DNA from: Acidobacteriota bacterium | GTDB taxonomy: Bacteria; Acidobacteriota; Thermoanaerobaculia; Gp7-AA8 | Direction of reading: 5' to 3' | Assembly: GCA_019244185.1 (NCBI GenBank) | Contig: JAFATB010000006.1 | Location: 96,001 to 160,000 of the forward strand | DNA: 64,000 nucleotides | In this document: in pieces, positions 1-64,000 of the stretch | Layout: each line of letters begins with the position of its first letter | Numbering within the stretch: position 1 is the stretch's first letter | Translations under genes and position numbers: made by a program | The notes under the pieces: generated by a model | The model's input: only the letters and a program-made list of their open reading frames with translations | What the model was told of the DNA's origin: nothing | Databases searched by the model: none

Positions 1-1
1 C

Positions 2-2038
2 GACGTATGCGAACGCCGCCGCCGCATCGCCGCGGCGCAGCGCGAGCGCGACCGCTTCATCGAAGAGCTCCGCGCCGTCGCCGAAGATGCCGGGACGCAG
101 CTCCGCGTCGTGCACGCCGGACCGCTGCTGTTCGAGCGCGCGGATGCCGTCGTCGAAATCGACGCGCGCAGCGTCGAGCGCGCCGAGCGCCGACTGCGCG
201 CGGCCACGTGCGAGGAACAGCTGCGGGAGGACGATCGGACGTTCGGCGCGCTGCTGGAACGCGATCGCCGACGACAGCCGCGCGACGGCGCGGCGCGGAT
301 CGTCGCGCAACGCAAGCGTCCCTTCGACGGCATCGACGTCGGCGAGCAGTTTCGCGCGCGCGGCTCCGTCGACGATGCGCAATGCCGTCGTCCGCGCGCG
401 GAGCAAGGCGCGCGACGCGGCATTCGCATCGCTGAGATGCCCGGCGGCGGCAGCGTCGCGCAGGAACATCTCCGAGTCGAGTGAAGGATTGGGCGGCGCG
501 AGCTGCGCCTCGAGGCGGATGAGCGCGCGCGCCCACTCCCATCGACCGCCGCGGAGTTCCGTGCGCGAAAGCGCCGCGAGCACGACACGCGCGCGGCCGA
601 AATCGCCGAACGCGCAGCTCTCGCGCAGAGCGGCGAGTCCGTGCCGGCGCGCGAGCTCCGGCTGTGCGATGAGGTCGTAGTCCTCGCTGACCACCGCCTC
701 CGCCGCCGCCTCGAACCCGCGCTCGCCAAGCGCGCGATGTAGCGCGACCGATTCCTGTGCGTGCGCGAGCGAGTCCGACCAGTGGCCGGCGACGGCATCG
801 CACAGCGCGAGCTCGTACAGGATCCGCGCGGTCAGCGCGCGATGTCCCGGCGCGCTGCGCTCCTCGGCGAGCATCGCTTCGAGCATAGCCGCCGCATCCG
901 CACCGCGGCTTTCGTCGAACAGCACGCTTGCGACGTAGAAGCGCGCATACCGCGCCATCGGGTTCTTCGCGCGCGCGAGCTGCTCCTCGGATGCGCGCAA
1001 CGCGCGCTCGGCGCCCGCGAGGTCGCCGTCGCGGTACGCGAGCCGTCCCGCGCGATACGCGAGCAAGCCGCCGATGACGCGCGTGTCGCGCGGCGCGCGG
1101 TCGAGCGCCGCGACCGTCTCGGCGAGCAGCGACTCGCCGCGCTCGCGCTGCAGCCACTCGCCCGCGACGCGCGCCTGCGCGAGCGATGCACGCGCCGCCG
1201 CCGCGTTGCCGCCCGCCATTGCCGCCGCCCACGACGTGAGCGACACCGCTTCGGCGAACTTGCGCGTGTGCTCGGGAAAGCGCTGCGCGAGCGCGCGCAG
1301 CGCGTCCGGCGGCAACCGATCGAACGTGCCCTTCACGCCGCTCCACGCCTCTTCATCGCTCGCGCGTTGCGCCGCGAGCCGCGCCCGCGCCTCGTTCGCC
1401 CACGACGACTGCGCGTCGACGTCGAGATACGTCCGCCACGCGTCGCGCGCGAGCGGCGTGAGCCCGAGCCGCTCGACCAGCACGGCGCGATTGAACAGCG
1501 CCTCCGCGCGACGCGGCTCCTGCATCAACGCGCGATCGAGCGCCGCCAGCGCCGCGATCGACTCGTCGTCGCGTCCGGTCGCGCCGCGAATCGCCGCGAC
1601 GTCGTTCCAGAACGCCGCGCCGTTCGTCGCGGGTGCATGCGCGTCCGCGAGCGCCGCCACCGCATGCGCAGGCGCATCGCCCGCGAGCATCGACGCGATC
1701 GCCTCCCCGCGCTTCGCCCCCGCACCGCCCGCCCGCGCCGCCAGCTCGTTCAGCGCCGATGCGCATTCGAGCCGCTCGACGTACGTCCGCGCCCGCGGCA
1801 GCATCCGCGCGAGCGCCGCCGCCGCGCGCTCGAGCAGCCGCGCATCATCGCGCGACGCCAGCCGCATCGGCACGATGCGCGGATCATCCGCCGCGAGCCG
1901 CGCCCGCTCGAGCGCGATCGCAAACCGCACGCGATCCGCCGGCAGCATCCAGGCGACGAGTGCGACACCTCCCACCACGAGCGCGACGCCAAGGCCGCGC
2001 CGCCAGTCCGGAAAGCGTGAGAAACGCGCGTGCGGAAT
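2..2038 (-). CDS. TPR-repeat protein, probable TPR-CHAT (caspase-like) protease; 3' end beyond left edge; start uncertain (ATT 2038 or GTG 1978)
   Basis: Missing from the ORF track because it has no stop in the window. My translation shows an N-terminal hydrophobic helix (GLGVALVVGGVALVAWML), TPR-like segments (FWNDVAA...AALDRAL...EALFNRAVLVERLGL...AWRTYLDVDAQSSWANEARARL) and ends ...ELFDEAVALALRRGDAAAAFAYV, the kind of segment that precedes a CHAT domain. The CHAT domain itself is not visible. Confidence 0.75.
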   Translation of the reverse strand, partial: MPHARFSRFPDWRRGLGVALVVGGVALVAWMLPADRVRFAIALERARLAADDPRIVPMRLASRDDARLLERAAAALARMLPRARTYVERLECASALNELAARAGGAGAKRGEAIASMLAGDAPAHAVAALADAHAPATNGAAFWNDVAAIRGATGRDDESIAALAALDRALMQEPRRAEALFNRAVLVERLGLTPLARDAWRTYLDVDAQSSWANEARARLAAQRASDEEAWSGVKGTFDRLPPDALRALAQRFPEHTRKFAEAVSLTSWAAAMAGGNAAAARASLAQARVAGEWLQRERGESLLAETVAALDRAPRDTRVIGGLLAYRAGRLAYRDGDLAGAERALRASEEQLARAKNPMARYARFYVASVLFDESRGADAAAMLEAMLAEERSAPGHRALTARILYELALCDAVAGHWSDSLAHAQESVALHRALGERGFEAAAEAVVSEDYDLIAQPELARRHGLAALRESCAFGDFGRARVVLAALSRTELRGGRWEWARALIRLEAQLAPPNPSLDSEMFLRDAAAAGHLSDANAASRALLRARTTALRIVDGAARAKLLADVDAVEGTLALRDDPRRAVARLSSAIAFQQRAERPIVLPQLFLARGRAQSALGALDAARVDFDDGIRALEQQRSGVHDAELRPGIFGDGAELFDEAVALALRRGDAAAAFAYV

Positions 2039-2066
2039 GCCGGAAAGCTTAACGCCGAACGGAAGC

Positions 2067-2093
2067 GGAGGACCGCGGGAACCGCGGCCCTCC
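2067..2093 (-). terminator. GC-rich stem-loop just after the caspase stop
   Basis: GGAGGGCCGCGG-TTC-CCGCGGTCCTCC (minus strand), 12-bp stem with one G-U pair; no clear U-tract. Confidence 0.5.
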
Positions 2094-2101
2094 TCGCGCG
2101 C

Positions 2102-3856
2102 TCATGGCCAGTTGCTGACGGAGCAGCCGTTGAGAGGCACCAGCTTGCCGGCCGGGATCGGCGGATCGACCGGGATCTGATCGCCGAGCTGGTAGTAGAG
2201 ATAGAACGTCCGCGCGGGATCGTCGCTGTTCGGAATGCCGAGGATGTCGATCTCGCGCTCGTTGCCGATCAGAACCGAGCCGCCCGGCTTGACGCTGATC
2301 CAGTCGTCGGGGCCGCCGCCGACGCGGATGCGCGCGGCCGGCTCCGTGAGAGGCAGATGCAGGACGACCCACTTGGGCGTGCGGCCGTCGAACGTGCCCG
2401 CCGTCGACGTCGAGATGAACTGCGTCTGCGCGTCCTCGAGCGGGCCGGCGGTGAGCGTGCCGCAGCGCAGATCGGCGAACGCCGCGATCCGCGCCGGATC
2501 GGGCACTTCTTCGAAGCAGTCGTCGCTCGGGTGATACGGCAGCTCTTCGCACACGCCGAACTTCATGCCCGGAACGCGCTCGGCGAACGACGACGTCACG
2601 GACAACGCGTCCGCCGACGAATCCGCGTTCTCGAAATCGATGCGCACGCCGTCGAGCTCCCACCGCAGGTACTGGAGCTGGCCGCCCTTGTTGTGCGGCG
2701 TCGAGATGGTCGGATCGATGCCGTAGCCGTCGATCTCGTCCTCCGCGACTTCGATGTACGCCTTGTGGCGCACCTCGGGATCCTTGCGGTCGTCGAACGG
2801 CAGCACGACGCGTTTCTGGTACGGGTCGGAGCGGCGGCGGCTGTCGAGGAAACAGCACATGCCGCGAAAGCGAATGTCGATCGAGTTCATGATTCCTTCT
2901 GCTCCTTTCGGCGTCACCGGCGTCTCCACCGGATCGTCGACTCTGCTGATGCTCGAGAACGGAGATGGCGCCGCCTGTCCCGGCTTCCCGGGGAATGGCT
3001 CCACGCCGCGCGCGACGTTGACGCGCAGCTCCGGCGACTGCCGCACGCCTTCCTTGAGCGGCTTGATGCCGGCGATGAGCTGGTTGAACGTGGCGTCGGC
3101 GTGTGCCTTGAGAAATTCGGTCGCGCGCTTGCTGAAGAGCAGCCGTGACTTTCCCGCGCCGAGCCGGAGCTCGAGCGCCGTTTCGCTGCGGCCGCACGCC
3201 GCGACGACGAGCGGGCGCTCGCGCTGCACCGGCGTGGCGGCGACGTTCAGCGTGCGCCCTCCACGCGCGGCGGATGCGGTCTCGGTTCCCGCGTCATCCG
3301 CATACGAACCGAACTCGCGCACGACGTCGCCGCTGCGCGGTAACTCCTTCGGGGGAATGAACAGCGGCTGCATGTCCGGGGCCTTGCCGTGCGCACGCCC
3401 GCGCTTCGCCGCCGCCGGTTGGAACGCCCCGCTGAAGCACGTGTCGATGATCAGCGTGAGATCGGTTCCGATCGGCGGCGCCGCAATCGCAAGCACGCGG
3501 GACAGATCGCTGTCGGTGATCGCGCTCGACGTCAGCTCGGCATCCTGCGCCTGCGGGAACACCATCAGCGCTTCCTCGAACTTGAAGCGTCCCTCATCGA
3601 CCGGCGCCGGCACGGTGCTGCCGTGGCCGAAGAAGCCGAACACGAGCTGATCGTTCGGCTGCGCGCCGGTGACGAGCTGCTGAAACGCCGCCAGCACTTT
3701 CGTGCGCGTCGCGTTCTGATCGGCGAGCGACGTCACGGTGAAGCCGTAATTCCGAAGAAGCGCCGCCCATTCTCCGAGCTCCGTCACCGGTGCGTCGAGT
3801 GACGGCGCAAATCCCCGGTAGTCCCCGACTGCAACGAGGACAGCTTTCTTTTTCAT
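2102..3856 (-). CDS. Caspase-family (peptidase C14, metacaspase) protein fused to an unknown C-terminal domain
   Basis: Starts MKKKAVLVAVGDY; catalytic His in FFGHGS and Cys in IIDTCFSG; later VAACGRSETALE; separate C-terminal domain MNSIDIRFRGMC...GCSVSNWP. Confidence 0.88.
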   Translation of the reverse strand: MKKKAVLVAVGDYRGFAPSLDAPVTELGEWAALLRNYGFTVTSLADQNATRTKVLAAFQQLVTGAQPNDQLVFGFFGHGSTVPAPVDEGRFKFEEALMVFPQAQDAELTSSAITDSDLSRVLAIAAPPIGTDLTLIIDTCFSGAFQPAAAKRGRAHGKAPDMQPLFIPPKELPRSGDVVREFGSYADDAGTETASAARGGRTLNVAATPVQRERPLVVAACGRSETALELRLGAGKSRLLFSKRATEFLKAHADATFNQLIAGIKPLKEGVRQSPELRVNVARGVEPFPGKPGQAAPSPFSSISRVDDPVETPVTPKGAEGIMNSIDIRFRGMCCFLDSRRRSDPYQKRVVLPFDDRKDPEVRHKAYIEVAEDEIDGYGIDPTISTPHNKGGQLQYLRWELDGVRIDFENADSSADALSVTSSFAERVPGMKFGVCEELPYHPSDDCFEEVPDPARIAAFADLRCGTLTAGPLEDAQTQFISTSTAGTFDGRTPKWVVLHLPLTEPAARIRVGGGPDDWISVKPGGSVLIGNEREIDILGIPNSDDPARTFYLYYQLGDQIPVDPPIPAGKLVPLNGCSVSNWP

Positions 3857-4003
3857 GACCCACCTCTCTTTGTTGGTTCGGGACGCGCGCGTGACCGTCA
3901 TCACATGAGAGGAACGCGGTGCGGGATTTCTCGCCGTGAAGCCCCCGAAAAACTCTCGAATCCCGCCACATTTGTGCCGCAGTCGGAGTCCAGATTGAGG
4001 TCC

Positions 4004-5581
4004 ATGAAACGAACGGCCCTCGGTCTGGTGATGCTCATCACGGTCTCGGTTGCGGCGCAGACGGTCGACGTCGCGCCGGCGACGAATGCGGCGCGCATCG
4101 TCCGCTCGCTCGCCGACACGTCCGACCTCCACAACGTCTACGCGCCGATCGGCTCGCGCCTCCTCTGGACGCGCAACGGCAAGCCGACCGCGCAGGCGCA
4201 GGCGCTGCTCTCGCTCTTCGTCACTGCGGAAACGAAAGGCCTGCGCTCGGCGGACTACGCCGTCGCCGCGCCGGCAGCCGGCGACGATGCGTCGCTCGCG
4301 CGCTTCGACGTCGCCATGACCGCCGCGACGCTCCGCTACGTCGCGCATCTCCACAGCGGCCGCATCGATCCGCACAGCGTCGGCTTCGACTTCGACGTCG
4401 CCGCGAAGCAGCTCTATCTCCCCGCCGTCGTGATGACGCTCGCCGAATCGAACGACGTCGCCTCCGCGATCGCCGCGCTCGAACCGCAGCAGCCCGAATA
4501 TCGTCGCCTCCTCACCGCGCTCGCGACGTATCGCCGCATCGCGAGCGAACCGGAGATCGTCGTGCCCGCGGTCGCGAAACTCTCGCCGTCCGATCACTAC
4601 GACGCGCTGCCGCAGCTCGCGGCGAAGCTCCGCCGCCTCGGCGATCTAACCGCTGACGCGAAGGTCGACGGCACGCTGTACGACGGCGCGATCGTCGACG
4701 CAATGAAGCACTTCCAGAAACGCCACGGACTCGAAGCCGACGGCGTCGTCAGCCGCCGCACGTTCGCCGCTTTGAACACGCCCGCCGCGGCGCGCGTGCA
4801 GCAGCTCGAATGGGCGCTCGAGCGCGCGCGCTGGATGCCGTCGACGTCCGACGCCGCCGTGCTCGTGAACATCCCCGAGTTCACGCTGCATGCGGTCGAC
4901 CGCAACGGCGAGCTCGCGATGCGCGTCGTCGTCGGGCAGGCCGCGGGCCACAAGACGCCGGTGTTCGACGGCGACATCCAGCACGTCGTCTTCCGCCCGT
5001 CGTGGAGCGTGCCCACGCGCATTCAGCGCAACGAGATCGTGCCGAAGGTCGTGCGCGACCGCGACTACCTCGCGCGCAATCGTTACGAAATTGTGGATGG
5101 CACCGGCCGCGCGATCGGCTCGTCGGTCGACGATGCCACGCTCGCCGCGCTGCGCACCGGCGCGTTCCGCGTGCGCCAGAAGTCCGGCGACGCGAACGCC
5201 CTCGGCCTCTTCAAGTTCGTCTTCCCGAACGACAACGACGTCTACCTGCATTCGACGCCGGCGCAGGCGCTCTTCGCCCGCACGCGCCGCGACTTCAGCC
5301 ACGGCTGCATCCGCGTCGAAGATCCGGTCGCACTCGCGGCGTGGGCGCTGCAGTGGTCGCCGGAGAAAGTGCGCGCCGCGCTCGCGTCGAAACGCGAAGA
5401 CCTCTACGTCCGCCTCGACAAAACGATCCCGGTGGTCATCCTCTACAACACCGCGGTCGCGACCGCCGACGGCGACGTGCACTTCTACGACGACATCTAC
5501 GGTCACGACGCCACGCTCGCCGCCGCGCTCGCGCCGGCGCACACGCAGCCCGCGACGATGCTCGCCGCCGCGCGGCGTTAA
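4004..5581 (+). CDS. L,D-transpeptidase, YcbB/LdtD-like (scaffold + PG-binding + YkuD)
   Basis: Signal peptide; PG-binding motif AMKHFQKRHGLEADGVV; VNIPEF; YLHSTP and SHGCIRV catalytic motifs; FYDDIYGHD. Confidence 0.92.
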   Translation: MKRTALGLVMLITVSVAAQTVDVAPATNAARIVRSLADTSDLHNVYAPIGSRLLWTRNGKPTAQAQALLSLFVTAETKGLRSADYAVAAPAAGDDASLARFDVAMTAATLRYVAHLHSGRIDPHSVGFDFDVAAKQLYLPAVVMTLAESNDVASAIAALEPQQPEYRRLLTALATYRRIASEPEIVVPAVAKLSPSDHYDALPQLAAKLRRLGDLTADAKVDGTLYDGAIVDAMKHFQKRHGLEADGVVSRRTFAALNTPAAARVQQLEWALERARWMPSTSDAAVLVNIPEFTLHAVDRNGELAMRVVVGQAAGHKTPVFDGDIQHVVFRPSWSVPTRIQRNEIVPKVVRDRDYLARNRYEIVDGTGRAIGSSVDDATLAALRTGAFRVRQKSGDANALGLFKFVFPNDNDVYLHSTPAQALFARTRRDFSHGCIRVEDPVALAAWALQWSPEKVRAALASKREDLYVRLDKTIPVVILYNTAVATADGDVHFYDDIYGHDATLAAALAPAHTQPATMLAAARR

Positions 5582-5608
5582 GAAAGAGAGCGAGTCTCGG
5601 TCGCGCGA

Positions 5609-6004
5609 TCAGCGGCACAGTGGCGGCCGGTACTCGGCAGGCACCGTGCCTCCCTTGCAGGACCACGTGAGGCCGCTGCCATCGATCGCCGGCGTCAATT
5701 CCAGCGTCTTACCCGTGAGATGCGAATCCGCCGTAAAGGTCACGACCACGACGCCGCCAGGCGCAATCGCGACGCTCGAAACGTACGGACCGGAGAGCGG
5801 AACCTCCGCGACGTGCGCCTCGGCGTTCGATGACGGCAATCGCCCCGTCTCCGCGTAAAAGGCGGAGACGAACGTCTTGACCGTGCCCGCCATACTGATA
5901 CCGCTTCCGACGGCAGCCATCGACTCGTAGGTCCCTCGCTTCGCGCACGTCCACGAAACGGCCAGGCCCAGACACAGCGCGACTGCGCGAACGCGTCTTC
6001 CCAT
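5609..6004 (-). CDS. Type IV pilin-like globular domain with an atypical N-terminus
   Basis: KTFVSAFYAETGRLPSSNAEA...YVSSV...GKTLELTP...WSCKGGTVPAEYRPPLCR with terminal disulfide pair; no G/FTLIE prepilin motif. Confidence 0.7.
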   Translation of the reverse strand: MGRRVRAVALCLGLAVSWTCAKRGTYESMAAVGSGISMAGTVKTFVSAFYAETGRLPSSNAEAHVAEVPLSGPYVSSVAIAPGGVVVVTFTADSHLTGKTLELTPAIDGSGLTWSCKGGTVPAEYRPPLCR

Positions 6005-6108
6005 CAACGATTGCGTCTTCAACGTGCTACCCGCGCAGCGTCAAGCCTCGCGTTGAAGTGTGGGCGTCGCTGCGACCGGTGTCAACGGCGAGCCGCAGCA
6101 CCATCGCC

Positions 6109-7155
6109 TCACACCATCGCCGCCGAGCCGATCTCCGGATGCGCGCCTGCGAACTCCACAAGCTTCGCCGCGTACGTCCGCAGCGGCGGCGCGGCGATGC
6201 CGGTGCCGGCAAGCGCGGCGAGCGTGTTCGTCGTGTCGTACGTCGTCGGATGAACGAAGTAGTCGACGGCGGCGGGCGGGATGCGCATCAGGCGATACAC
6301 GCCGGGCACGTAACGGAGCGCGCCTTTCGCGAGCGACTTCGTCAGCGGCACGCGAATCACGGTGCGGCCGGTCGCTTCCGCGATCGTGTCGATGGTCTCG
6401 TCGACGGTGAGCGGCCGCGGATCGGCGACCGCGTACGTGACGCCGGCGCCGTCGCGGCGCGCCATCAATGCGTCGAGCGCCGCGATCACGAAGTCGCGCG
6501 GCACGACGTTGAACGTGTAACACGACGGACGTCCGACCACCGGCAGCATCGCGAGCTTCGGCTGCCGCAGCAGCCACTGCATCACGAAGTACGGCCCGTC
6601 GAACTTCTGCGTGGCGCCGGTCGCGCTGTCGCCGACCACGACCGACGGCCGGTAGATCGTCGCCGGGATGCGCGACATCCGCTTCCGCACTTCCACTTCC
6701 GCGAGGTACTTCGTCTCCTCGTAATAGTTGTTGAAGCGCTGCCCTTTCTCGAGATCGTCCTCGCGAAACACGCCGGCGTAGCGCCCGCTGACGTAGCACG
6801 TGCTGATGTAGTGCAGGCGTTCGAGGCGCGGCGCGCGCTCGGCGAGATCGAGCACGCGCTGCGTGCCGACGACATTCACGCGCATCCCGATTTCACGCGG
6901 CACGCTGAGGTCGTAGACGGCGGCGAGGTGATAAATCTCACGAACGTCGCGCGCATCGATCGCATCGAGCGGCTGCGTGAGATCGCCTTCGACGAGTTGC
7001 ACGCGGCGCGCGTCGATCTGCCGCGCGCGTGTTTCCGCGAGCGGACGGAACTTCGGCTGCACGAGGCAGAGCGCGTCGTCGTCGCGGCGGCGCAGGATGC
7101 GCGGCAAGAGCTCCGTGCCGAGGAAGCCGGGAAAGCCGGTGAAGAAGATGGACAC
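6109..7155 (-). CDS. Extended SDR / thioester-reductase-like NAD(P)-binding oxidoreductase
   Basis: TGFPGFLG, HLAA, YISTCYVSG, YEETK (YxxxK), YRPSVVVGDS. Confidence 0.9.
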   Translation of the reverse strand: MSIFFTGFPGFLGTELLPRILRRRDDDALCLVQPKFRPLAETRARQIDARRVQLVEGDLTQPLDAIDARDVREIYHLAAVYDLSVPREIGMRVNVVGTQRVLDLAERAPRLERLHYISTCYVSGRYAGVFREDDLEKGQRFNNYYEETKYLAEVEVRKRMSRIPATIYRPSVVVGDSATGATQKFDGPYFVMQWLLRQPKLAMLPVVGRPSCYTFNVVPRDFVIAALDALMARRDGAGVTYAVADPRPLTVDETIDTIAEATGRTVIRVPLTKSLAKGALRYVPGVYRLMRIPPAAVDYFVHPTTYDTTNTLAALAGTGIAAPPLRTYAAKLVEFAGAHPEIGSAAMV

Positions 7156-7181
7156 CGCGCGGAGGATTGTACGCAGGTGAA

Positions 7182-7213
7182 ACGTGGAGGGCGCGCGGTG
7201 CGACCCTCCACGT
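7182..7213 (-). terminator. Stem-loop downstream of 7227..7574
   Basis: ACGTGGAGGG...CCCTCCACGT inverted repeat. Confidence 0.6.
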
Positions 7214-7226
7214 CGTTCGATGAGCG

Positions 7227-7574
7227 TTACTTCGTTGCGCGCTGCTGGGCCATCAACGCGTGAATCTGGTTGAGGACCTGGTCGGCGCGCGGGTCGCCGG
7301 CGTCCATCAGCGCGCGATATTCGGCGCGCTTCTGGTTGAGCGCGTCACGAATCGCGTACTGCTGCGCGGAGACGTCCCTGCGTCGCAGCGTCGCTCCGCG
7401 GTGCACGCCGCTCGTTGCCGAGGTCGCAACCGAGTGCGTGTTGCCGGGCGAAGAGATGAACGGCGGCGGCGGATCGTTCGTCGTCAGCGTGTACGCCGAG
7501 GACGACGCCGCAAGGCCGAACAGCAGGCCGGCGCCGAGGGCGAGAGTGCCGAGAGTTTTCCGTGTCGTCTTCAT
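7227..7574 (-). CDS. Small secreted hypothetical protein
   Basis: Signal peptide MKTTRKTLGTLALGAGLLFGLAASSSA; SD-like GAGAAGGG; host-like codon usage. Confidence 0.75.
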   Translation of the reverse strand: MKTTRKTLGTLALGAGLLFGLAASSSAYTLTTNDPPPPFISSPGNTHSVATSATSGVHRGATLRRRDVSAQQYAIRDALNQKRAEYRALMDAGDPRADQVLNQIHALMAQQRATK

Positions 7575-7682
7575 GCCCTTCTCTATCGCAACATCCAGGC
7601 CGCATTTGCTGCTGCAAAATCAATCATTTACGCGTACGGATGAGCCGCGAAACGGACAGCGTGTCGCGTCGAGGCGCCGTTC

Positions 7683-8516
7683 TCACGGCTGAGGCTGAGG
7701 TGGCGCCGGAAAGCCCATCTGCGACCACGCGTCGCCGGTGACGTTGTCGATCGACGACGCCCAGGTGATGAAGTTCGGCGACGGCGCGTCGCTGATGTTC
7801 TGCACGACGACTTGAAACGAGCCGGTCGCGGTTCCCGTGAGGCCGAACTGGCTCACCGACTGCGCGGCGACCTCGACCTCTGTCGTTTCTCCCGCGCCGG
7901 CCGGCGTGCTGCCGATGGTCGTCACGCGGAAGCGCTGCGTTGTGTCGGAGAGATTCGTGATGCCGGCGTTCATGCGGTACTGCTCGTTGCGGCGCACGCC
8001 GAAGATCCAGCGCAGCAGGCCGTTGGTCGTAACCGGCACGATCGCGGGGAACGTCTGCGACATCGTGCCGTTCGTCACCTGCGGCTCCGGCGTCCAGATG
8101 CGCGCGGTGGCGTGCAGCGCGGCGTTCGGATCGAGCTCGCCGTTCGCGTCGACGGCACGGACGTCGATCGCGCCGAGTCCCGACTGCTGCAGGATGTTCG
8201 TCACGAAATCCTCGGAGAAGAAGCCGCTCTGCGCCGGAACCGTGATCGTCACCGGCGCAATGCCGGCGCCGCTCGTGCCGAGCGGAAGCCATCGCAGTTC
8301 GACGCGCTGTTCCGCCGCGCGGAAGTTGATCACCGTGATGTCGCTGCGGAAGAACGTGCCGTTGCCGCCGGGCGTGCTGCCGGCGATCGGAATGACGATG
8401 CGGTTCGCGGACGTGCGCGGGATGATGAGGTCTTTGTCGGATGTCAACGGTGCGTGGGCTTGCGCGTGGAGCGAGGCGGCGAAGAGGAGAGCGAGAAGAG
8501 CGGTCGGGATGCGCAT
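7683..8516 (-). CDS. Secreted hypothetical protein (IPIAGSTPG-xNGTFFRSD type)
   Basis: Signal peptide MRIPTALLALLFAASLHA; motifs IPIAGSTPGGNGTFFRSD, YRMNAGITN, WASSIDNVTGD. Confidence 0.8.
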   Translation of the reverse strand: MRIPTALLALLFAASLHAQAHAPLTSDKDLIIPRTSANRIVIPIAGSTPGGNGTFFRSDITVINFRAAEQRVELRWLPLGTSGAGIAPVTITVPAQSGFFSEDFVTNILQQSGLGAIDVRAVDANGELDPNAALHATARIWTPEPQVTNGTMSQTFPAIVPVTTNGLLRWIFGVRRNEQYRMNAGITNLSDTTQRFRVTTIGSTPAGAGETTEVEVAAQSVSQFGLTGTATGSFQVVVQNISDAPSPNFITWASSIDNVTGDAWSQMGFPAPPQPQP

Positions 8517-8558
8517 GCGGAACACGTAGCAACGCGCGAGCCGCGCTACACTGCGCGC

Positions 8559-9206
8559 ATGCAGAAGGTTCGCGTCGGTGTTCTCGGCTCCGGCGACGTC
8601 GGGCGCGTGCTCGCCGCCGGTTTCATCGGTCTCGGCCACGAGGTGAAGATCGGCTCGCGCGATCCGCAGAAGCTGCAGACGTGGGCGGACGCGGCGGGGA
8701 AAGCGGCATCGACCGGCACGTTCGAAGAGACCGCGCGCTTCGGCGACATCCTCGTCCTGGCGACGCTCGGCACCGCGACCGAGGACGTGATCCGCTCCGC
8801 GGGAATCGCGAACTTCGACGGCAAGGTCGTCATCGACGCCACGAACCCGCTCGACTTCAGCGCGGGCATGCCGCCGCGTCTTTTCGTCGGACACGATGAC
8901 TCGCTCGGCGAGCACGTGCAGCGTCTCGTGCCCAACGCGCGCGTCGTGAAAGCGTTCAACACCGTCGGCAACGCGCACATGATCAACCCGCGCTTCGCGG
9001 GCGGACCGCCGGACATGTTTCTGTGCGGCAATGACGACGACGCGAAGAAGATCGTCAGCCAGATCTGCGAGCACTTCGGCTGGGGCGTCGTCGACATCGG
9101 CGGCATCGAAGGCTCGCGGCTTCTCGAGCCGATGTGCCTCCTGTGGGTTCTCTACGGCGCGCGCACGGGCACGTGGAACCACGCGTTCAAGCTGCTGCGC
9201 GGTTAG
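8559..9206 (+). CDS. F420-dependent NADP oxidoreductase family protein
   Basis: GSGDVG, GSRDP, VIDATNPL, VVKAFNT; TACACT -10 box 6 nt before ATG. Confidence 0.9.
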   Translation: MQKVRVGVLGSGDVGRVLAAGFIGLGHEVKIGSRDPQKLQTWADAAGKAASTGTFEETARFGDILVLATLGTATEDVIRSAGIANFDGKVVIDATNPLDFSAGMPPRLFVGHDDSLGEHVQRLVPNARVVKAFNTVGNAHMINPRFAGGPPDMFLCGNDDDAKKIVSQICEHFGWGVVDIGGIEGSRLLEPMCLLWVLYGARTGTWNHAFKLLRG

Positions 9207-9323
9207 GGAACCCTCTGCAAGTTCGCGGGCGCGCGGGTTACGAAACCGTTGCGCCGCACGGAACGCGGGGCAGCAAACTTGCAGCGGAGGCGGCTTCGGT
9301 GTTCATCTAGAGCTGAGGTGTCT

Positions 9324-12300
9324 ATGCGAATCGCGGTTCGTTTCGCCGTCCTTGCCGTTCTCTTCTCCCTCCTCACTCCCATCGCCAGCGCCCAGTACTT
9401 CGGCCGCAACAAGGTCCAGTGGGAGGCCTTCGACTTCAAAGTGCTCCAGACGGAACACTTCGACATCTACTACTACGACCAGGAAGCGGACGTCGTGCAG
9501 GACGTCGGGCGCATGGCCGAGCGGTGGTACGCGCGCCTCTCGCGCGTGTTCAATCATTCGTTCAAGCGCAAGCCGATCGTGCTCTACGCAAACGCAGCCG
9601 ACTTCCACCAGACTACGACCACCGGTGGTCTCATCGGCGAAGGCACGGGAGGTTTCACCGACGCGTTCATGAACCGCGTCGTGCTTCCGCTCACCGGCGA
9701 CTACGCCGAAAACGATCACGTCCTCGGCCACGAGATCGTGCACGTCTTCCAGTACGACATCGCCGCGAACGCGAACCAGAATCGCCGGCGCTTCCAGCTC
9801 GAACAACTGCCGCTGTGGCTCGTCGAAGGCATGGCCGAGTACTTCTCGAAAGGCCGCGTCGATCCGCTCACCGCGATGTGGATCCGCGACGCCACGCTCC
9901 AGAACCGCATGCCGAACCTGCGCGACCTCACGCGCGATCCGCGCTACTTCCCGTATCGCTACGGCCAGGCGCTCATGGCGTACATCGGCGCGCGCTTCGG
10001 CGACGAGGCGGTCGTGCGCTACTTCATGGCCGCGGGCATGACGGGCATCGAGGAAGGCTTCGACCGCGCGCTCGGCGTGCCGGCCAAGCAGCTCTTCACC
10101 GACTGGACCGAATCGGCGCGCGAGCTGTACAACCCGATCGTCGCCGAGCGCACCGCGCAGCTGCCCAACCTCCTCGTCGGCCGCCGTCCGGAGCCGGGCA
10201 AGAAACGCAACCGCGGCTCGTCGGAGCTGAACGTCGGCCCCGCGGTGAGTCCCGACGGCAAGTACGTCGCGTTCCTCTCCGCGCGCGAGCTCTTCTCGAT
10301 CGATCTCTTCCTCGCCGACGCGCACACCGGCCAAGTCATCCGCCGGCTCGTGTCGTCGGACCGCGACGCGCATTTCGAGTCGCTGCGCTTCATCGAGTCC
10401 GCGGGCTCGTGGTCGCCCGACAGCCGCCGCCTCGCGTTCATCACGTTCGCCAAAGGCGACAACTACCTGACCATCGTCGACGTCGAGACGCGCAAGGTCG
10501 ACACGATCCACGTGCCGGGACTCGAGGCGATCACCAACGTCGCGTGGGGACCGGACAACCGCACCATCGCCATCGCCGGCCAGACCACCGGCGTCAGCGA
10601 TCTGTTCCTCTACGACATCCAGTCGAACCAGGTGCGGCGCCTCACGGCCGACAAGTACGCGGACCTGCAGCCGGCGTGGTCGCCCGACGGCCGCACGCTC
10701 GCCTTCGTCACCGACCGCGGCACGAACACCGTGCTCGAACAGCTGCGCTTCACGCCGATGCGCCTCGCCACGATCGACATCGCGTCCGGCCAGGTGCATC
10801 TCATCGACGCCTTCCCCGCCGCGGAGCACATCAATCCGCAGTTCTCTCCGGATGGAAGCTCGCTCTATTTCATCGCCAACCCGGAAGGCATTCCGGACCT
10901 CTACCGGATCGGATTGGCGGATGGACATCTCTCCCGCCTGACGGCCGTCACGACGGGCGTCTCCGGCATCACCGAGCTCGCGCCGGCGCTCAGCGTCGCG
11001 TCGCGCAGCGGCGACATCGTCTTCTCCGTCTACGAGGGCGACAACTACAACCTCTATTCACTGCCCGCGAACGCCACCGGCACCGCGATCGCCGCCGCCG
11101 CTGCGCCGCCCGAGAACGCCGCCGCGCGCGCCGCGCTCCTGCCGCCGCTGCGGGCGACCGGCTCGGAGATCACCGGCTATCTCATGCGCCCCGAGGAAGG
11201 ACTGCCGCCGGCGTCGACGCAGTTCACGGAACGCAGCTACAGGCCCGACCTTCACCTCGCCTACCTCGGACCTCCGACGCTCGGCGTCGGCGTCGACCAG
11301 TTCGGCTCGGGCGCGAGCGGCAGCGTCAGCGCGTTCTTCAGCGACATCCTCGGCCAGCACAACGTCGGCTTCACGTTCCAGGGCGGCGGCAGCTCCGGCG
11401 GCGGCAGCATCGGCGATCAGCTCGGCGGCGAAGTCTTCTACCTGAATCAGACCCACCGCCTGAACTGGGGCGCCGACGTCACGCACATCCCGTACGTCTA
11501 CGCCAACGCCGCCTACGGCACCGGCTTCGTCCCCGGCACGAACCAGCCCGCGGACATCTATCAGGAGTTCCGCGAGACGCAACTCGTCACCGACGCCACG
11601 GGCCTCGCGCAGTATCCGTTCAGCTCCACGCGCCGCGTCGAGGCGTCCGCCGGCGTCGAACGCTATTCGTTCAAGCAGGAGACGATCACCTACTACTTCG
11701 TCGGCAACGAGATCGTCGAACGCGACCGCGAGCGGCTCCCCGGCTCGTTCGTGCTGAACCTCGGACAGGTGCAGGGCGCGTTCGTCGGCGACAGCTCGAT
11801 CTACGGCTTCATCTCGCCGATCGAAGGCACCCGCTATCGCTACGAGGTCACCGCGCTGCGCGGCGATCTCAATTTCGAGACCGCGCTAGCCGACTGGCGC
11901 CGCTACTTCTTCTTCCGTCCCGTGACGCTCGCCGTGCGCGGACTGCACTACGGCCGCTACGGCGCGGGCTCCGATGACACGCGCCTCTCGCCGCTCTACC
12001 TCGGACAAGGCTCGCTCGTGCGCGGCTACGATCCGTATTCGATCAACGCATCGGAATGCGTCGGCGCCGCCGGCACGTGCCCGGTCTTCGATCGTCTCGT
12101 CGGCACGCGTCTCCTCGCCGGCAGCGTCGAGCTCCGCGCACCGCTCCTCGGCACGCGCGAGTTCGGCCTGATCAACGCGTCGTTCCTGCCGACGGAGATC
12201 TTCGCGTTCGGCGACGTCGGCGCGGCGTGGAGCTCGGGCCAGCACGTCGACTGGCAGTTCAAGACCAACACGACCGCGCGCGTGCCGGTCGTCAGCGTCG

Positions 12301-12416
12301 GCGCGGGCCTGCGCATTCTCCTGAGCTACATCCCGCTCGAGTTCTACGCCGCGAAGCCGTTCCAGCGTCCGAACGAGGACATCATCTACGGCTTCAACAT
12401 CATCCCGGGCTGGTAG
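9324..12416 (+). CDS. Outer-membrane protein: gluzincin peptidase + TolB-like (PD40) beta-propeller + Omp85/BamA-type barrel
   Basis: QYFGRNKVQ; HEIVH...WLVEGMAEY; repeated WSPDG; VRGY motif; C-terminal Trp. Confidence 0.88.
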   Translation: MRIAVRFAVLAVLFSLLTPIASAQYFGRNKVQWEAFDFKVLQTEHFDIYYYDQEADVVQDVGRMAERWYARLSRVFNHSFKRKPIVLYANAADFHQTTTTGGLIGEGTGGFTDAFMNRVVLPLTGDYAENDHVLGHEIVHVFQYDIAANANQNRRRFQLEQLPLWLVEGMAEYFSKGRVDPLTAMWIRDATLQNRMPNLRDLTRDPRYFPYRYGQALMAYIGARFGDEAVVRYFMAAGMTGIEEGFDRALGVPAKQLFTDWTESARELYNPIVAERTAQLPNLLVGRRPEPGKKRNRGSSELNVGPAVSPDGKYVAFLSARELFSIDLFLADAHTGQVIRRLVSSDRDAHFESLRFIESAGSWSPDSRRLAFITFAKGDNYLTIVDVETRKVDTIHVPGLEAITNVAWGPDNRTIAIAGQTTGVSDLFLYDIQSNQVRRLTADKYADLQPAWSPDGRTLAFVTDRGTNTVLEQLRFTPMRLATIDIASGQVHLIDAFPAAEHINPQFSPDGSSLYFIANPEGIPDLYRIGLADGHLSRLTAVTTGVSGITELAPALSVASRSGDIVFSVYEGDNYNLYSLPANATGTAIAAAAAPPENAAARAALLPPLRATGSEITGYLMRPEEGLPPASTQFTERSYRPDLHLAYLGPPTLGVGVDQFGSGASGSVSAFFSDILGQHNVGFTFQGGGSSGGGSIGDQLGGEVFYLNQTHRLNWGADVTHIPYVYANAAYGTGFVPGTNQPADIYQEFRETQLVTDATGLAQYPFSSTRRVEASAGVERYSFKQETITYYFVGNEIVERDRERLPGSFVLNLGQVQGAFVGDSSIYGFISPIEGTRYRYEVTALRGDLNFETALADWRRYFFFRPVTLAVRGLHYGRYGAGSDDTRLSPLYLGQGSLVRGYDPYSINASECVGAAGTCPVFDRLVGTRLLAGSVELRAPLLGTREFGLINASFLPTEIFAFGDVGAAWSSGQHVDWQFKTNTTARVPVVSVGAGLRILLSYIPLEFYAAKPFQRPNEDIIYGFNIIPGW

Positions 12417-12418
12417 CG

Positions 12419-12778
12419 TTGCCGATCTCACCGCGTGAGTTCGAGCGCCTCGTCGAAGAGGCGCTCGAACAACTCCCGCCGAGGTTCGCGGAGCTGCTCG
12501 AGAACGTGCTCGTGGTCGTCGAGGAAGAGCCGAGCGACGAAGACCTCACGCTCGTGCCGAACGAACACTCCGAGCTCCTCGGCATCTATCGCGGCGTGAT
12601 GCGCACGCGCCGCACGCACGACATGCTGCCGATGCTCCCCGATCAGATCGCGATCTTCCGCGGCCCGATCCTGCGCGTCACACGCACGCGCGGCGACGCC
12701 GTGCGGCAGATCCGCGAGACGGTCGTGCACGAGCTCGGGCACTACTTCGGGCTGCACGACGCGGACATGGCGTTCTGA
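12419..12778 (+). CDS. Minimal zincin metallopeptidase (Zincin_1-like)
   Basis: LLGIYRG, LPDQIAIFRGPI, VVHELGHYFG; probable TTG start. Confidence 0.85.
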   Translation: MPISPREFERLVEEALEQLPPRFAELLENVLVVVEEEPSDEDLTLVPNEHSELLGIYRGVMRTRRTHDMLPMLPDQIAIFRGPILRVTRTRGDAVRQIRETVVHELGHYFGLHDADMAF

Positions 12779-12915
12779 TTTCCGACGCGCTTCCGCCACA
12801 TTTCGGGATGTGAGACTTCGGTGAACTCGCGCACGCCGTTGCGCGCGCGCGAGTTACGCGTGTGGCATCGCGGGCAGCGGCGCTGCAGCGCCGCGATGGG
12901 CGAAGGAGGCCGCCC

Positions 12916-14651
12916 ATGAAACGTCGTCTCTGGCTCATCGTCTCGCTGCTCGTCGCACTGCACGCGCTCGCGGAGGTGACGCTGCCGCGGATCGAAGGGC
13001 ACGTCGTCGGGTACGGAGGTCCGATCCCCGGCGTGACGGTGCTGCTGACCGGTCCCGGCATTCGCTACACGCGCGTGACCGATAGCAATGGGGCGTTTCG
13101 CTTTGACGCTGTGCCGCGCGGGGACTACGAGATCCGTGCGGAGTTGGAGGGTTTCGCGCGAACGAGGCGCATGGTCACCGTCGCCGTGAACGATCTCACG
13201 CTCGAGTTGTCGCTCCACGCCGAAGTCACGGAAGCCATCACGGTGACGGCACTGTCGCCGACCGCACACGATCCGTGGACGGTCCTGCGACAAGTCTCCG
13301 GAACGCGGGAGCAAACGCACGCCCGCTACGCGCACGTCGAGGAGCACGCGTATCTCGACGCGTCGAAGCAGCGCACGACGACGTTCTCCATCGACGTCGA
13401 TCGCGCCTCGTACGCGAACGTCCGCGGCTTGCTCCAAAGCGGCTACGACGTTCCGCCCGATGCCGTGCGCGTCGAGGAGATGATCAACTACTTTACTTAC
13501 GACTATCCGCGGCCGTCCGACGGCATCCCGTTCAGCATCACCACCGAGATCGCCGGCTGTCCGTGGAATCCGGCGAACCGCCTGCTGCGCATCGGCGTGC
13601 AGGGGCGCGCGCTGCAGGAAGCGGACATGGCGCCGAACCAGCTCGTGTTCCTCGTCGACGTCTCGGGATCGATGGACGAGTCGAACCGGCTGCCGCTGAT
13701 CCAGAGCGCACTGCGGCTGCTCGTCGCGCGGCTGCGCGCGGAAGACCGCGTCGCGATCGTCGTCTACGCGGGAGAAGAAGGCCTCGCGCTGCCGTCGACG
13801 TCGGGCGCGGACAAAAGCGCGATCCTCGCCGCGATCGACAACCTCTCGGCGGGTGGTTCCACGGCCGGCGGCGCGGGGATCGAGCTCGCGTACAAGATCG
13901 CGCAGCAGAACCTCATCCCCGACGGCAACAACCGCGTGATCCTCGCCACCGACGGCGACTTCAACGTCGGTCCGGCCAGCGCGTCCGAGCTCGAAGAGCT
14001 GATCGCCAGGAAACGCAAGTCCGGCATCTTCCTCTCCGTCGTCGGCGTCGGCGAACAAAACGACGCGGCGCTCGAGACACTCGCGGACAAGGCGACGGCA
14101 ACTACGCGTATCTCGACTCACTGAAAGAAGCAGAGAAGGTCTTCACGCGCGAGCTCACGAGCACGCTCGTGACGATCGCGAAAGACGTGAAGGTGCAGCT
14201 CGCGTTCGATCCCGCGCGCGTGGCGTCGTACCGGCAGATCGGCTACGAGAACCGCGCGCTCGCGAACGAGGACTTCGACAACGACGAAGTCGATGCGGGC
14301 GAGCTCGGCGCCGGCGACTCGGTCACGGTGCTCTACGAGGTTGTCCCGCGCGGCGACGCGCGCGGCGGCACGCTGTCGACGCTGAAGGTGCGCTACAAGG
14401 AGCCGCACGCGTGGCGCAGCCGGCTCGTCACCGCCGAGGCGGTGGATGAAGGGAAGAGCGCGTACGAGGCGTCGGTGGACTTGCAGTTCGCCGCGTCCGT
14501 CGCGGAGTTCGGCCTCCTGCTGCGCGACTCGCCGAACAAGGAGAGCGCGAGCTACGACGACGCGCTGCACCTCGCGCGCGTGTCGCAGGGCGCGGACCTC
14601 GACGGCATGCGCGGCGAGTTCCTGGCGCTGCTCGACAAGGCGAAACGATGA
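12916..14651 (+). pseudogene. YfbK-like VWA protein with carboxypeptidase-regulatory-like N-terminus, frameshifted near 14091 (or a sequencing error)
   Basis: FSIDVDRASY, DVSGSM MIDAS and LATDGDFNVG in one frame; GDGNYAYLDS...IAKDVKVQ...YRQIGYENR in another; one missing G restores LADKGDGNY. Confidence 0.8.
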
Positions 14652-14652
14652 G

Positions 14653-15423
14653 CTACTTGATCGCGATCAGCTCGATGTCGAAGACGAGCGTGCCGTGCGG
14701 CTTCCCGGGCTCGTTGCCGTACGCGAGATTGCCCGGAATCCAGAGCCGCGCCTGCTCGCCCGGCGTCATCAGCTGCAAGCCCTCGATCCAGCCTTTGATG
14801 ACGCCCCCGAGCGGAAACGTCGCCGGCTCGCCGCGCACGACCGAGCTGTCGAACATCCGCCCGTCGGTCGTCCAGCCGGTGTAGTGCACGACGACCGTGT
14901 CTTTGCGCTTCGGGTGCTGCGTGCCGTCGCCGGGACGCAGCACTTTGTACGCGAGGCCCGACGGCGTCTTGATCGCCCCTTCGGACGGCGCGGCGACGTC
15001 GGCCGGCGTCTGCGGCGGATGCACGATCTCGACGAGCTCCGTGTCGAACACGAGACCGTTGTCGACTTTGCCGCCGGTGAGCGCGCCGGGCACCCACGCC
15101 CGCTGCCGCTCGCCGACGACCATCCCGCGCACCGCTTCACCCCAGCCCGGAATCATCTTCGGAACGCCGATGAGGAGCGACTGCGGCTCGACGACGTTCT
15201 GCACCAGCGAGCCGTCGGACTTCCACACCGTGTAGCGCACGCGCACGAGATCGTCCGCCGCCGGCTTCTCGGTTCCCGTCCCCGGCGCGAGCCTCTTCGT
15301 CACGAGCCCGTCCGCCGCCTTCTCCGCGTCGGCGGGAGGCGCGGTGAGATCGGCAGGAGGCGCGGGCTTGTCGGCGGCGGCGAGGGAGAGGGCCACGAGA
15401 AGAATCGGAAGGAGTCGTTTCAT
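14653..15423 (-). CDS. FKBP-type peptidyl-prolyl isomerase, two FKBP domains
   Basis: VVHYTGWTTDGRMFDSS, VIKGWIEGL, LVFDIELI; signal peptide. Confidence 0.93.
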   Translation of the reverse strand: MKRLLPILLVALSLAAADKPAPPADLTAPPADAEKAADGLVTKRLAPGTGTEKPAADDLVRVRYTVWKSDGSLVQNVVEPQSLLIGVPKMIPGWGEAVRGMVVGERQRAWVPGALTGGKVDNGLVFDTELVEIVHPPQTPADVAAPSEGAIKTPSGLAYKVLRPGDGTQHPKRKDTVVVHYTGWTTDGRMFDSSVVRGEPATFPLGGVIKGWIEGLQLMTPGEQARLWIPGNLAYGNEPGKPHGTLVFDIELIAIK

Positions 15424-15553
15424 CGCGGCGGCATTCTAATTCTGCTCTGTCTTCGTGACGATCCCGGCCGTGCGCTTCAGCCTCGCGTCGTTGAAAGCGA
15501 CGGAAGGTTCTGACAGTGAGTCCTTCGTGTGCGCTTATTAATGACTGCTGATC

Positions 15554-15830
15554 TTCAATTTCAAGCTACCGAACTTCAAATTGAAGTTGCCGACGTTCAA
15601 TTCGAAGCTGTCGACCTTCAACTTTGAAGCTACCGGCCTTCAATTCGAAGCTGCCGACCTTCAACGTTGAATCTACCGGCCTTCAATTCGAAGCTGTCGA
15701 CCTTCAATTTTGAATCTGCCGGCCTTCAATTCGATGCGACCGACCTTCAACTTTGAATCTACCGTCCTTCAATTCGAAGCTGTCGACCTTCAATTCGAAG
15801 CGACCGACCATCGATTTGAAGCGACGAACC
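15554..15830. repeat. Tandem array of ~13 units of 21/22 bp (TTCAA(N)TTYGAAGCTRYCGRCC)
   Basis: TTCAA starts at 15554, 15575, 15596, 15617, 15639, 15660, 15682, 15703, 15725, 15746, 15768, 15789; degenerate unit at 15810. Confidence 0.92.
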
Positions 15831-15946
15831 GTCCGCAGTTGCAACTTCGTCGATCGCTCTCACCTACTCTAACGTTGCGGAGAAACGTGCGCCGGCCGAG
15901 CCGGCGTGGTCCGTGCTGGCGTGGTCGCCGCGGAACGGCATCGAGA

Positions 15947-16048
15947 CAGCCGCACGTGCAGCCTGGTTAGGCCCTGAGCGCAGCCGGCCGCGCCGGCCAG
16001 CCGCACGTGCAGCTTGGCTATGCCCTGAGCGGAGCCGGCCGCGCCGGC
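15947..16048. repeat. Two tandem 51-bp REP-like units
   Basis: CAGCCGCACGTGCAGCYTGGYTAKGCCCTGAGCGSAGCCGGCCGCGCCGGC x2; related copy at 51873-51924. Confidence 0.85.
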
Positions 16049-16052
16049 CCGG

Positions 16053-17060
16053 CTACTGCACGAGCACGATCTTCTCCGCCAGCTCGTACCGCTCGTTCGC
16101 GAGCGTGTCCGTCACCGCGACGCGCAACAGATAGTCGCCGGGCGGGACGCGGCTCACGTCGACAGTGGTGCCGACGCCGAAGTGGCCCTGCACGCCTTTG
16201 AGCGCGATCGGCTCGATCGTCCCGGTCAGGCCGCGCAGCGATTTGCCTTCCGACTCGAGCGTGACGTTCGCGGTGAGCTTCGGCGCGCCGCTCGCGTCGA
16301 CCTGCGGGTTCTGCGCTTCGAAGAAGATCCACAGCTCGTCGCTGCCCTTGTGAAACGTCCGGTCGGCTTTCGGCAGGACTTTGATGCCGCCGAACGCGAA
16401 CGGATCGTCCGCGAGCTGCGGCTTCGCGAGCGGAAACACGGCATTCGACACGATGAGACGCGAGACGCGGCGCGTGGTCCGCTGCAACGGATTGAGCAGC
16501 ATCGGCATCGATGCCATGGCGACCGGCGCGTCTTTGATCGCGAGGCCGAACGTCGCGTTGCGATTGCCCGGCGTCAGCGGAAACGAGCGCTCGTAATACC
16601 AGCCGCCGTCGCCGGCCTTCGTCAGCACGACCGGCTCCTCGCGCGACCACGCCACGCCGTGGCCGCTCGCATCGGCGCCCGCGTCGAGCGCGCCGAAGAA
16701 GGTGACCTTGCCGTCCGCCGGAATCGCGACGTCCGACGACGGCGCGAAATGCATGGCGACGTAGTACTGCCCTTTCGCCGTGATGAACTCGCCGAATGCG
16801 ACGTGCAGCGGCGCGACCTTGTAGTCGGCGTGCTGCAAATCCGCGATCGCTTCTTTCAGCCGCGCGCTGCGCAGCGGATGCTCCGCGGCCGACGCCTCGC
16901 TGAGGCGCATCGCCACGAGCTCGTCGTTCGCACGCTGAATCTCGCGCTCGCCGATCGCGTGCGCATCGCCCGGCGCGCCGCGCGGGTCGCGGTCGCGTTG
17001 GGCGAAGAGCGGGAGCGCCGCGAGGAGAAGCAGCGAGGTGGCAAGACTCAGTGCGCGCAT
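16053..17060 (-). CDS. Secreted hypothetical protein resembling the C-terminal Ig-like region of GWxTD proteins
   Basis: Signal peptide; SRLIVS...DPFAFGGIKVLPKADRTF; PPGDYLLRVAVTD. Confidence 0.7.
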   Translation of the reverse strand: MRALSLATSLLLLAALPLFAQRDRDPRGAPGDAHAIGEREIQRANDELVAMRLSEASAAEHPLRSARLKEAIADLQHADYKVAPLHVAFGEFITAKGQYYVAMHFAPSSDVAIPADGKVTFFGALDAGADASGHGVAWSREEPVVLTKAGDGGWYYERSFPLTPGNRNATFGLAIKDAPVAMASMPMLLNPLQRTTRRVSRLIVSNAVFPLAKPQLADDPFAFGGIKVLPKADRTFHKGSDELWIFFEAQNPQVDASGAPKLTANVTLESEGKSLRGLTGTIEPIALKGVQGHFGVGTTVDVSRVPPGDYLLRVAVTDTLANERYELAEKIVLVQ

Positions 17061-17081
17061 GAGCGCACCGAGTCTACGCCC

Positions 17082-17201
17082 TCAGTCGCGCGGCACGTGA
17101 AACGGCACCTCGTCGTCCTGCGCGGTGAGATATGCGCGGTCGTCGTCCTGCGGTTTGCGGTCGTCGTCTTCTTCGATGCGGTACGAGCGGATGTCTTCCA
17201 T
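17082..17201 (-). CDS. Small acidic protein (39 aa) directly after aceA
   Basis: SD GAGGAG then MEDIRSYRIEEDDDRKPQDDDRAYLTAQDDEVPFHVPRD*; host-like codons. Confidence 0.55.
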   Translation of the reverse strand: MEDIRSYRIEEDDDRKPQDDDRAYLTAQDDEVPFHVPRD

Positions 17202-17212
17202 GTTGATTCTCC

Positions 17213-18498
17213 TCAGAACTGCGCGGCTTCGGTCGAGCCTTCGAGCGCCGTCGTCGACGACGCGCCGGCGCTGACGACTTTCGCCACTTCATCGAAGTAG
17301 CCGGTGCCGACCTCGCGCTGGTGGCGCGTGGCCGTGTATCCGTTCTCCTCGGCTGCGAACTCCGATTGCTGCAGCCGCGAGTACGCGGTCATGCCTTCTT
17401 CCTGGTACTGGCGCGCGAGCTCGAACATCGAGAAGTTCAGCGCGTGGAAACCGGCCAGCGTGACGAACTGGAACTTGTAGCCCATCGCGCCGAGCTCTTT
17501 CTGGAAGTTCGCGATCTCGTCGGGCGAGAGCTTCTTGGCCCAGTTGAACGACGGCGAGCAGTTGTACGCGAGCAGCTTGCCGGGATACTTCGCGTGCACG
17601 CCCTCGGCGAACTGGCGCGCCTCCTCGATGTCCGGCGTCGACGTCTCGCACCACAGCACGTCCGCGTACGGCGCGTAGGCGACCGCGCGCGCGATGGCCA
17701 TCTCGATGCCGTTGCGGATGCGGAAGAAGCCTTCCGGCGTGCGCTCGCCGGTGAGGAACTCGTGGTCGCGCGGATCGACGTCGCTCGTCAGCAGCGTCGC
17801 GCTGTGCGCGTCGGTGCGCGCGACGACGAGCGTCTGCACGCCCGTGACGTCGGCGGCGAGACGCGCGGCGTTGAGCGTGCGGATGAACTGCGAGACGGGG
17901 ACGAGCACCTTGCCCCCGAGGTGTCCGCACTTTTTCTCGGATGCGAGTTGATCCTCGAAGTGCACGGCGGCGGCGCCGGCCTCGATCATCTGCTTCATCA
18001 GCTCGAACGCGTTGAGCGCGCCGCCGAAGCCTGCTTCCGCGTCGGCGATGATCGGCGCGAACCAGTGCGTGCCGCTGCGGCCTTCGCAGTGGTCGATCTG
18101 ATCCGCGCGCTGCAGCGACTGATTGATGCGCTTCACGACCTGCGGCACGGAGTTCGAGGGATAGAGGCTCTGGTCGGGATACATGTGGCCGGCCAGGTTC
18201 GCGTCGGCGGCGACCTGCCAACCGGAGAGATAGATGGCCTTCAGACCCGCGCGCACCTGCTGGATGGCCTGATTGCCGGTGAGCGCGCCGAGGGCGTTCA
18301 CGTAGGGCTCGGTGTTGAGGAGCTGCCAGAGGCGCTCGGCGCCCATCTCCGCGAGGGTGTAGCGGATGTCGATCGAGCCGCGCAGGCGCAGCACGTCGTC
18401 CGCGGTGTATTCGCGGGTGACGCCGTTCCAGCGCGGATTCGACTCCCAGTCCTTCTCGATTCGCTTGGGGTCGCGTGCTTCTTTCAGCTTGGCCATGC

Positions 18499-18502
<4 letters not shown>
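17213..18502 (-). CDS. aceA: Isocitrate lyase
   Basis: [39 protein letters not shown]; ATGA overlap with aceB. Confidence 0.97.
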
Positions 18503-20094
<1,592 letters not shown>

Positions 20095-20169
20095 GTCGTC
20101 ACAATGCTGAGCACGCGGCCTGCCAGAGTCAATAAATTCAGGCTCATCTGTATGTTAGGCAGTCAACGC

Positions 20170-20208
20170 TTGTAAAAGTGAAACCGTAAATCGGTAAAAC
20201 GTTGTAAA
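20170..20208. promoter_or_regulatory. AT-rich repeated (TT)GTAAA boxes, candidate operator of the divergent RamB-like regulator
   Basis: TTGTAAA 20170, GTAAA 20186 and 20194, TTGTAAA 20202, between aceB and the regulator. Confidence 0.5.
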
Positions 20209-20260
20209 GACGCGGGCGGGGGCGCAGAATGCGCACAGAGGTCATCTCGAAAGTCGTGCC

Positions 20261-21754
20261 ATGTCGCTGAAGCTCGGAACGAAAGTGCGCTCCGTCCGCC
20301 GCCGCGAGCAGATGACGCAGACGCAGCTCGCGGAGAAGCTGGAGATCTCGCCGAGCTACCTCAATCTCATCGAGAGCAACCAGCGCCCGCTGCCGGCGCA
20401 CCTGCTCGTGAAGCTCGCGCAGATCTTCCACGTCGATCTGCAGGCGTTCGCGGACGACAGCCATTCGCGGCTCGCGGACTCGCTGCAGGAAGTCTTCGCC
20501 GATCCGCTGCTCGAGGAGCACGGCATCACCACGAATGACGTGCGCGAGCTCGCCGAGAGTCCGGCCGCCTCGCGCGCGATCATCGCGCTCTATCAAACGT
20601 ACAAGAGCACGATCTCCTCGATGCGCGACCTCGCCTCGCAGCTCTACGACGGCCGCGCGTTCATGGGCGTCGATCCGTCGCACCTGCCGAGCGAAGAGGC
20701 GTCGGACGTCATTCAGGAGAACGTCAACTACTTTCCCGAGCTCGAGGCGGCAGCCGAGGAGCTGGCGCGGAGGGCGAAGCTCGACCGCGCGGATTTGTAT
20801 CGCTCGCTGGTCATGCACCTGCGCGGCAAGCACGGCGTCGAAGTCGCGCTGACGCCGGTCGCGCGCGACCGCGGCCTCCTGCGCCGCTACGATCCGAACG
20901 CGCGCGTGCTGTCGCTCTCGGAAGTCTTGCCGCCGTGGAGCCGGCAGTTCCAGATCGCGCATCAGCTCGGGCTCATCGAGGCCGCGCCGGTGATCGACGC
21001 GATCATCCAGCGCTCGCAGAAGAACCTCACCACGCCCGAGTCGGTGAAGCTCTGCCGCGTCGCGCTCGCGAACTACTTCGCCGGCGCGCTGCTGATGCCG
21101 TACGACGACTTTCTGCGCACCGCGGAAGAAGTGCGTTACGACATCGAGCTGCTGCAGCATCACTACACCGCGAGCTGGGAACAGGTCTGCCACCGTCTCA
21201 CGTCGCTGCGCCGCAACGGCGCGGCGGGCGTGCCGTTTCACTTCGTGCGCGTCGACATCGCGGGCAACATCTCCAAGCGCTTCTCCGGCACCGGCATCCG
21301 CTTCGCGCGCTTCTCCGGCTCGTGTCCGCGGTGGGACGTGCATGCGGCGTTTCTCACGCCGGGCCGCATCCGCACGCAGCTCTCGAAGATGCCGGACGGC
21401 ACGGCGTACTTCTGCATGGCGCGCACGATCCGCAAGAGCTACGGCTACGCCTCGGGCGACGCGCTGATGGCCGTCGGCATCGGCTGTCCGGTGAAGCACG
21501 CGCGGAAGCTCGTATACGCCGACGGCTACGATCTCGAGAACCTCGAGGCGGCCGTACCGATCGGCGTCACGTGCCGGTTGTGCGAGCGCGCCGACTGTGA
21601 ACAGCGCGCGTTTCCGCCGCTGCAGCACGGGCTCAAAGTCGACGAGAACGTGCGCGGACGCTCGTTCTACGCGCCGGTCGAAAGCGAGCCGCGCGAGGCG
21701 AACGCTCCCGCGGTGCGCCCCTCTCCGCGACGCGCCAAGCGTGCTCAAACGTAG
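20261..21754 (+). CDS. ramB: RamB/ScfR-family short-chain fatty acyl-CoA regulator (XRE HTH)
   Basis: ISPSYLNLIESNQRP, NYFAGALLMPY, EQVCHRL, RVDIAGNISKR, PIGVTCRLCERADC; divergent from aceBA. Confidence 0.88.
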   Translation: MSLKLGTKVRSVRRREQMTQTQLAEKLEISPSYLNLIESNQRPLPAHLLVKLAQIFHVDLQAFADDSHSRLADSLQEVFADPLLEEHGITTNDVRELAESPAASRAIIALYQTYKSTISSMRDLASQLYDGRAFMGVDPSHLPSEEASDVIQENVNYFPELEAAAEELARRAKLDRADLYRSLVMHLRGKHGVEVALTPVARDRGLLRRYDPNARVLSLSEVLPPWSRQFQIAHQLGLIEAAPVIDAIIQRSQKNLTTPESVKLCRVALANYFAGALLMPYDDFLRTAEEVRYDIELLQHHYTASWEQVCHRLTSLRRNGAAGVPFHFVRVDIAGNISKRFSGTGIRFARFSGSCPRWDVHAAFLTPGRIRTQLSKMPDGTAYFCMARTIRKSYGYASGDALMAVGIGCPVKHARKLVYADGYDLENLEAAVPIGVTCRLCERADCEQRAFPPLQHGLKVDENVRGRSFYAPVESEPREANAPAVRPSPRRAKRAQT

Positions 21755-21833
21755 GCGTTGCCGGAACTTTTTCGTACCGCTCGGGTAGGGAAGCAGTACA
21801 CTGGCGGCACTCCAGAATTACCGGGTCCCGTCC

Positions 21834-22301
21834 ATGTACCCATGCATACGGCGATTTTTCGTCTGGTCGGTTTTGCTTTCTTTCGCGATAGCCGTCGCCG
21901 GCTGTTCGATGCCCACGAAAGTGCGGTCGATGTTCGGCGGAGGCACGGAGTTCCGCGTCAACATCGCCCCGAACGCGAATGAAAACAGCGCCGTCGCCGT
22001 CGACGCGCTCGTCGTCTACGACGCCAAAGTCCTCGACCTCCTGCTGAAGACGAAATCGTCCGACTGGTTCGCGAAGAAGCAGCAGTTCCTCAGCGACTAC
22101 CGCGACGCGATCGACATCAAGAGCTGGGAGTGGATCCCGAGTCAGGCCGTGCCGAAGCAATCGCTCGAGTACCACGCCGGCGCGAAGAAGGTCCTCGTCT
22201 TTGCCGACTACTCCACCGCGGGCGACCATCGCGCCGCGATCGATCCGCAGCAAACGTTCACGCTCTACCTCGACACCCTGGACATGAAGGTGACCCCATG
22301 A
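21834..22301 (+). CDS. tssJ: T6SS outer-membrane lipoprotein TssJ-like
   Basis: Lipobox AVAGC; NANENSAVAVD; LVFADYSTAGDHR; first gene of the tss operon. Confidence 0.7.
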   Translation: MYPCIRRFFVWSVLLSFAIAVAGCSMPTKVRSMFGGGTEFRVNIAPNANENSAVAVDALVVYDAKVLDLLLKTKSSDWFAKKQQFLSDYRDAIDIKSWEWIPSQAVPKQSLEYHAGAKKVLVFADYSTAGDHRAAIDPQQTFTLYLDTLDMKVTP

Positions 22302-23611
22302 CGACGGACCCCAATGCCTTGCCCGCCGCGGTGCACTGGTCGGAAGGAATGCTGCTCTCGCCGCATCACTTCCAGCGCGCCGCGCAACGCTGTGACGCGC
22401 TCCCGCACTATCACGCCTCGCTCGCCTCGCCATTCCACTGGGGCGTCGTGCGGTTCGAACGCAACCAGCCGCTCGGCACGCTGCTGAAGATCTTCGCCGT
22501 CGAGGCGGTGCTGCCCGACGGCCTCGTGGTCTCGCATCCGTCGCCGCTCGATCAGGCCTCGCTCGATCTCGAGCTCGATCTCGCGAAGCTGCAGCCGGAC
22601 GTCGAGCAGGGCAAGCGCACTGTCTACCTCGCCGTCGACCGCAAGGAGTTCGCGCGGCGCTACGACTTCAACGCCACCGAATCCGTGCCCGACGAGACGA
22701 CCGGCAAGGATCATCTCGACATCTCCGTGCTGCGCCCGCGGCTGCAGCTCGTGCTCGCGCGCGAGCTGCCGTCGTCGTACAGCGGCTTCCCGGTCGCGCG
22801 ACTCACGATCGCGGAAGGCGTCGTCAAGCAGCTGCCGTACGAGCCGCCGCGCCTCAGCGTCGGTTCCGACTCGGTCGTCCACAAGCGCTGCAGCGCGATC
22901 GCCTCGCGCCTGCGCCACACCGCTGAAGCGCGCGCCGCGCGCGCGAAGAACGATCTCGACGAGCGCCTGCTCGTGCACGGGCTCGTCGCCGCGCTGCCGC
23001 CGTTCGAGGCGCTGCTCGACTCCGGCGTCGCGCATCCCTTCGCGTTGTATCTCGCCGCGGCCACGCTCCTCGGGCATCTCTCGGCTGCCGGCGTCGTGCC
23101 GCAGCGTCTCAAGGCGTACATCCACGACGATCTCCTCGCGTCGTTCTCGGCAGTCGAAGCGGCGGCGGACGATCTGCTCCGCCGCACGATCAAGGAGAAC
23201 TGGCAGAGCTTCACGTTCACGCGCGACGACGACGAGTACCGCCTTGCCGTCAGCGAGGCGTGGGTCGGCCGCACGATTCACCTCGGCATCCGCGTGCCGA
23301 ACGGCGTCTCCGAAAACGACATCGACGAATGGGTGCGCAACAGCACCATCGGCCTCGGCTCGGACATGGATCGACTGCGCAGCCTGCGCGTCACCGGCCT
23401 GCGCCGCCATCCCATGCGCGAGGACGAGCTCCGTCCGGCGCCGGGCTGCGTCTTCTACACGCTCGAGACGCCGCCGGGATTCCGCGCCGACGCCGAGGAC
23501 CAGCTCGTGATCCACGATCGCGGCGGCGCGGCGCGACGCCGGCCTGAAGAAGTCTCGCTGTACGTGCCGCTCGCCGACGCCAAGTCCGACAACATCGTCC
23601 GGAGGGACTGA
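22298..23611 (+). CDS. tssK: T6SS baseplate subunit TssK
   Basis: VHWSEGMLLSPHHFQ, FHWGV, YEPPRL, HPFALY, YIHDDL. Confidence 0.92.
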   Translation: MTTDPNALPAAVHWSEGMLLSPHHFQRAAQRCDALPHYHASLASPFHWGVVRFERNQPLGTLLKIFAVEAVLPDGLVVSHPSPLDQASLDLELDLAKLQPDVEQGKRTVYLAVDRKEFARRYDFNATESVPDETTGKDHLDISVLRPRLQLVLARELPSSYSGFPVARLTIAEGVVKQLPYEPPRLSVGSDSVVHKRCSAIASRLRHTAEARAARAKNDLDERLLVHGLVAALPPFEALLDSGVAHPFALYLAAATLLGHLSAAGVVPQRLKAYIHDDLLASFSAVEAAADDLLRRTIKENWQSFTFTRDDDEYRLAVSEAWVGRTIHLGIRVPNGVSENDIDEWVRNSTIGLGSDMDRLRSLRVTGLRRHPMREDELRPAPGCVFYTLETPPGFRADAEDQLVIHDRGGAARRRPEEVSLYVPLADAKSDNIVRRD

Positions 23612-23616
23612 CCGCC

Positions 23617-24345
23617 GTGTTCCTCATGGAGAACTTTCACGAGTTCTACGCCGAGGTGCAGGCGCTCGCGGGGAGAATCGCCGTGGGTGAGCTGCGCGCG
23701 GCGGATGCTCGCCAGCGGCTTGTGCGGCTCGTCGACCGGCAGCAGATGGCGGCGGAGCGCGAAGGCGGCACGTACGCCGCGGAACTGTACCTCCGCGCAA
23801 AGTACGCGATGGCCGCGCTCGCGGACGAAGTCTTCCTTCGCGACCCGAACGTCGCCGGCGCGTGGATCGACGAGCTGCTCGAATCCGCGATCTTCGGCTC
23901 GCGCTGCGCCGGCGAGAAGTTCTTCGACGACATCGACGCGCTCCTCGGCGAGCGCAGCGCTGCCGCGGGCGAGCTCGCGCGCGTGTACCTCGCCGTGCTG
24001 TCACTCGGCTTCCAGGGCCGCTTCCGCGAATCGCTCGACGCCGACGTCGCGCTCGAGGAGTACCGCCGCAAGCTGTATCGCGTGATCTACGCGCGCGACG
24101 CGCGCATCGATCCCGAGGAGAAGGTCTTCCCGGCCGCATACGCGGCGACGTTCTTCGACAGCAGCCGTTCCGAGCTGCCGTATCTGCGGCCGTGGGTCGT
24201 CACGATCTGCGTCATCTTCGTGCTCTGGATCGTCGCCGCGGATCTCATCTGGCGCGACGCGACCGCGGGCATCGCCACGCAGATCGACAACGTCCTCGAA
24301 GCCGCCGCGTCGATCGGAAACACGGGCACCGGAGGCTCGCGATGA
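23617..24345 (+). CDS. tssL: T6SS membrane protein TssL (DotU)
   Basis: YAMAALADE, LESAIFGSRCAGEKFF, LSLGFQGRF, C-terminal TM. Confidence 0.92.
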   Translation: MFLMENFHEFYAEVQALAGRIAVGELRAADARQRLVRLVDRQQMAAEREGGTYAAELYLRAKYAMAALADEVFLRDPNVAGAWIDELLESAIFGSRCAGEKFFDDIDALLGERSAAAGELARVYLAVLSLGFQGRFRESLDADVALEEYRRKLYRVIYARDARIDPEEKVFPAAYAATFFDSSRSELPYLRPWVVTICVIFVLWIVAADLIWRDATAGIATQIDNVLEAAASIGNTGTGGSR

Positions 24346-27300
24346 TGCTGCTCGCGAAAGCCTCGCTCTGGCCGTACGCGCTCGCGCTGGTCGTGCTGCT
24401 CGCGCTGCTCATTGTCGTCCTCCTCGTCGTGCTGCTGTGGAAGGCGTCGCGCAAAGAGCAGATCGCCGACGCCGACGAGCCGCCGGAAGAAGCGCAGAAC
24501 GACGACGCGCCGCAATCCGTCGCCGCCGCACAGGCGAGCGGCGACGCGGTCGGCATCACGTCCGCGTTCCGCCGCGCGCGCGAGACGATGAACGACGTCT
24601 CCGACGGCGATCCGTACCGCACGGCGGTGTTCCTCCTCGCCGGCGCCGACGGCTCGCGCACGCCGGGCTTCCTCCGTCAGGTGGCGGGGCGCGAGCTCGA
24701 ATACGTCACCGACGATCCGGTGAGCGAAGGACTCGCGTTCGGCGAAGGCAACAGCTTCCTCTTCTTCGATGACGGCGTCGTGCTCGATCTCGCCGGCGAG
24801 CCGGTGCTCGCGGCGAGCGGCACGGGCTCGGACGGGAAGCGCTGGAAGACGATGCTGCGCCACGTCGCCGAGCTGCGTCCGAAGCGCCCGGCCGACGGCG
24901 TCATCGTCACCGTCCACGCTTCCGAGCTGCTCGCCGCGCAACGCGATCCGTCGTCGTTCGCGCTCGCCGCGCGCGCCGATCAGCTGCATCGCCGCTTGTG
25001 GGATCTGCAGCGCGAGCTCGGCTTCCGCCTGCCGGTGTACGTGCTCGTCACCGGCTGCGAAGAGCTCACCGGCTTCACCGACGTCTGCGCCGCGATGCCG
25101 GCCGCCGCGCGCGGGCAGATGCTCGGCTGGTCGAATGCGGACGGCATTCAGGCGCCGTATCGCGCGGAGCGCGTCGACGAGGCGTTCGCGCAACTGCACG
25201 ACCAGCTCGGCAATCTGCAGATGCAGCTCTTCGCAAACGCGGCGTGTCCGGCGGGCGTCCTGCAGTTCCCGTGGTCGATCCGCGCGCTGCATCAGCCGAT
25301 GCGCACGTTCCTCGGACATCTCTTCCGCACGAGCGCACATCAGGAGAGCGCGATCCCGCGCGGCTTCTACTTCTGCGGCGCGTTCGGCGGCGCGACGGCA
25401 TTCATCAGCGAGCTGCTCGAACAGAAAGTGTTCCCCGAAGTCGGCCTCGCATTGCCGACGTCGCGCACGCGGCTGGCGCAGACACGAAAAGTCCGCACGC
25501 TGCAGTTCGCCGCGGCGTCGCTCGCGCTCATTGCCGCGAGCGGCCTCACGTTCGCGTACCGCTCGTTCCATCGGGAGAACGAGGAGCTGCAGCGCGTCTT
25601 CGACCAGTCGGAAGCGGCGCTCGGCCGCGAGTCGCGTCCCGACGCGCGCGTCGCCGAAGAGCACGCGGCCGCGGAGATCCTCGACAGCATCGGACACCTC
25701 ACCTTCCGCCGTTACTGGTCCGTGTTCGTGCCGTCGTCGTGGCCGGTCCTCACGGAGTTCGACGCGCGCATGGAAGACGCGCTCGGCCGCACGTTCAGCA
25801 TCGTCGTGCTCGACGCGATCCGCCAGCGCATCGACGATCACATCGAGAAAGCGATGAACGACGCGACCACGCGCATCGTGCCGGCCGATTCGCGCATGGC
25901 CATGCGGCAGCAGCGCATCGCGGCCGCGTCGCTTTCGGGCGAAGACGGGCGCGTGCTGCCGGTCGATCAGATGCCCGACTTCCGCGTGCTCAGCACCTTC
26001 GTCTCCGACATGCGCCAGGCGGAGATGAACGGCCGCCGCCTCAACGAGATCGCCACGCCGGGTCGCGGCGATCTGCGCGCGCTGGCCGGACTCGCGGCGT
26101 ACGCGTTCGGGCAGGAGCTCTCGTCGAAGTTCTTCCAGCGCTCGTATCTCTACGAGGCGACGCTGCGCAACGCGACGTACACGCGGCGCTTCGATCCCGC
26201 GCGCTACCGCGACCGCGCGGACCGCACGCTGCGCGAGCTGACGTCCGACTTTTACCAGAGCCTCTTCGACCGCAACCCGTTCGGCCTGCGCGTGCGGCAG
26301 CTCGTGCGCGAGCTCGATCCCGCGACGCTCGATGCGCACGGCTCGCGCGAGTCGGAAGTCGAGCGCTTCCGCCACATCACCGACACCCTGCATACGGTAC
26401 AGACCGATCTCGCCGGCCCCGAGCTGCAGTGGGCGTTCCGCCCCGACTTCGATCTCGGCCCCGCGTACGGCTCCGTCATCAGCGCGGTGAAGCAATCGGC
26501 GCTCTTCCAGCCCGAGACCGCGGACATGCTGAAGGCGTCGGCCGAGTCGAACTGGGCCGACTTCACGATGCAGCTCACGACGCCGACGGCGCTCAGCTGG
26601 CCGGTGCTCACCGTCCACGACGGACGGGCGGAGAAGCGGCTTTCCGCCGAGACGCAGGGGCTGCAGTCCGCGCTGGAGGGCTTCCTCAATCAAAGCTTCG
26701 TCTCGCGCGCGAACGGCCAGCGCCAGCTCGTGACCTCGTTCACGCCGGCTACGCGCGTGACGTGGGATCCGCGGCTGCTGCAGCAGGCCAGCGCGACGTA
26801 TCAGGCGTTCCAGCGCTTCAACGAGAACGGCCTCAAGCTGTTCCGGCCGGAGATGCAGGATGCGGTCGTCTTCGCCGCGCAGCAACGGCTCGGCGCGCAG
26901 ATGAACGACCTGCTCGTCGACGCGCAGACGCTCGACGACGTCACCCCGCCGGCGACGAACGCGATGATGGAGCAGCAGCTCCAGTCCGACGTCGAGCGCT
27001 TCACGGCCGCGCATCAGCCGCTGAAGGACAACTACGACGCGTTCACGCGCGCGCGGCTGTACGACGAGCGTACCGCGCTCGTCACCGCGACGACGCACGA
27101 GGCGCAGCGCCTCCTCGCCGCCACCGACGCGCTGCTCGAACGGCAGGCGCCGTACACGCCGCGCGCCGGCAACCTGACGTGGTGGGACGGCAAGTCGCCC
27201 GCGTCGCCCGCCGCGTGGGACGCGCGCGATGCCGCTGACCTCACGACGTATCTCGACAACACGCGCCTGCGCACCGCGCGCATCGCGCAGTTCTACGCGA

Positions 27301-28439
27301 AGCCGCTGCTCTCGTTCTTCGACGAGATGGGCGCCGCCGATCTGCCGGAGAGCGCCGCGCTCGTGACGAAGTGGCAGTCGATCGTCGACGACCTCGCCGA
27401 CTACGACGCGAAGAAGCCGGGCAACGCGCCCGCCGCGCTCGAGGAGTACATCAGCGGTCGGATGGCGAAGGTCACGCTCGCCGACTGCAGCGCCGCGGAG
27501 CTGACCGCGCGCCCCCAGCGCGCCAGCGGCTACTTCGCGGCGCGCCTCACCGATCTCTCGCGTCAGGTCTCCGCGCGCTGCGCGACGCAGGCCGCGCACG
27601 AGGCGCGCGCGCTCTACGCCGACCTCGCGCGCTTCTACGACCAGCGTCTCGCCGGACGCTATCCGTTCGCCGCGGAGCCGCCGCGCCAGCCGGGACAACC
27701 GGAAGCGGATCCGGAAGACGTGCGCAACTTCTATCGCCGCTTCAGCGCGGCGGACGCGCTCTTCAACTCGATTCCCGCCGACAGCGCGAGCGCGACCTCG
27801 CTCGCCGACGCGCGGCGCTTCCTCAAGCAGATGCGCGACGTGCGTCCGTTCTTCGCCGCGTTCCTCGACGCGCCGAAGCCGCAGCGCACGCCCGCCTACG
27901 ATCTCGAGACCGAGTTCCGCACGCTGCAGCAGCGCGAGCTCGGCGGCAACGAGATCATCCGCTGGGCGCTCAGCGTCGCCGATGAAACGGTGACCGATCG
28001 CGAGAAGGCGCAGAAGCTCCGCTGGACGCCGGGACAGCCGGTGCGTCTCTCGATCCGCTGGGCCAGCGACGCGCCGCACGTGCCGGTGATGCATGAAGGC
28101 CGGCGCGGCATGACCGTCGACGGCCGCACGGTGACGTACGAGTACTCGAACCGCTGGGCGCTGCTCGCCGCGCTCGCCGATCTTCGCGCGCGCACCGAGG
28201 ACCTGGGGCCCGTCGGCGAAGTGCCGCCGGTGACGCTCGCGCTCACGGTCGACACGAAGCCCGCGGCGACGGACGACGACGAGAAAGACAAAGAAAAGAA
28301 GAACGTCGTCATCGAGCCGGCGCAGCTCTTCATGCGCATCGCGCTGCTGACGCCGGAAGGCGCGCCGCTCGACGTGCCCGACTTTCCGACGACGCCCGCG
28401 CCCGCGCTGCCGACCGTGATCGCCGAGGATTTGCCATGA
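24342..28439 (+). CDS. tssM: T6SS membrane protein TssM (IcmF)
   Basis: N-terminal TM, RPKRPADGVIV, GFRLPVYVLVT, RGFYFCG, LAGRYPF. Confidence 0.9.
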   Translation: MMLLAKASLWPYALALVVLLALLIVVLLVVLLWKASRKEQIADADEPPEEAQNDDAPQSVAAAQASGDAVGITSAFRRARETMNDVSDGDPYRTAVFLLAGADGSRTPGFLRQVAGRELEYVTDDPVSEGLAFGEGNSFLFFDDGVVLDLAGEPVLAASGTGSDGKRWKTMLRHVAELRPKRPADGVIVTVHASELLAAQRDPSSFALAARADQLHRRLWDLQRELGFRLPVYVLVTGCEELTGFTDVCAAMPAAARGQMLGWSNADGIQAPYRAERVDEAFAQLHDQLGNLQMQLFANAACPAGVLQFPWSIRALHQPMRTFLGHLFRTSAHQESAIPRGFYFCGAFGGATAFISELLEQKVFPEVGLALPTSRTRLAQTRKVRTLQFAAASLALIAASGLTFAYRSFHRENEELQRVFDQSEAALGRESRPDARVAEEHAAAEILDSIGHLTFRRYWSVFVPSSWPVLTEFDARMEDALGRTFSIVVLDAIRQRIDDHIEKAMNDATTRIVPADSRMAMRQQRIAAASLSGEDGRVLPVDQMPDFRVLSTFVSDMRQAEMNGRRLNEIATPGRGDLRALAGLAAYAFGQELSSKFFQRSYLYEATLRNATYTRRFDPARYRDRADRTLRELTSDFYQSLFDRNPFGLRVRQLVRELDPATLDAHGSRESEVERFRHITDTLHTVQTDLAGPELQWAFRPDFDLGPAYGSVISAVKQSALFQPETADMLKASAESNWADFTMQLTTPTALSWPVLTVHDGRAEKRLSAETQGLQSALEGFLNQSFVSRANGQRQLVTSFTPATRVTWDPRLLQQASATYQAFQRFNENGLKLFRPEMQDAVVFAAQQRLGAQMNDLLVDAQTLDDVTPPATNAMMEQQLQSDVERFTAAHQPLKDNYDAFTRARLYDERTALVTATTHEAQRLLAATDALLERQAPYTPRAGNLTWWDGKSPASPAAWDARDAADLTTYLDNTRLRTARIAQFYAKPLLSFFDEMGAADLPESAALVTKWQSIVDDLADYDAKKPGNAPAALEEYISGRMAKVTLADCSAAELTARPQRASGYFAARLTDLSRQVSARCATQAAHEARALYADLARFYDQRLAGRYPFAAEPPRQPGQPEADPEDVRNFYRRFSAADALFNSIPADSASATSLADARRFLKQMRDVRPFFAAFLDAPKPQRTPAYDLETEFRTLQQRELGGNEIIRWALSVADETVTDREKAQKLRWTPGQPVRLSIRWASDAPHVPVMHEGRRGMTVDGRTVTYEYSNRWALLAALADLRARTEDLGPVGEVPPVTLALTVDTKPAATDDDEKDKEKKNVVIEPAQLFMRIALLTPEGAPLDVPDFPTTPAPALPTVIAEDLP

Positions 28440-29518
28440 CCGATACCGCGTACGACCCTGTCGCCTTCGAGCTCGCGCCGCTCGTCGAGCCGCTGCCGGG
28501 CGAGAACCCCGGCGGCGTGTGGCTCCGCTTCGAGCCGTTGTACGACGAAGTGCGTCGCATGCGTGAGTCGGACGATCCGGCGTTGCCGCGCGGCGTGTGG
28601 CAGCGCGAGCTCAAACGCGCCGACTGGCCGGGCATCGTCGAGAGAACAACCGAGGCGCTGGCGACGAAGTCGAAAGACCTTCAGCTCGCGGCGTGGCTCA
28701 CCGAGGCGTGGCTGCATCTGCACGGCTTCCCGGGACTCGACGCCGGATTGCGCCTGCTGGCCGCGCTCTGCACCGAACTGTGGGATCACCTCTATCCGCC
28801 GCTCGACGAAGGCGTCGACGCGCGCCTCGCGCCGATCTCGTGGGTCGCGGACAAGCTCGCGCTGCCGCTCAAGCAGGTGGCGATCACCGCGCCCGCGGGC
28901 GAGGACGACGCGCCGTACGCGTGGGTCGACTCCGAGCTCGCGCTCTATCAGGCGAACCTCGCCAAGTCGAAGCCGGGCACGCCGCCGGAGACCGGCGTCG
29001 TCACGCATCCGAAATTTCTCGTCAGCGTGTCGATGACGCCCGCGCCGTGGTACGCGACGCTCGCCAGCGAGCTGGCCGGCGTCCTCGGCGCGCTCGAGAG
29101 TCTCGAAGGCGTGCTGATCGACCGCGCCGGTGAAGAGGCAGTGCCGAGCTTCGCGCCGCTGCGCGATCCATTGATGGCCATTCATTCGTTCGTCGCGCGC
29201 GTTCTTGCGGAACGCGTCCAGAGCGGCGAGCTGCCCGAATGGGCGGTCAGCGAGAAAGCCGCGCCGTTCGAAGCGGCGGCCGAGCTCGCCGGGCAGCCGC
29301 GCGGAGGCGGCCCGATCACCAGCCGCGCCGAAGCCTTCCAGCGTCTGCGCGAATCCGCCGAATACCTCATGCGCACCGAGCCGCACAGTCCCGTGCCGTA
29401 CCTCGTGCGCCGCGCCATCTCGTGGGAGCACATGTCACTCGCCGAGCTCCTTGAAGAACTGCTCACCAAGACCAGCGATCTCGCGGCGATCTACGCGCTG
29501 CTCGGGATCAAGAAATAG
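28436..29518 (+). CDS. tssA: T6SS protein TssA (ImpA N-terminal domain)
   Basis: PLPGENPGG, SKDLQLAAWLTEA, WDHLYP, EPHSPVPYLVRRA. Confidence 0.93.
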   Translation: MTDTAYDPVAFELAPLVEPLPGENPGGVWLRFEPLYDEVRRMRESDDPALPRGVWQRELKRADWPGIVERTTEALATKSKDLQLAAWLTEAWLHLHGFPGLDAGLRLLAALCTELWDHLYPPLDEGVDARLAPISWVADKLALPLKQVAITAPAGEDDAPYAWVDSELALYQANLAKSKPGTPPETGVVTHPKFLVSVSMTPAPWYATLASELAGVLGALESLEGVLIDRAGEEAVPSFAPLRDPLMAIHSFVARVLAERVQSGELPEWAVSEKAAPFEAAAELAGQPRGGGPITSRAEAFQRLRESAEYLMRTEPHSPVPYLVRRAISWEHMSLAELLEELLTKTSDLAAIYALLGIKK

Positions 29519-29595
29519 CCGGAGGATGCCATGACCTGAACCGCGATCTGCTCCGCATCCCGCCCGTACCACAGACCTCTTGAAGGAGGAGACGA

Positions 29596-30075
29596 ATGGC
29601 TGACGACAGCACGCAAAAATGGCTCGGTCGCAACCGTCCACCGCGCGTTCAGATCACCTATGACCTCGAGACCGGCGGCGCGATTCAGAAGAAAGAGCTC
29701 CCGCTGGTGGTGGGCATCCTCGCCGATCTCGCCGGCGACGATGAAGACACCGAGAAGCTGGCCACGCTCAAGAAGCGGAAGTTCATCGAGATCGACCGCG
29801 ACAACTTCAACGACGTCCTCAAGTCGATCGGACCGAAGATCACCGTGCAGGGCAAGGCGCTGAAGTTCTCGAAGATCGACGACTTCCGTCCGGAAGCGAT
29901 CGTCAAGCAGGTCGACGAGCTCTCGCAGCTCCTCGAGGCGCGCCGCAACCTCAACGACCTGCTGGCGAAGCTCGACGGCAACGACCTGCTCAACAAGGCG
30001 CTGACCGACGTCGTGGCCAGCACCGAGAAGCGCGCCACGCTCACCAAGGCGATCGAAGGAGGCACCAATGGCTGA
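29596..30075 (+). CDS. tssB: T6SS sheath small subunit TssB
   Basis: RNRPPRVQITYD, KELPLVVGILAD, IDRDNF, DDFRPE. Confidence 0.95.
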   Translation: MADDSTQKWLGRNRPPRVQITYDLETGGAIQKKELPLVVGILADLAGDDEDTEKLATLKKRKFIEIDRDNFNDVLKSIGPKITVQGKALKFSKIDDFRPEAIVKQVDELSQLLEARRNLNDLLAKLDGNDLLNKALTDVVASTEKRATLTKAIEGGTNG

Positions 30076-31648
30076 TCAGGAACCGGGCGCCGAGTCCAAA
30101 CCGGCCGTGCAGGTGCTCGACGCGCCCGCGCTGCTCGAAGACATCATCAACAGCGGCAACCTCGCGCGCACGCCCCGCGAGACCGCCCTCAAGCTCCTCA
30201 ACGAGTTCGTCAAGCAGATCGTCAAGGACGACCAGATCGCCGCGGATCAGAAGCACGACGTGATCCAGAAGATCCAGCGCCAGGTCGCCGCCATCGACGA
30301 GGCCATCAGCGCCAAGGTCGACGCGATCCTGCACGACAAGAAGTTCCAGAAGCTCGAGTCCGCGTGGCGCGGCCTGCACTACCTGGTCATGAACACCGAG
30401 ACCAGCACGCGCCTCAAGCTGCGCGTCCTCTGCGTCGATCCGGTCACGATCGGCAAGGACCTCGCGCAGGCGGCCGACGTCGACCAGAGCTCGCTCTTCA
30501 AGAAAGTCTACGAAGAGGAGTACGGCACGTACGGCGGCAATCCGTTCAGCGTGCTCGTCGCCGACTACGAGTTCGGCCGCAACGCGCCCGACATCGAGTT
30601 GCTCAAGAACCTCTCGAAGGTCGCCGCCGCCGCGCACACGCCGCTCATCGCCGCGGCGTCGCCGGGCCTCTTCGACATGGAGTCGTTCACGGAGCTCGGC
30701 AACCCGCGCGATCTCGCCAAAGTGTTCGAGAGCTCCGAGCTCGCCGCGTGGCGTTCGTTCCGTGAGAGCGAGGACGCGCGCTACGTCACGCTCACGCTCC
30801 CGCGCTTCCTCATCCGCCTGCCGTACGGCGACAAGACGGTCCCCGTCGAAGGCTTCGGCATGCAGGAAGACGTCAGCAACGGCGCGGAAGTGGCCGTCGT
30901 CGTGCCGGAAGGCGCCGATGAGAAGACCGCCGACATGCTCCTCGTGCGCGCGAAGAACCGCCGCCCGAAGGTGCACGCGAAGTACCTCTGGGGCAGCTCC
31001 GCGTACGTCCTCGCGCAGCGCATCACCAACGCGTTCGCGATGTACGGCTGGTGCGCCGCCATCCGCGGTCCCGAAGGCGGCGGCATGGTGCGCAGCCTCC
31101 CGGCCTTCACGGTCGAGAGCGAAGAAGGCGACAAGACGCTGCAGTGCCCGACCGAGCTCGCGATCACCGATCGCCGCGAGAAAGAGCTCGACTCGCTCGG
31201 CTTCATCTCGCTGCTGCACTGCAAGGGCACCGACTACGCGGCGTTCTTCGGCGGGCAGACGATCCACAAGCCCCCCGTGTTCGATACCGACGCCGCGAAT
31301 GCGAACGCCGCGATCTCCTCGCGCCTGCCGTACATCCTCGCCGCGTCGCGTTTCGCGCACTACCTCAAGGTCATCTGCCGCGACAAGGTCGGCAGCTTCC
31401 AGACCAAGGACACGCTCTCGCAGTTCCTCAACCGCTGGATCATGACCTACGTCCTCGGCACCGACGACGCCGGTCAGGAGCTCAAGGCGCAGTATCCGCT
31501 GCGCGAGGCGCGCATCGACGTCGTCGATGTTCCGGGCAAGCCCGGCGCGTACCGCGCGGTCGCGTTCCTGCGTCCGCACTTCCAGCTCGAAGAGCTCACG
31601 GCGTCGATCCGCCTCGTCGCGGAACTGCCGCCGCCGGCCGCCGCCTGA
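30068..31648 (+). CDS. tssC: T6SS sheath large subunit TssC
   Basis: FQKLESAWRGL, EEEYGTYGG, RLPYG, ITDRREKEL, RFAHYLK, LRPHFQLEEL. Confidence 0.97.
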   Translation: MADQEPGAESKPAVQVLDAPALLEDIINSGNLARTPRETALKLLNEFVKQIVKDDQIAADQKHDVIQKIQRQVAAIDEAISAKVDAILHDKKFQKLESAWRGLHYLVMNTETSTRLKLRVLCVDPVTIGKDLAQAADVDQSSLFKKVYEEEYGTYGGNPFSVLVADYEFGRNAPDIELLKNLSKVAAAAHTPLIAAASPGLFDMESFTELGNPRDLAKVFESSELAAWRSFRESEDARYVTLTLPRFLIRLPYGDKTVPVEGFGMQEDVSNGAEVAVVVPEGADEKTADMLLVRAKNRRPKVHAKYLWGSSAYVLAQRITNAFAMYGWCAAIRGPEGGGMVRSLPAFTVESEEGDKTLQCPTELAITDRREKELDSLGFISLLHCKGTDYAAFFGGQTIHKPPVFDTDAANANAAISSRLPYILAASRFAHYLKVICRDKVGSFQTKDTLSQFLNRWIMTYVLGTDDAGQELKAQYPLREARIDVVDVPGKPGAYRAVAFLRPHFQLEELTASIRLVAELPPPAAA

Positions 31649-31677
31649 TGCGCGCGGTCTGAAGAAGGAGACCAACG

Positions 31678-32184
31678 ATGGCAACCAACATGTACATCAA
31701 GTTCGAAGAGCCGGCGATCGAGGCCGCGAGCACTGCCGCGGGCCACGAGAAGGAGCTCGAGGTCCTGTCGTGGAGCCATGGCTTCGCGCAGCCGACGAGC
31801 GCCACGCGCAGCACCGCCGGCGGCGGCACGGTCGAACAGGCGTCGCACCAGAACCTCAGCTTCACCAAGTACCTCGACTCGGCCACGCACGCGCTGCTCA
31901 AGTACTGCTGGAGCGGCAAGCAGATCGGCAAGGCCACGCTCACCTGCTACCGCTCCTCGGGCGCGGAAGACAACAAGCCGGTCGAGTACCTCAAGGTCGT
32001 GATGGAGCACGTGATCATCTCCAACTACAGCGTCTCCGGCGGCCCCGGCGACCTGCCGGTGGAGAACGTCGCCCTCGACTACGGCATCATCCAGTACAAC
32101 TACGTCGACCAGAAGCACGCCGACGGCTCGGCCGACGGCAACAAGCCGGCCAAGCACAACCTCGAGACCAGGAAGATCGAGTAG
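31678..32184 (+). CDS. hcp: T6SS tube protein Hcp (TssD)
   Basis: IEAASTAAGHEKELEVLSWSHG, FTKYLDSAT, PVENVALDYG. Confidence 0.95.
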   Translation: MATNMYIKFEEPAIEAASTAAGHEKELEVLSWSHGFAQPTSATRSTAGGGTVEQASHQNLSFTKYLDSATHALLKYCWSGKQIGKATLTCYRSSGAEDNKPVEYLKVVMEHVIISNYSVSGGPGDLPVENVALDYGIIQYNYVDQKHADGSADGNKPAKHNLETRKIE

Positions 32185-32190
32185 TTGCTC

Positions 32191-32661
32191 ATGGCCGCAA
32201 ACGAGATCCATGTCCGCGCCCCGCTGTTCGACCGTCTGGTCGACGGCAACGCCATGGACCATGAAACACGCCCGTTGCGCACGCTCGATCGTGCGGGGCT
32301 GAAGCAGTCGGTGCGCCGGGAGCTCGAGCTCCTCTTCAACACGCGCTGCGCGCTCCCGGTGCACCACCTTCCCCCGTCCGAACGAACGGTCGCCGACTAC
32401 GGCGTGCCCGATCTCACGCTGTTCTCCGCTCGCGATCCGGCGGACCGCGCGTCGCTCGCCGACGCGCTCCGCCGCGCCGCGACGGCCTACGAGCCTCGCC
32501 TGCGCGACGTCCGCGTTGACGTCGTGCCGGCCGGCCCGAGCGAGCGCGCCGTCAGCGCCAACTTCTCGGCGCTCCTCGTCATCGAAGGCGTCCCCGAGTC
32601 GGTCTCATTCGAAGCGGTCCTGTCGGTCCGGGATGGAAAGGTCCACGTCGATGCCGGCTAA
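32191..32661 (+). CDS. tssE: T6SS baseplate subunit TssE
   Basis: PLFDRL, SVRRELELLFNTR, YGVPD, YEPRL. Confidence 0.93.
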   Translation: MAANEIHVRAPLFDRLVDGNAMDHETRPLRTLDRAGLKQSVRRELELLFNTRCALPVHHLPPSERTVADYGVPDLTLFSARDPADRASLADALRRAATAYEPRLRDVRVDVVPAGPSERAVSANFSALLVIEGVPESVSFEAVLSVRDGKVHVDAG

Positions 32662-34468
32662 CGAAGATGTGCTGCGCTGTTACCTCGAAGAGCTCTCCTA
32701 CCTCCGCCGCATGGGCGAGCGGTTCGCGCACGAACACCCGAAGATCGCGCGCCGGCTCGAGCTGCAGTCCGACGAGTGCCCCGATCCGCACGTCGAACGG
32801 TTGATCGAGTCGTTCGCGTTTCTCACCGCGCGCATCCAGAGCAATCTCGAACACGACTTCCCCGAGGTCGCGTCGGAGCTGCTCAATGTCTTGTATCCGC
32901 ATTACCTGAATCCGATTCCGTCGATGACCATCGTCCGCTTCGATCTCGATCCGGACGCGAAGCTCACCGAGCCGCAGGTCGTGCCGCGGCAGACGCAGCT
33001 CTTCACGCACACCGCGGAAGGCGCGGTGGTGCGCTTCCGCACCGCGTATCCGGTGACGCTCTGGCCGATCGAAGTCGTCGACGCCACGTTCGGCGCCGCG
33101 ACGGAGCTCGAGCTCCCCGCGCGACGCGCGCGTCCCGCATCCGTGCTGCGCCTGCGCCTCCGTTCCCGCGGCGAATCGTTCGAGCGCCTCGGCGTGGACC
33201 GGCTGCGCTTCTACCTGCACGGCGACATGGTCGTGAATCGCCTCTATCCGATGATGCTGGCGCCCACGGCCGCGAATGACCGTAAGCGCGTCGCCGTCGT
33301 GCCCGCGGAATCGCGTGACGTGCCCGACCTGCCGTATCTCTCCGTCGAACAGGTCGGCTTCGGCGACGACGAGGACGTCATCCACTACCCGCGGCAGTCG
33401 CATCCCGCGTATCGCTTGCTGCAGGAGTACTTCGCCTTCGAGGAGAAGTTCCACTTCATCGACGTCGCCGGACTGCGCGGCCGCGCGTTTGGTCAAGAGA
33501 TTGACCTTCTGTTTCTCCTCGACGGCGACCCGCGCCACCGCCTGCTCGTCTCCGCGGAAGCGTTCGAGCTCGGCTGCACGCCCGCGGTGAACCTCTTCGA
33601 GATGCGCAGCGAGCCGATTCGCATCGACCACCGCCGCACCGACTACAAGCTCACCGCCGACTATCGCCGCGAGCGCGCCATCGAGATCCATTCGATCCGC
33701 TCCGTCTCCGGCTCGTCCGACGTCAACGAGACCTCGCGCGAATACGCGCCGTTCTACAGCTACACGCACGCGATGGCCCGGCGCGCGCAGAGCGCGTTCT
33801 GGCACGCGCGGCGCGTCCCCAGCCTGCGCGACGACGCCTTCGGCAGCGAGATCTTCCTCTCGTTCCACGACAGCGACTTCGATCCCGCGAAGCCGGCCGA
33901 CGAGGTCGTGTTCGCGCACCTCCTCTGCACGAACGGCCGCCTCGCCGCGGAGCTCCCCGCGGGTTGCTCGCTGCAGACCGACGACTCGCTTCCGGTGCGC
34001 GCGATCGTCAACCTGCGCAAGCCGACGCGCCCGTTCGCGCCGCAGCATCGCGGCGAGGCGCTCTGGCGGCTCGTCTCGCATCTCTCGCTCAACTACCTCA
34101 CGCTCGAAGGCGAGGAAGCGGTCAAGGCGCTGCGCGAGATCCTGTTTCTCTACGCCACGCCCGACTCGCGCGCGCAACGCCAGCGCATCGACGGCATCAA
34201 GTCGCTCGCCGCCGAATCCGCCGTGCGGCGCATGCCCGGCGGCGCGTGGAACGGCTTCGTGCGCGGGACCAGGATCTCGCTCACCTTCGACGACTCGCTC
34301 TACGCCGGACACGCGGCGTTTCTCTTCGGCTCCGTGCTGAGCCAGTTCCTCGGGCTGCACGCATCGATCAACTCCTTCACGCAGCTGTCCGTGCTGCGCG
34401 AAGGCGACGAGCATCACGAGAAAGGAATGCAATGGCCGGCGATGGCGGGCGGCAGAGCCGTCCTCTGA
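32651..34468 (+). CDS. tssF: T6SS baseplate subunit TssF
   Basis: DPHVERLIESFAFL, YPHYLNPIPS, LLQEYFAFEEKF, WRLVSHLSLNY, SINSFTQL. Confidence 0.96.
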   Translation: MPANEDVLRCYLEELSYLRRMGERFAHEHPKIARRLELQSDECPDPHVERLIESFAFLTARIQSNLEHDFPEVASELLNVLYPHYLNPIPSMTIVRFDLDPDAKLTEPQVVPRQTQLFTHTAEGAVVRFRTAYPVTLWPIEVVDATFGAATELELPARRARPASVLRLRLRSRGESFERLGVDRLRFYLHGDMVVNRLYPMMLAPTAANDRKRVAVVPAESRDVPDLPYLSVEQVGFGDDEDVIHYPRQSHPAYRLLQEYFAFEEKFHFIDVAGLRGRAFGQEIDLLFLLDGDPRHRLLVSAEAFELGCTPAVNLFEMRSEPIRIDHRRTDYKLTADYRRERAIEIHSIRSVSGSSDVNETSREYAPFYSYTHAMARRAQSAFWHARRVPSLRDDAFGSEIFLSFHDSDFDPAKPADEVVFAHLLCTNGRLAAELPAGCSLQTDDSLPVRAIVNLRKPTRPFAPQHRGEALWRLVSHLSLNYLTLEGEEAVKALREILFLYATPDSRAQRQRIDGIKSLAAESAVRRMPGGAWNGFVRGTRISLTFDDSLYAGHAAFLFGSVLSQFLGLHASINSFTQLSVLREGDEHHEKGMQWPAMAGGRAVL

Positions 34469-35528
34469 AGCGCTCCGTGCGCGACGAGCTGTTCGACCAC
34501 GCGTCGGAGTTCTCCTTCGCGCAGGCCGTGCATCTGCTCGAGCGCATGCGCGAAGACGCCACGCCTCCGGGCGAGGGCGTGAGCCCGCGGCGCGAGCTCG
34601 CGCTCTTCCGCCACGCCGTGCGCCTCGATCGTCCCGACAGCGACATCGAAGAGCTGACGCCGGCGCTGGACGATCAGCCGCCGGTCATGACCGTCAACGT
34701 GCTCGGTCTCACCGGCACCGAGGGTCCGCTTCCGCAGCACGTCACCGAGCGCGTCGTCGAGCGCGCGTTCCGCGGCGACCGCGCGTGGCGCGACTTCCTC
34801 GACATCTTCAATCACCGCCTGATCTCGCTGCTCTATCGCGCGCGGAAGAAGTACCGGCCCGCGCTCGACGCGCGCGGCCCGCATCGCGGCCGCGTCGCGT
34901 CCGTCCTCTATGCGATCCTCGGCCTCGGCACGCCGCACCTGCGCAACCGCCTCGGCATCGACGACCGCGCGCTGCTTCCGTACGCCGGTCTCTTCGCCGA
35001 GAACACGCGCTCGACCATCGGTCTCGAGCGCATCGTCGAAGACTGCTTCGGCGTGCGCGCGACCGTCGTGCCGTTCCGCGGCCAGTGGCACACGCTCGAA
35101 GACGACGACCGCACGCACCTCGGCGTCACGGGACAGAACCAGCTCCTCGGCCGCGGCGCGGTGCTCGGGCGTTCGATCTGGGACGAGGCCGCGGGCTTCG
35201 AGCTGCGCCTCGGACCGCTCTCGCTGCCGCAGTTTCTGTCCTTCCTTCCGGGCGGACATGCATATCGTTCGCTCGCGGCCGTCGTGCGCTTTTACATCCG
35301 GGAGGAGCTCGGCTTCACCATCCGTCCGGTGCTGCGGAAAGATGCCGTTCCGCGCCTCCGCATCTCCCGCCACGGCCACGCGAGCCTCGGCCGCACGTCG
35401 TGGCTGCACCGCACGCCGCACAAGCTCGGCAACGCGCGCAAGCTCGGTCCCGCGTTGCGCCTCGGCGACAACACGCGCCTCACGCGCGACACCTCCGACG
35501 ACACGCAGGTGCGGCTGGTGGCGCGCCG

Positions 35529-35532
<4 letters not shown>
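34432..35532 (+). CDS. tssG: T6SS baseplate subunit TssG
   Basis: FSFAQAVHLLE, GLTGTEGPLP, DFLDIFNHRL, FLPGG. Confidence 0.94.
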
Positions 35533-38092
<2,560 letters not shown>

Positions 38093-38096
<4 letters not shown>

Positions 38097-38833
38097 AGCG
38101 CCGCGTGCGACTCACGATCGACCGCCGCGTCGCGCGAACCGCACTGGCCGCGCTGGCAATGCTGCACCTGCTCGTCCTGGCGTGCGGCGCGCTCGTCGCG
38201 ATGCGGCCGCGCGAACCCGAAGAGGCCACGCCGATTGCCGCGCCGCTCGTCGCCGCCACGACCGCGGTGCCGCCCTCCGCCCTCCCGCTCCCGCTGCCGC
38301 CGCTCGCGTCACAAACGCGCACCGCGCCGTTCATGCGCGCGGCATTCGACGCCCAGCCGCCCGCCGCGACGTTCTCCGCCGCGCTCGCGCGTCCGCTGTT
38401 CGTCGCGCGCCGCACGTCGACGCGCACCGCGCGCTTCGCGCCGCTCATCGACGCCGCCGCGCGCGAGCACGATCTCCCGCCGCTCCTCGTCACCGCCATC
38501 GCGCGCGTCGAATCCGACTTCGATCCATACGAGGTCTCGAACAAAGGCGCGCGCGGATTGCTGCAAGTGATGCCCGAGACCGGCGCGCGCTTCGGCGTGC
38601 ACCCGTCGCTGCTGTTCGATCCCGAGCGCAACCTCGCCGCCGGTACCGCCTACCTCGCCTGGCTCATGGACCGCTACCGCGGCAACCTCGATCTCGCCCT
38701 CGCCGCCTACAACGCCGGCGAAGGCGCTGTCGACAACTACCGCGGCATCCCGCCGTATCGCGAGACGCAGAACTACGTGCGCAAGGTGCGCGCGGAGCTG
38801 CGCAACCTCGAGTGGCGCGCGTCGGCGGAGTGA
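38093..38833 (+). CDS. SLT-domain lytic transglycosylase, last gene of the tss operon
   Basis: VESDF, SNKGARGLLQVMPET, LAAYNAGEG, PPYRETQNYV; N-terminal TM. Confidence 0.92.
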
Positions 38834-38840
38834 CGCGTTC

Positions 38841-40037
38841 CTACGTGTACTTGCCGGTGAATCGGCGGCGCGTGGAGCGATCGAGATTGCTGATGTCGCC
38901 GTACGCGTTGGCGATCGACTGGTTCGTCTCATCGCGCAGTTGCGAGCCCCATCCGCGACGCACCGGTCCCTGATAGGCGGCATCGGCCGGCGAGTAACCG
39001 AGTCCCGCCATCACCCTCCAATGGACCCAGTCGTCGGAAGGATCTTCCGCTTCGATCGGCACCGCCATGGTCACGCCTTCGACGCGCAACTCCGCCGCGC
39101 ACGCCTTGCAGATCGGCTTGTTGACCCAGATCGTCGTGCCGGCCAACGCCTTCGCATGATGTTTGAAGAAGGCCACCATGCGCATCTCGGCGTGCCAGCC
39201 GGTGTGACGCGAGCCCGCGTCGACGTACGTGACGCCGAGCGCCGCCATCGCGTCCTGGCAGTTGCGGCAGTTGTCCTGTTCGATGAGGTAATACGCGCCG
39301 CCCGACTGCAGCAGCGCGGTCGTTCCCTGCGAGTCGCCGCCCGAGCGCGTGTCCGCGCGCAGCTGGCGTAAGCCGTCCATGCTTTTCAGATGCGCCACGG
39401 GATCGGCCGGAGCGCCGCCGACGTCATCGTTCCGGCCGCCGAGACAGTAGCTCAGTCCCCAGGCCACCGCGCCGACGGTCGCCACCGCCGCGAGTCCGAG
39501 GCCGATGGTGATCGGTTCGATCCGCTGCACGGTCGCGCCGCCGAACCTCGGCTGCACGAGCCGCGGCACGTGCGCCGCGGCTTGCTGTCCCAGCCGGTGC
39601 GCCTCCGACTCCAGCATCGGATCGTGCACGACGGCCACGCCGCTGCCGAACGGATTGCGCACGCGGGCGGCGCGCTGCTGCACCACGTGCGCGAGCTCGT
39701 GACCGAGCATCTGCTGCCCGTGACGGCTGACCGGATCATAGTGGCCGGGCGCGAAGTGAATGTTCGAGCCGCGCGTGAATGCCGTCGCGCCGATCGCCGT
39801 CGCCCCGGGACCGACGTGGATGCGCACGTCCGCGAAGGACGTGCGGAAAAACGACTCCATCTTCTGGCGCACCGCGACCGGCAGCGGTTGTCCCGTGCCG
39901 TGCGTCTGCATCGCAAGCTGCGGCGGCAGTTGCACCGACGAGCCGGTGGGCGTCGCGCGCCGCTGCAGCACCGGCGACGCGATCCGCGTGAGCCCGTTCG
40001 GAAAAGCGCCTTGAATCACGTCGCCGGAATTGTGCAT
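38841..40037 (-). CDS. DUF4157 (eCIS-core)-like protein with TM segment and C-terminal deaminase toxin domain
   Basis: GQPLP...KMESFF...DVRIH...AIGATAFTRGSNIHFAPG...LGHELAHVVQQ; VQR; TM ITIGLGLAAVATVGAVAWGL; deaminase motifs HAE and PICKAC. Confidence 0.85.
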   Translation of the reverse strand: MHNSGDVIQGAFPNGLTRIASPVLQRRATPTGSSVQLPPQLAMQTHGTGQPLPVAVRQKMESFFRTSFADVRIHVGPGATAIGATAFTRGSNIHFAPGHYDPVSRHGQQMLGHELAHVVQQRAARVRNPFGSGVAVVHDPMLESEAHRLGQQAAAHVPRLVQPRFGGATVQRIEPITIGLGLAAVATVGAVAWGLSYCLGGRNDDVGGAPADPVAHLKSMDGLRQLRADTRSGGDSQGTTALLQSGGAYYLIEQDNCRNCQDAMAALGVTYVDAGSRHTGWHAEMRMVAFFKHHAKALAGTTIWVNKPICKACAAELRVEGVTMAVPIEAEDPSDDWVHWRVMAGLGYSPADAAYQGPVRRGWGSQLRDETNQSIANAYGDISNLDRSTRRRFTGKYT

Positions 40038-40069
40038 GGATGCCCGGACGGAAGTATGCGCCGGCACGG

Positions 40070-40498
40070 TCAGCAGCGCCAGCGCAACCGTACGCCGAAG
40101 ATGGCCGCACCCGCCGCGACGATCGCGAACGCCGCGCCGCCGCTGATCGTGGCGTACAGCAGCGAGAGATGCATGGTGTGCCATGCGACCGCGAATCCAT
40201 ACGCGACTCCTGCCACGGCGCTGCACGCGATTGCGACGATTACCTGCAACCACGCCGTCGCGTTGCGCAGAAGGCCGATGCAGAGTCCGCACAAGACGGC
40301 CAGCGGCGCCGCGCGCAGATACAGCGACGGCCCGAGGAAGAGCAGCATCGCAGGAACGTCGGCGAGGTTCTCCGAGAGCTGCGGGAGAAACAACGTGTAG
40401 ATGACAACGCTGAGCGCAACCGCCGGCAGCGCCAGCACCGCCGCGGCCGCGGCATAGCGCAGCAATCGCGCGGTTGCCAGCGACGCGGCGTCCGCCAT
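40070..40498 (-). CDS. Four-TM membrane hypothetical protein
   Basis: Four hydrophobic stretches; start uncertain. Confidence 0.55.
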   Translation of the reverse strand: MADAASLATARLLRYAAAAAVLALPAVALSVVIYTLFLPQLSENLADVPAMLLFLGPSLYLRAAPLAVLCGLCIGLLRNATAWLQVIVAIACSAVAGVAYGFAVAWHTMHLSLLYATISGGAAFAIVAAGAAIFGVRLRWRC

Positions 40499-40505
40499 CT
40501 CGCGG

Positions 40506-40679
40506 TCATTCTCGCAGAACGCGTACGAGAACGCGGTCAATGCCGACGCGAAGCTGCGCGACAAATTCCTCGACGAGCTGCTCGCCGCGAAGAACGCGGG
40601 CAGACTGAAAGAGGCGTACGTCGACGCGGCCGTGAAGCGCTGCGAAGAGCCCGGCGAAGTAACCCAGCGCGCACCTTAA
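40506..40679 (+). pseudogene. Start-less 3' gene fragment
   Basis: Reads ...QNAYENAVNADAKLRDKFLDELLAAKNAGRLKEAYVDAAVKRCEEPGEVTQRAP* with host codon usage; upstream in-frame TAG and no start. Confidence 0.4.
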
Positions 40680-42271
40680 CTGACGAGCAGCGCCAGCTCG
40701 GCCATCCGTTTCAGATGGTGCTCGACGAGCGCCTCGAGCACGGACGGGATGCGGCTCGGATCGGGGATCGCAGTGCCGCCGGCGTGAATGTCGAGTCGTC
40801 CCGCGGCGGCTTCGGCGTCGAGGAAGCGCACGAGCGCGGCGCGGTCGCGCGTGCCGTCGAGTTGCAGGAGGAGCGTCCGCGCGAGCGGGTCATCGAACTT
40901 CAGCACGCGGCCGCGCTGGTTCGTCACGAGCAAGCCGCGCGCGGCCTCGCGGCGTGCGAACGGCGTCGCCCGCGGGTGTTCGCTCACCACGCTCGTGCAG
41001 AGCGGTGCCGCCGTGTGCAGCAGGACCACGCCGCTCCAGAAGAGCGCGTGCAGCAGATCGGGCAGCACCTCATCCGCGTCGTCGGGCGCGCCTGCGGCAC
41101 GCAGGCGGCGATGCACGTCCGACGCGAGCTCGTCCAACGAAAGCGCGCCGGGCCACGCGGCCGCGAGCGCGACCAGCGTCGCCTTCGCCACCGGATGGCT
41201 CGACGAGAACGGCTTCCCGCGCTCGTTGTGAAAGCTCTCGCTCATCCCCGTGCGCAGATCGGGCGCGGCGCTCTGCGGCTTGCTCGGCGACGCCGCGTAC
41301 AACGCGCGCATCGTCTCCGGCCGCATCGTCCGATCCAGCGCGCGCTCGCCGTGCGCGAGCAGCGTGCGGCGGAACGTGCGGTTCAGCACGAAGTCGAGAT
41401 ACTGCTCGAGCTCGATGCGATCGCTCGCGAACGCGCGCAACTGCTGCGCGACGTTCGCCGGCAGGTTGTCGACTTCCGCCTCGTGCGCCTCCGCCTCCGA
41501 CACGTACTGCAATCCGTGCCGCGACGCGCGCCATGCAAAATCACGAAAGTAGAGCGGCGCGTTCGTCTCCTCGAGGTACTCGTGCAGCACGTAGCTCGGC
41601 TGATCGCGATACTCCTCGAGATGCTCGCGCGCGCCGCGCAGGTAGACCGCGTGCGGATCCTGCGCATCGCCCGCCGCATCGGCCAGCACGGCCACGAGCT
41701 CGAACGCCTTCGCCGCGCGCAGCTCCGGCTCGTCGATGCCGCGCGTATGAAACAGCAGCATCTCGCGCAGCATCCGCCGCAGGTGCCAGCCGGGGTACGT
41801 GTTGTAGCTGATGTACGCGAGGCCCTGCGGCGCGAGCTGCGCGCGCACGATCGCGAGAATGCGCTCCTGCACGTCGGGCGTCACCCACGAGAAGACGCCG
41901 TGGCAGAGGATGTAGTCGAACGTGCCGAACGACGCGTCGAAGTCGAGGATGCTCATCGCGCGCAGCTCGACGTTCTCGATCCCGAGTTCCGCGAGCTCCG
42001 CCCGTCCTTCTTCGATCTGCCGCGGTGAGAGATCGATCCCGACGAAGCGCGACTCCGGAAACGCCATCGCCATCGGAATCAAGTTCGCGCCGTTCGCACA
42101 TCCGAGCTCGAGGACGCGGCAGCGCTCCGGCAGCGCAGGCGTCAGCCCGTGCAGACGCGCGAGCGTGGCCAGCCGGTCGGGATGCGTGTGATGTTGCGCG
42201 GCCGCGGCGTACGGCACGAGCTCGTACGAATGGCGAACCTTCCCTTCGACGTCACGATTCTCCGGCGTCAT
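40676..42271 (-). CDS. Class I SAM methyltransferase with methyltransferase-regulatory-type domain
   Basis: SYELVPY...THPDRL, VLELGCANGANL, FDYILCHGVFSWV, YISYNTYPGW, HEYLE, EQYLDF, RTFRRTLL. Confidence 0.9.
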   Translation of the reverse strand: MTPENRDVEGKVRHSYELVPYAAAAQHHTHPDRLATLARLHGLTPALPERCRVLELGCANGANLIPMAMAFPESRFVGIDLSPRQIEEGRAELAELGIENVELRAMSILDFDASFGTFDYILCHGVFSWVTPDVQERILAIVRAQLAPQGLAYISYNTYPGWHLRRMLREMLLFHTRGIDEPELRAAKAFELVAVLADAAGDAQDPHAVYLRGAREHLEEYRDQPSYVLHEYLEETNAPLYFRDFAWRASRHGLQYVSEAEAHEAEVDNLPANVAQQLRAFASDRIELEQYLDFVLNRTFRRTLLAHGERALDRTMRPETMRALYAASPSKPQSAAPDLRTGMSESFHNERGKPFSSSHPVAKATLVALAAAWPGALSLDELASDVHRRLRAAGAPDDADEVLPDLLHALFWSGVVLLHTAAPLCTSVVSEHPRATPFARREAARGLLVTNQRGRVLKFDDPLARTLLLQLDGTRDRAALVRFLDAEAAAGRLDIHAGGTAIPDPSRIPSVLEALVEHHLKRMAELALLVS

Positions 42272-42325
42272 TGGGCGAGCGCCGGCGCGGCGCATCCCGG
42301 AGGCACCGGCGCCGGGAGCATCGGC

Positions 42326-42943
42326 TCAGCGGCCGCAGCGTCCGCCGCGGCACGTCGGTGCGTGATGGCCCGGCGCGCACGGGGCGGCGCCGGGACGCGC
42401 GAACTTGCCCTGCACGGGCAGCGTGTGCGCGGCGGCGCGGGCGCCGAGGCGATCGGCTTCCGCCTCGAGCGAATGATCCTGCACGACGGCGACGCCGCTG
42501 CCGAACGGATTGCGAACGCGGCCGGAGCGCTGCTGCACGACGTGCGCGAGCTCGTGGCCGAGGATCTGCTGGCCGTTCGGCGAGGACGGGTTGTACTGGC
42601 CGGGAGCGAAGTGGATGTGCGAGCCCTGCGTGAAGGCGAGCGCGCCGATCGCCGACGCCTGCGGACCGACGTGCACGCGAACGTCGGCGAACGACGTCCC
42701 GTAGAACGACTCCATCTTCTGGCGGATGGAGGGAGGCAGCGGCTCGCCGCCGATGGTGGCGAAGTTCGCGAGCGTATCCGGAAGCTGCATCGCGTTCGCC
42801 CCGCCGTGCGGCTGCGCGACCGCATGCAGCTGCGGCGGCGTGGCCTTCGCCTGCTGCGGCGCGTTGCGCATCACACGCTGGCGCACCTCGGCGATGCGCG
42901 AGAATCCTTGCGGAAAGTGTCCCTGGATCACGGACGTACGCAT
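42326..42943 (-). CDS. Stand-alone DUF4157-like protein with short Cys/His/Arg-rich tail
   Basis: SD AAGGAG; close paralog of 38841..40037 through HELAHVVQQ...RVRNPFGSGVAVV; ends VQGKFARPGAAPCAPGHHAPTCRGGRCGR. Confidence 0.85.
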   Translation of the reverse strand: MRTSVIQGHFPQGFSRIAEVRQRVMRNAPQQAKATPPQLHAVAQPHGGANAMQLPDTLANFATIGGEPLPPSIRQKMESFYGTSFADVRVHVGPQASAIGALAFTQGSHIHFAPGQYNPSSPNGQQILGHELAHVVQQRSGRVRNPFGSGVAVVQDHSLEAEADRLGARAAAHTLPVQGKFARPGAAPCAPGHHAPTCRGGRCGR

Positions 42944-43029
42944 GCGGTTCTCCTTCCGGATGGACTTCATGATAGGCCGCCCGATGTCCGCAGACAAGCG
43001 CGGCGCGGACGCGGGTCTACACTTCCGGC

Positions 43030-45087
43030 ATGCCATTCACGCAGGACGGGCAGTACATCTCCATCTCCACCCCCCTCGGAAAGGACAAGCTGCTGCTGCG
43101 GCGCTTCAGCGGCGAAGAGCAGCTCTCCGGCCTGTTTCACTACGCCCTCGAGATGCAGTCCGAGGACGGCGCGCTCGATTTCTCGAAGATCGTCGGCAAG
43201 GCCGTGACCATCAGCATCGTCCTCGCCGACGGCACCACGCGCTACATCAACGGCATCGTCGGCCGCTTCGTGCAGGCCGGCGCGGACGCGGAGTTCTACA
43301 GCTACGCCGCCGATCTCTACCCCTGGTTCTGGCTCACGACCATGATCGCCGACTGCCGCGTCTACCAGAACAAGAGCGTCATCGACATCATCACGGGCCT
43401 CTTCGGCGAGCTCGGATTCACCGACTATAAAAATAGTACGACCGGCACGTACGCGGCGCTCGAGTACTGTGTGCAGTACAACGAGACCGTGTTCGCGTTC
43501 GTGTCGCGCCTCCTCGAAGACGCCGGCATCACGTACCACTTCGAGCACGCCGACGGCGTGCACACGCTCGTCCTCGCCGACGATTCCTCGGCCTACGCCG
43601 ACTGCCCCGGCGCGGCCACCGTGGCGCTCGGCACCTCCGGCAACTGGCTGCAGCAGAACGTCATGACCTCGTGCGTCGTCGAGCAGGTGGTCATCCCCGG
43701 CAAGTACGCCGTCGACGACTTCGGCTTCGAAACGCCGTCGACCGATCTCATGGGCTCGACCGACAGCACGGTGGCCATCGACGGCAGCAAGCGTCGCATC
43801 TACGAGTTCCCCGGCGGCTTCGTGAAGAAGGACGCGGCGGAAACGCTCGCGAAACTGCGCATGGAAGAACAGGAGTCGCCGCAGAAGACGCTCACCGGCA
43901 CGAGCTTCTGCCGCGCGTGGTTCGCCGGCGCGAAGACGACGCTGGCCGGCCATTCGCGCGACGACGTCAACACCGCGTACGTCGTCTCGCGTCTCGTGCA
44001 CAACGCGTCGCTCGACGGCTACGGAAACTCGTTCGAGGCCTTCCCCGCCACGGTCACGTATCGCCCGCCGCGCGTCACGCGCCGGCCGATCATCCCCGGC
44101 ACGCAGACGGCGATCGTCGTCGGCAAGTCGGGCGAGGAGATCTGGACCGACAAGTACGGCCGCGTGAAAGTGCAGTTCCACTGGGACCAACTCGGGAAGA
44201 ACGACGAGAACAGCTCGTGCTGGATCCGCGTCGCGCATGGCTGGGCGGGTAAAGCGTGGGGACAGATGTTTCTCCCGCGCATCGGCCAGGAAGTCGTCGT
44301 CAGCTTCCTCGAGGGGAACCCCGATCGCCCGCTGATCACCGGCGCGGTCTACAACGCGGAGCAGACCGTTCCCTACACGCTGCCGGCCGATCAGACCAAG
44401 AGCACGATCAAGACGAACGTGTCGAAAGGCGGCGGCGGCTTCAACGAGATCCGCTTCGAGGACAAGAAGGATTCGGAGGAGCTCTTCGTGCAGGCGGAGA
44501 AAGACCGCAACACCGTCGTCAAGAACAACGACGACCTCAAGGTCGGCTTCGAGAAAAAAGACAAAGGCAACCAGACCATCGCCATCTACAACGACCGCAC
44601 GGTATCGCTCGACGAGGGCAACGAGTCGCTGCAGGTGAAGAAAGGCAACCGCACGATCAACGTCGACAAGGGCAACGAGACGCACAACGTCGCCGGCACG
44701 CGCGACGTGAAAGTGACGAAAGCCGAGACGCACACGAACGAAGACAACTTCGATCAGAAAGTCACGAAAAACTACACGCTGAAGATCGACGGCAACCTCG
44801 AGATCACCGTCACCGGCAAGGTCACGATCAAGTCGACGCAGGACATGACGCTGCAGTCGTCCGCCGCGCTCACCGCCAAGGCCGGCACCGATCTCAAGAC
44901 CGAGGGGCTGACGATCTCGAACAAGGCTTCGACGGACCTCAAGAACGAGGGACTGAACGTGACGAACAAGGCCAGCGTCAATCTCTCCAACGAGGGCGCG
45001 ATGATCGCGAGCAAGGCCTCGGGGATGCACAACGTGGAGGCGAGCGGCATCCTCGTCGTGAAGGGCTCGCTCGTGAAGATCAACTAG
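43030..45087 (+). CDS. vgrG: T6SS spike protein VgrG (TssI), no evolved toxin domain
   Basis: GEEQLSGLF, YCVQYNET, GTQTAIVVG, DKYGRVKVQFHWD, PRIGQEVVVSFLEGNPDRP, beta-helix C-terminus. Confidence 0.97.
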   Translation: MPFTQDGQYISISTPLGKDKLLLRRFSGEEQLSGLFHYALEMQSEDGALDFSKIVGKAVTISIVLADGTTRYINGIVGRFVQAGADAEFYSYAADLYPWFWLTTMIADCRVYQNKSVIDIITGLFGELGFTDYKNSTTGTYAALEYCVQYNETVFAFVSRLLEDAGITYHFEHADGVHTLVLADDSSAYADCPGAATVALGTSGNWLQQNVMTSCVVEQVVIPGKYAVDDFGFETPSTDLMGSTDSTVAIDGSKRRIYEFPGGFVKKDAAETLAKLRMEEQESPQKTLTGTSFCRAWFAGAKTTLAGHSRDDVNTAYVVSRLVHNASLDGYGNSFEAFPATVTYRPPRVTRRPIIPGTQTAIVVGKSGEEIWTDKYGRVKVQFHWDQLGKNDENSSCWIRVAHGWAGKAWGQMFLPRIGQEVVVSFLEGNPDRPLITGAVYNAEQTVPYTLPADQTKSTIKTNVSKGGGGFNEIRFEDKKDSEELFVQAEKDRNTVVKNNDDLKVGFEKKDKGNQTIAIYNDRTVSLDEGNESLQVKKGNRTINVDKGNETHNVAGTRDVKVTKAETHTNEDNFDQKVTKNYTLKIDGNLEITVTGKVTIKSTQDMTLQSSAALTAKAGTDLKTEGLTISNKASTDLKNEGLNVTNKASVNLSNEGAMIASKASGMHNVEASGILVVKGSLVKIN

Positions 45088-45088
45088 T

Positions 45089-46054
45089 TTACTTTTTGCC
45101 GCCGAAGAGGTCGGGACGCTCGAGCCGGTTGAGATAGGACGAGATGACGAACTGCTGCAGCTCGCCGCCTTCGCCCTGGGTGATGTCTCCTCTCTCGATG
45201 TGCAGCGCGATCAGCCGGCACAGCCCGTTGACCAGCTCTATGTTCAACGCGCCGTTGACGAATGCGGCGTTCAACTCATCGGCGAGCGCGGAGCGCAACG
45301 CCGTCGCGAAACTGACGCCGAGCTGGCCGCCGACACCGCTGGAGTAGACCTTGGCCGAGGCGCTCGAGCCGGTCGAACTGATGCCGCCGCCGCAGCCGGA
45401 CACGCCACCGCGATGCACGCTCTTCGGGATCTGGATGACGGGCGCGCTGCGATACGAGCCGCCCATGCCGGCGCTGCGATAGGAGGCGCCGGGCACGACA
45501 TGCTCCCATTCGGTCGGCTTGCCCTCGTGGCCGCCCTTCTGGTTGTAGTACTTGACGCCGACGCTGTCGCTGCCCGGCGGAAAGAGCGACTGCCGCGCGC
45601 ACTTTTCGCCGGCGTAGCAGAAGACGTCGCCGCAGTAGAGGCAGCACTGCACGACCCCGCGCGCGCGGCGTTGAATGGCAGGAGCCGCGACACGCGCGCC
45701 GGCGCGCTGCGCAGGCGCGATCGCGCGCTGGACGGCACCAACGCCGCGTTGCATCGCCGCCGCAACATGGGGCGCCGGTCCGGCCTTCGGCTGCACCGCT
45801 GCCGCAACGTGCGCTGCCGCGGGTGCCTTCATCGTCCGTTGCATCGCCGCCGCAACGTGCGGCGCGGGTCCCGTCTTCGGCTGCACCGCTGCCGCGACAT
45901 GCGCGGCCGCCGGCACCTTCATCGTGCGCTGCATCGCCGCCGCGACATGCGGCGCCACGGCTGCATGGCGCTGCACGGCCGCGGCCGGCGACTGAGGCGT
46001 TGCCACGCGATTCGCGGGCGCGGCTAGCGGAACGGGCGGGCGGCGATCCGGCAT
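45089..46054 (-). CDS. Putative effector: Ala/Gln-Arg repeat N-terminus + Cys cluster + HNH-like nuclease
   Basis: Repeats PHVAAAMQR/AHVAAAVQP; VVQCCLYCGDVFCYAGEKC; EWEHVVP...PVIQIPKSVH...STG. Confidence 0.7.
   Translation of the reverse strand: MPDRRPPVPLAAPANRVATPQSPAAAVQRHAAVAPHVAAAMQRTMKVPAAAHVAAAVQPKTGPAPHVAAAMQRTMKAPAAAHVAAAVQPKAGPAPHVAAAMQRGVGAVQRAIAPAQRAGARVAAPAIQRRARGVVQCCLYCGDVFCYAGEKCARQSLFPPGSDSVGVKYYNQKGGHEGKPTEWEHVVPGASYRSAGMGGSYRSAPVIQIPKSVHRGGVSGCGGGISSTGSSASAKVYSSGVGGQLGVSFATALRSALADELNAAFVNGALNIELVNGLCRLIALHIERGDITQGEGGELQQFVISSYLNRLERPDLFGGKK
45745..45955 (-). repeat. ~90-bp intragenic tandem repeat (30-aa unit, ~2.3 copies)
   Basis: PHVAAAMQRTMK(V/A)PAAAHVAAAVQPK(T/A)GPA repeated; boundaries approximate. 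Confidence 0.8.
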
Positions 46055-46098
46055 TTTTTCTTCCTGCCGGAACAACTTACGTCCGGCGCCACCGCGAA

Positions 46099-47103
46099 TC
46101 AACCCTTCCGTCGCGCGACCACGAGGTGCACGTCGTACTCGACTGCGCTTCGGTCGTGCAGCCGCACGCGCCACGGCACGGACGCCACCTCGCGGTCGAT
46201 CGCAAACTCCTCGGCCAGCAGCGCGCGCAGGATCGGCTCCGCGGCGCCGCCGTGCGGTCCGCGTTGCGAGTGGCCGCCGAGCCACCCTTCGACGGGCGTC
46301 GCGGACGCGGACCAGTCGTACGGCGTCGCGACGAGCGCGGTGCCGCCGCCGCGCATGACGCGCCCGAGCTCGCGCAGCACTTCCGCGGGCGACGGCGTGC
46401 AGTCGACGAGATTCAGACTCGCCGCGACTCCAAACGTCGCGCCGCCGAACGGCAGCGCCGCGGCGTCGCAGCACCAGAAGTCGACGCGCTCGCGCGCGGG
46501 CAGCGTGACGTCGTCCTCGCGCCGCTCGTACACGACGCCGACGCGACGCCGCGCGTAGCGCACGCGTCCTGCGCGCAACGCCTGCGACGCGATGCGCAGC
46601 ATGGCGAAGTTGAGATCGATGCCGACGGTCAGCGCGTTCGTGCGCTCCGCGAGCGCGAACGTGGTGCGTCCCGTCGCGCAGCCGGCGTCGAGCGCGGGAC
46701 CCGCGAGCTCGTGCGCCGCATCGAGTCCGCGCGCGAGCACGCGCAGCGCGGCGCCGCCGCCGGAGCCGTAGTGATCGTCCGCGTAGATGCCGGTGTGCTG
46801 GCGCAGCGTGTCGTAGGCGGAGCCGGGTCCGAGGACGTCGCCGAGGAGGGACTCGATCGGCGCGGAGAGATCGTCGCGCAGCAGCACCTGCAGCGGATTC
46901 GCGGCGAGCCAGGTGCGGATCGCGCCGACGAAGATCGGGATGCCGTCGATGATCGGATACTCGCGCGCGCAATCGCGTCCCGCGCAGACGACGATGCCTT
47001 CGAGCACATCGTCCGCGTCGCCGCGTTCGATCGACGACAGCGCGAGCGGCGCGCGGCACAACGGACAGACCGGCTGCAGCGCCTCGAAATGCGAGCGGCG
47101 CAA
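46099..47103 (-). CDS. SAM methyltransferase with N-terminal Trm112-like Zn-ribbon
   Basis: VCPLCR...CAGRDCAREYPIIDGIP; LDAGCATGR, GIDLN, DAAALPF, TPYDW. Confidence 0.85.
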   Translation of the reverse strand: MRRSHFEALQPVCPLCRAPLALSSIERGDADDVLEGIVVCAGRDCAREYPIIDGIPIFVGAIRTWLAANPLQVLLRDDLSAPIESLLGDVLGPGSAYDTLRQHTGIYADDHYGSGGGAALRVLARGLDAAHELAGPALDAGCATGRTTFALAERTNALTVGIDLNFAMLRIASQALRAGRVRYARRRVGVVYERREDDVTLPARERVDFWCCDAAALPFGGATFGVAASLNLVDCTPSPAEVLRELGRVMRGGGTALVATPYDWSASATPVEGWLGGHSQRGPHGGAAEPILRALLAEEFAIDREVASVPWRVRLHDRSAVEYDVHLVVARRKG

Positions 47104-47490
47104 TCAGCCTCCGATCAGCACCGTCGGACAACCGGGCGGAAGGACTTTGCCGGTCGGTCCCGGAATCGGCGCGACGCACGAGGTATGCGCCGTCATGTCG
47201 CCGGCGCGCGCGGCGGGCATGTTGCCGATCAGCACCGTCGCCGAGCCGAGCGCGATCATCCCCGGGCCGCCGGGAACGCAGCCCGGCAGCATGCACGGTC
47301 CGGTGGTGTCGGTGAGACGCGCGGCGGGCATGTTGCCGATCAGCACCGTCGCTTCGCCTTTGAGGATCGTGAGCGGCAGCGCGGGATGCGCGGACGGCGT
47401 CGGCACCGGCGCGGGCGGATGGATCGGCGCGTGGCAGTGCGGCGAATCCTGCAGCACCATGTCCGTCATCCGCGCGGCGGGCTTCGACAT
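47104..47490 (-). CDS. PAAR-domain spike tip protein
   Basis: Three PAAR motifs (KPAARMTD, MPAARLTD, MPAARAGD) and TVLIG repeats. Confidence 0.95.
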   Translation of the reverse strand: MSKPAARMTDMVLQDSPHCHAPIHPPAPVPTPSAHPALPLTILKGEATVLIGNMPAARLTDTTGPCMLPGCVPGGPGMIALGSATVLIGNMPAARAGDMTAHTSCVAPIPGPTGKVLPPGCPTVLIGG

Positions 47491-47524
47491 GCGGCCGAGT
47501 ATAGCTCCTGCTATTCTCGCGAAC

Positions 47525-47953
47525 GTGGGTGCCACCGAGCGGATCGAGCGCGATGACGCGGGGCGCGTCCGCCGCCGCTACTCCGTCGACGACGACGGCG
47601 CTCTCGACGGAGAGCTCGTGCAGTACGACGAGCAGGGACACGTCGAAGTGCAGCTTCCGTATCGCACGGGCGTGCTCGACGGCGAGGCGCGTTTCTTCGA
47701 GCGCGGGCGACTGCAACTGCGCATGACGTATCGCAACGGCCTCGAAGAAGGCGAGCGCATTCTCTACGGCGAGCAGAACAAGCCGGCCATGACGGTCACG
47801 GTGCGCGCGGGCGTGCAGCACGGCACGACGAGCTGGTTCCGCGCCGACGGCTCGCTCATGCGCACCGCCGAGTTCGTCGACGGCGAAATGAAGGGCGAGC
47901 CGGTCGACTACGACGAGCGCGGACGCGCGGCGAAGAAGACGACTCGCAAATGA
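47525..47953 (+). CDS. MORN-repeat (YwqK-like) protein
   Basis: Repeats LDGELVQYDEQG, YRTGVLDGEARFF, YRNGLEEGERILY, GVQHGTTSWF, FVDGEMKG. Confidence 0.85.
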   Translation: MGATERIERDDAGRVRRRYSVDDDGALDGELVQYDEQGHVEVQLPYRTGVLDGEARFFERGRLQLRMTYRNGLEEGERILYGEQNKPAMTVTVRAGVQHGTTSWFRADGSLMRTAEFVDGEMKGEPVDYDERGRAAKKTTRK

Positions 47954-48081
47954 AGCACACCATCGTCACGATCCAGCTGCATCGCAAGGGCGTGATCCTG
48001 GTCATCATCGGCGCGGTGCTGCTCGCGATCCTGCTCGTGACGGCGGGATATCTCGCCGGCGCGGCGTCCGTGTCGCACTGA
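47950..48081 (+). CDS. 43-aa single-TM peptide
   Basis: ATGA overlap with the MORN gene; MKHTIVTIQLHRKGVILVIIGAVLLAILLVTAGYLAGAASVSH*. Confidence 0.55.
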   Translation: MKHTIVTIQLHRKGVILVIIGAVLLAILLVTAGYLAGAASVSH

Positions 48082-48122
48082 CGCGTTTGCCGATATAATT
48101 CGCGGACGTCCCTTCTCCGCCC

Positions 48123-49715
48123 ATGACACGGTTCCGCTTCGCGCTCTTTCTCGCGCTCGGGTTGTTTCTCGCCGCCTGCAACAAGGACGGCAATCCCGTC
48201 GCGCTGCCGACCGATCCCGGCGGCAACGCGCAACAGGTCACGCTCACACTGACGACGAACGTCTCGCAGGTCGAGACCGGCGCGACGTCCGCGACGATGC
48301 TGCGCGTCAGCGCCGTGAAAGGCGACGGCACCGCACCCGCCGACGGCACCGAAGCAAAGCTCAACACCTCCCTCGGCAACTTCGGCGTCGACAGCGGCGG
48401 CAAGCCGATCCAGCTCACGACCGTCACGCTCACCGGCGGCACCGCGCAGGTCGCGTTCTTCCCCGGCGCGACCGCGGGCGTCGCGAACATCCTCGCCTCA
48501 ATCGGCACGAACGTGGCCACGCTGAATCTGCCGATCGTCACGCCGCCGCCCGTGCCGGTCGCCGACTTCACGTTCGCGCAGACCGGACTCTCCGTCCTCT
48601 TCGCCGATGCGTCGACCGGCAATCCGACGCACTATCGCTGGCAGTTCGGCGACGGCACCGAAAGCACCGAGCGCAATCCGCAGCACGTCTACGCGACGGC
48701 GGGCACGTACATCGTCACGCTCACCGCGGGCAACTCGGCGGGCGACTCGAACAAGAGCCAGTTCGTCCCCGTCTCCCTCGGCACTCCCCCGAAAGCCGCG
48801 TTCACGTTCGAGGTGCAAGGTTCCGAGGTGCACTTCGTCAACCGGTCGACGGGAGGCGCGACGTCGTGGACGTGGAACTTCGGCGACGGCGTGCAGTCGG
48901 GCGATCGCGATCCGGTGCACACGTACGCGCACAGCGGCGCGTACACGGTCGTGCTCACCGCGACGAACGACGCGGGCTCCGATCACGCCAGCGACGTCGT
49001 CACGGTCGCCGGCGGCACGCCGCCCGTCGCGAAGTTCAACTCGCAGGTCTCGGGCAAGCAGGTCAACTTCATCGATCAGTCGACCGGCACGCCGACCGCG
49101 TGGCACTGGGACTTCGGCGACAACACGACGAGCACGGAAGAGAACCCGGTGCACACCTACGCGAGCGCCGGCAACTACACGGTCGTGCTGACGGTGTCGA
49201 ACGATGCGGGCTCCGACCACGCGAACGGCGTCGTCGCCATCGCCGCCGATCAGCCGCCGGTCGCTGCGTTCACGGCCACGCCGAACGGGCATCAGGTCAA
49301 CTTCGTCGATCAGTCGACCGGCAATCCGACGTCGTGGTCGTGGAGCTTCGGTGACGGCGGCGCGAGCACGCAGCGGAATCCGATCCACACGTACGCCGCG
49401 GCGGGCAACTACACCGTCACGCTGACGGTGGCGAACGACGGCGGCTCGGCGCAGGCGTCGAAGGTCGTGACGATCGCCGCGGGCGATCCGCCGAAAGCGG
49501 CGTTCGAGTTCGTCGTCAACAATAAGCAGGTGAACTTCGTCGACCGCTCGACGAATCATCCGACCTCGTATCTCTGGACGTTCGGCGACCACACGTCGAG
49601 CAGCGCGCAGAGCCCCATTCACACGTACGCGGCGAGCGGCACGTACACGGTGACGCTGGACGTCTCGAACGACGCAGGATCGGACTCGATCTCGCAGGCC
49701 GTGACGATTCCCTGA
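48123..49715 (+). CDS. Lipoprotein with invasin/Big-1-like domain and five PKD repeats
   Basis: Lipobox LAAC; five WxFGD...P.HxY..G.YTV.LT units; TATAAT upstream. Confidence 0.9.
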   Translation: MTRFRFALFLALGLFLAACNKDGNPVALPTDPGGNAQQVTLTLTTNVSQVETGATSATMLRVSAVKGDGTAPADGTEAKLNTSLGNFGVDSGGKPIQLTTVTLTGGTAQVAFFPGATAGVANILASIGTNVATLNLPIVTPPPVPVADFTFAQTGLSVLFADASTGNPTHYRWQFGDGTESTERNPQHVYATAGTYIVTLTAGNSAGDSNKSQFVPVSLGTPPKAAFTFEVQGSEVHFVNRSTGGATSWTWNFGDGVQSGDRDPVHTYAHSGAYTVVLTATNDAGSDHASDVVTVAGGTPPVAKFNSQVSGKQVNFIDQSTGTPTAWHWDFGDNTTSTEENPVHTYASAGNYTVVLTVSNDAGSDHANGVVAIAADQPPVAAFTATPNGHQVNFVDQSTGNPTSWSWSFGDGGASTQRNPIHTYAAAGNYTVTLTVANDGGSAQASKVVTIAAGDPPKAAFEFVVNNKQVNFVDRSTNHPTSYLWTFGDHTSSSAQSPIHTYAASGTYTVTLDVSNDAGSDSISQAVTIP

Positions 49716-49726
49716 GTGCTCGCGCG

Positions 49727-51004
49727 CTACTTCGTGATCGTCAGCATCGCCGTCCACGCGTTCGCGCGCCAGTTGCCGTTGAACTGCTGCGCGCTGGTCG
49801 TGATGATGCGCTGCTTGTACGTCGACCAGCCGACGGCGAGATCGAGCCAGTCGAGACCGAAGCCGGCGGTGACGGTGGTGCGGTCGGCGTCGGGATAGAA
49901 CGGTCCGACGTTCGCGTCCTTCTGCGGCGACTTCTCGAGGGCGTAGCCGAGGCGCAGTTGCGGACCAGTGGGAAAACGGAAGCGCGCGCCGGTGCGATAC
50001 GTCCACGCATCGCGGAAGCCGAGGTCGTAAGTCGTGTCGAGGACGTGCGCGTTGGGAACCGTGTACGTGACGGGGTTCGTGCCGCTCCACGCGGTGCGGC
50101 TGGTCTCGAGGACGAACATCCACGGCTTCGACGGCGCCCAGGTGATGCCGCCGCTGCTCTGCGAGGGGAAGCGGAACTTCGTGGCGATCGGCAGCGCCTG
50201 GCCGAACGGGAACGACGCGGCGATGAGCGTGTCGAGCTGCGCGTCGCCGGTGGAAACCTGCGTCATCTTCGCGACGCCCTGATAGGACGTGCTGATCGCG
50301 CTGTGATGCGCGAGCCCGAACGAGAAGCGCGCGCTCGGGCGGAGAAAGAGTCCGAGCGTCCAGCCGAACGAGCGCACGGTGTCGGTGTCGAAGGAGACGT
50401 CGGCGATCTCGCGCTGCGTTCCGCTGAAGTCGGCCGCGAGACGGCGCGCGCTGGAGAGACTCGACGAGCGATACGTGAGACCGACGCCGAGCGACGCGCT
50501 CGTGCCGAGCGCTTTCGCGAACGCCTGCGTCAGATCGAGCGTGTCGACTTTCGACTTCGTGGCGAGAAAGCGCCCGGAGAACGCGTCGGGCTGCGACCAT
50601 TCCGTCTGCTCGCGGAACGGCGTGTAGATGCCGGTGCCGCTGACCATCGTCTTGAGAAACGGCAGCGTTGCGTAGACGTGCGGCACGAGGCTCATCGGCG
50701 TCTTCTGCTCAGCCGCGGTGCCGGTGCCGGCGCCCGGAGGCAGTCCCTGATAGAGCGACTGATTGAACGCGCCCGCCATCACGCCGACCGCGGCGTTTTT
50801 CTTTTTCGGCAGCAGCGCGATCGCCGCGGGATTGCACGCCAGCGACGAGGGATCGGCGACCGAGACGCAGGCGCCCCCCACGCCCATCGAGCGCGCGCTC
50901 GGCCATCCGACCTCGAACGCGCCGGCGTGCAGCAGCGTTGCGTGAGCGAGGAGAACCGCGCCCGAGAGCGCACGGACGAAGAGCGTACGGCCGGCGGAAA
51001 GCAT
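49727..51004 (-). CDS. OmpP1/FadL-family outer-membrane transporter
   Basis: SARSMGVGGA...DPSSLACNPAAI, GIYTPF, FRDAWTYRTG, PDADR. Confidence 0.85.
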   Translation of the reverse strand: MLSAGRTLFVRALSGAVLLAHATLLHAGAFEVGWPSARSMGVGGACVSVADPSSLACNPAAIALLPKKKNAAVGVMAGAFNQSLYQGLPPGAGTGTAAEQKTPMSLVPHVYATLPFLKTMVSGTGIYTPFREQTEWSQPDAFSGRFLATKSKVDTLDLTQAFAKALGTSASLGVGLTYRSSSLSSARRLAADFSGTQREIADVSFDTDTVRSFGWTLGLFLRPSARFSFGLAHHSAISTSYQGVAKMTQVSTGDAQLDTLIAASFPFGQALPIATKFRFPSQSSGGITWAPSKPWMFVLETSRTAWSGTNPVTYTVPNAHVLDTTYDLGFRDAWTYRTGARFRFPTGPQLRLGYALEKSPQKDANVGPFYPDADRTTVTAGFGLDWLDLAVGWSTYKQRIITTSAQQFNGNWRANAWTAMLTITK

Positions 51005-51045
51005 GCCCGGAACTTTAGAGAGGCTGCGCGCGAGGCGTCAAGCAA

Positions 51046-51279
51046 TCACGTTCCGAAGCGATACTGCAGCGCGCGGCGGATCTCGTCGAGCTCCTGCGAC
51101 TCGCCGGCGCCGAGAGGCTTCGGAATCTCGATCGGACGGACGTTCTCATCGGTGAACGAGATGACGCAGTAATCAGCCCCCGGCGGCTCGACGACGTCGG
51201 CGATCTCCACGCCGTCGCGTCCCAGCTCGACCATCGCCTCACGGGCCATGCGGCGAATGCGGTCCTCGAAGTCGGTCAT
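51046..51279 (-). CDS. Small hypothetical protein
   Basis: MTDFEDRIRRMAREAMVELG..., host-like codon usage. Confidence 0.55.
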   Translation of the reverse strand: MTDFEDRIRRMAREAMVELGRDGVEIADVVEPPGADYCVISFTDENVRPIEIPKPLGAGESQELDEIRRALQYRFGT

Positions 51280-51290
51280 GCGCGACGACA

Positions 51291-51319
51291 CAAACAAAAA
51301 GCCCGCCACGTGGCGGGCT
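51291..51319 (-). terminator. Rho-independent terminator after the bacilliredoxin gene
   Basis: AGCCCGCC-ACGT-GGCGGGCT followed by TTTTGTTTG on the minus strand. Confidence 0.8.
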
Positions 51320-51348
51320 GGGGAAAAAGCGTGTGGCTTCGTTTGCGT

Positions 51349-51783
51349 CTACTGCACGCTGACCGGCGTCGCGCAGTGCTCGCGGAACGCCGCGGTGAGC
51401 TCGGCGGCGATGTCGTGCGCGTGGCGTCCTTCGATCTGCCAGCGCTCGAGCATCTTCACGACCTGGCCGTCCTTCATCAGCGCGATCGCGGGCGACGACG
51501 GGCGGAAGCCGGCGAAATACTCGCGCGCGCGCTGCGTCGCCTCGCGGTCGTTGCCGGCGAAGACAGTGATCATGCGGTCGGGTTTGACGTCGCCCTCGAG
51601 CGCCATCGCCACGGCCGGACGGGCCATGCCGGCCGCGCAGCCGCAGACGGAGTTGACGACGACGAGCACGGTGCCGTTCTTCTGCCCGAGCACCGCATCG
51701 ACCTCCGCCACCGTCCGAGTCTCTTCAATTCCGAGCCGCGTCAGCTCCCGCCGCATCGGCTCGACGATCATTTCATCGTACAT
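51349..51783 (-). CDS. BrxA/BrxB-family bacilliredoxin
   Basis: PMRRELT, VNSVCGCAAGMARP, TVFAG, PSSPAIALMKDG, IEGR. Confidence 0.92.
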   Translation of the reverse strand: MYDEMIVEPMRRELTRLGIEETRTVAEVDAVLGQKNGTVLVVVNSVCGCAAGMARPAVAMALEGDVKPDRMITVFAGNDREATQRAREYFAGFRPSSPAIALMKDGQVVKMLERWQIEGRHAHDIAAELTAAFREHCATPVSVQ

Positions 51784-51872
51784 CGTGGTAGTCCTCCAGT
51801 TGCTCGATGATAACGCAGCGCATTGCGCGGTGTTCCCGGCCGGCCCGGCCCGCCTATCCTGGACTCGCGCTG

Positions 51873-51924
51873 CAGCCGCACGTCCCGGATAGGCTGGGCC
51901 TTAAGCGCAGCCGGCCGCGCCGGC
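51873..51924. repeat. REP-like unit related to 15947-16048
   Basis: CAGCCGCACGT...GCC..AGCGCAGCCGGCCGCGCCGGC, abutting a minus-strand stop codon. Confidence 0.75.
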
Positions 51925-53418
51925 TTAATGCCCGTGCGTATCGTCCACCTGCAGCGACGACAACATCTGATTGAGCACGCCGTTGTACGCGGACGCCTGC
52001 TGCTCCGGCGTCACGAACAGCATGTAGATCACGTGACCGTCGGGCAGTCCGCGCGTCACCACCGTCACGCGCTCGTCCACGCCGGTGTTCGGGTTGCGTC
52101 CGCCGAGCGCCACGGCCATGCCGGTGCGTCCGTCGATGTTCACGCGCTGGCCCTGGTTGCTCAGCAGCCGCAGGTGCGGGCTGTTGCTCTGGATCTGCTG
52201 GAGCAGGTCCTGCGTCGCTTCCTGCAACGTGATCTGTCCGCCCGTGCCGCCGCCGTTGTTGAGGTACGCGCGCGGGTTGTTGCCGAACGGATCGTAGTGA
52301 TTGATGACGAGGCCGTAGACGATCTCCGCGCGACCGTTCGCGTTGCCGACGCCGCCCTGCGGCGCGATCGTCACGCCGAAACCGTTCGACGGATAGACCT
52401 GCCAGTTCGACGGATACGCGACCTGATACGAGGCCGTCTTGTTCGTGTACGTGCGCCACTGGCGCGACGGCGCGGCGACGTTGCCGATCGCGGCGCCGGA
52501 ACTCGTTCCCGTGCTGCTGGTCATGGGCGGATTCGTGCGCGCCACGCCCTGCGCGATCTGCGCGGACGTTGGAGCGTTTCCGTAGCGGCGCAGCGAGGTC
52601 TTAATCGATGCGAGCTGCTGCGGGTTCGTCGTCGGCGCCGACGCGACGCGCAGCATCTGCGATTCCTTCTGAATGCGCGCGATGCGGTCCGGCGGTGCCG
52701 GGTGATCGGAGAGCCAGTTCGTCTTGTGCGACTGGTCGACCGATTCGAGCGTGTGGAAGAAGTTCACCATGTCGATGGGCGAGTAACCGCTCGCGGCGAG
52801 GATCTGCGCGCCGCGCACGTCAGCTTGCGACTCGAGGTCGCGGCTGAACTTGAGGAAGAGCGCGTTGAGGCCGAGGCCGCCGACGGCGTTGAGGATTTGC
52901 GCGGTGCCGCCGCCGACGCGGCCGCCGAGAATGCCGCCGAGGATCTGCAGACCCGCCTGCGCGGCATACGCTTTCGAGGCCTGGTGCGTGCCGTGACGCA
53001 GCGACACGTGCGCGATCTCGTGCGCGATGACGCCCGCGACTTCACCTTCATTCTTCGCGTTCTCGAGGATGCCGCGGTTCACGTAGACGTAGCCGCCGGG
53101 CAATGCGAACGCGTTGATGTCGGAGGCGTTCACGACGCGGAAGCGATACTGAAACTGCGGGCCGCCCGCGTTCGCCGCGAGCCGCTGGCCGATGCGGTTG
53201 ACGTAGTTGTCGACCGCCGAGTCGCGCAGGATCGGCAGCTGCTGTTCCGCCTGTGCGGCGCTCTGCGAGCCGATCTCGACGTCCTGCTGCGCGCTAAAGA
53301 GATTGAATCCGGGATTGACTTTCGTTTGCGCGTACGCCGCGTCCGTCGCGAGCGTCGCGACGAACATCAGGGCGAGGAGCGGACGCGCAAGTGCATGACC
53401 TGCTCGGTTCATGTGCAT
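51925..53418 (-). CDS. M48-family metallopeptidase (BepA-like) with C-terminal extension
   Basis: INAFALPGG, HEIAH, FSRDLESQAD, WLSDHP; SD GAAGGAG. Confidence 0.92.
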   Translation of the reverse strand: MHMNRAGHALARPLLALMFVATLATDAAYAQTKVNPGFNLFSAQQDVEIGSQSAAQAEQQLPILRDSAVDNYVNRIGQRLAANAGGPQFQYRFRVVNASDINAFALPGGYVYVNRGILENAKNEGEVAGVIAHEIAHVSLRHGTHQASKAYAAQAGLQILGGILGGRVGGGTAQILNAVGGLGLNALFLKFSRDLESQADVRGAQILAASGYSPIDMVNFFHTLESVDQSHKTNWLSDHPAPPDRIARIQKESQMLRVASAPTTNPQQLASIKTSLRRYGNAPTSAQIAQGVARTNPPMTSSTGTSSGAAIGNVAAPSRQWRTYTNKTASYQVAYPSNWQVYPSNGFGVTIAPQGGVGNANGRAEIVYGLVINHYDPFGNNPRAYLNNGGGTGGQITLQEATQDLLQQIQSNSPHLRLLSNQGQRVNIDGRTGMAVALGGRNPNTGVDERVTVVTRGLPDGHVIYMLFVTPEQQASAYNGVLNQMLSSLQVDDTHGH

Positions 53419-53516
53419 GTCTCCTTCGCCGCTCTCCATTGCATCCGCAATGCCGTGATGGATGGGCGCAAATCACTGATTCTGCGCCAAGACTGGCCGG
53501 TTTTCGGGACGCAGTG

Positions 53517-54776
53517 TCAACGGGTACCGACGACGCGGCGACGGCTGGAGACGAGATGGCCGAGCACGTCGAGGTCCGCCGCCGTGATGAGCCCGTCTGC
53601 ATTCGCGTCGCAGCCCCACGAGCCGACGTACGCGCCGTCCTGAGCCGTGACCATCGGATGCGGGTCGCCGTCGGCGAGCTCGCGCATCAATGGATAGACG
53701 TCGCGAAAGTCGACGTGTCCGTCGCCGTCGCAGTCGCCGCGCTGCGGTACGACGAGATGGCGCACCGTGCTCGTTCCCGCAAAGCCGGATGTGACGAGAT
53801 AGAGCTCGCCTTGCGGCGCCTGCATCACGTCGATCACCGGCTCGTCGAGCTCGCTGACGACGGCGTGCGGCGCCGCCACCGGCGAGGCATCGAGATTCTG
53901 AAAGTAGTAGACCGCGCTCGTGACGAACGAGCCGACGAGATAGCCGCGAGGCAGCAGCGCGTTGGAGCCGTCGAGCCGCGCGACGCCGGTCGGCGCGACG
54001 GTGGTCGGGAAGACGTACACCGGCGCGATCGAGCCGCTCATCGGCGCCTCGTTGCCGAACGTGTTCGGCCAGCCGAGGTTCGAGCCGGCCGTCGCGAGGT
54101 TGATCTCGTCGCCGTTGTCGGGACCGTTGTCCGCGACGACAACATGTTGACCATCCGGCTCGACCGCGAGGTCGTAGGGATTGCGCAGGCCGCGCGCCCA
54201 CTCCGTGGCGGTGCCGTCGCGCTGCACGCGCCACACGCGGCCGCCGTTCCACCCGTCCGCCTGCGCCGCGACACGGCCGTTGTATTCGCCGATGCCGAGG
54301 AAGATCGAGCCGTCCGATGCGACCGTCGGATTGCCGCCGTGATGCTCGGCGGACGCGCCGCGCGACGGCACGTCCACGTCGCACACGAACGTGTGCAGTA
54401 CCTGCTCGGCGCCGGTCGCAAGGTCGACCGTCGACAGCACGTCCGCGATCACGGTCGCGCTGTCGTCCTTCTGCCCGTCCCACTTCGTGTAATGCACCGC
54501 GGCGGTGCTGTCGTCGAGCAGCGCCATGCCGAGAAGACCGCCGTTGCCGCCGTCGTGCGTCGGGAGCGACGCGATGGGCGTGGCCTGATCGCCGTCGATG
54601 CGATAGATCCACCCTTGCGTGGTCGTGCAATAGATCGTGCCGTGCGAGTCGATGGCGATCGAGCTCGCGAAGCCCGGCACCTGCGCGACCGGTTCGACGC
54701 GAAATCCGGGCAGCATGTCCGCGCGCAGAGCTGTCGTGAGAAGGAGAACGGCCACTGCCGGGCTGAGGAGCTTCAT
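53517..54776 (-). CDS. PQQ-dependent glucose/sorbosone dehydrogenase-like protein with dockerin-like C-terminus
   Basis: GGLLGMAL, HHGG, GLRNPY, DEIN, NLGWP; GDCDGDGHVDFRD and DANADGLITAADL. Confidence 0.85.
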   Translation of the reverse strand: MKLLSPAVAVLLLTTALRADMLPGFRVEPVAQVPGFASSIAIDSHGTIYCTTTQGWIYRIDGDQATPIASLPTHDGGNGGLLGMALLDDSTAAVHYTKWDGQKDDSATVIADVLSTVDLATGAEQVLHTFVCDVDVPSRGASAEHHGGNPTVASDGSIFLGIGEYNGRVAAQADGWNGGRVWRVQRDGTATEWARGLRNPYDLAVEPDGQHVVVADNGPDNGDEINLATAGSNLGWPNTFGNEAPMSGSIAPVYVFPTTVAPTGVARLDGSNALLPRGYLVGSFVTSAVYYFQNLDASPVAAPHAVVSELDEPVIDVMQAPQGELYLVTSGFAGTSTVRHLVVPQRGDCDGDGHVDFRDVYPLMRELADGDPHPMVTAQDGAYVGSWGCDANADGLITAADLDVLGHLVSSRRRVVGTR

Positions 54777-54821
54777 CCGCTGCGCACGCAAGAAAAGATC
54801 GCGCCAGCTTAGTATCACAAC

Positions 54822-55439
54822 ATGAAAACGTTGTTGATCACCGGCGGCACCGGCGGCCTCGGCACGCACGTCGTCGATCGCCTGCGTCGCGACTATCGCT
54901 GCGTCGTGCTCGCCCGCGGCGCGGCGCCCGAAGGCGTCGAGTCCGTGCACGGCGATCTCGCCGACGACGCGAGCATCGCAGCAGCGTTCGCGCAGGTGGC
55001 GCCGTTCTACGGACTCGTGCATCTCGCCGGCGGCTTCGCGATGGGCTCTGTCGCCGAGACGTCGAACGAGACGTGGTCGCAGATGCTCGCGCTGAATCTA
55101 ACGGGCGCCTTCAACGCCGCGCGCGCCGCGCTGCCGCACCTCTCGCGTCCTGGCCGGATCGTGATGGTGAGCTCCGAAGCGACCCTCGCGCCGTCCGCCG
55201 GCATCGCCGCGTATCTCGTGTCGAAGTCGGCGCTCAATACACTCGTCGACGTGCTCGCCGTCGAGAACCGCGATCTCACCGTGAACGCCGTGCTGCCCGC
55301 GTCGATGGCGACGCCGGCGATGCGCGCGTCGGGGATGACCGGACTCGTGCCGCTCGAGCGCGTGTCCGAAACGATCGCGTTCCTGCTGTCCGACGCGGCC
55401 GCGGGCATCAGCGGCGCACGGATTCCGATTCGCGCATAA
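54822..55439 (+). CDS. Short-chain dehydrogenase/reductase
   Basis: TGGTGGLG, HLAGG, YLVSK, VNAVLP. Confidence 0.9.
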   Translation: MKTLLITGGTGGLGTHVVDRLRRDYRCVVLARGAAPEGVESVHGDLADDASIAAAFAQVAPFYGLVHLAGGFAMGSVAETSNETWSQMLALNLTGAFNAARAALPHLSRPGRIVMVSSEATLAPSAGIAAYLVSKSALNTLVDVLAVENRDLTVNAVLPASMATPAMRASGMTGLVPLERVSETIAFLLSDAAAGISGARIPIRA

Positions 55440-55454
55440 TGGTCGCGAATCCAC

Positions 55455-56057
55455 GTGTTATCGACCGACCACACGCGCAGTGAAGCCGCGCTCGTCGCCG
55501 CGTTGCAGGCCGGCGATGGCAACGCGTTCGAGACGCTCCTCCGCGTCTACGGTCCCCGGCTCCTCCGCCTCGCCCGTCGCATCCTCGGCAATGAAGACGA
55601 TGCGCGCGACGTGCTGCAGGACGCGATGGTCGCCGTCTATCGCTCCATCGGCACGTTCGAGTCGACGGCCATGCTCTCGACGTGGCTGCACCGCATCGTC
55701 GTCAACGCGTGCCTCATGCGCCTGCGCGCGCAACGCAGGCGTCCCGAGGAGCTCGATGTTGACGAATACCTCCCGCGGTTTCAGGAGGACGGACACCAGG
55801 TCGAGCCGAGCGTCGCGTGGAGCGAGAACGCGCAGAGCGTGCTCGAACGCGAAGAGCTCCGCGACCTCGTGCGCGCCAACATCGCGCGGCTGCCGGACGC
55901 CTACCGTATCGTTTTGCATCTCCGCGACATCGAAGAGATGTCGACCGAGGAGACTGCCGCGATTTTGGGCATCACGAAGAACGCTGTGAAGATCCGCCTG
56001 CACCGCGCGCGACAGGCACTGCGCACGCTGCTCGACGCGCACATGAGACCGCGATGA
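55455..56057 (+). CDS. ECF RNA polymerase sigma factor
   Basis: DARDVLQD, STWLHRIVVN, AVKIRLHRAR. Confidence 0.93.
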   Translation: MLSTDHTRSEAALVAALQAGDGNAFETLLRVYGPRLLRLARRILGNEDDARDVLQDAMVAVYRSIGTFESTAMLSTWLHRIVVNACLMRLRAQRRRPEELDVDEYLPRFQEDGHQVEPSVAWSENAQSVLEREELRDLVRANIARLPDAYRIVLHLRDIEEMSTEETAAILGITKNAVKIRLHRARQALRTLLDAHMRPR

Positions 56058-56311
56058 ACGCACCGACCAAATTTCCGACCTGCCACGACGTCCTCACGTT
56101 CCTCGACGACTACGTCGCCGGCGAGCTCGCCCCCGACACCCGCGCCACGTTCGACCGCCACCTCAGCGTCTGCCCCTCGTGCGTCGCGTACCTGGCGAGC
56201 TACCGCGAGACCATCGCCATGGCCCGCGCCGCCCACCGCCCCCCCACCCTCCCGACCGTGCCCCCCGAGCTCCTCGCCGCCATCCGCACGAGCATCGCCC
56301 CCGGGAAATAA
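56054..56311 (+). CDS. Zinc-binding (zf-HC2) anti-sigma factor
   Basis: C...HLSVCPSC; ATGA overlap with the sigma gene. Confidence 0.88.
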   Translation: MNAPTKFPTCHDVLTFLDDYVAGELAPDTRATFDRHLSVCPSCVAYLASYRETIAMARAAHRPPTLPTVPPELLAAIRTSIAPGK

Positions 56312-56340
56312 CCCCCACCCCCACCCCGTTGACGTGGACC

Positions 56341-56369
56341 TTGACGCAAGGAGCCGCCGCCCCCATAAT
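56341..56369 (+). promoter_or_regulatory. Sigma70-type promoter of the tRNA
   Basis: TTGACG-17 nt-CATAAT followed by a GC-rich discriminator. Confidence 0.75.
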
Positions 56370-56397
56370 CGCGCCCTCTTTGCGACCCACCAAGTGA

Positions 56398-56474
<77 letters not shown>

Positions 56475-56488
56475 ATCGAACATGATCT

Positions 56489-56510
56489 AAGCCGCTGGAA
56501 ACAGCGGCTT
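56489..56510 (+). terminator. Hairpin after the tRNA
   Basis: AAGCCGCTG-GAAA-CAGCGGCTT followed by T-rich sequence. Confidence 0.7.
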
Positions 56511-56586
56511 TAGTGTTTCTGGACTATTCAGATTTACTTCCACAGATTCGCTAACTGTCCGAGAACCGTCCGACTTCTCGGAAAAG

Positions 56587-57294
56587 TCATGCGGCGAGGG
56601 GTGCAACTGCGAGCGTAGTGAGGATGTTCGCCAGGAGTTTTGGTTCGTCGATCATCATGTCGTGCATGCTCGGCGTTTCGAGCACTTGCCACCCGGTCGT
56701 TCTCGCGTCGTCGCGACACTGATTGAAACGATTACTCACGTACTTCGTCGTGCGGATGTAGAGCTTCTTCTTGATCGCCTCGCGACAGCCGGTGAGTCGG
56801 ATCGGTTGCAGCGCGACGCCGACGGGTTGTTTGGTCAAGAGGTCGTTAACCCACGCGCTGTTCTCCGCGCTCACGAACTCCGAGGCGTGAGGATGGTCAG
56901 TTCCTGGTTGTCCAAGTGCGAGCGCTTCGTCGATCTTCTCGGGATGGTTCGACGTGTCGTAGCCGCGTTGTCCGTCTTGCGGTAGATGGGCGTCGAGGAA
57001 CACGAGTGCTCTTACCCGTCGATGGATGTGTTCGAGCGCGCCGGACGTGGGCCATCCACCGTAGGAGTGCGCGCAGAGGACGACATCGTCGAGTCGTTCG
57101 GTGGTGAAGATATCGACGATGTCCGCGATGTGCGTCTCCAAGGTGATGTCGAAGCTCAGGAGGTGGGACCGCTCACCGAGTCCAGCGAGCGTCGGTGTGA
57201 AGACCTGGTGTCCCTCTGCTCGTAGCAGGTCAGCGACGGTTTGCCAGCACCAGGCACCATGCCACGCACCGTGGATGAGAACGAACACGCTCAT
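56587..57294 (-). CDS. Alpha/beta hydrolase (methylesterase-like), cargo
   Basis: HGAWHGAWCW, nucleophile AHSYGG, VFLDA, HDMMIDEP. Confidence 0.92.
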   Translation of the reverse strand: MSVFVLIHGAWHGAWCWQTVADLLRAEGHQVFTPTLAGLGERSHLLSFDITLETHIADIVDIFTTERLDDVVLCAHSYGGWPTSGALEHIHRRVRALVFLDAHLPQDGQRGYDTSNHPEKIDEALALGQPGTDHPHASEFVSAENSAWVNDLLTKQPVGVALQPIRLTGCREAIKKKLYIRTTKYVSNRFNQCRDDARTTGWQVLETPSMHDMMIDEPKLLANILTTLAVAPLAA

Positions 57295-57324
57295 ATTGCT
57301 TGCTAGGTTGCAAGCGCGGTTCCT

Positions 57325-58383
57325 TCAGGCTTTGGCTTGGAGGTACTCCTGCGTCTTTTTCATGGCGTCGCGCAGGTCACGCTCGTCGGTGATGTTGTAC
57401 CGGTCAAAGACGCTGCGAGTTTTGTGGCCGCTGATCTTCATGGCGACGGTTTCTGGGACACCGGCGCGGACCATGTTCCTGATCGCGGTGCGTCGGAAGT
57501 CGTGGAAGAGCTTCTTGCCTACTCCGGCCTTGGTACAGGCGGTTGCCCATGCTTTCTTGATGTCGACGATCGCGTGGCCCTCGTTGTGGAAGACGAGCGT
57601 GGCGATCCTGCTCGTGCGGCCGTTGCGGATGACGCGTTCGTTCCAGCGTCGCTCGATGATCGTCCAGAGGTCTCCTTCGAGGGCGAGCGTGCGTCCGTCG
57701 CCGTTCTTGCTTTCCTCGGGTCGGAGGCGGATGACGCGGGCACGTTGGTCGACGTCGCTCCATTCGAGCGTGAAGACTTCGCCGCGGCGCCACCCGCTGA
57801 GGTACGCGAACCGACACGCGTCCTGCAGATACGTAGGGAGGTGCTCGATGACGCGTTCCAACTCGTCGTGTTCGAAGAATCCTTGGCGGGTGTTCTTCTC
57901 GGGCAGCTTGCGAATGTAGGGCTTGGTGTTGAGTTCGCGGCGTCGGAGCGCGAGGTTGAATGCTTGCCCGACGAGTTGCGTGCTGCGGTTGATCGTTGCC
58001 GGCGCTCGTCCCGCTTCGAGTGCTGCTTCGATGAACGTGTCGATGTGCTTGGGCGTGAGCTTGGTGGCGCGGTAGTGCCCGAAGTTGTCGCGAGCGCGCT
58101 GCAGGTGACACGTGATGCTTGGGCTGTACTTGCCGCGCAGCTTGTAGTCATGCTCCAACGCGTCGAGCAGGTCGCTGACAGTGATGCGGTCTTGGTGCGG
58201 GATGAAGGTCTGCAGGCCGAGGGTTTCTGCACCGAGCTCCTGCTGCCGACGCTTGAGGAGTTTCTGCGCGTCGCGGTACTCCGCGCTCTTGCTGCTCTCG
58301 CGCAGCTCTTTCCCTTGGTGGTTGTACGCAATCCACCAGTGGTTGCTGTCCCGTCGTTTGTAGATGCGTCCGTCGCCGCGCAT
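57325..58383 (-). CDS. int: Tyrosine recombinase/integrase
   Basis: SGWRRGE (R), SKNG (K), HDFRR, SGHKT, RYN (Y); N-terminal arm-binding GRIYKR...WWIAY. Confidence 0.95.
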   Translation of the reverse strand: MRGDGRIYKRRDSNHWWIAYNHQGKELRESSKSAEYRDAQKLLKRRQQELGAETLGLQTFIPHQDRITVSDLLDALEHDYKLRGKYSPSITCHLQRARDNFGHYRATKLTPKHIDTFIEAALEAGRAPATINRSTQLVGQAFNLALRRRELNTKPYIRKLPEKNTRQGFFEHDELERVIEHLPTYLQDACRFAYLSGWRRGEVFTLEWSDVDQRARVIRLRPEESKNGDGRTLALEGDLWTIIERRWNERVIRNGRTSRIATLVFHNEGHAIVDIKKAWATACTKAGVGKKLFHDFRRTAIRNMVRAGVPETVAMKISGHKTRSVFDRYNITDERDLRDAMKKTQEYLQAKA

Positions 58384-58437
58384 GTCATTCAAAAGGAAGC
58401 GGTCACGTCGTGCGAAAGTCCAGTAGCGAAACCGTAG

Positions 58438-58713
58438 CTACCCTCGCTCCCGTCGCAGGTAGTCTTGGATACCGATGGTGCTAAACCGGAGCTGCCCTGG
58501 TCCTGGTCGCACCGTGAAGCGGAACTCATCGGCGTGGCGGTACAGCCAGTCCGGCGTCACCGCAAGAATCACGGCCGCGTCGCGCACCGTGAGGAGATGA
58601 TCCTGCGGTCCGCCAAGGTGCTGTGCGACCTCCAGCGCGACCAGGCGTGCGAGCAGCTGCAGCCGTTCCGCTTCCGCGGTGGTCAGCTGCGCGAGAAGGT
58701 CGTCGCGAGTCAT
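58438..58713 (-). CDS. Excisionase-like HTH protein
   Basis: LLTVRDAAVILAVTPDWLYRH...LRF; directly upstream of the integrase. Confidence 0.8.
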   Translation of the reverse strand: MTRDDLLAQLTTAEAERLQLLARLVALEVAQHLGGPQDHLLTVRDAAVILAVTPDWLYRHADEFRFTVRPGPGQLRFSTIGIQDYLRRERG

Positions 58714-60809
58714 GACCGAAGTGCGTCGAGCAGTCGGAGAACGTCGAGGAGGACGACGCGGTCTGTTGCACCAATGGTCTGCTGCAGCGCTTCGGCCTGG
58801 CCGAGTGTTGCGATGATCGTGAGCGCGAACCCCTCGTTGCGTGCGACGTTGCGCGGCCCGGTGAGTTCGGGGCGCGAGCATTCGACTTCGAGCGCGATCA
58901 CGTCGCCATCGTTGAGCGCAATCTGTCGTTCGCTGAGCTGCGCGATTGCATTGAGTAGTTGCTTGTGTGTCGTGGTGTTGTACGCAACGACGAGGTCGAC
59001 GCTGAGCGTCTCGATCGTGCTGCGCGGGATGCGCCGCGACAGCTCGTGGATGAGAAACGCGTGTTGCACCGAATCACCACCGCGCGTGCCTTTCGGTGGT
59101 CGCTTGCCAAGCCATGCGTGTCCTGCCGGCGTGAGGCGCAATGCGTTGCCGGTCTTGCCACGCCCGGCGCCGGTACGGACACGGTGCGACTCGAGAAACC
59201 CAAGACTCATCACGGTGGTCTTCGCGCGTTCTCCTTCCGAGAGTCGGAGTCCGCAGCGACTGAAGCACGGCGTGGTGAGGGTGTACGGATGCTCGGCAGC
59301 ATCGTTGAGGATGGCCGTGGCGTGCTTGTTGAGCGCAATCGTTTTCGTGTTCCTGGGTTGCTCCACCGCCGGCGCAACGCGTGCCGGTGGTGCGGATGAC
59401 GGCGCGGGTTCATGCGACGGCGTCGGCTGCCCCTTGCCCTCGATCCCTTCCCTTGCTGCCAATGCTCTTAGCGCTGCGAGTTGATCGGTGCGACGGAGTG
59501 CGATTTGCCAATCGCTCGGGCTGACTGCCTTCTCATTCGTGCTGCGCGGAAATGTGGCCAGGATGGGATGTCGCCACTCATCTGCCAATTTGATGATGCA
59601 TTCGCCGCGGACGAGGCGTGTGTTGAGAAACTCGTGCTCTTCGCTGGTGAGTCCGAAGGTGCGGGCGATCTCGCTGCTCTCCGCGGCGCTGGTAAGGTTC
59701 ATCACGATCTGCGTGCCGAGATTGGCCTTCAGCAGTGGATCAAGGAGTTGGACGCTCGTGCTGGTGACGATCATGCCGATGCCGTACTCGCGCACCATTG
59801 ACTGGACGTAGGAGAGCAGCGGCTGCCGATCGATGTTGCTGGCCTGCGCGTTCCACGCGGAGAGTCCTTCATCTAACACCACGACGTACGAGAGGCCACC
59901 GCGCCGCTGCTGCCGACGCTGATGGAACAGCAACTCATGAATCAGAAACGTGATGGCGAACTCGCTCGCCTCATTCGCTGCCGTAATGGGAAAGTAGAGG
60001 GAGTGCGTGAAGAGGTCATCGACCGTCAGGCCCGCCCGAGTGTGGAACATGCCGGGGTAGAGCGCGGCGAAGCGCTGCAACCGTAAGCTCGCGCCGGTGA
60101 TCGCGTCACGGCGGGAGAACGTATCGCCTTTGGCGCTCATGCGCCGCAGGATGGCCATGACATCGGCGAGTGATGGCTGCTCATGCTGCGCGAATGCCTG
60201 GTGGTGGGCGTCCGTGAGGACTTGCTTATTGTGTTCGCCACCGTAGAAGGTACGGGCAAGGCACGTGACGATGGTGCTGATGTGCTCCGGGCGCGTGATC
60301 CCCGGCGGTTGCTGGATGATGTTGAGCGCAACATCAGGATGCAGGATGAGGAAGCGCTCATCGTGTGCAGCGAGCGCACGCGTGTCGTCTTTGCGGTCGA
60401 CAATGATGAGGTGCACGCCGGCGGCGAGGAGTTGCGGAAGCAACGATGCGAGTAGCGTCGTCTTCCCGAAGCCTGTCGCTCCGAAGATGCCGACGTGTTG
60501 TGCGAAATGCTCATTCGTCCGGCGTACGGGTGTACCGTTCGCGTGCTGCACCGCAAGCATGAATGAGCCGTGCGTCGCCTCTGGTGGCATGACGCGGAAT
60601 GGGTGCTCGCGATGAAACTCAACGTAGACACGCAGCCGATCACGCACCACCTGCAGTGCGGTCACATCGCCATACACCGGGTGCTCGGGATCGATCGCCG
60701 CAAGCGTGTGCACAATCATCGGATCATGCCGGCCGAGTTCGAATCGATCCGCGATCGCCCTTAGCCGAGCAAGTTCGCGTGGATCGACGGTCTGAACGAG
60801 CAAAGCCAT
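58710..60809 (-). CDS. HerA/FtsK/VirB4-superfamily ATPase with C-terminal wHTH and PD-(D/E)xK-like domain
   Basis: Walker A GATGFGKTT, IIVDRK, Walker B VVLDEG, VREYGIGM; C-terminal GGDSVQH...VDLV...IALEVE; SD GGAGG before ATG 60809. Confidence 0.8.
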   Translation of the reverse strand: MALLVQTVDPRELARLRAIADRFELGRHDPMIVHTLAAIDPEHPVYGDVTALQVVRDRLRVYVEFHREHPFRVMPPEATHGSFMLAVQHANGTPVRRTNEHFAQHVGIFGATGFGKTTLLASLLPQLLAAGVHLIIVDRKDDTRALAAHDERFLILHPDVALNIIQQPPGITRPEHISTIVTCLARTFYGGEHNKQVLTDAHHQAFAQHEQPSLADVMAILRRMSAKGDTFSRRDAITGASLRLQRFAALYPGMFHTRAGLTVDDLFTHSLYFPITAANEASEFAITFLIHELLFHQRRQQRRGGLSYVVVLDEGLSAWNAQASNIDRQPLLSYVQSMVREYGIGMIVTSTSVQLLDPLLKANLGTQIVMNLTSAAESSEIARTFGLTSEEHEFLNTRLVRGECIIKLADEWRHPILATFPRSTNEKAVSPSDWQIALRRTDQLAALRALAAREGIEGKGQPTPSHEPAPSSAPPARVAPAVEQPRNTKTIALNKHATAILNDAAEHPYTLTTPCFSRCGLRLSEGERAKTTVMSLGFLESHRVRTGAGRGKTGNALRLTPAGHAWLGKRPPKGTRGGDSVQHAFLIHELSRRIPRSTIETLSVDLVVAYNTTTHKQLLNAIAQLSERQIALNDGDVIALEVECSRPELTGPRNVARNEGFALTIIATLGQAEALQQTIGATDRVVLLDVLRLLDALRS

Positions 60810-61189
60810 TCCCACCTCCACTCCCGATAGCAAGAGCGACACAAGCGCAGCGACCCCTCCTGGTCCTCCACGTGACGAATGCAGCGCGCGCAGGAGAGCG
60901 CGCCACAGTGCATGCACTCACGCATCACGGCCTGATGCAGTCCGTCACGTGCGCAATCGCTGCATGCGTACACCGCATCCTGCTCACTGACGACACGGCC
61001 ATCCATGGTGCGCACGAGCACACGCGAGAGGCGCGCGGTCCGACTCCCCTGCGGATCGATTGTGGTGTCCTCCACGACCTCCCCGATGTCGAAGCGTTGG
61101 TCACTGAAGTAGTCGCGGATCGTCGTTCTGCTCGTCGTGCGCTGGTTCACGGACGGGCGGGAAGCGTACGGGTTGGGAACGTCGGCCAT
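60761..61189 (-). CDS. Zinc-finger protein (four CxxC)
   Basis: CSDC, CMHC, CARC, CRSC; SD GGAGG. Confidence 0.72.
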   Translation of the reverse strand: MADVPNPYASRPSVNQRTTSRTTIRDYFSDQRFDIGEVVEDTTIDPQGSRTARLSRVLVRTMDGRVVSEQDAVYACSDCARDGLHQAVMRECMHCGALSCARCIRHVEDQEGSLRLCRSCYREWRWEWLCSFRPSIHANLLG

Positions 61190-61523
61190 GAGTCCTCCGA
61201 ACACGATTGGCGTCGTTGAAGAGTTGCTGCAGACCGCTGCCAAGCAGCACGCCGGCAGCGATGGGAAGCAGGACATGAACAATGCGCTGCGGCGCGAGCG
61301 GCCACGTAAGCATGACTGCGAGGGCCACGAGGACGAGCACCAGTGCGCGCTGCCGATTCAAGGCGGCAGCTGACGCACTGGCGAACAAGAGGTAGTACGC
61401 CGCGTCCAGCAGCGAGAGCACGAGCGTGATCCCCTCGGCGTGTGCCGCCGCCGCGACGGCGGCGAGCACATTCACGCAGAGAAGAATCACAAGGGCGTGC
61501 ACAAGGGTGCGGTAGAAGAGCAT
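61101..61523 (-). CDS. Multi-TM membrane protein
   Basis: About four hydrophobic helices; SD AAGGA. Confidence 0.65.
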   Translation of the reverse strand: MLFYRTLVHALVILLCVNVLAAVAAAAHAEGITLVLSLLDAAYYLLFASASAAALNRQRALVLVLVALAVMLTWPLAPQRIVHVLLPIAAGVLLGSGLQQLFNDANRVRRTHGRRSQPVRFPPVREPAHDEQNDDPRLLQ

Positions 61524-61528
61524 CGTCC

Positions 61529-62554
61529 TTAGTCCGTGAAGAAGAAGGGGCGACGGCGCGTCACGGTCTGCTGCTCGGCGCGACGGACGGCTTCCATGAC
61601 TTCGCGCTCTTGTCGCGCGCGATCCGCCCGCTGCAAGGACTGCTCGTGCGCCAGCTGCCGTTCACGCTCGGCACGTTCTGCCGCGTCGAGCGTTTCGTGA
61701 TCAAACCCGGCGTATCCGTTGACACGCACGCGGCCGTCGGTCTTGCCGAGGCGCGCGAAGTGAAAGCGCACACCGTTAGGGCCGAGCTCTGCGATCACGA
61801 AGTCATCACCGCCAAGAATCGGCGTGGGCGGATTGCCAAGAACTGCGGTTGCGAGCGCAAACGGTGATGCCCATTCGCCGGAACTGTCGCGGATGATGAT
61901 GGGCAGCGTGTGATTGCCATCCCGGGTCATCTCGACGTAGTGATTGATCGAGGACAGACCGACGGCAAGCTTCGCAAGATTCTCGTGCACGAAGCGGCCC
62001 GTCCAGTCACGATAGACCGGTTCGAGCGGCAGGTGCTCGGGGCGACCTTGAGTACCCCAGACGCGCTCGCGACCACCGCGTGCGGCGAAGGCGGCGAGGC
62101 TGCGGAACATGCCCGCGACTTCACGCTTCTCCTCGTGCTCGTCGGCAGCGCACACGTAGCGGAACCCGTGAAGCTGTCCGTCAATAGGTGATGCGGCATA
62201 CAGTGCGCCGAGGACGGCAATCTTGCGATCTGCGAGTTGATAGAGCGCCATCGCGTGCGCTCCGGGCGTGTCCATGTTGAGGATGACCGGCGCTCCTTCA
62301 GGGATGCCGTCATTGATGACGTCCTCGATCTTTGCTTCGCGGGCCTCTCCGCGCAGGCCGAACTGCGCGGCCTGCGTGATGAAGCGGTTCGCGCGACCCG
62401 GTACAGGATCCACGCCGACAACCTTCACGTTGAGCACATCGCTCTCACGCTGCAGCCGTGCGACGTGCGGGATTAGCTCGCGACCACCGTGGTTTGTACC
62501 GCCATCAAAAATCGTCAGTTCTTTCGATGCGACTGAGACAAGTGCGTTGCTCAT
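61529..62554 (-). CDS. Hypothetical protein with Rossmann/ThiF(E1)-like N-terminus and C-terminal coiled coil
   Basis: LTIFDGGTNHGG, VVGVD, VILNMDTPGAH pattern; SD AAAGGAGG; the family call is weak. Confidence 0.6.
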   Translation of the reverse strand: MSNALVSVASKELTIFDGGTNHGGRELIPHVARLQRESDVLNVKVVGVDPVPGRANRFITQAAQFGLRGEAREAKIEDVINDGIPEGAPVILNMDTPGAHAMALYQLADRKIAVLGALYAASPIDGQLHGFRYVCAADEHEEKREVAGMFRSLAAFAARGGRERVWGTQGRPEHLPLEPVYRDWTGRFVHENLAKLAVGLSSINHYVEMTRDGNHTLPIIIRDSSGEWASPFALATAVLGNPPTPILGGDDFVIAELGPNGVRFHFARLGKTDGRVRVNGYAGFDHETLDAAERAERERQLAHEQSLQRADRARQEREVMEAVRRAEQQTVTRRRPFFFTD

Positions 62555-62943
62555 ACGTCCTCCTTTGTTGCGGTGGTGTATTCGTGACTGCCGAGGTAGG
62601 TGGCGCGGTCGCGCGCCTTACGGTCGCGTTGGCGGACGCGTTCGCGCTCGAAGCGTTCGACGTACGTTCGAGCACGACGCTGGCGACGCTCGGCATCGCG
62701 TAGCCGTCGTCGTAGGTTCCGGCGCTCCTTCGTAAGGTGCACGCTCGGCGTGCGACGGCTCATGATGCTTTCAGCTAGTACCGCCCCGCCGCATGTCGTT
62801 GCCAACATCACGATGCCGATCGCGAACTCTTCGACACGGGAGCCGTCGTCGTTGCCCGCTTGCAGTGTGCGCAGGATTGTGACGGCGACCATGACGAGTG
62901 CGAATGCGGCGATCGTGGCGAGAAACCAGGGTGAGCGTTTCAT
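62551..62943 (-). CDS. Two-TM protein with basic coiled coil
   Basis: SD AAGGAGGT; ATGA overlaps on both sides. Confidence 0.7.
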   Translation of the reverse strand: MKRSPWFLATIAAFALVMVAVTILRTLQAGNDDGSRVEEFAIGIVMLATTCGGAVLAESIMSRRTPSVHLTKERRNLRRRLRDAERRQRRARTYVERFERERVRQRDRKARDRATYLGSHEYTTATKEDV

Positions 62944-63335
62944 GCAGCACCTCCTTGGCGCTTGGTTTCACTCGTGATCCAGAAGAGGAAGGACGCGAAG
63001 AGAATCGCGGGCACGAGTCGTTCGATGCCGGCGAAGCCCAAGCCACGAAAGAGCAACGTGCACCCGACGACCTCAGCGACGAAGCATGCCGTGAGCTTCA
63101 GCGTGAGAGAGCTGGATGCTTCATGGTGCGTGAGCTCATCCTCAACACGACTGAGGCGCTCGCGGTACTCCTCCACTTCCACACCCTGCAGGTCGCGACT
63201 GATGCGCGCATGCTCCATGTTCCCCACCGGGTCAAACTCGAGCGCGACACCGTTCTTGCTCGTCAGGTAGTGATCGACAGTATTGATGCCGGCGCGCGCA
63301 TCGCGACGCGCACGGCCACGCGTGAACAAATTCAT
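62940..63335 (-). CDS. Two-TM membrane protein
   Basis: SD GGAGG; MNLFTRG...; ATGA overlap with the upstream gene. Confidence 0.7.
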   Translation of the reverse strand: MNLFTRGRARRDARAGINTVDHYLTSKNGVALEFDPVGNMEHARISRDLQGVEVEEYRERLSRVEDELTHHEASSSLTLKLTACFVAEVVGCTLLFRGLGFAGIERLVPAILFASFLFWITSETKRQGGAA

Positions 63336-64000
63336 TTCGTTCCCTCCAGTTCTGCCGGCGAGACCGCATCGGTCGTGAAACTCGCAGTCCCACCAGCGTT
63401 CGAAATTGCCGCACTCCACAGCGACCGCACCGAAGCGACGCGCGAGACCGTCATCGCGCACCGGTTCTCCCCCACCGGCGCAATCCGCGCATTCGCGAAG
63501 ACCACACGCGTACCCGTGAGCGACCCGGGCGTCAGGAACGAAAGCGACTTCAGACGAGCAAGAAACTCTGTCGTCGACGGGAGGTGCTTGCACTCGAAAT
63601 CGAACGTCTCACGCGTCGACTCCAACGCATCCCCGATGACGACAAGCACCTGATTTGGATCACGACGCGAAAGCAGAATCGTGGTAATACCTGCGGCGAT
63701 CGGCGAGGAGCGCAACGGCTGCGCGTCAAAGATGACGCGCGTTGTGCGCAAGAGGTCAGCACGACTGCTCTCAACCCATTGCCGCTGCTGCGCGGAGCGC
63801 GCACGATCGCCACGAGTGCTTGCTTCTGGCGAGATCACGCGCGCCAACTCACGCGTCGTGGCCACGTCAGCACCGAACAACCAGACAGCGACAGAACTGT
63901 GCGGGCGACTTGCTGCGACTTGCAGCGCCGATTCAATGTTCGACGCCAACTCAACCTGGCCGCAGGTGCTGCCCTTCGAGACATCCAGAGCGATGACGAT
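63332..64000 (-). CDS. VWA-like domain protein, 5' end beyond the right edge
   Basis: Frame open to the window edge: IVIALDVSKGS (MIDAS-like), SSPIAAGI, VLVVIGDALE. Confidence 0.6.
   Translation of the reverse strand: MVIALDVSKGSTCGQVELASNIESALQVAASRPHSSVAVWLFGADVATTRELARVISPEASTRGDRARSAQQRQWVESSRADLLRTTRVIFDAQPLRSSPIAAGITTILLSRRDPNQVLVVIGDALESTRETFDFECKHLPSTTEFLARLKSLSFLTPGSLTGTRVVFANARIAPVGENRCAMTVSRVASVRSLWSAAISNAGGTASFTTDAVSPAELEGTK

Follow-up and report, generated by a model that had tools for sequence, protein, structure and literature searches.

A metacaspase-fused domain as a putative regulatory partner of a DdvA-like TPR-CHAT protease

In the window (the whole stretch of 64,000 nucleotides that was analyzed), a domain designated X, which appears to be undescribed, is fused to a C14 metacaspase and encoded beside a DdvA-like TPR-CHAT cysteine protease, and the X-CHAT linkage recurs in other genomes. 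The explanation that we tentatively favor is that X may be the cognate regulatory partner of the CHAT protease, gating the metacaspase in a two-tier caspase-like cascade. The window pair would then be a two-gene operon, the module would be expanded in this lineage, and its invariant core would consist of a DdvA-like membrane-anchored TPR-CHAT cysteine protease and X. The occurrence of C14-X beside a membrane-anchored CHAT protease points to an unstudied two-protease signaling or cell-death module. The features are as follows.

1..1978, minus strand: 5' two-thirds of gene B, a DdvA-like TPR-CHAT protease (P0001, 1067 aa; translation with fetched flank)
1979..2101, minus strand: 123-nt spacer separating gene A from gene B, open in the gene B frame, without a canonical start
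2102..3856, minus strand: gene A, metacaspase-linker-X fusion (P0002, 584 aa; one ORF, by translation)
2978..3856, minus strand: C14 metacaspase domain, residues 1-293 (PF00656, fold and dyad)
2900..2977, minus strand: Pro-rich disordered linker, residues 294-319 (pLDDT and Pro count)
2105..2899, minus strand: X domain, residues ~320-584 (~265 aa), beta-rich, undescribed, stand-alone in many relatives
2105..2134, minus strand: C-terminal tail LNGCSVSNWP, family motif [GA]-C-[ST]-x-[TS]-x-[WYF]-P-COOH

The translated ORF of gene A starts with MKKKAVLV at 3856 and stops at TGA 2102..2104. The intact C14 His/Cys dyad, the Pro-rich linker and the ~260-aa beta-rich domain ending in GCSVSNWP that an initial annotation had read from the sequence were all recovered: Peptidase_C14 (Pfam) covered residues 2-152 with 46.2 bits (cut-off, 21.4), the codons of H78 (FFGHGS; 3623..3625) and C140 (IIDTCFSG; 3437..3439) were checked, eight prolines fell within 37 residues (286-322), and residues ~320-584 were mostly strands. 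Across 45 fused homologs, C140 was invariant, H78 was conserved in at least 90%, and the linker, of which residues 295-319 had a pLDDT of <50 in the full-length gene A model, differed in both length and sequence. The model of residues 1-293 matched Arabidopsis metacaspase 9 (AtMC9; VIA-align Z 25.1, rmsd 2.4 Å, 224 aligned) and Geobacter GSU0716 (Z 24.9), and Foldseek also returned a fold match for the C14 domain (E 1.4e-14). The gene A N-terminus is, by Pfam score, dyad and fold, a member of the group of type I/II metacaspases and bacterial orthocaspases (Peptidase C14), from which gene A differs in its C-terminal X fusion, which matches no Pfam model. To our knowledge, no such C14-X fusion has been described in the literature.

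Gene B extends 1226 nt past the left edge of the window, with its CHAT domain (H894/C940) entirely outside, and was completed with the left flank taken from the same contig. The co-oriented downstream TPR protein was thereby confirmed to carry the CHAT domain expected for it (Pfam PF12770, residues 749-1028; E 3e-57, 194.7 bits), and its TPR matches in Pfam were weak. Among 19 partner orthologs of gene B, H894 was invariant and C940 was conserved in at least 90%. Because both His/Cys dyads are conserved, the C14 and TPR-CHAT proteases both look active. The best natural solved match to a profile of gene B and its orthologs was DdvA (8rot_B, E 1.8e-22). DdvA/DdvS of Myxococcus xanthus (PDB 8rot/8rw5) includes a transmembrane anti-sigma factor with a periplasmic TPR-CHAT, and gene B shares with it a single predicted N-terminal membrane helix, ~750 aa of helical repeats, a C-terminal CHAT and the His/Cys dyad, but has neither an anti-sigma domain nor an adjoining sigma factor; moreover, the window X lies upstream of TPR-CHAT and is fused to C14.

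The description of gene B as membrane-anchored is supported in part. An N-terminal helix was scored by hydrophobicity scan in 15/18 aligned partner TPR-CHAT frames, and the remaining three (L062, L067 and L091) showed, by eye, a hydrophobic stretch behind a basic N-tail. In gene B, the hydrophobic stretch LGVALVVGGVALVAWML spans GTG 1978, which is the first canonical start, and the full helix needs an upstream start, for which no in-frame ATG, GTG or TTG was found. The spacer, if translated, would supply the beginning of this predicted helix, and similarity to the N-terminus of the ortholog in G070 reaches, by eye, upstream of the GTG. No promoter-like or terminator-like site was found in 1800..4200.

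X matched no Pfam, NCBIfam or PADLOC model, and its AlphaFold2 (AF2) model, although confident for X alone (pLDDT 91.5, pTM 0.89), had no fold match in PDB or BFVD by Foldseek or VIA-align. The family comprised 101 representative clusters, of which 47 fell in the C14-fused length class of gene A and 38 were stand-alone. C14 was the sole fusion partner seen (PF00656 in 3/3 longer forms; 29/45 fused members passed Pfam C14 at E<=1e-3). The family is deeply divergent, with a mean column identity of 27%, and type-A and type-B X are homologous across 246 columns (hhalign 98.4%, E 7e-15). The tail C-x4-[WYF]-P terminated 93/101 representatives, exactly six residues followed the last Cys in 143/151 family sequences, and C261 of X was invariant in the A1 set. 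On these comparisons, X is a probably undescribed domain that defines its own family.

A same-strand CHAT open frame, identified with local HMMs, lay directly beside X in 41 of the 48 X genes from other genomes (5/5 in L018-L022, 34/41 in the 40 best family loci and 2/2 in metagenome loci) and no more than 4 kb away in 44/48, two of the remaining four being at contig ends; in L052 and L056, C14 followed by X was found without CHAT across 7 kb downstream. All six X genes of the source genome adjoined CHAT, using 6 of its 10 CHAT genes, against a chance adjacency estimated at ~0.4% (10 CHAT genes in 5.3 Mb). The initial annotation had stated that stand-alone proteins with I.F.G.C at the N-terminus and CSxSxWP at the C-terminus often flank TPR-CHAT genes, and had let its proposal depend on a downstream CHAT and on linkage of C-terminal domain homologs to such genes; the statement was borne out when tested, and both the CHAT domain and the linkage were found. 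Two gene orders were observed, namely, [C14, then] X, then TM-TPR-CHAT, and ECF sigma, then anti-sigma-TM-TPR-CHAT, then X [then exported C14], and X subtypes track TPR-CHAT partner types. C14 lay within 500 nt of X in 18/46 X genes and was fused in seven loci, including the window, while G070 has C14, X and TPR-CHAT in the same order as three separate genes. Considering this linkage and the two gene orders, X therefore appears to be a dedicated partner of DdvA-like TPR-CHAT proteases, with C14 as a probable optional add-on. It is very unlikely that the linkage reflects co-regulation or co-inheritance alone, for example, a shared sigma regulon with no physical interaction: contact between X and CHAT is putative, and the compartments of X and its partners appear different, as such a reading would have it, but adjacency survives both gene orders, the 27% identity, six paralogous pairs and varied flanks, and co-regulation alone would hardly account for X being fused to another caspase-fold protease.

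The second gene order brings in a signaling context that was absent from the initial annotation. Most CHAT-to-X loci have an ECF sigma/anti-sigma context, with ECF sigma genes adjoining the TPR-CHAT gene in L019-L024, and the 10 CHAT frames in which a TM follows H-x3-C-x2-C were without exception in the CHAT-to-X order, plus one further such frame recognized by eye in the source genome (C3). In X-to-CHAT loci, by comparison, TPR-CHAT has a short N-tail and TM without the anti-sigma motif. The paralogous CHAT-to-X loci show the complete DdvA architecture (H-x3-C-x2-C, TM, TPR-CHAT and upstream ECF sigma), and the ddvS-ddvA operon goes on with an uncharacterized protein, MXAN_7287, and then a clan-CD-type (C25) peptidase (PMC11506125). 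Its order parallels sigma/anti-sigma-TPR-CHAT/X/C14, MXAN_7287 being likened to X by position only.

Such loci could also mean that X is a signal-relaying or sensor subunit of DdvA-type regulated proteolysis, which we consider unlikely. TPR-CHAT/X would be the transmembrane input, and the outputs would be ECF sigma release (anti-sigma-TPR-CHAT) or a cytoplasmic metacaspase (X-fused); cytoplasmic X would receive, for example, an N-terminal fragment after CHAT autoproteolysis and intramembrane cleavage. The adjoining ECF sigma genes and the anti-sigma-type CHAT frames speak for this reading, as do the DdvA self-cleavage and subsequent RseP proteolysis proposed in PMC11506125 and the signal-less, cytoplasmic-like X and fused C14. 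Against it, type-A TPR-CHAT N-tails are short, with no conserved motif by eye, the type-B TPR-CHAT signal is cleavable or of lipoprotein type and would leave no cytoplasmic remnant, type-B C14 is exported, and the window pair has no neighboring sigma factor.

Signal peptides were found neither in the inspected X N-termini nor in the short type-A or fused C14 proteins, whereas a membrane helix, lipobox or signal peptide is present at the N-terminus of their TPR-CHAT partners and type-B C14 proteins have signal peptides. The DdvA TPR-CHAT is periplasmic (PMC11506125). Because X is signal-less and its DdvA-like partners look exported, contact in the same compartment is only putative; direct contact between protease and X would require export of X by some route or a cytoplasm-facing type-A TPR-CHAT. 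The mismatch would suit a doubtful alternative in which X acts in the cytoplasm on its cognate caspase-fold proteases, as an inhibitor or as a guard resembling a pro-domain, its Cys tail plugging the active-site cleft, with exported TPR-CHAT and C14 each co-expressed with a signal-less X and the window X autoinhibiting its fused metacaspase. Staphostatin and staphopain provide a precedent for this logic, and it agrees with one X per CHAT paralog (six pairs in the source genome), with the invariant Cys in a flexible tail at constant distance to the C-terminus and with the higher tail confidence in the fused model. However, X would, at 260 aa, be an unusually large inhibitor of this type, Sec substrates are unfolded in the cytoplasm, which makes the need for a guard doubtful, and PDB fold searches found no likeness of X to solved inhibitors.

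Under the regulatory-partner reading, X would most likely be recognized by the CHAT protease as a pseudo-substrate or substrate and serve as its regulatory partner, and the flexible, strictly C-terminal tail of X may dock either on the caspase-fold protease or on the TPR array of that protein. In the model of X alone, this tail is disordered, and the pLDDT of its last four residues rose from 42 there to 84 in the full-length model, which fits docking, although the two models were built on different alignments. Activated TPR-CHAT would then process X or the linker, and the tethered metacaspase would be freed or activated, a two-tier cascade by analogy with SAVED-CHAT and PCaspase; in paralogous loci, the TPR-CHAT/X core is instead coupled to another output, an N-terminal zinc-finger anti-sigma domain and ECF sigma, as in DdvA/DdvS. 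In the SAVED-CHAT system (type III-B CRISPR/CBASS, Haliangium ochraceum), a CHAT protease cleaves and activates a second caspase (10.1101/2023.06.23.546230), and CHAT and a caspase-family protease are likewise encoded together. The window module differs in having no SAVED, cyclic-oligonucleotide sensor or CRISPR context, in its membrane-anchored CHAT with TPRs and in X as the conserved element between the proteases. Type III-E Craspase (Cas7-11, Csx29 and the substrate Csx30) is similarly described as combining TPR-CHAT with an adjacently encoded dedicated partner and a sigma-factor link, but the match to Csx29 was weak (12.8 bits in NCBIfam, where the cut-off is 300; profile E ~1e-3, solved chains), the window module has no CRISPR effector, and the X model had no PDB fold match in a library that may not include Csx30.

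X may, in addition, be compared with protease-gated effectors (bacterial gasdermin, Pepco, EACC1 and MBL, among others), in which a caspase-like protease lies beside a small protein whose C-terminal tail is conserved; protease-effector modules bearing an inhibitory tail at the C-terminus are widespread, and Pepco (117 aa, versus ~260 aa for X) is activated by loss of a 2-kDa C-terminal tail (10.1101/2025.11.14.688446). That X is a latent death effector of this kind, freed when CHAT or C14 trims its tail, is quite unlikely, even though the predominance of strands in X and its conserved, disordered tail would fit. X lies outside the ten module families of Fig. 1 of that source, compared by description only, and matched no model or structure of these effectors in the libraries searched, PADLOC included, nor a gasdermin or other fold. 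Its protease is membrane-anchored and often anti-sigma-linked rather than fused to STAND or a phage sensor, and the ECF sigma contexts and housekeeping flanks favor signaling over abortive infection. No defense island, CBASS or CRISPR was found near the window pair, no sigma factor adjoined it, and PADLOC gave a generic caspase match only. The proposal that X is a partner wired to a second caspase in a signaling or defense cascade is thus supported in its linkage and in C14 as an add-on, but weakened by the signal-peptide mismatch and, for a putative defense role, by the missing island. The window pair is flanked by housekeeping genes (L,D-transpeptidase, metallophosphoesterase and MsrAB), which differ from those flanking the G070 ortholog.

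The left edge of the window carries two adjacent, co-oriented genes, here called gene A and gene B, whose features are as follows.

2102..3856 (-): gene A, a single ORF of 584 aa beginning MKKKAVLV
Gene A product, residues 2-152: C14 domain, Pfam PF00656 (Peptidase_C14), 46.2 bits (cut-off 21.4)
Gene A product, residues 295-319: Pro-rich linker, disordered in the AlphaFold2 model
Gene A product, residues ~320-584: beta-rich domain (X), ending LNGCSVSNWP
2..1978 (-): gene B, running past the window edge; 1067 aa when completed with the fetched flank

The initial annotation had described 2..3856 as a module with a C14 dyad, a Pro-rich linker, a domain ending in GCSVSNWP, and a co-oriented TPR-CHAT gene, all of which were found. 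Considering its profile match, catalytic dyad, and predicted fold, the N-terminal domain of the gene A product was assigned to Peptidase C14 (metacaspase/orthocaspase). Its dyad, checked at the residue level, consists of H78 (GHG) and C140 (DTCFSG); among 45 fused homologs, C140 is invariant and H78 is conserved in at least 90%, and PF00656 was matched at E≤1e-3 in 29 of the 45. Residues 1-293 of the AlphaFold2 model showed the caspase-hemoglobinase fold, with a VIA-align Z of 25.1 to plant metacaspase 9 (rmsd 2.4 Å, 224 residues) and of 24.9 and 24.8 to Geobacter GSU0716 and metacaspase 4, respectively, while Foldseek gave an E of 1.4e-14 for the C14 domain of the full-length gene A model. 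The CHAT domain predicted downstream of this fusion was borne out by the fetched flank, which revealed PF12770 at residues 749-1028 of the gene B product (E 3e-57, 194.7 bits against a cut-off of 24) with the dyad H894/C940 in place. In a profile of 19 orthologous TPR-CHAT partners with the same gene order, H894 is invariant and C940 is at least 90% conserved; the TPR matches of the gene B product to Pfam were weak. No promoter-like or terminator-like site was found between genes A and B. The pair is flanked by a divergent L,D-transpeptidase gene on one side and a convergent metallophosphoesterase gene on the other, and the latter was left out of the module because it is not conserved beside the ortholog in a related genome, G070. 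Pfam found no SAVED domain in either product, and the neighbors are housekeeping genes rather than components of CBASS or CRISPR systems.

The family of X was delimited by running HMMER over the full set of 1.84 billion representative proteins (E≤1e-3), which retrieved 101 representatives, 84 of them at 1e-10 or better. By length, these comprised 47 fused (≥500 aa), 38 stand-alone (240 to 330 aa), and 3 intermediate proteins as well as 13 fragments, with C14 being the only fusion partner seen and "hypothetical protein" the only source annotation of the homologs. In stand-alone members, the first strand, I-x-F-x-G-[IL]-C, begins only a few residues after the initial Met. The domain extends to the last residue of the protein in every case, and 93 of the 101 representatives terminate in C-x4-[WYF]-P. 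When the representatives were pooled with loci from related genomes, exactly six residues followed the last Cys in 143 of 151 sequences, which are not independent, and the tail consensus was [GA]-C-[ST]-x-[TS]-x-[WYF]-P. In the gene A product, the invariant residues of X include H364 (H47 of the domain) and C578.

X resembled nothing in the domain libraries searched. No Pfam or NCBIfam model matched the X part of the gene A product, Pfam searches with 36 members at E≤1 returned nothing beyond single chance-level rows, PADLOC and a plasmid tblastn gave no match, the ESM Atlas offered no usable lead (best 0.76), and the best PDB sequence hit of the X profile had an E of 0.78. The AlphaFold2 model of X, based on a 36-sequence alignment, was nevertheless confident (pLDDT 91.5, pTM 0.89), apart from tail residues 258-266 of the domain, which scored below 50. 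With this model, Foldseek against the PDB reached only an E of 7e-3 at a TM of 0.09, BFVD contained nothing at E≤1e-3, and VIA-align found a Z of ≥2 for none of 48,161 representative chains and none of 991 re-examined chains. The last method does work on these models, since it readily found the C14 domain in the full-length one. Thus, X is a candidate new fold, that is, a confident predicted structure without a detectable solved relative. Profile and fold libraries likewise provided no match to bGSDM, Pepco, EACC1, MBL, alpha/beta-hydrolase, CalpT, or Csx30, some of which may lack solved structures; distant kinship is possible.

The linkage of X homologs to TPR-CHAT genes, previously proposed, was confirmed at two scales. 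In the source genome, the X-family profile detected two further places, each flanked by a TPR-CHAT gene on one side and a same-strand C14 gene on the other, and a broader HMM added another three X genes, all immediately following a CHAT gene; therefore, all six X genes adjoin six of the ten CHAT genes. In a phylum-wide sample, X was matched in four of seven genomes from the window's own family and in none from the other sampled families, and a tally that counts two unpublished genomes (G484 and G485) placed it in 66 of 124 genomes of that family. Local HMMs for X, CHAT, and C14 were then applied to all fetched loci, comprising the 40 best-scoring ones not yet fetched (unpublished genomes left out), five earlier ones, and two from metagenomes. 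Of the 48 X genes, 41 had a same-strand CHAT frame as their immediate neighbor, and 44 had one within 4 kb. The four X genes without CHAT lay at contig ends (L069 and L076) or in C14-X pairs lacking a CHAT over the next 7 kb downstream (L052 and L056). Of 46 X genes, 18 had a C14 no more than 500 nt away, and C14 and X were fused in seven loci, including that of the window, while G070 carries C14, X, and TPR-CHAT in this order as three separate genes in another chromosomal context. Taken together, the conserved core is composed of X and TPR-CHAT, with C14 as an add-on. Related-locus searches of genome contigs with the gene A product and with a second query alignment found nothing, and those of metagenome contigs with the same alignment found two loci. 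An apparent CHAT-X fusion in the source genome (G000:C4:447733-451311) proved to be an artefact, a long junk frame in GC-rich DNA, where the real CHAT gene stops ~20 nt ahead of a separate X gene.

The source genome (5.3 Mb) has 10 CHAT genes and 5 C14 matches in all, and no adjacent X was detected at the CHAT genes C4:691862, C4:722837, C4:742251, and C15:74898, with C4:722837 being two genes away from one. In the G070 locus (L018, C13, 6342..11190, minus strand), third-position GC is lower in the C14, X, and TPR-CHAT genes (0.71 in X) than in their neighbors (~0.9), and one region of the source genome (L024) has 62% GC versus about 68 to 69% in the two others; the lower GC hints that the modules are horizontally mobile.

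Two gene orders were distinguished. In architecture A, to which the window's pair belongs, X, with or without a preceding C14, is followed by a TPR-CHAT protein that has a short N-tail rich in Arg and a single hydrophobic helix but lacks an anti-sigma motif. In architecture B, the TPR-CHAT gene precedes X, and ten of the CHAT frames carry an H-x3-C-x2-C motif and then a membrane helix; Pfam recognized zf-HC2 in one of them (L019), and an ECF sigma gene lies alongside in L019 to L024. A deeper branch of architecture B opens with a TPR-CHAT whose leader is of the signal or lipoprotein type; a divergent X comes next, then a small lipoprotein, and finally a long C14 that has a signal peptide of its own. 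Homology between the divergent X and the window's X spans 246 columns (hhalign, 98.4% probability, E 7e-15), and the former keeps a Cys near its C terminus. The small lipoprotein (~120 to 148 aa, with a lipobox and W-x-[IV]-R...HYG...GGV) is conserved between the divergent X and the exported C14 in three type-B loci, and Pfam gave no match for it in L022 and L023:

L021, ~6030..6480 (-): small lipoprotein
L022, 10571..11017 (+): small lipoprotein
L023, 8876..9322 (-): small lipoprotein

Further genes accompany some type-B loci. In L019, a LuxR/GerE-type regulator (10576..11364, plus strand) follows X, and in L023 (13884..17404, plus strand) a divergent ECF sigma gene is succeeded by a gene without a Pfam match, possibly an anti-sigma factor, and by a vWA/thioredoxin-like protein. 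In L024 (G000:C4:716000-735999), the genes at 1149..9951 (minus strand), downstream of the CHAT, X, and C14 trio, encode another TPR-CHAT, which has a Sec-type leader, as well as a large vWA protein and a protein of 990 aa with a tubulin-like domain (Pfam Tubulin_2); all are co-oriented, and a larger conflict or signaling island is possible there.

The profile of the 19 type-A partners found its best natural PDB match in DdvA (8rot_B, 991 aa; E 1.8e-22 in two stretches), a transmembrane anti-sigma TPR-CHAT protein of Myxococcus xanthus, whereas separase (8e-6) and the TPR-CHAT of craspase (about 3e-4 to 1e-3) ranked lower; the single gene B sequence had no PDB match at E≤0.01. According to PMC11506125, the TPR-CHAT of DdvA is periplasmic, and its authors state that the activating signal has yet to be found. 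In its layout, the ddv operon, with MXAN_7287 after ddvA, strikingly parallels the order of sigma factor, anti-sigma-TPR-CHAT, X, and caspase. The ten H-x3-C-x2-C partners of architecture B share the anti-sigma motif with DdvA. Unlike DdvA, the window's TPR-CHAT has no anti-sigma domain and no adjacent ECF sigma gene: the zinc-binding H-x3-C-x2-C domain was absent from the gene B product and from all scanned CHAT partners encoded after X, and no ECF sigma factor was found in the flanks of the window's pair.

Membrane anchoring of gene B depends on where translation begins. A membrane helix was scored in 15 of 18 aligned orthologs, the remaining three having a hydrophobic stretch by eye, but in the window the full helix requires a non-canonical start upstream of GTG 1978. 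The frame is open over 1979..2101 (minus strand) back to the TGA of gene A, and upstream of this GTG, the first canonical start, it encodes homology to the N terminus of the G070 ortholog and the first third of the helix; the sole near-cognate codon in this stretch is ATT, in frame and 24 codons before the GTG. A non-canonical start may be in use, or the start codon may have been mutated. Genes A and B share a frame with a single stop (TGA) between them, which raised the possibility of stop readthrough into an A-B fusion. This was rejected because the frames agree in 9 of 22 loci where X precedes CHAT, near the ~7 expected by chance, and because 93 of the 101 representatives end in C-x4-[WYF]-P.

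The placement of the two partners relative to the membrane is the main difficulty for an interaction between them. No signal peptide was found on X proteins or the short type-A C14 proteins, and the TPR-CHAT partners look membrane-anchored or exported, resembling periplasmic DdvA. It is possible that the type-A TPR-CHAT faces the cytoplasm, the segment after its helix being unusually Arg-rich by eye; that X is exported by some other route; or that X acts in the cytoplasm. In the last case, which suits a protein without a signal, X could be the receiver of a regulated-proteolysis signal. In L020, what looks like a signal peptide on X falls in the overlap with the CHAT gene, and an internal Met restores the usual family N terminus. 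Tat hitch-hiking of X with its partner was not supported, RR preceding the hydrophobic helix in only 7 of the 19 type-A partners by eye.

The observed basis for a mechanism comprises two caspase-fold proteases with intact dyads, an X-CHAT pairing kept through duplication and divergence, and a flexible C-terminal peptide at a rigidly fixed position of X. X may be a recognition and regulatory partner of the CHAT protease, as pseudo-substrate or substrate, and the CHAT protease, by processing X or the linker, would in the window control the tethered metacaspase. This reading is the preferred one but is offered tentatively; the proposed control would resemble the SAVED-CHAT to PCaspase cascade (10.1101/2023.06.23.546230). 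X, if cytoplasmic, could instead be a cognate protease inhibitor in the manner of the staphostatins. A latent toxin in the style of Pepco or gasdermin is possible but less favored because of the sigma-factor contexts and the absence of neighbors typical of a defense island.

In the regulatory-partner reading, the tail of X would be the docking element. TPR carboxylate clamps recognize free C termini, as in PEX5 and Hop, and the free C terminus of X would fit such recognition; residues 93-203 of the TPR-CHAT profile match PEX5 TPRs at an E of about 1e-9, which may be generic. The last four tail residues had a pLDDT of 84 in the full-length model versus 42 in the X-only model, the two being built from different alignments, and when the ectodomain of TPR-CHAT (residues 75-1031) was folded jointly with the final 43 residues of X, the score was 0.01 against a mark of 0.32, a result without controls that weighs neither way. 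In a broader and somewhat doubtful proposal, X would be a new fold and the obligate partner of DdvA-type membrane-anchored TPR-CHAT proteins, its free C-x4-[WYF]-P peptide, as a docking or pseudo-substrate element, would gate CHAT, and the two would form a modular transducer with two outputs, namely release of an ECF sigma factor via a fused anti-sigma domain or, as in the window, a tethered metacaspase. If true, this would represent an initiator/executioner pair of bacterial caspases under transmembrane control and a testable answer to how DdvA-like anti-sigma factors become activated.

Both kinds of system involved here, CHAT/caspase cascades and TPR-CHAT anti-sigma factors, are known, while the X family, the tail motif, the metacaspase fusion, and the near-obligate pairing of X with membrane-anchored TPR-CHAT appear undescribed in the libraries and literature searched; a literature search found no description of such a partner family, the supplements of PMC11506125 (e.g., table S7) and bioRxiv preprints aside. 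Immunity and signaling in bacteria increasingly appear to use caspase-fold proteases (CHAT and C14) as switches, and in one bacterial family X is an almost constant companion of membrane-anchored TPR-CHAT proteases, with as many as six cognate pairs in a genome and an occasional fusion to a second caspase. The X family supplies constructs for probing how TPR-CHAT proteases are gated, whether bacteria run two-tier caspase cascades outside CRISPR/CBASS, and how an exported protease and a protein without a signal peptide communicate.

Elsewhere in the window, a type IV pilin gene (5609..6022, minus strand; Pfam Pilin, E 8e-15) lies a few kilobases from the module, and a 115-aa ORF (7227..7574, minus strand) has a hydrophobic N-terminal stretch and no Pfam match; both are apparently unrelated to it. 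None of the runs listed for window positions 1 to 4200 was an RNA run; near-identical DNA to this segment occurs in metagenome runs that carry the labels rhizosphere, root, and rock, and the source sample may be represented by three of them.

Follow-up and report, generated by a model that had tools for sequence, protein, structure and literature searches.

The window, a stretch of 64,000 nucleotides from a contig of a soil-type Acidobacteriota genome, contains the spike genes of an ordinary T6SSi ringed by toxin genes (Table 1). Pfam matches for TssK, L, M, A, B, C, Hcp, E, F, G, ClpV, VgrG, and PAAR represent the full T6SSi set, and the earlier claim of a complete T6SS is upheld for the core genes TssA-M together with ClpV, Hcp, VgrG, and PAAR, with TssJ represented by a candidate, a 155-aa protein 5' of tssK that is identified by its lipobox alone. 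The genes for VgrG, Hcp, and PAAR each occur once in the genome. The vgrG gene is flanked by genes for a DUF4157-deaminase protein, a stand-alone DUF4157 protein, and a repeat/nuclease-like protein. The nearby PKMT-like methyltransferase is conserved in the vicinity of vgrG among Thermoanaerobaculia loci, and PAAR and the second methyltransferase form a conserved pair.

Table 1. Genes of the spike region and the T6SSi core operon, with supporting evidence or remarks (clade B, the DUF4157 lineage described in the text).
Feature	Position	Strand	Evidence or remarks
T6SSi core operon (TssJ candidate, TssK, L, M, A, B, C, Hcp, TssE, F, G, ClpV)	21834..38096	+	Pfam; lipobox in translation
SLT lytic transglycosylase, convergent with deaminase toxin gene	38093..38833	+	PF01464, E 1.3e-28
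Putative clade-B DUF4157-deaminase toxin, 398 aa	38841..40037	-	PF13699; frame plot; motifs; AF2
4-TM ORF, 142-164 aa, orphan	40070..40564	-	Frame plot; TM segments
PKMT-like SAM methyltransferase (class I MTase + MethyTransf_Reg + PKMT_2nd), within toxin operon	40676..42295	-	Domain matches
Stand-alone clade-B DUF4157 protein, ~205-236 aa, HELAH intact, short Cys-rich tail	42326..43036	-	PF13699, E 7.5e-30
VgrG, 685 aa	43030..45087	+	Pfam; sole vgrG of the genome by blastp
Putative toxin cassette without DUF4157, 305-321 aa	45089..46054 (or 46006)	-	Frame plot; repeats; 197-aa C-terminal domain
Second methyltransferase (Cys-rich N-terminus + class I SAM MTase)	46099..47103	-	Begins right after PAAR stop codon
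PAAR, 128 aa	47104..47490	-	PF05488, E 1.5e-14
MORN_2 repeat protein, ~154 aa	47489..47953	+	Conserved accessory of this T6SS lineage

Gene borders were set from GC3 frame plots and translations. The sequence-only reading had described three proteins with shared hydrophobic-hydrophobic-Gln-Arg/Pro (hhQ[R/P]) motifs around vgrG; the observation holds, but the gene borders were revised, as the deaminase protein has 398 rather than 483 aa and the repeat protein ~305-321 rather than 910 aa. The “910-aa” ORF (45089-47821) is a high-GC artefact, beneath which the frame plot and translation show three genes, namely those of the repeat protein, the second methyltransferase, and PAAR.

The proposed DUF4157 domains were confirmed by PF13699 (eCIS_core) in the deaminase protein (E 2e-25, 89 bits) and the stand-alone protein (E 7.5e-30, 103 bits), against a cut-off of 22 bits. 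Both proteins (HELAHVVQQR ... LE(A/S)EA) fit the DUF4157/PVC-metallopeptidase signature, given as HExxHxxQ plus a downstream Glu (PMC3482391). The stand-alone gene likely starts at ~42943 (MRTSVIQG) and is divergent from vgrG, and orthologous divergent layouts occur in L021, L039, and G158:C102. The module (residues 40-158) has M48-type and minigluzincin peptidases as structural matches (3c37_B, Z 5.1; BepA 6ait_B, Z 5.0; abylysin 4jiu, Z 5.0), all of which are weak (Z < 8). Degenerate versions of the signature (RELAH, RQLAH, RQLAR) are seen in 5 of the genome's 13 fused paralogues, and among clade-B copies in general HExxH is intact in 29/29 stand-alone versus 15/23 fused copies. This difference is an indirect hint that the stand-alone copies may act in trans; action in cis or trans is an idea already voiced for eCIS (PMC11297309).

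The intact HExxH of all stand-alone copies would also fit a role as a peptidase effector resembling the VgrG2b C-terminal domain and acting in the prey periplasm, with the fused toxins just having the same domain, and two papers report DUF4157-type metallopeptidases as T6SS cargo and as VgrG/PAAR extensions (PMC6899460; PMC3482391). Such a role is improbable, however, as the neighbours of the gene are vgrG and a methyltransferase without an adjacent immunity-like gene, and in the fused proteins the module precedes unrelated toxin domains, as a pre-toxin module would. A profile search of PDB sequences with E values up to 1 matched only BepA (E 0.02-0.035) and no VgrG2b chain, which is indecisive.

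The 14 paralogues of the genome share an N-terminus and an extension and have unrelated C-termini. Their lineage, here termed clade B, is marked by the VIQGxFPxG N-terminus, VRVHVGP, and the GRVRNPFGSG extension, whereas 17 eCIS-adjacent copies from T6SS-negative relatives carry “LQRKCACGG” and “VRVHT” instead (clade A). Scores with the clade-B HMM are bimodal, with values of at least 149.9 bits only in the present genome (G000, 14 copies), G158 (6), G132 (5), and G192 (4), and no more than 115 bits for all remaining DUF4157 copies. In the tree, a branch of length 0.44 (support 90/92) separates the 17 eCIS-adjacent sequences from the window proteins. By sequence features, HMM score, and tree, the window proteins thus belong to a clade separate from the eCIS-adjacent copies, which removes the label “eCIS-style” given to them earlier. 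The machine is therefore a canonical T6SS that has a DUF4157 lineage to itself rather than the hybrid system once proposed.

The deaminase protein begins with VIQGAFPNG and VLQR, followed by DUF4157 (HELAH), a GRVRNPFGSG-type extension, a linker, and the deaminase domain. The linker contains LVQP, TVQR, and one hydrophobic helix (residues 173-191). Within the C-terminal domain, the zinc motifs HAEM...PICKAC fit the H(A/C)E + PCxxC pattern. Pfam deaminase matches are below the cut-off (OTT_1508_deam, 19.6-21.7 bits versus 27; MafB19-deam, E 0.009), but nearly all of the first ~40 Foldseek rows are CDA-fold deaminases, each with E > 0.05, and structural alignment to CDA deaminases gave Z scores of 5-6.1 over 95-112 residues, which is weak (Z < 8). 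The earlier label “deaminase” therefore stands on motif and fold and fails at the Pfam thresholds; these features agree with a predicted CDA-fold deaminase at the C-terminus. Directly upstream of this gene is a 4-TM ORF, which was absent from the sequence-only reading and had no homologue apart from itself in our search. It is a candidate immunity or accessory protein.

The N-terminus of the repeat protein consists of 90-bp repeats with abundant A(V/M)Q(R/P) (2.3 tandem copies at 45747-45956), and its C-terminus is a 197-aa nuclease-like domain. The earlier label “HNH” was not confirmed, as a Pfam scan of the domain in the query and 51 other members of its family found no family for it, and only leads point to a nuclease. 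A protein language model places it near Tox-GHH2, Tox-SHH, and AHH clusters (0.88-0.94), and conserved residues include E58, E60, H61, H90, R91, and a GGGISSTGSS loop. The best structural match, which is also the first Foldseek row, is the DNase domain of TseN from Acidovorax citrulli (PDB 9J9W; PMC12574953), with Z 7.4 and an rmsd of 3.3 over 112 residues (next row, Z 5.7); the identity is 18%, and a Z of 7.4 is in the range in which chance arrangements are common. Chain B of 9J9W is presumably the DNase rather than the immunity protein. In P0002 (58% identity), the domain is joined to a complete clade-B block, and PF13699 is carried by 16 of the 52 scanned family members. Within the interpretation preferred below, the cassette is a putative toxin that has lost the constant clade-B block.

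The proposed abundance of hhQ[R/P] motifs was borne out, with an approximately 20-fold enrichment in linkers. Their density per 100 aa is 1.9 in linkers before the domain and 1.44 in the 45 aa after the module, compared to 0.054 in cargo domains and 0.075 in the proteome, and the repeat protein has eight such motifs in its first 135 aa. Both toxin genes end convergently against other genes, as was noted earlier: 7 bp separate the end of the SLT gene (38833) from the deaminase ORF (38841), and 1 bp separates the end of vgrG (45087) from the repeat protein gene (45089). The lack of a downstream immunity gene is also real and recurs in relatives and in other paralogues of the genome; in the window, no immunity gene was found adjacent to the toxins, with only the orphan 4-TM ORF upstream.

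Clade-B DUF4157 recurs beside vgrG in 32 of 80 loci with a relative of this vgrG, and all 38 DUF4157 copies in these loci are clade B (178-244 bits) and none clade A. Of the 51 loci that extend 5 kb or more on both sides, 27 contain DUF4157 by our count. Loci of Pyrinomonadaceae have operons in the order TssG-VgrG-MORN_2-DUF4280-SPOR-DUF4157, and clade B is also located beside vgrG in two Pseudomonadota loci (L083 and L098). In the present genome, 2 of the 14 clade-B copies, together with the cassette, are no more than 5 kb away from vgrG (probability of one or more falling there by chance, ~0.03). In a sample of one class, clade B occurs in 4/25 T6SS-positive and 0/176 T6SS-negative genomes, although Fisher p-values overstate the association because the four genomes represent only two families. 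A phylum-wide sample contained clade B in 1/351 genomes, the present one, and the association therefore rests on few lineages. Clade B occurs together with T6SS in G132 (98% complete) and G203, in which neither of two eCIS markers (Pvc16_N and gp19-tube) was found, and the only two DUF4157 genes of G203 sit in its T6SS cluster. The earlier proposal that these proteins are tied to the T6SS is borne out by vgrG synteny and by these two genomes. Clade B exists as a lineage and has a physical linkage to vgrG, and across genomes it tracks T6SS and not eCIS.

A use of neither machine, in which the proteins take another export route or act inside the producer and the linkage to vgrG reflects co-regulation only, is improbable. 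Many copies are orphan genes, and no interaction of the module with the VgrG tip, PAAR, or MORN_2 could be predicted, which gives no verdict either way. However, no signal peptide was seen in clade-B N-termini, and the polymorphic-toxin architecture and vgrG linkage recur over two phyla.

The genome does have a complete eCIS operon on another contig (C10), so that the finding which the sequence-only reading had named as counting against itself is formally present; the operon itself carries no DUF4157 gene. The clade-B proteins could accordingly be cargo of this eCIS, with their place near vgrG due to a hot spot at which toxin cassettes recombine and not to use by the T6SS. DUF4157 has been published both as a marker of eCIS and as a domain of their cargo (PMC8213781; preprint 10.64898/2026.05.27.728243), no clade-A cargo for the C10 system was found in the genome, and the clade-B copies are mostly dispersed. 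Nevertheless, we consider this unlikely. None of the 16 PF13699 matches of the genome is on C10, and the window proteins are encoded neither within nor beside the eCIS operon. Moreover, clade B occurs in the two genomes in which the eCIS markers were not found, and in six genomes with both machines (G201, G202, G204, G205, G158, and G192) clade B is located by vgrG and clade A by the eCIS terminator gene. A genome of the same genus (G082) has a similarly short Pvc16_N (open frame of 222 versus 218 aa) and only one weak, partial DUF4157 match.

The region is therefore probably the spike-and-cargo module of a canonical T6SSi, the cargo of which consists of polymorphic toxins built on a T6SS-specific clade B of DUF4157. 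On present sequence evidence, the best reading of the window proteins is as putative T6SS-delivered toxins akin to the known PVC-metallopeptidase toxins. A constant N-terminal block of ~155 aa (VIQGxFPxG strand, hQR strand, putatively zincin-like HExxH domain, and GRVRNPFGSG...LExEAxR extension) would be followed by a flexible, hQ(R/P)-rich linker and exchangeable toxin domains, such as the CDA-fold deaminase or, in the block-less cassette, the nuclease-like domain. The constant block may couple the toxin to the T6SS, and cleavage of the linker, either by the peptidase of the toxin itself or by the stand-alone copy beside vgrG, in which HExxH is always intact, may free the toxin domain. The uncleaved toxin would be harmless to the producer, which would account for the absent immunity genes.

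Several observations run against this interpretation. AF2 predicts strands at residues 6-11 and 26-28 (pLDDT 76-80 over residues 1-30) and places the upstream hQR motif in an ordered strand, unlike a free cleavage site. Clade B is missing from 21 of the 25 T6SS-positive genomes of the class sample, and 12 of the 14 copies in the present genome and all five in G132 lie away from vgrG. At the Pfam level, DUF4157 follows eCIS (Pvc16_N in 22/27 and VipB in 8/27 genomes with strong matches), and a mini-DUF4157 that falls outside both clade A and clade B is present on a T6SS contig of G066, a genome from the same genus.

Clade B resembles the PVC-metallopeptidase/DUF4157 toxins of eCIS, including AlgoCIS Cgo1/Cgo2 (Zhang et al., 2012, PMC3482391; Geller et al., 2021, PMC8213781; preprint 10.64898/2026.05.27.728243): both have a constant N-terminal HExxHxxQ...E module of putative zincin-like fold, a linker, variable toxin domains with deaminases and nucleases among them, numerous copies in a genome, and often no adjacent immunity gene. 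On the other hand, clade B forms a separate branch with an added C-terminal extension, is located by vgrG instead of eCIS genes, and is also present in genomes that yielded no eCIS markers. Its VIQGxFPxG N-terminus is predicted by AF2 to be ordered, in contrast to the “LQRKCACGG” type or the disordered N-terminal loading sequence of eCIS cargo, which is recognised by an Afp15-type ATPase. The VgrG2b C-terminal effectors likewise have a DUF4157-annotated HExxH domain in T6SS clusters; there, the domain is itself the toxin, is C-terminal or alone, and has an immunity protein (Wood et al., 2019; PMC6899460), whereas in the fused clade-B proteins it precedes other toxin domains. A haloarchaeal CIS-type “T6SS” is similar in that a cell-anchored contractile system secretes DUF4157 proteins, some of them toxic, but there the toxins have partners downstream and the machine is of CIS/eCIS descent, whereas the machine in the window is a TssA-M/ClpV T6SSi (PMC11566945).

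The module was previously known mainly as a cargo tag of a different injection machine, and its occurrence here suggests that one kind of toxin “handle” serves both machines. MIX, FIX, RIX, and prePAAR are conserved N-terminal blocks that label toxin domains of many unrelated kinds as substrates of a single T6SS, and none of these markers is known to be peptidase-like. By analogy, the clade-B block may play a comparable marker role.

The window has a G+C content of 68%, because of which long spurious ORFs are common, and gene borders were set from third-position G+C frame plots, three-frame translations and a simple caller. The resulting map resolves a 910-aa ORF of the earlier sequence-only reading into three genes, and cuts back its over-extended 483-aa deaminase ORF to 398 aa. 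Both proteins proposed there to carry DUF4157 match PF13699 well over the cut-off, and the two toxin genes do end convergently on their neighbors, with gaps of 7 bp and 1 bp. Outside the secretion locus, positions 2102-4597 (-) encode an 831-aa protein with a caspase domain (Peptidase_C14), adjoining a TPR protein. Over positions 56000-64000, the G+C content falls from ~0.67 to 0.62; this region, which also encodes a phage-type integrase (57325-58392, -), may mark the border of an island.

Genes of the T6SS locus and its surroundings in the window
Feature	Position	Strand	Basis or remark
T6SSi operon (TssJ candidate, TssK, TssL, TssM, TssA, TssB, TssC, Hcp, TssE, TssF, TssG, ClpV)	21.8-38.1 kb	+	Pfam
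TssJ candidate, 155 aa	first gene of T6SSi operon	+	lipobox
SLT	38093-38833	+	after T6SSi operon
DUF4157-deaminase, 398 aa	38841-40037	-	PF13699
4-TM ORF	40070-40564	-	
PKMT-like methyltransferase	40676-42295	-	
Stand-alone DUF4157	42326-43036	-	PF13699; likely start ~42943
vgrG	43030-45087	+	
Repeat-plus-toxin protein	45089-46054	-	
Second methyltransferase	46099-47103	-	
PAAR	47104-47490	-	
MORN_2 protein	47489-47953	+	

The toxins had been described as "eCIS-style", a label that should be dropped: motifs, HMM scores and phylogeny place the window type (clade B) in a distinct lineage, sister to the eCIS module (clade A). The clade A reference consists of 17 eCIS-adjacent copies from relatives that have an eCIS and no T6SS; these share a Cys motif ("LQRKCACGG") and "VRVHT" and are without a C-terminal extension. 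Clade B is characterized by VIQGxFPxG, "VRVHVGP" and the extension "GRVRNPFGSGVAVVxDxxLExEAxR". An HMM built from ten window-type modules and run over one class-level sample of 201 genomes gave bimodal scores: those of at least 149.9 bits were confined to the source genome of the window, G000 (14 copies), and to G158 (6 plus one frameshifted), G132 (5) and G192 (4), and all remaining copies scored 115 bits or less. In a maximum-likelihood tree, a branch of length 0.44 (support 90/92, with the bootstrap not fully settled) has all 17 eCIS-adjacent rows on the same side. A T6SS contig from the same genus (locus L119, G066:C376) encodes a ~130-aa DUF4157 protein (HELIH; ~3585-4011, -) that belongs to neither clade, at a distance of 3 kb from hcp/tssC.

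At the family level, PF13699 tracks eCIS, in line with publications. A strong match was found in 27 of the 201 genomes, the eCIS marker Pvc16_N in 29 and the T6SS marker VipB in 25, and among the 27 the eCIS marker occurs in 22 and the T6SS marker in 8 (the tallies take in G174 and G004, and that of PF13699 also G134, all flagged as unpublished; without G174 and G004, 22/27 becomes 20/25 and the clade B counts stay the same). Clade B is restricted to T6SS-positive genomes of this sample, with 4/25 against 0/176 of the T6SS-negative genomes (Fisher p = 2e-4, which overstates the association as the four positives represent two families). A phylum sample scored with 10 candidates per genome had clade B in one of 351 genomes, namely G000. 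In two carriers no eCIS marker was found: G132 (98% complete) has five clade B copies and a T6SS with no match to Pvc16_N or a gp19 tube, and G203, likewise with no Pvc16_N or gp19 match, has both of its DUF4157 genes, both clade B, inside the T6SS cluster.

Clade B is also physically linked to vgrG, and the linkage is conserved. Among 80 vgrG-relative loci collected with flanks of up to 10 kb, 32 contain DUF4157, with 38 copies that are all clade B (178-244 bits) and none clade A, so that the proposed synteny with T6SS loci is borne out; by our count, 51 of the loci extend 5 kb or more to both sides, and 27 of these carry DUF4157. In close relatives (L021, L039, and contig C102 of G158), the stand-alone clade B gene is divergent from vgrG as in the window and is followed by more clade B toxins and the PKMT-like gene, while in Pyrinomonadaceae the operon order is TssG-VgrG-MORN_2-DUF4280-SPOR-DUF4157 with a stand-alone DUF4157 protein of 246 aa. 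Two of the clade B loci (L083 and L098) come from Pseudomonadota MAGs. In five genomes reached via the vgrG loci, the vgrG-linked copies are clade B (190-235 bits) and those by the eCIS terminator are clade A (50-97 bits). The finding is real and exceeds what chance would give.

The G000 assembly comprises 5.30 Mb in 26 contigs and is 98.9% complete. PF13699 has 16 matches in it, spread over many contigs, and of vgrG, hcp and PAAR of this type there is a single copy each. Fourteen paralogues share a common N-terminal block and have unrelated C-termini, and are a polymorphic-toxin family; a truncated clade B copy (G000:C13:151652-151930) and a frameshifted one (G158:C81:11125-11596) suggest turnover within it. 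Alternatively, the clade B proteins could be exported by an eCIS, for which the genome had been flagged to be searched. A complete eCIS operon is indeed present on contig C10 (G000:C10:35371-66177; loci L016 and L017), encoding a Pvc16_N terminator, two sheath proteins, two gp19 tubes, CIS_tube, GPD, base_V, gp25, Baseplate_J, P2_I and an AAA ATPase, but C10 holds none of the 16 PF13699 matches and its eCIS operon has no PAAR by Pfam. The comparative pattern runs counter to export by this machine, which we regard as quite improbable. A sigma-54 activator lies upstream of the operon, with LuxR-type and BTAD-like AAA regulators nearby. DUF4280 gave no match in G000, though the control search matched nowhere either. 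In G146:C108, an eCIS terminator gene (3024-3590) and tssC (29607-30539) are 26 kb apart on one contig, making the two machines neighbors.

The absence of downstream immunity genes extends beyond the window. Six fused copies in G000 (the two in the window, C12:150090, C21:144833, C21:130366 and C4:460095) end convergently on a neighbor with a gap of less than 75 bp, and the lack of such genes is therefore the rule in this genome. The coordinates of L021, L039 and G158:C102 likewise leave no space for immunity genes among the clade B toxins. Comparative genomics supports the central idea of the sequence-only reading, a T6SS using DUF4157-type toxins without immunity genes. A homologue search with the 4-TM ORF, an immunity candidate, found nothing beyond itself. 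The MORN_2 protein as immunity partner of the deaminase, an idea that derives from the YwqK/YwqJ pair, was rejected, as its gene is kept by PAAR or vgrG in most loci, toxin or not.

The MORN_2 gene lies by PAAR or right after vgrG in most of L019-L098, in Acidobacteriota, Nitrospinota and Pseudomonadota, and its product looks like an unrecognized accessory of this T6SS lineage. In the window, the gene directly after PAAR encodes a SAM methyltransferase whose N-terminus is Cys-rich (the pair spans 46099-47490, -), the stop and start codons being adjacent. Among loci L019-L060, L087, L090 and L092, the pair recurs in most of those from Thermoanaerobaculia and in three from Nitrospinota. No PAAR-coupled methyltransferase was found among the listed publications on T6SS PAAR/VgrG proteins and methyltransferases. 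The PKMT-like gene, inside the clade B toxin operon, is kept near vgrG in Thermoanaerobaculia (L021, L025-L043, L052, L057 and L060); its product combines MethyTransf_Reg and PKMT_2nd, the architecture of rickettsial lysine methyltransferases. In L086 (8093-9946, +), on a Pyrinomonadaceae chromosome, TssG is fused to cupredoxin-like and cyclic-nucleotide-binding domains.

The Gln-Arg motifs noticed before the cargo domains are a feature of the linkers; in those preceding the domain, hhQ[R/P] (two hydrophobic residues, then Gln-Arg or Gln-Pro) reaches 1.9 per 100 aa, compared with 0.075 in the called proteome of the genome; the density is 1.44 in the 45 residues past the module and 0.054 in cargo domains. 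Clade B linkers frequently read hQ(R/P)K. The first 135 residues of the repeat protein hold eight such motifs, and it is a 90-bp tandem repeat (2.3 copies) that carries them. Across 52 aligned modules, an hQR(K) motif keeps its position ~15 residues upstream of the DUF4157 domain. The AF2 model of the 398-aa toxin, built on this alignment, predicts VIQG (residues 6-11) and LQR (26-28) as ordered strands (pLDDT 76-80 over residues 1-30) and a confident domain up to residue 158, followed by disordered residues 162-207, which contain LVQP, TVQR and one hydrophobic helix, and then the deaminase domain. The constant block weakly matches M48 and minigluzincin peptidases in structure (Z 5.0-5.1), and a profile search of solved-structure sequences with the module returned BepA alone (E 0.02-0.035). 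A complex prediction that combined the clade B module with PAAR, MORN_2 and a trimer of the VgrG tip gave no answer (score 0.00), which bears neither way on binding.

The deaminase assignment relies on a HAEM...PICKAC motif, sub-threshold Pfam matches and the match of modeled residues 211-334 to CDA-fold deaminases (Z 5-6.1 over ~100 residues). A profile search of solved-structure sequences found T4 dCMP deaminase alone (E 0.33). In its four close homologues, the domain sits exclusively behind PF13699, and HExxH is degenerate in two (QQLAH in P0005, RQLTH in P0007). The label "HNH" for the repeat protein was not borne out by Pfam, which has no match to its 197-aa C-terminal domain. This domain has a confident predicted fold (pLDDT 87), with its best structural match to chain B of 9J9W (Z 7.4, rmsd 3.3 over 112 residues; next row 5.7), the TseN-TsiN complex of a T6SS DNase (PMC12574953). 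Its language-model neighbors are HNH/EndoVII toxin clusters, a profile search of solved-structure sequences gave no meaningful match, and Foldseek gave none at E ≤ 0.001 for either this model or that of the 398-aa toxin; the modeled domain is probably nuclease-like. It has 61 representatives among 1.84 billion proteins, and PF13699 is present in 16 of 52 scanned family members. The closest relative (P0002, 58% identity) is a full clade B toxin with the same junction, GVVQCC(L/F)YCG, and the window cassette is thus a clade B toxin minus the constant block, with an expanded linker kept.

The HExxH motif is intact in all 29 stand-alone clade B copies (28/28 in the loci, 1/1 in the window) versus 15 of 23 fused ones (7/10 in the loci, 8/13 in G000; Fisher p = 7e-4, the orthologues not being independent). 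Judged from these residues, the pattern fits a stand-alone role that may need catalysis and a fused block that may be partly non-catalytic. We infer that the constant block couples the toxins to the T6SS, that cleavage in the linker releases them and that latency accounts for the missing immunity genes; a protease mechanism acting on the QR motifs is a hypothesis with one indirect support. A broader and rather speculative proposal, which we consider unlikely as a whole, is that contractile injection systems share DUF4157 as a general pre-toxin module, split into machine-specific lineages. In the T6SS lineage, the stand-alone copy by vgrG/PAAR, catalytically intact, would be a maturase that cuts hQ(R/P) linker motifs in trans; its substrates would include toxins whose peptidase is dead (RELAH, RQLAH) and peptidase-free cassettes such as the 321-aa repeat protein. 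Latency in the producer and arming by the maturase would stand in for immunity proteins, and both methyltransferases, the PKMT-like and the PAAR-coupled one, would act on the hQ(R/P) linkers or the spike.

Among open-access main texts, none joining Acidobacteriota, type VI secretion and DUF4157 was found, nor any description of a T6SSi-specific N-terminal DUF4157 lineage. The PVC-metallopeptidase has been described as a peptidase at the N-terminus of polymorphic toxins secreted by PVC, which it releases; immunity genes are often absent, and C-terminal fusions with proteins of the T6SS are rare (Zhang et al., 2012, PMC3482391). DUF4157 counts among the core markers of eCIS (Geller et al., 2021, PMC8213781), and it has been suggested to act as a chaperone, either in cis or in trans (Danov et al., 2024, PMC11297309). 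VgrG2b-type DUF4157 peptidase effectors occur in T6SS clusters (Wood et al., 2019, PMC6899460), and an archaeal CIS-type system has DUF4157 substrates (PMC11566945); the publications consulted on DUF4157 and the T6SS deal with effectors of the VgrG2b type, with eCIS cargo or with archaeal CIS rather than with clade B.

DUF4157 currently counts as the hallmark of eCIS cargo, and eCIS toxin prediction uses it as a feature. If true, clade B would be a new sequence marker for T6SS toxin mining in Acidobacteriota and beyond; in G000 it already picks out at least 14 toxins, whose C-terminal domains are mostly unannotated. The intact stand-alone and often degenerate fused HExxH, with the recurrent lack of immunity genes, make the proposed processing directly testable, and clades A and B, as related cargo modules, would form a natural pair for finding the determinants of eCIS versus T6SS loading. 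If a sister lineage serves the canonical T6SS, the choice of machine would not be set by the module, which agrees with the AlgoCIS, where cargo loading requires a disordered N-terminus and DUF4157 is dispensable, as reported in a preprint (10.64898/2026.05.27.728243).
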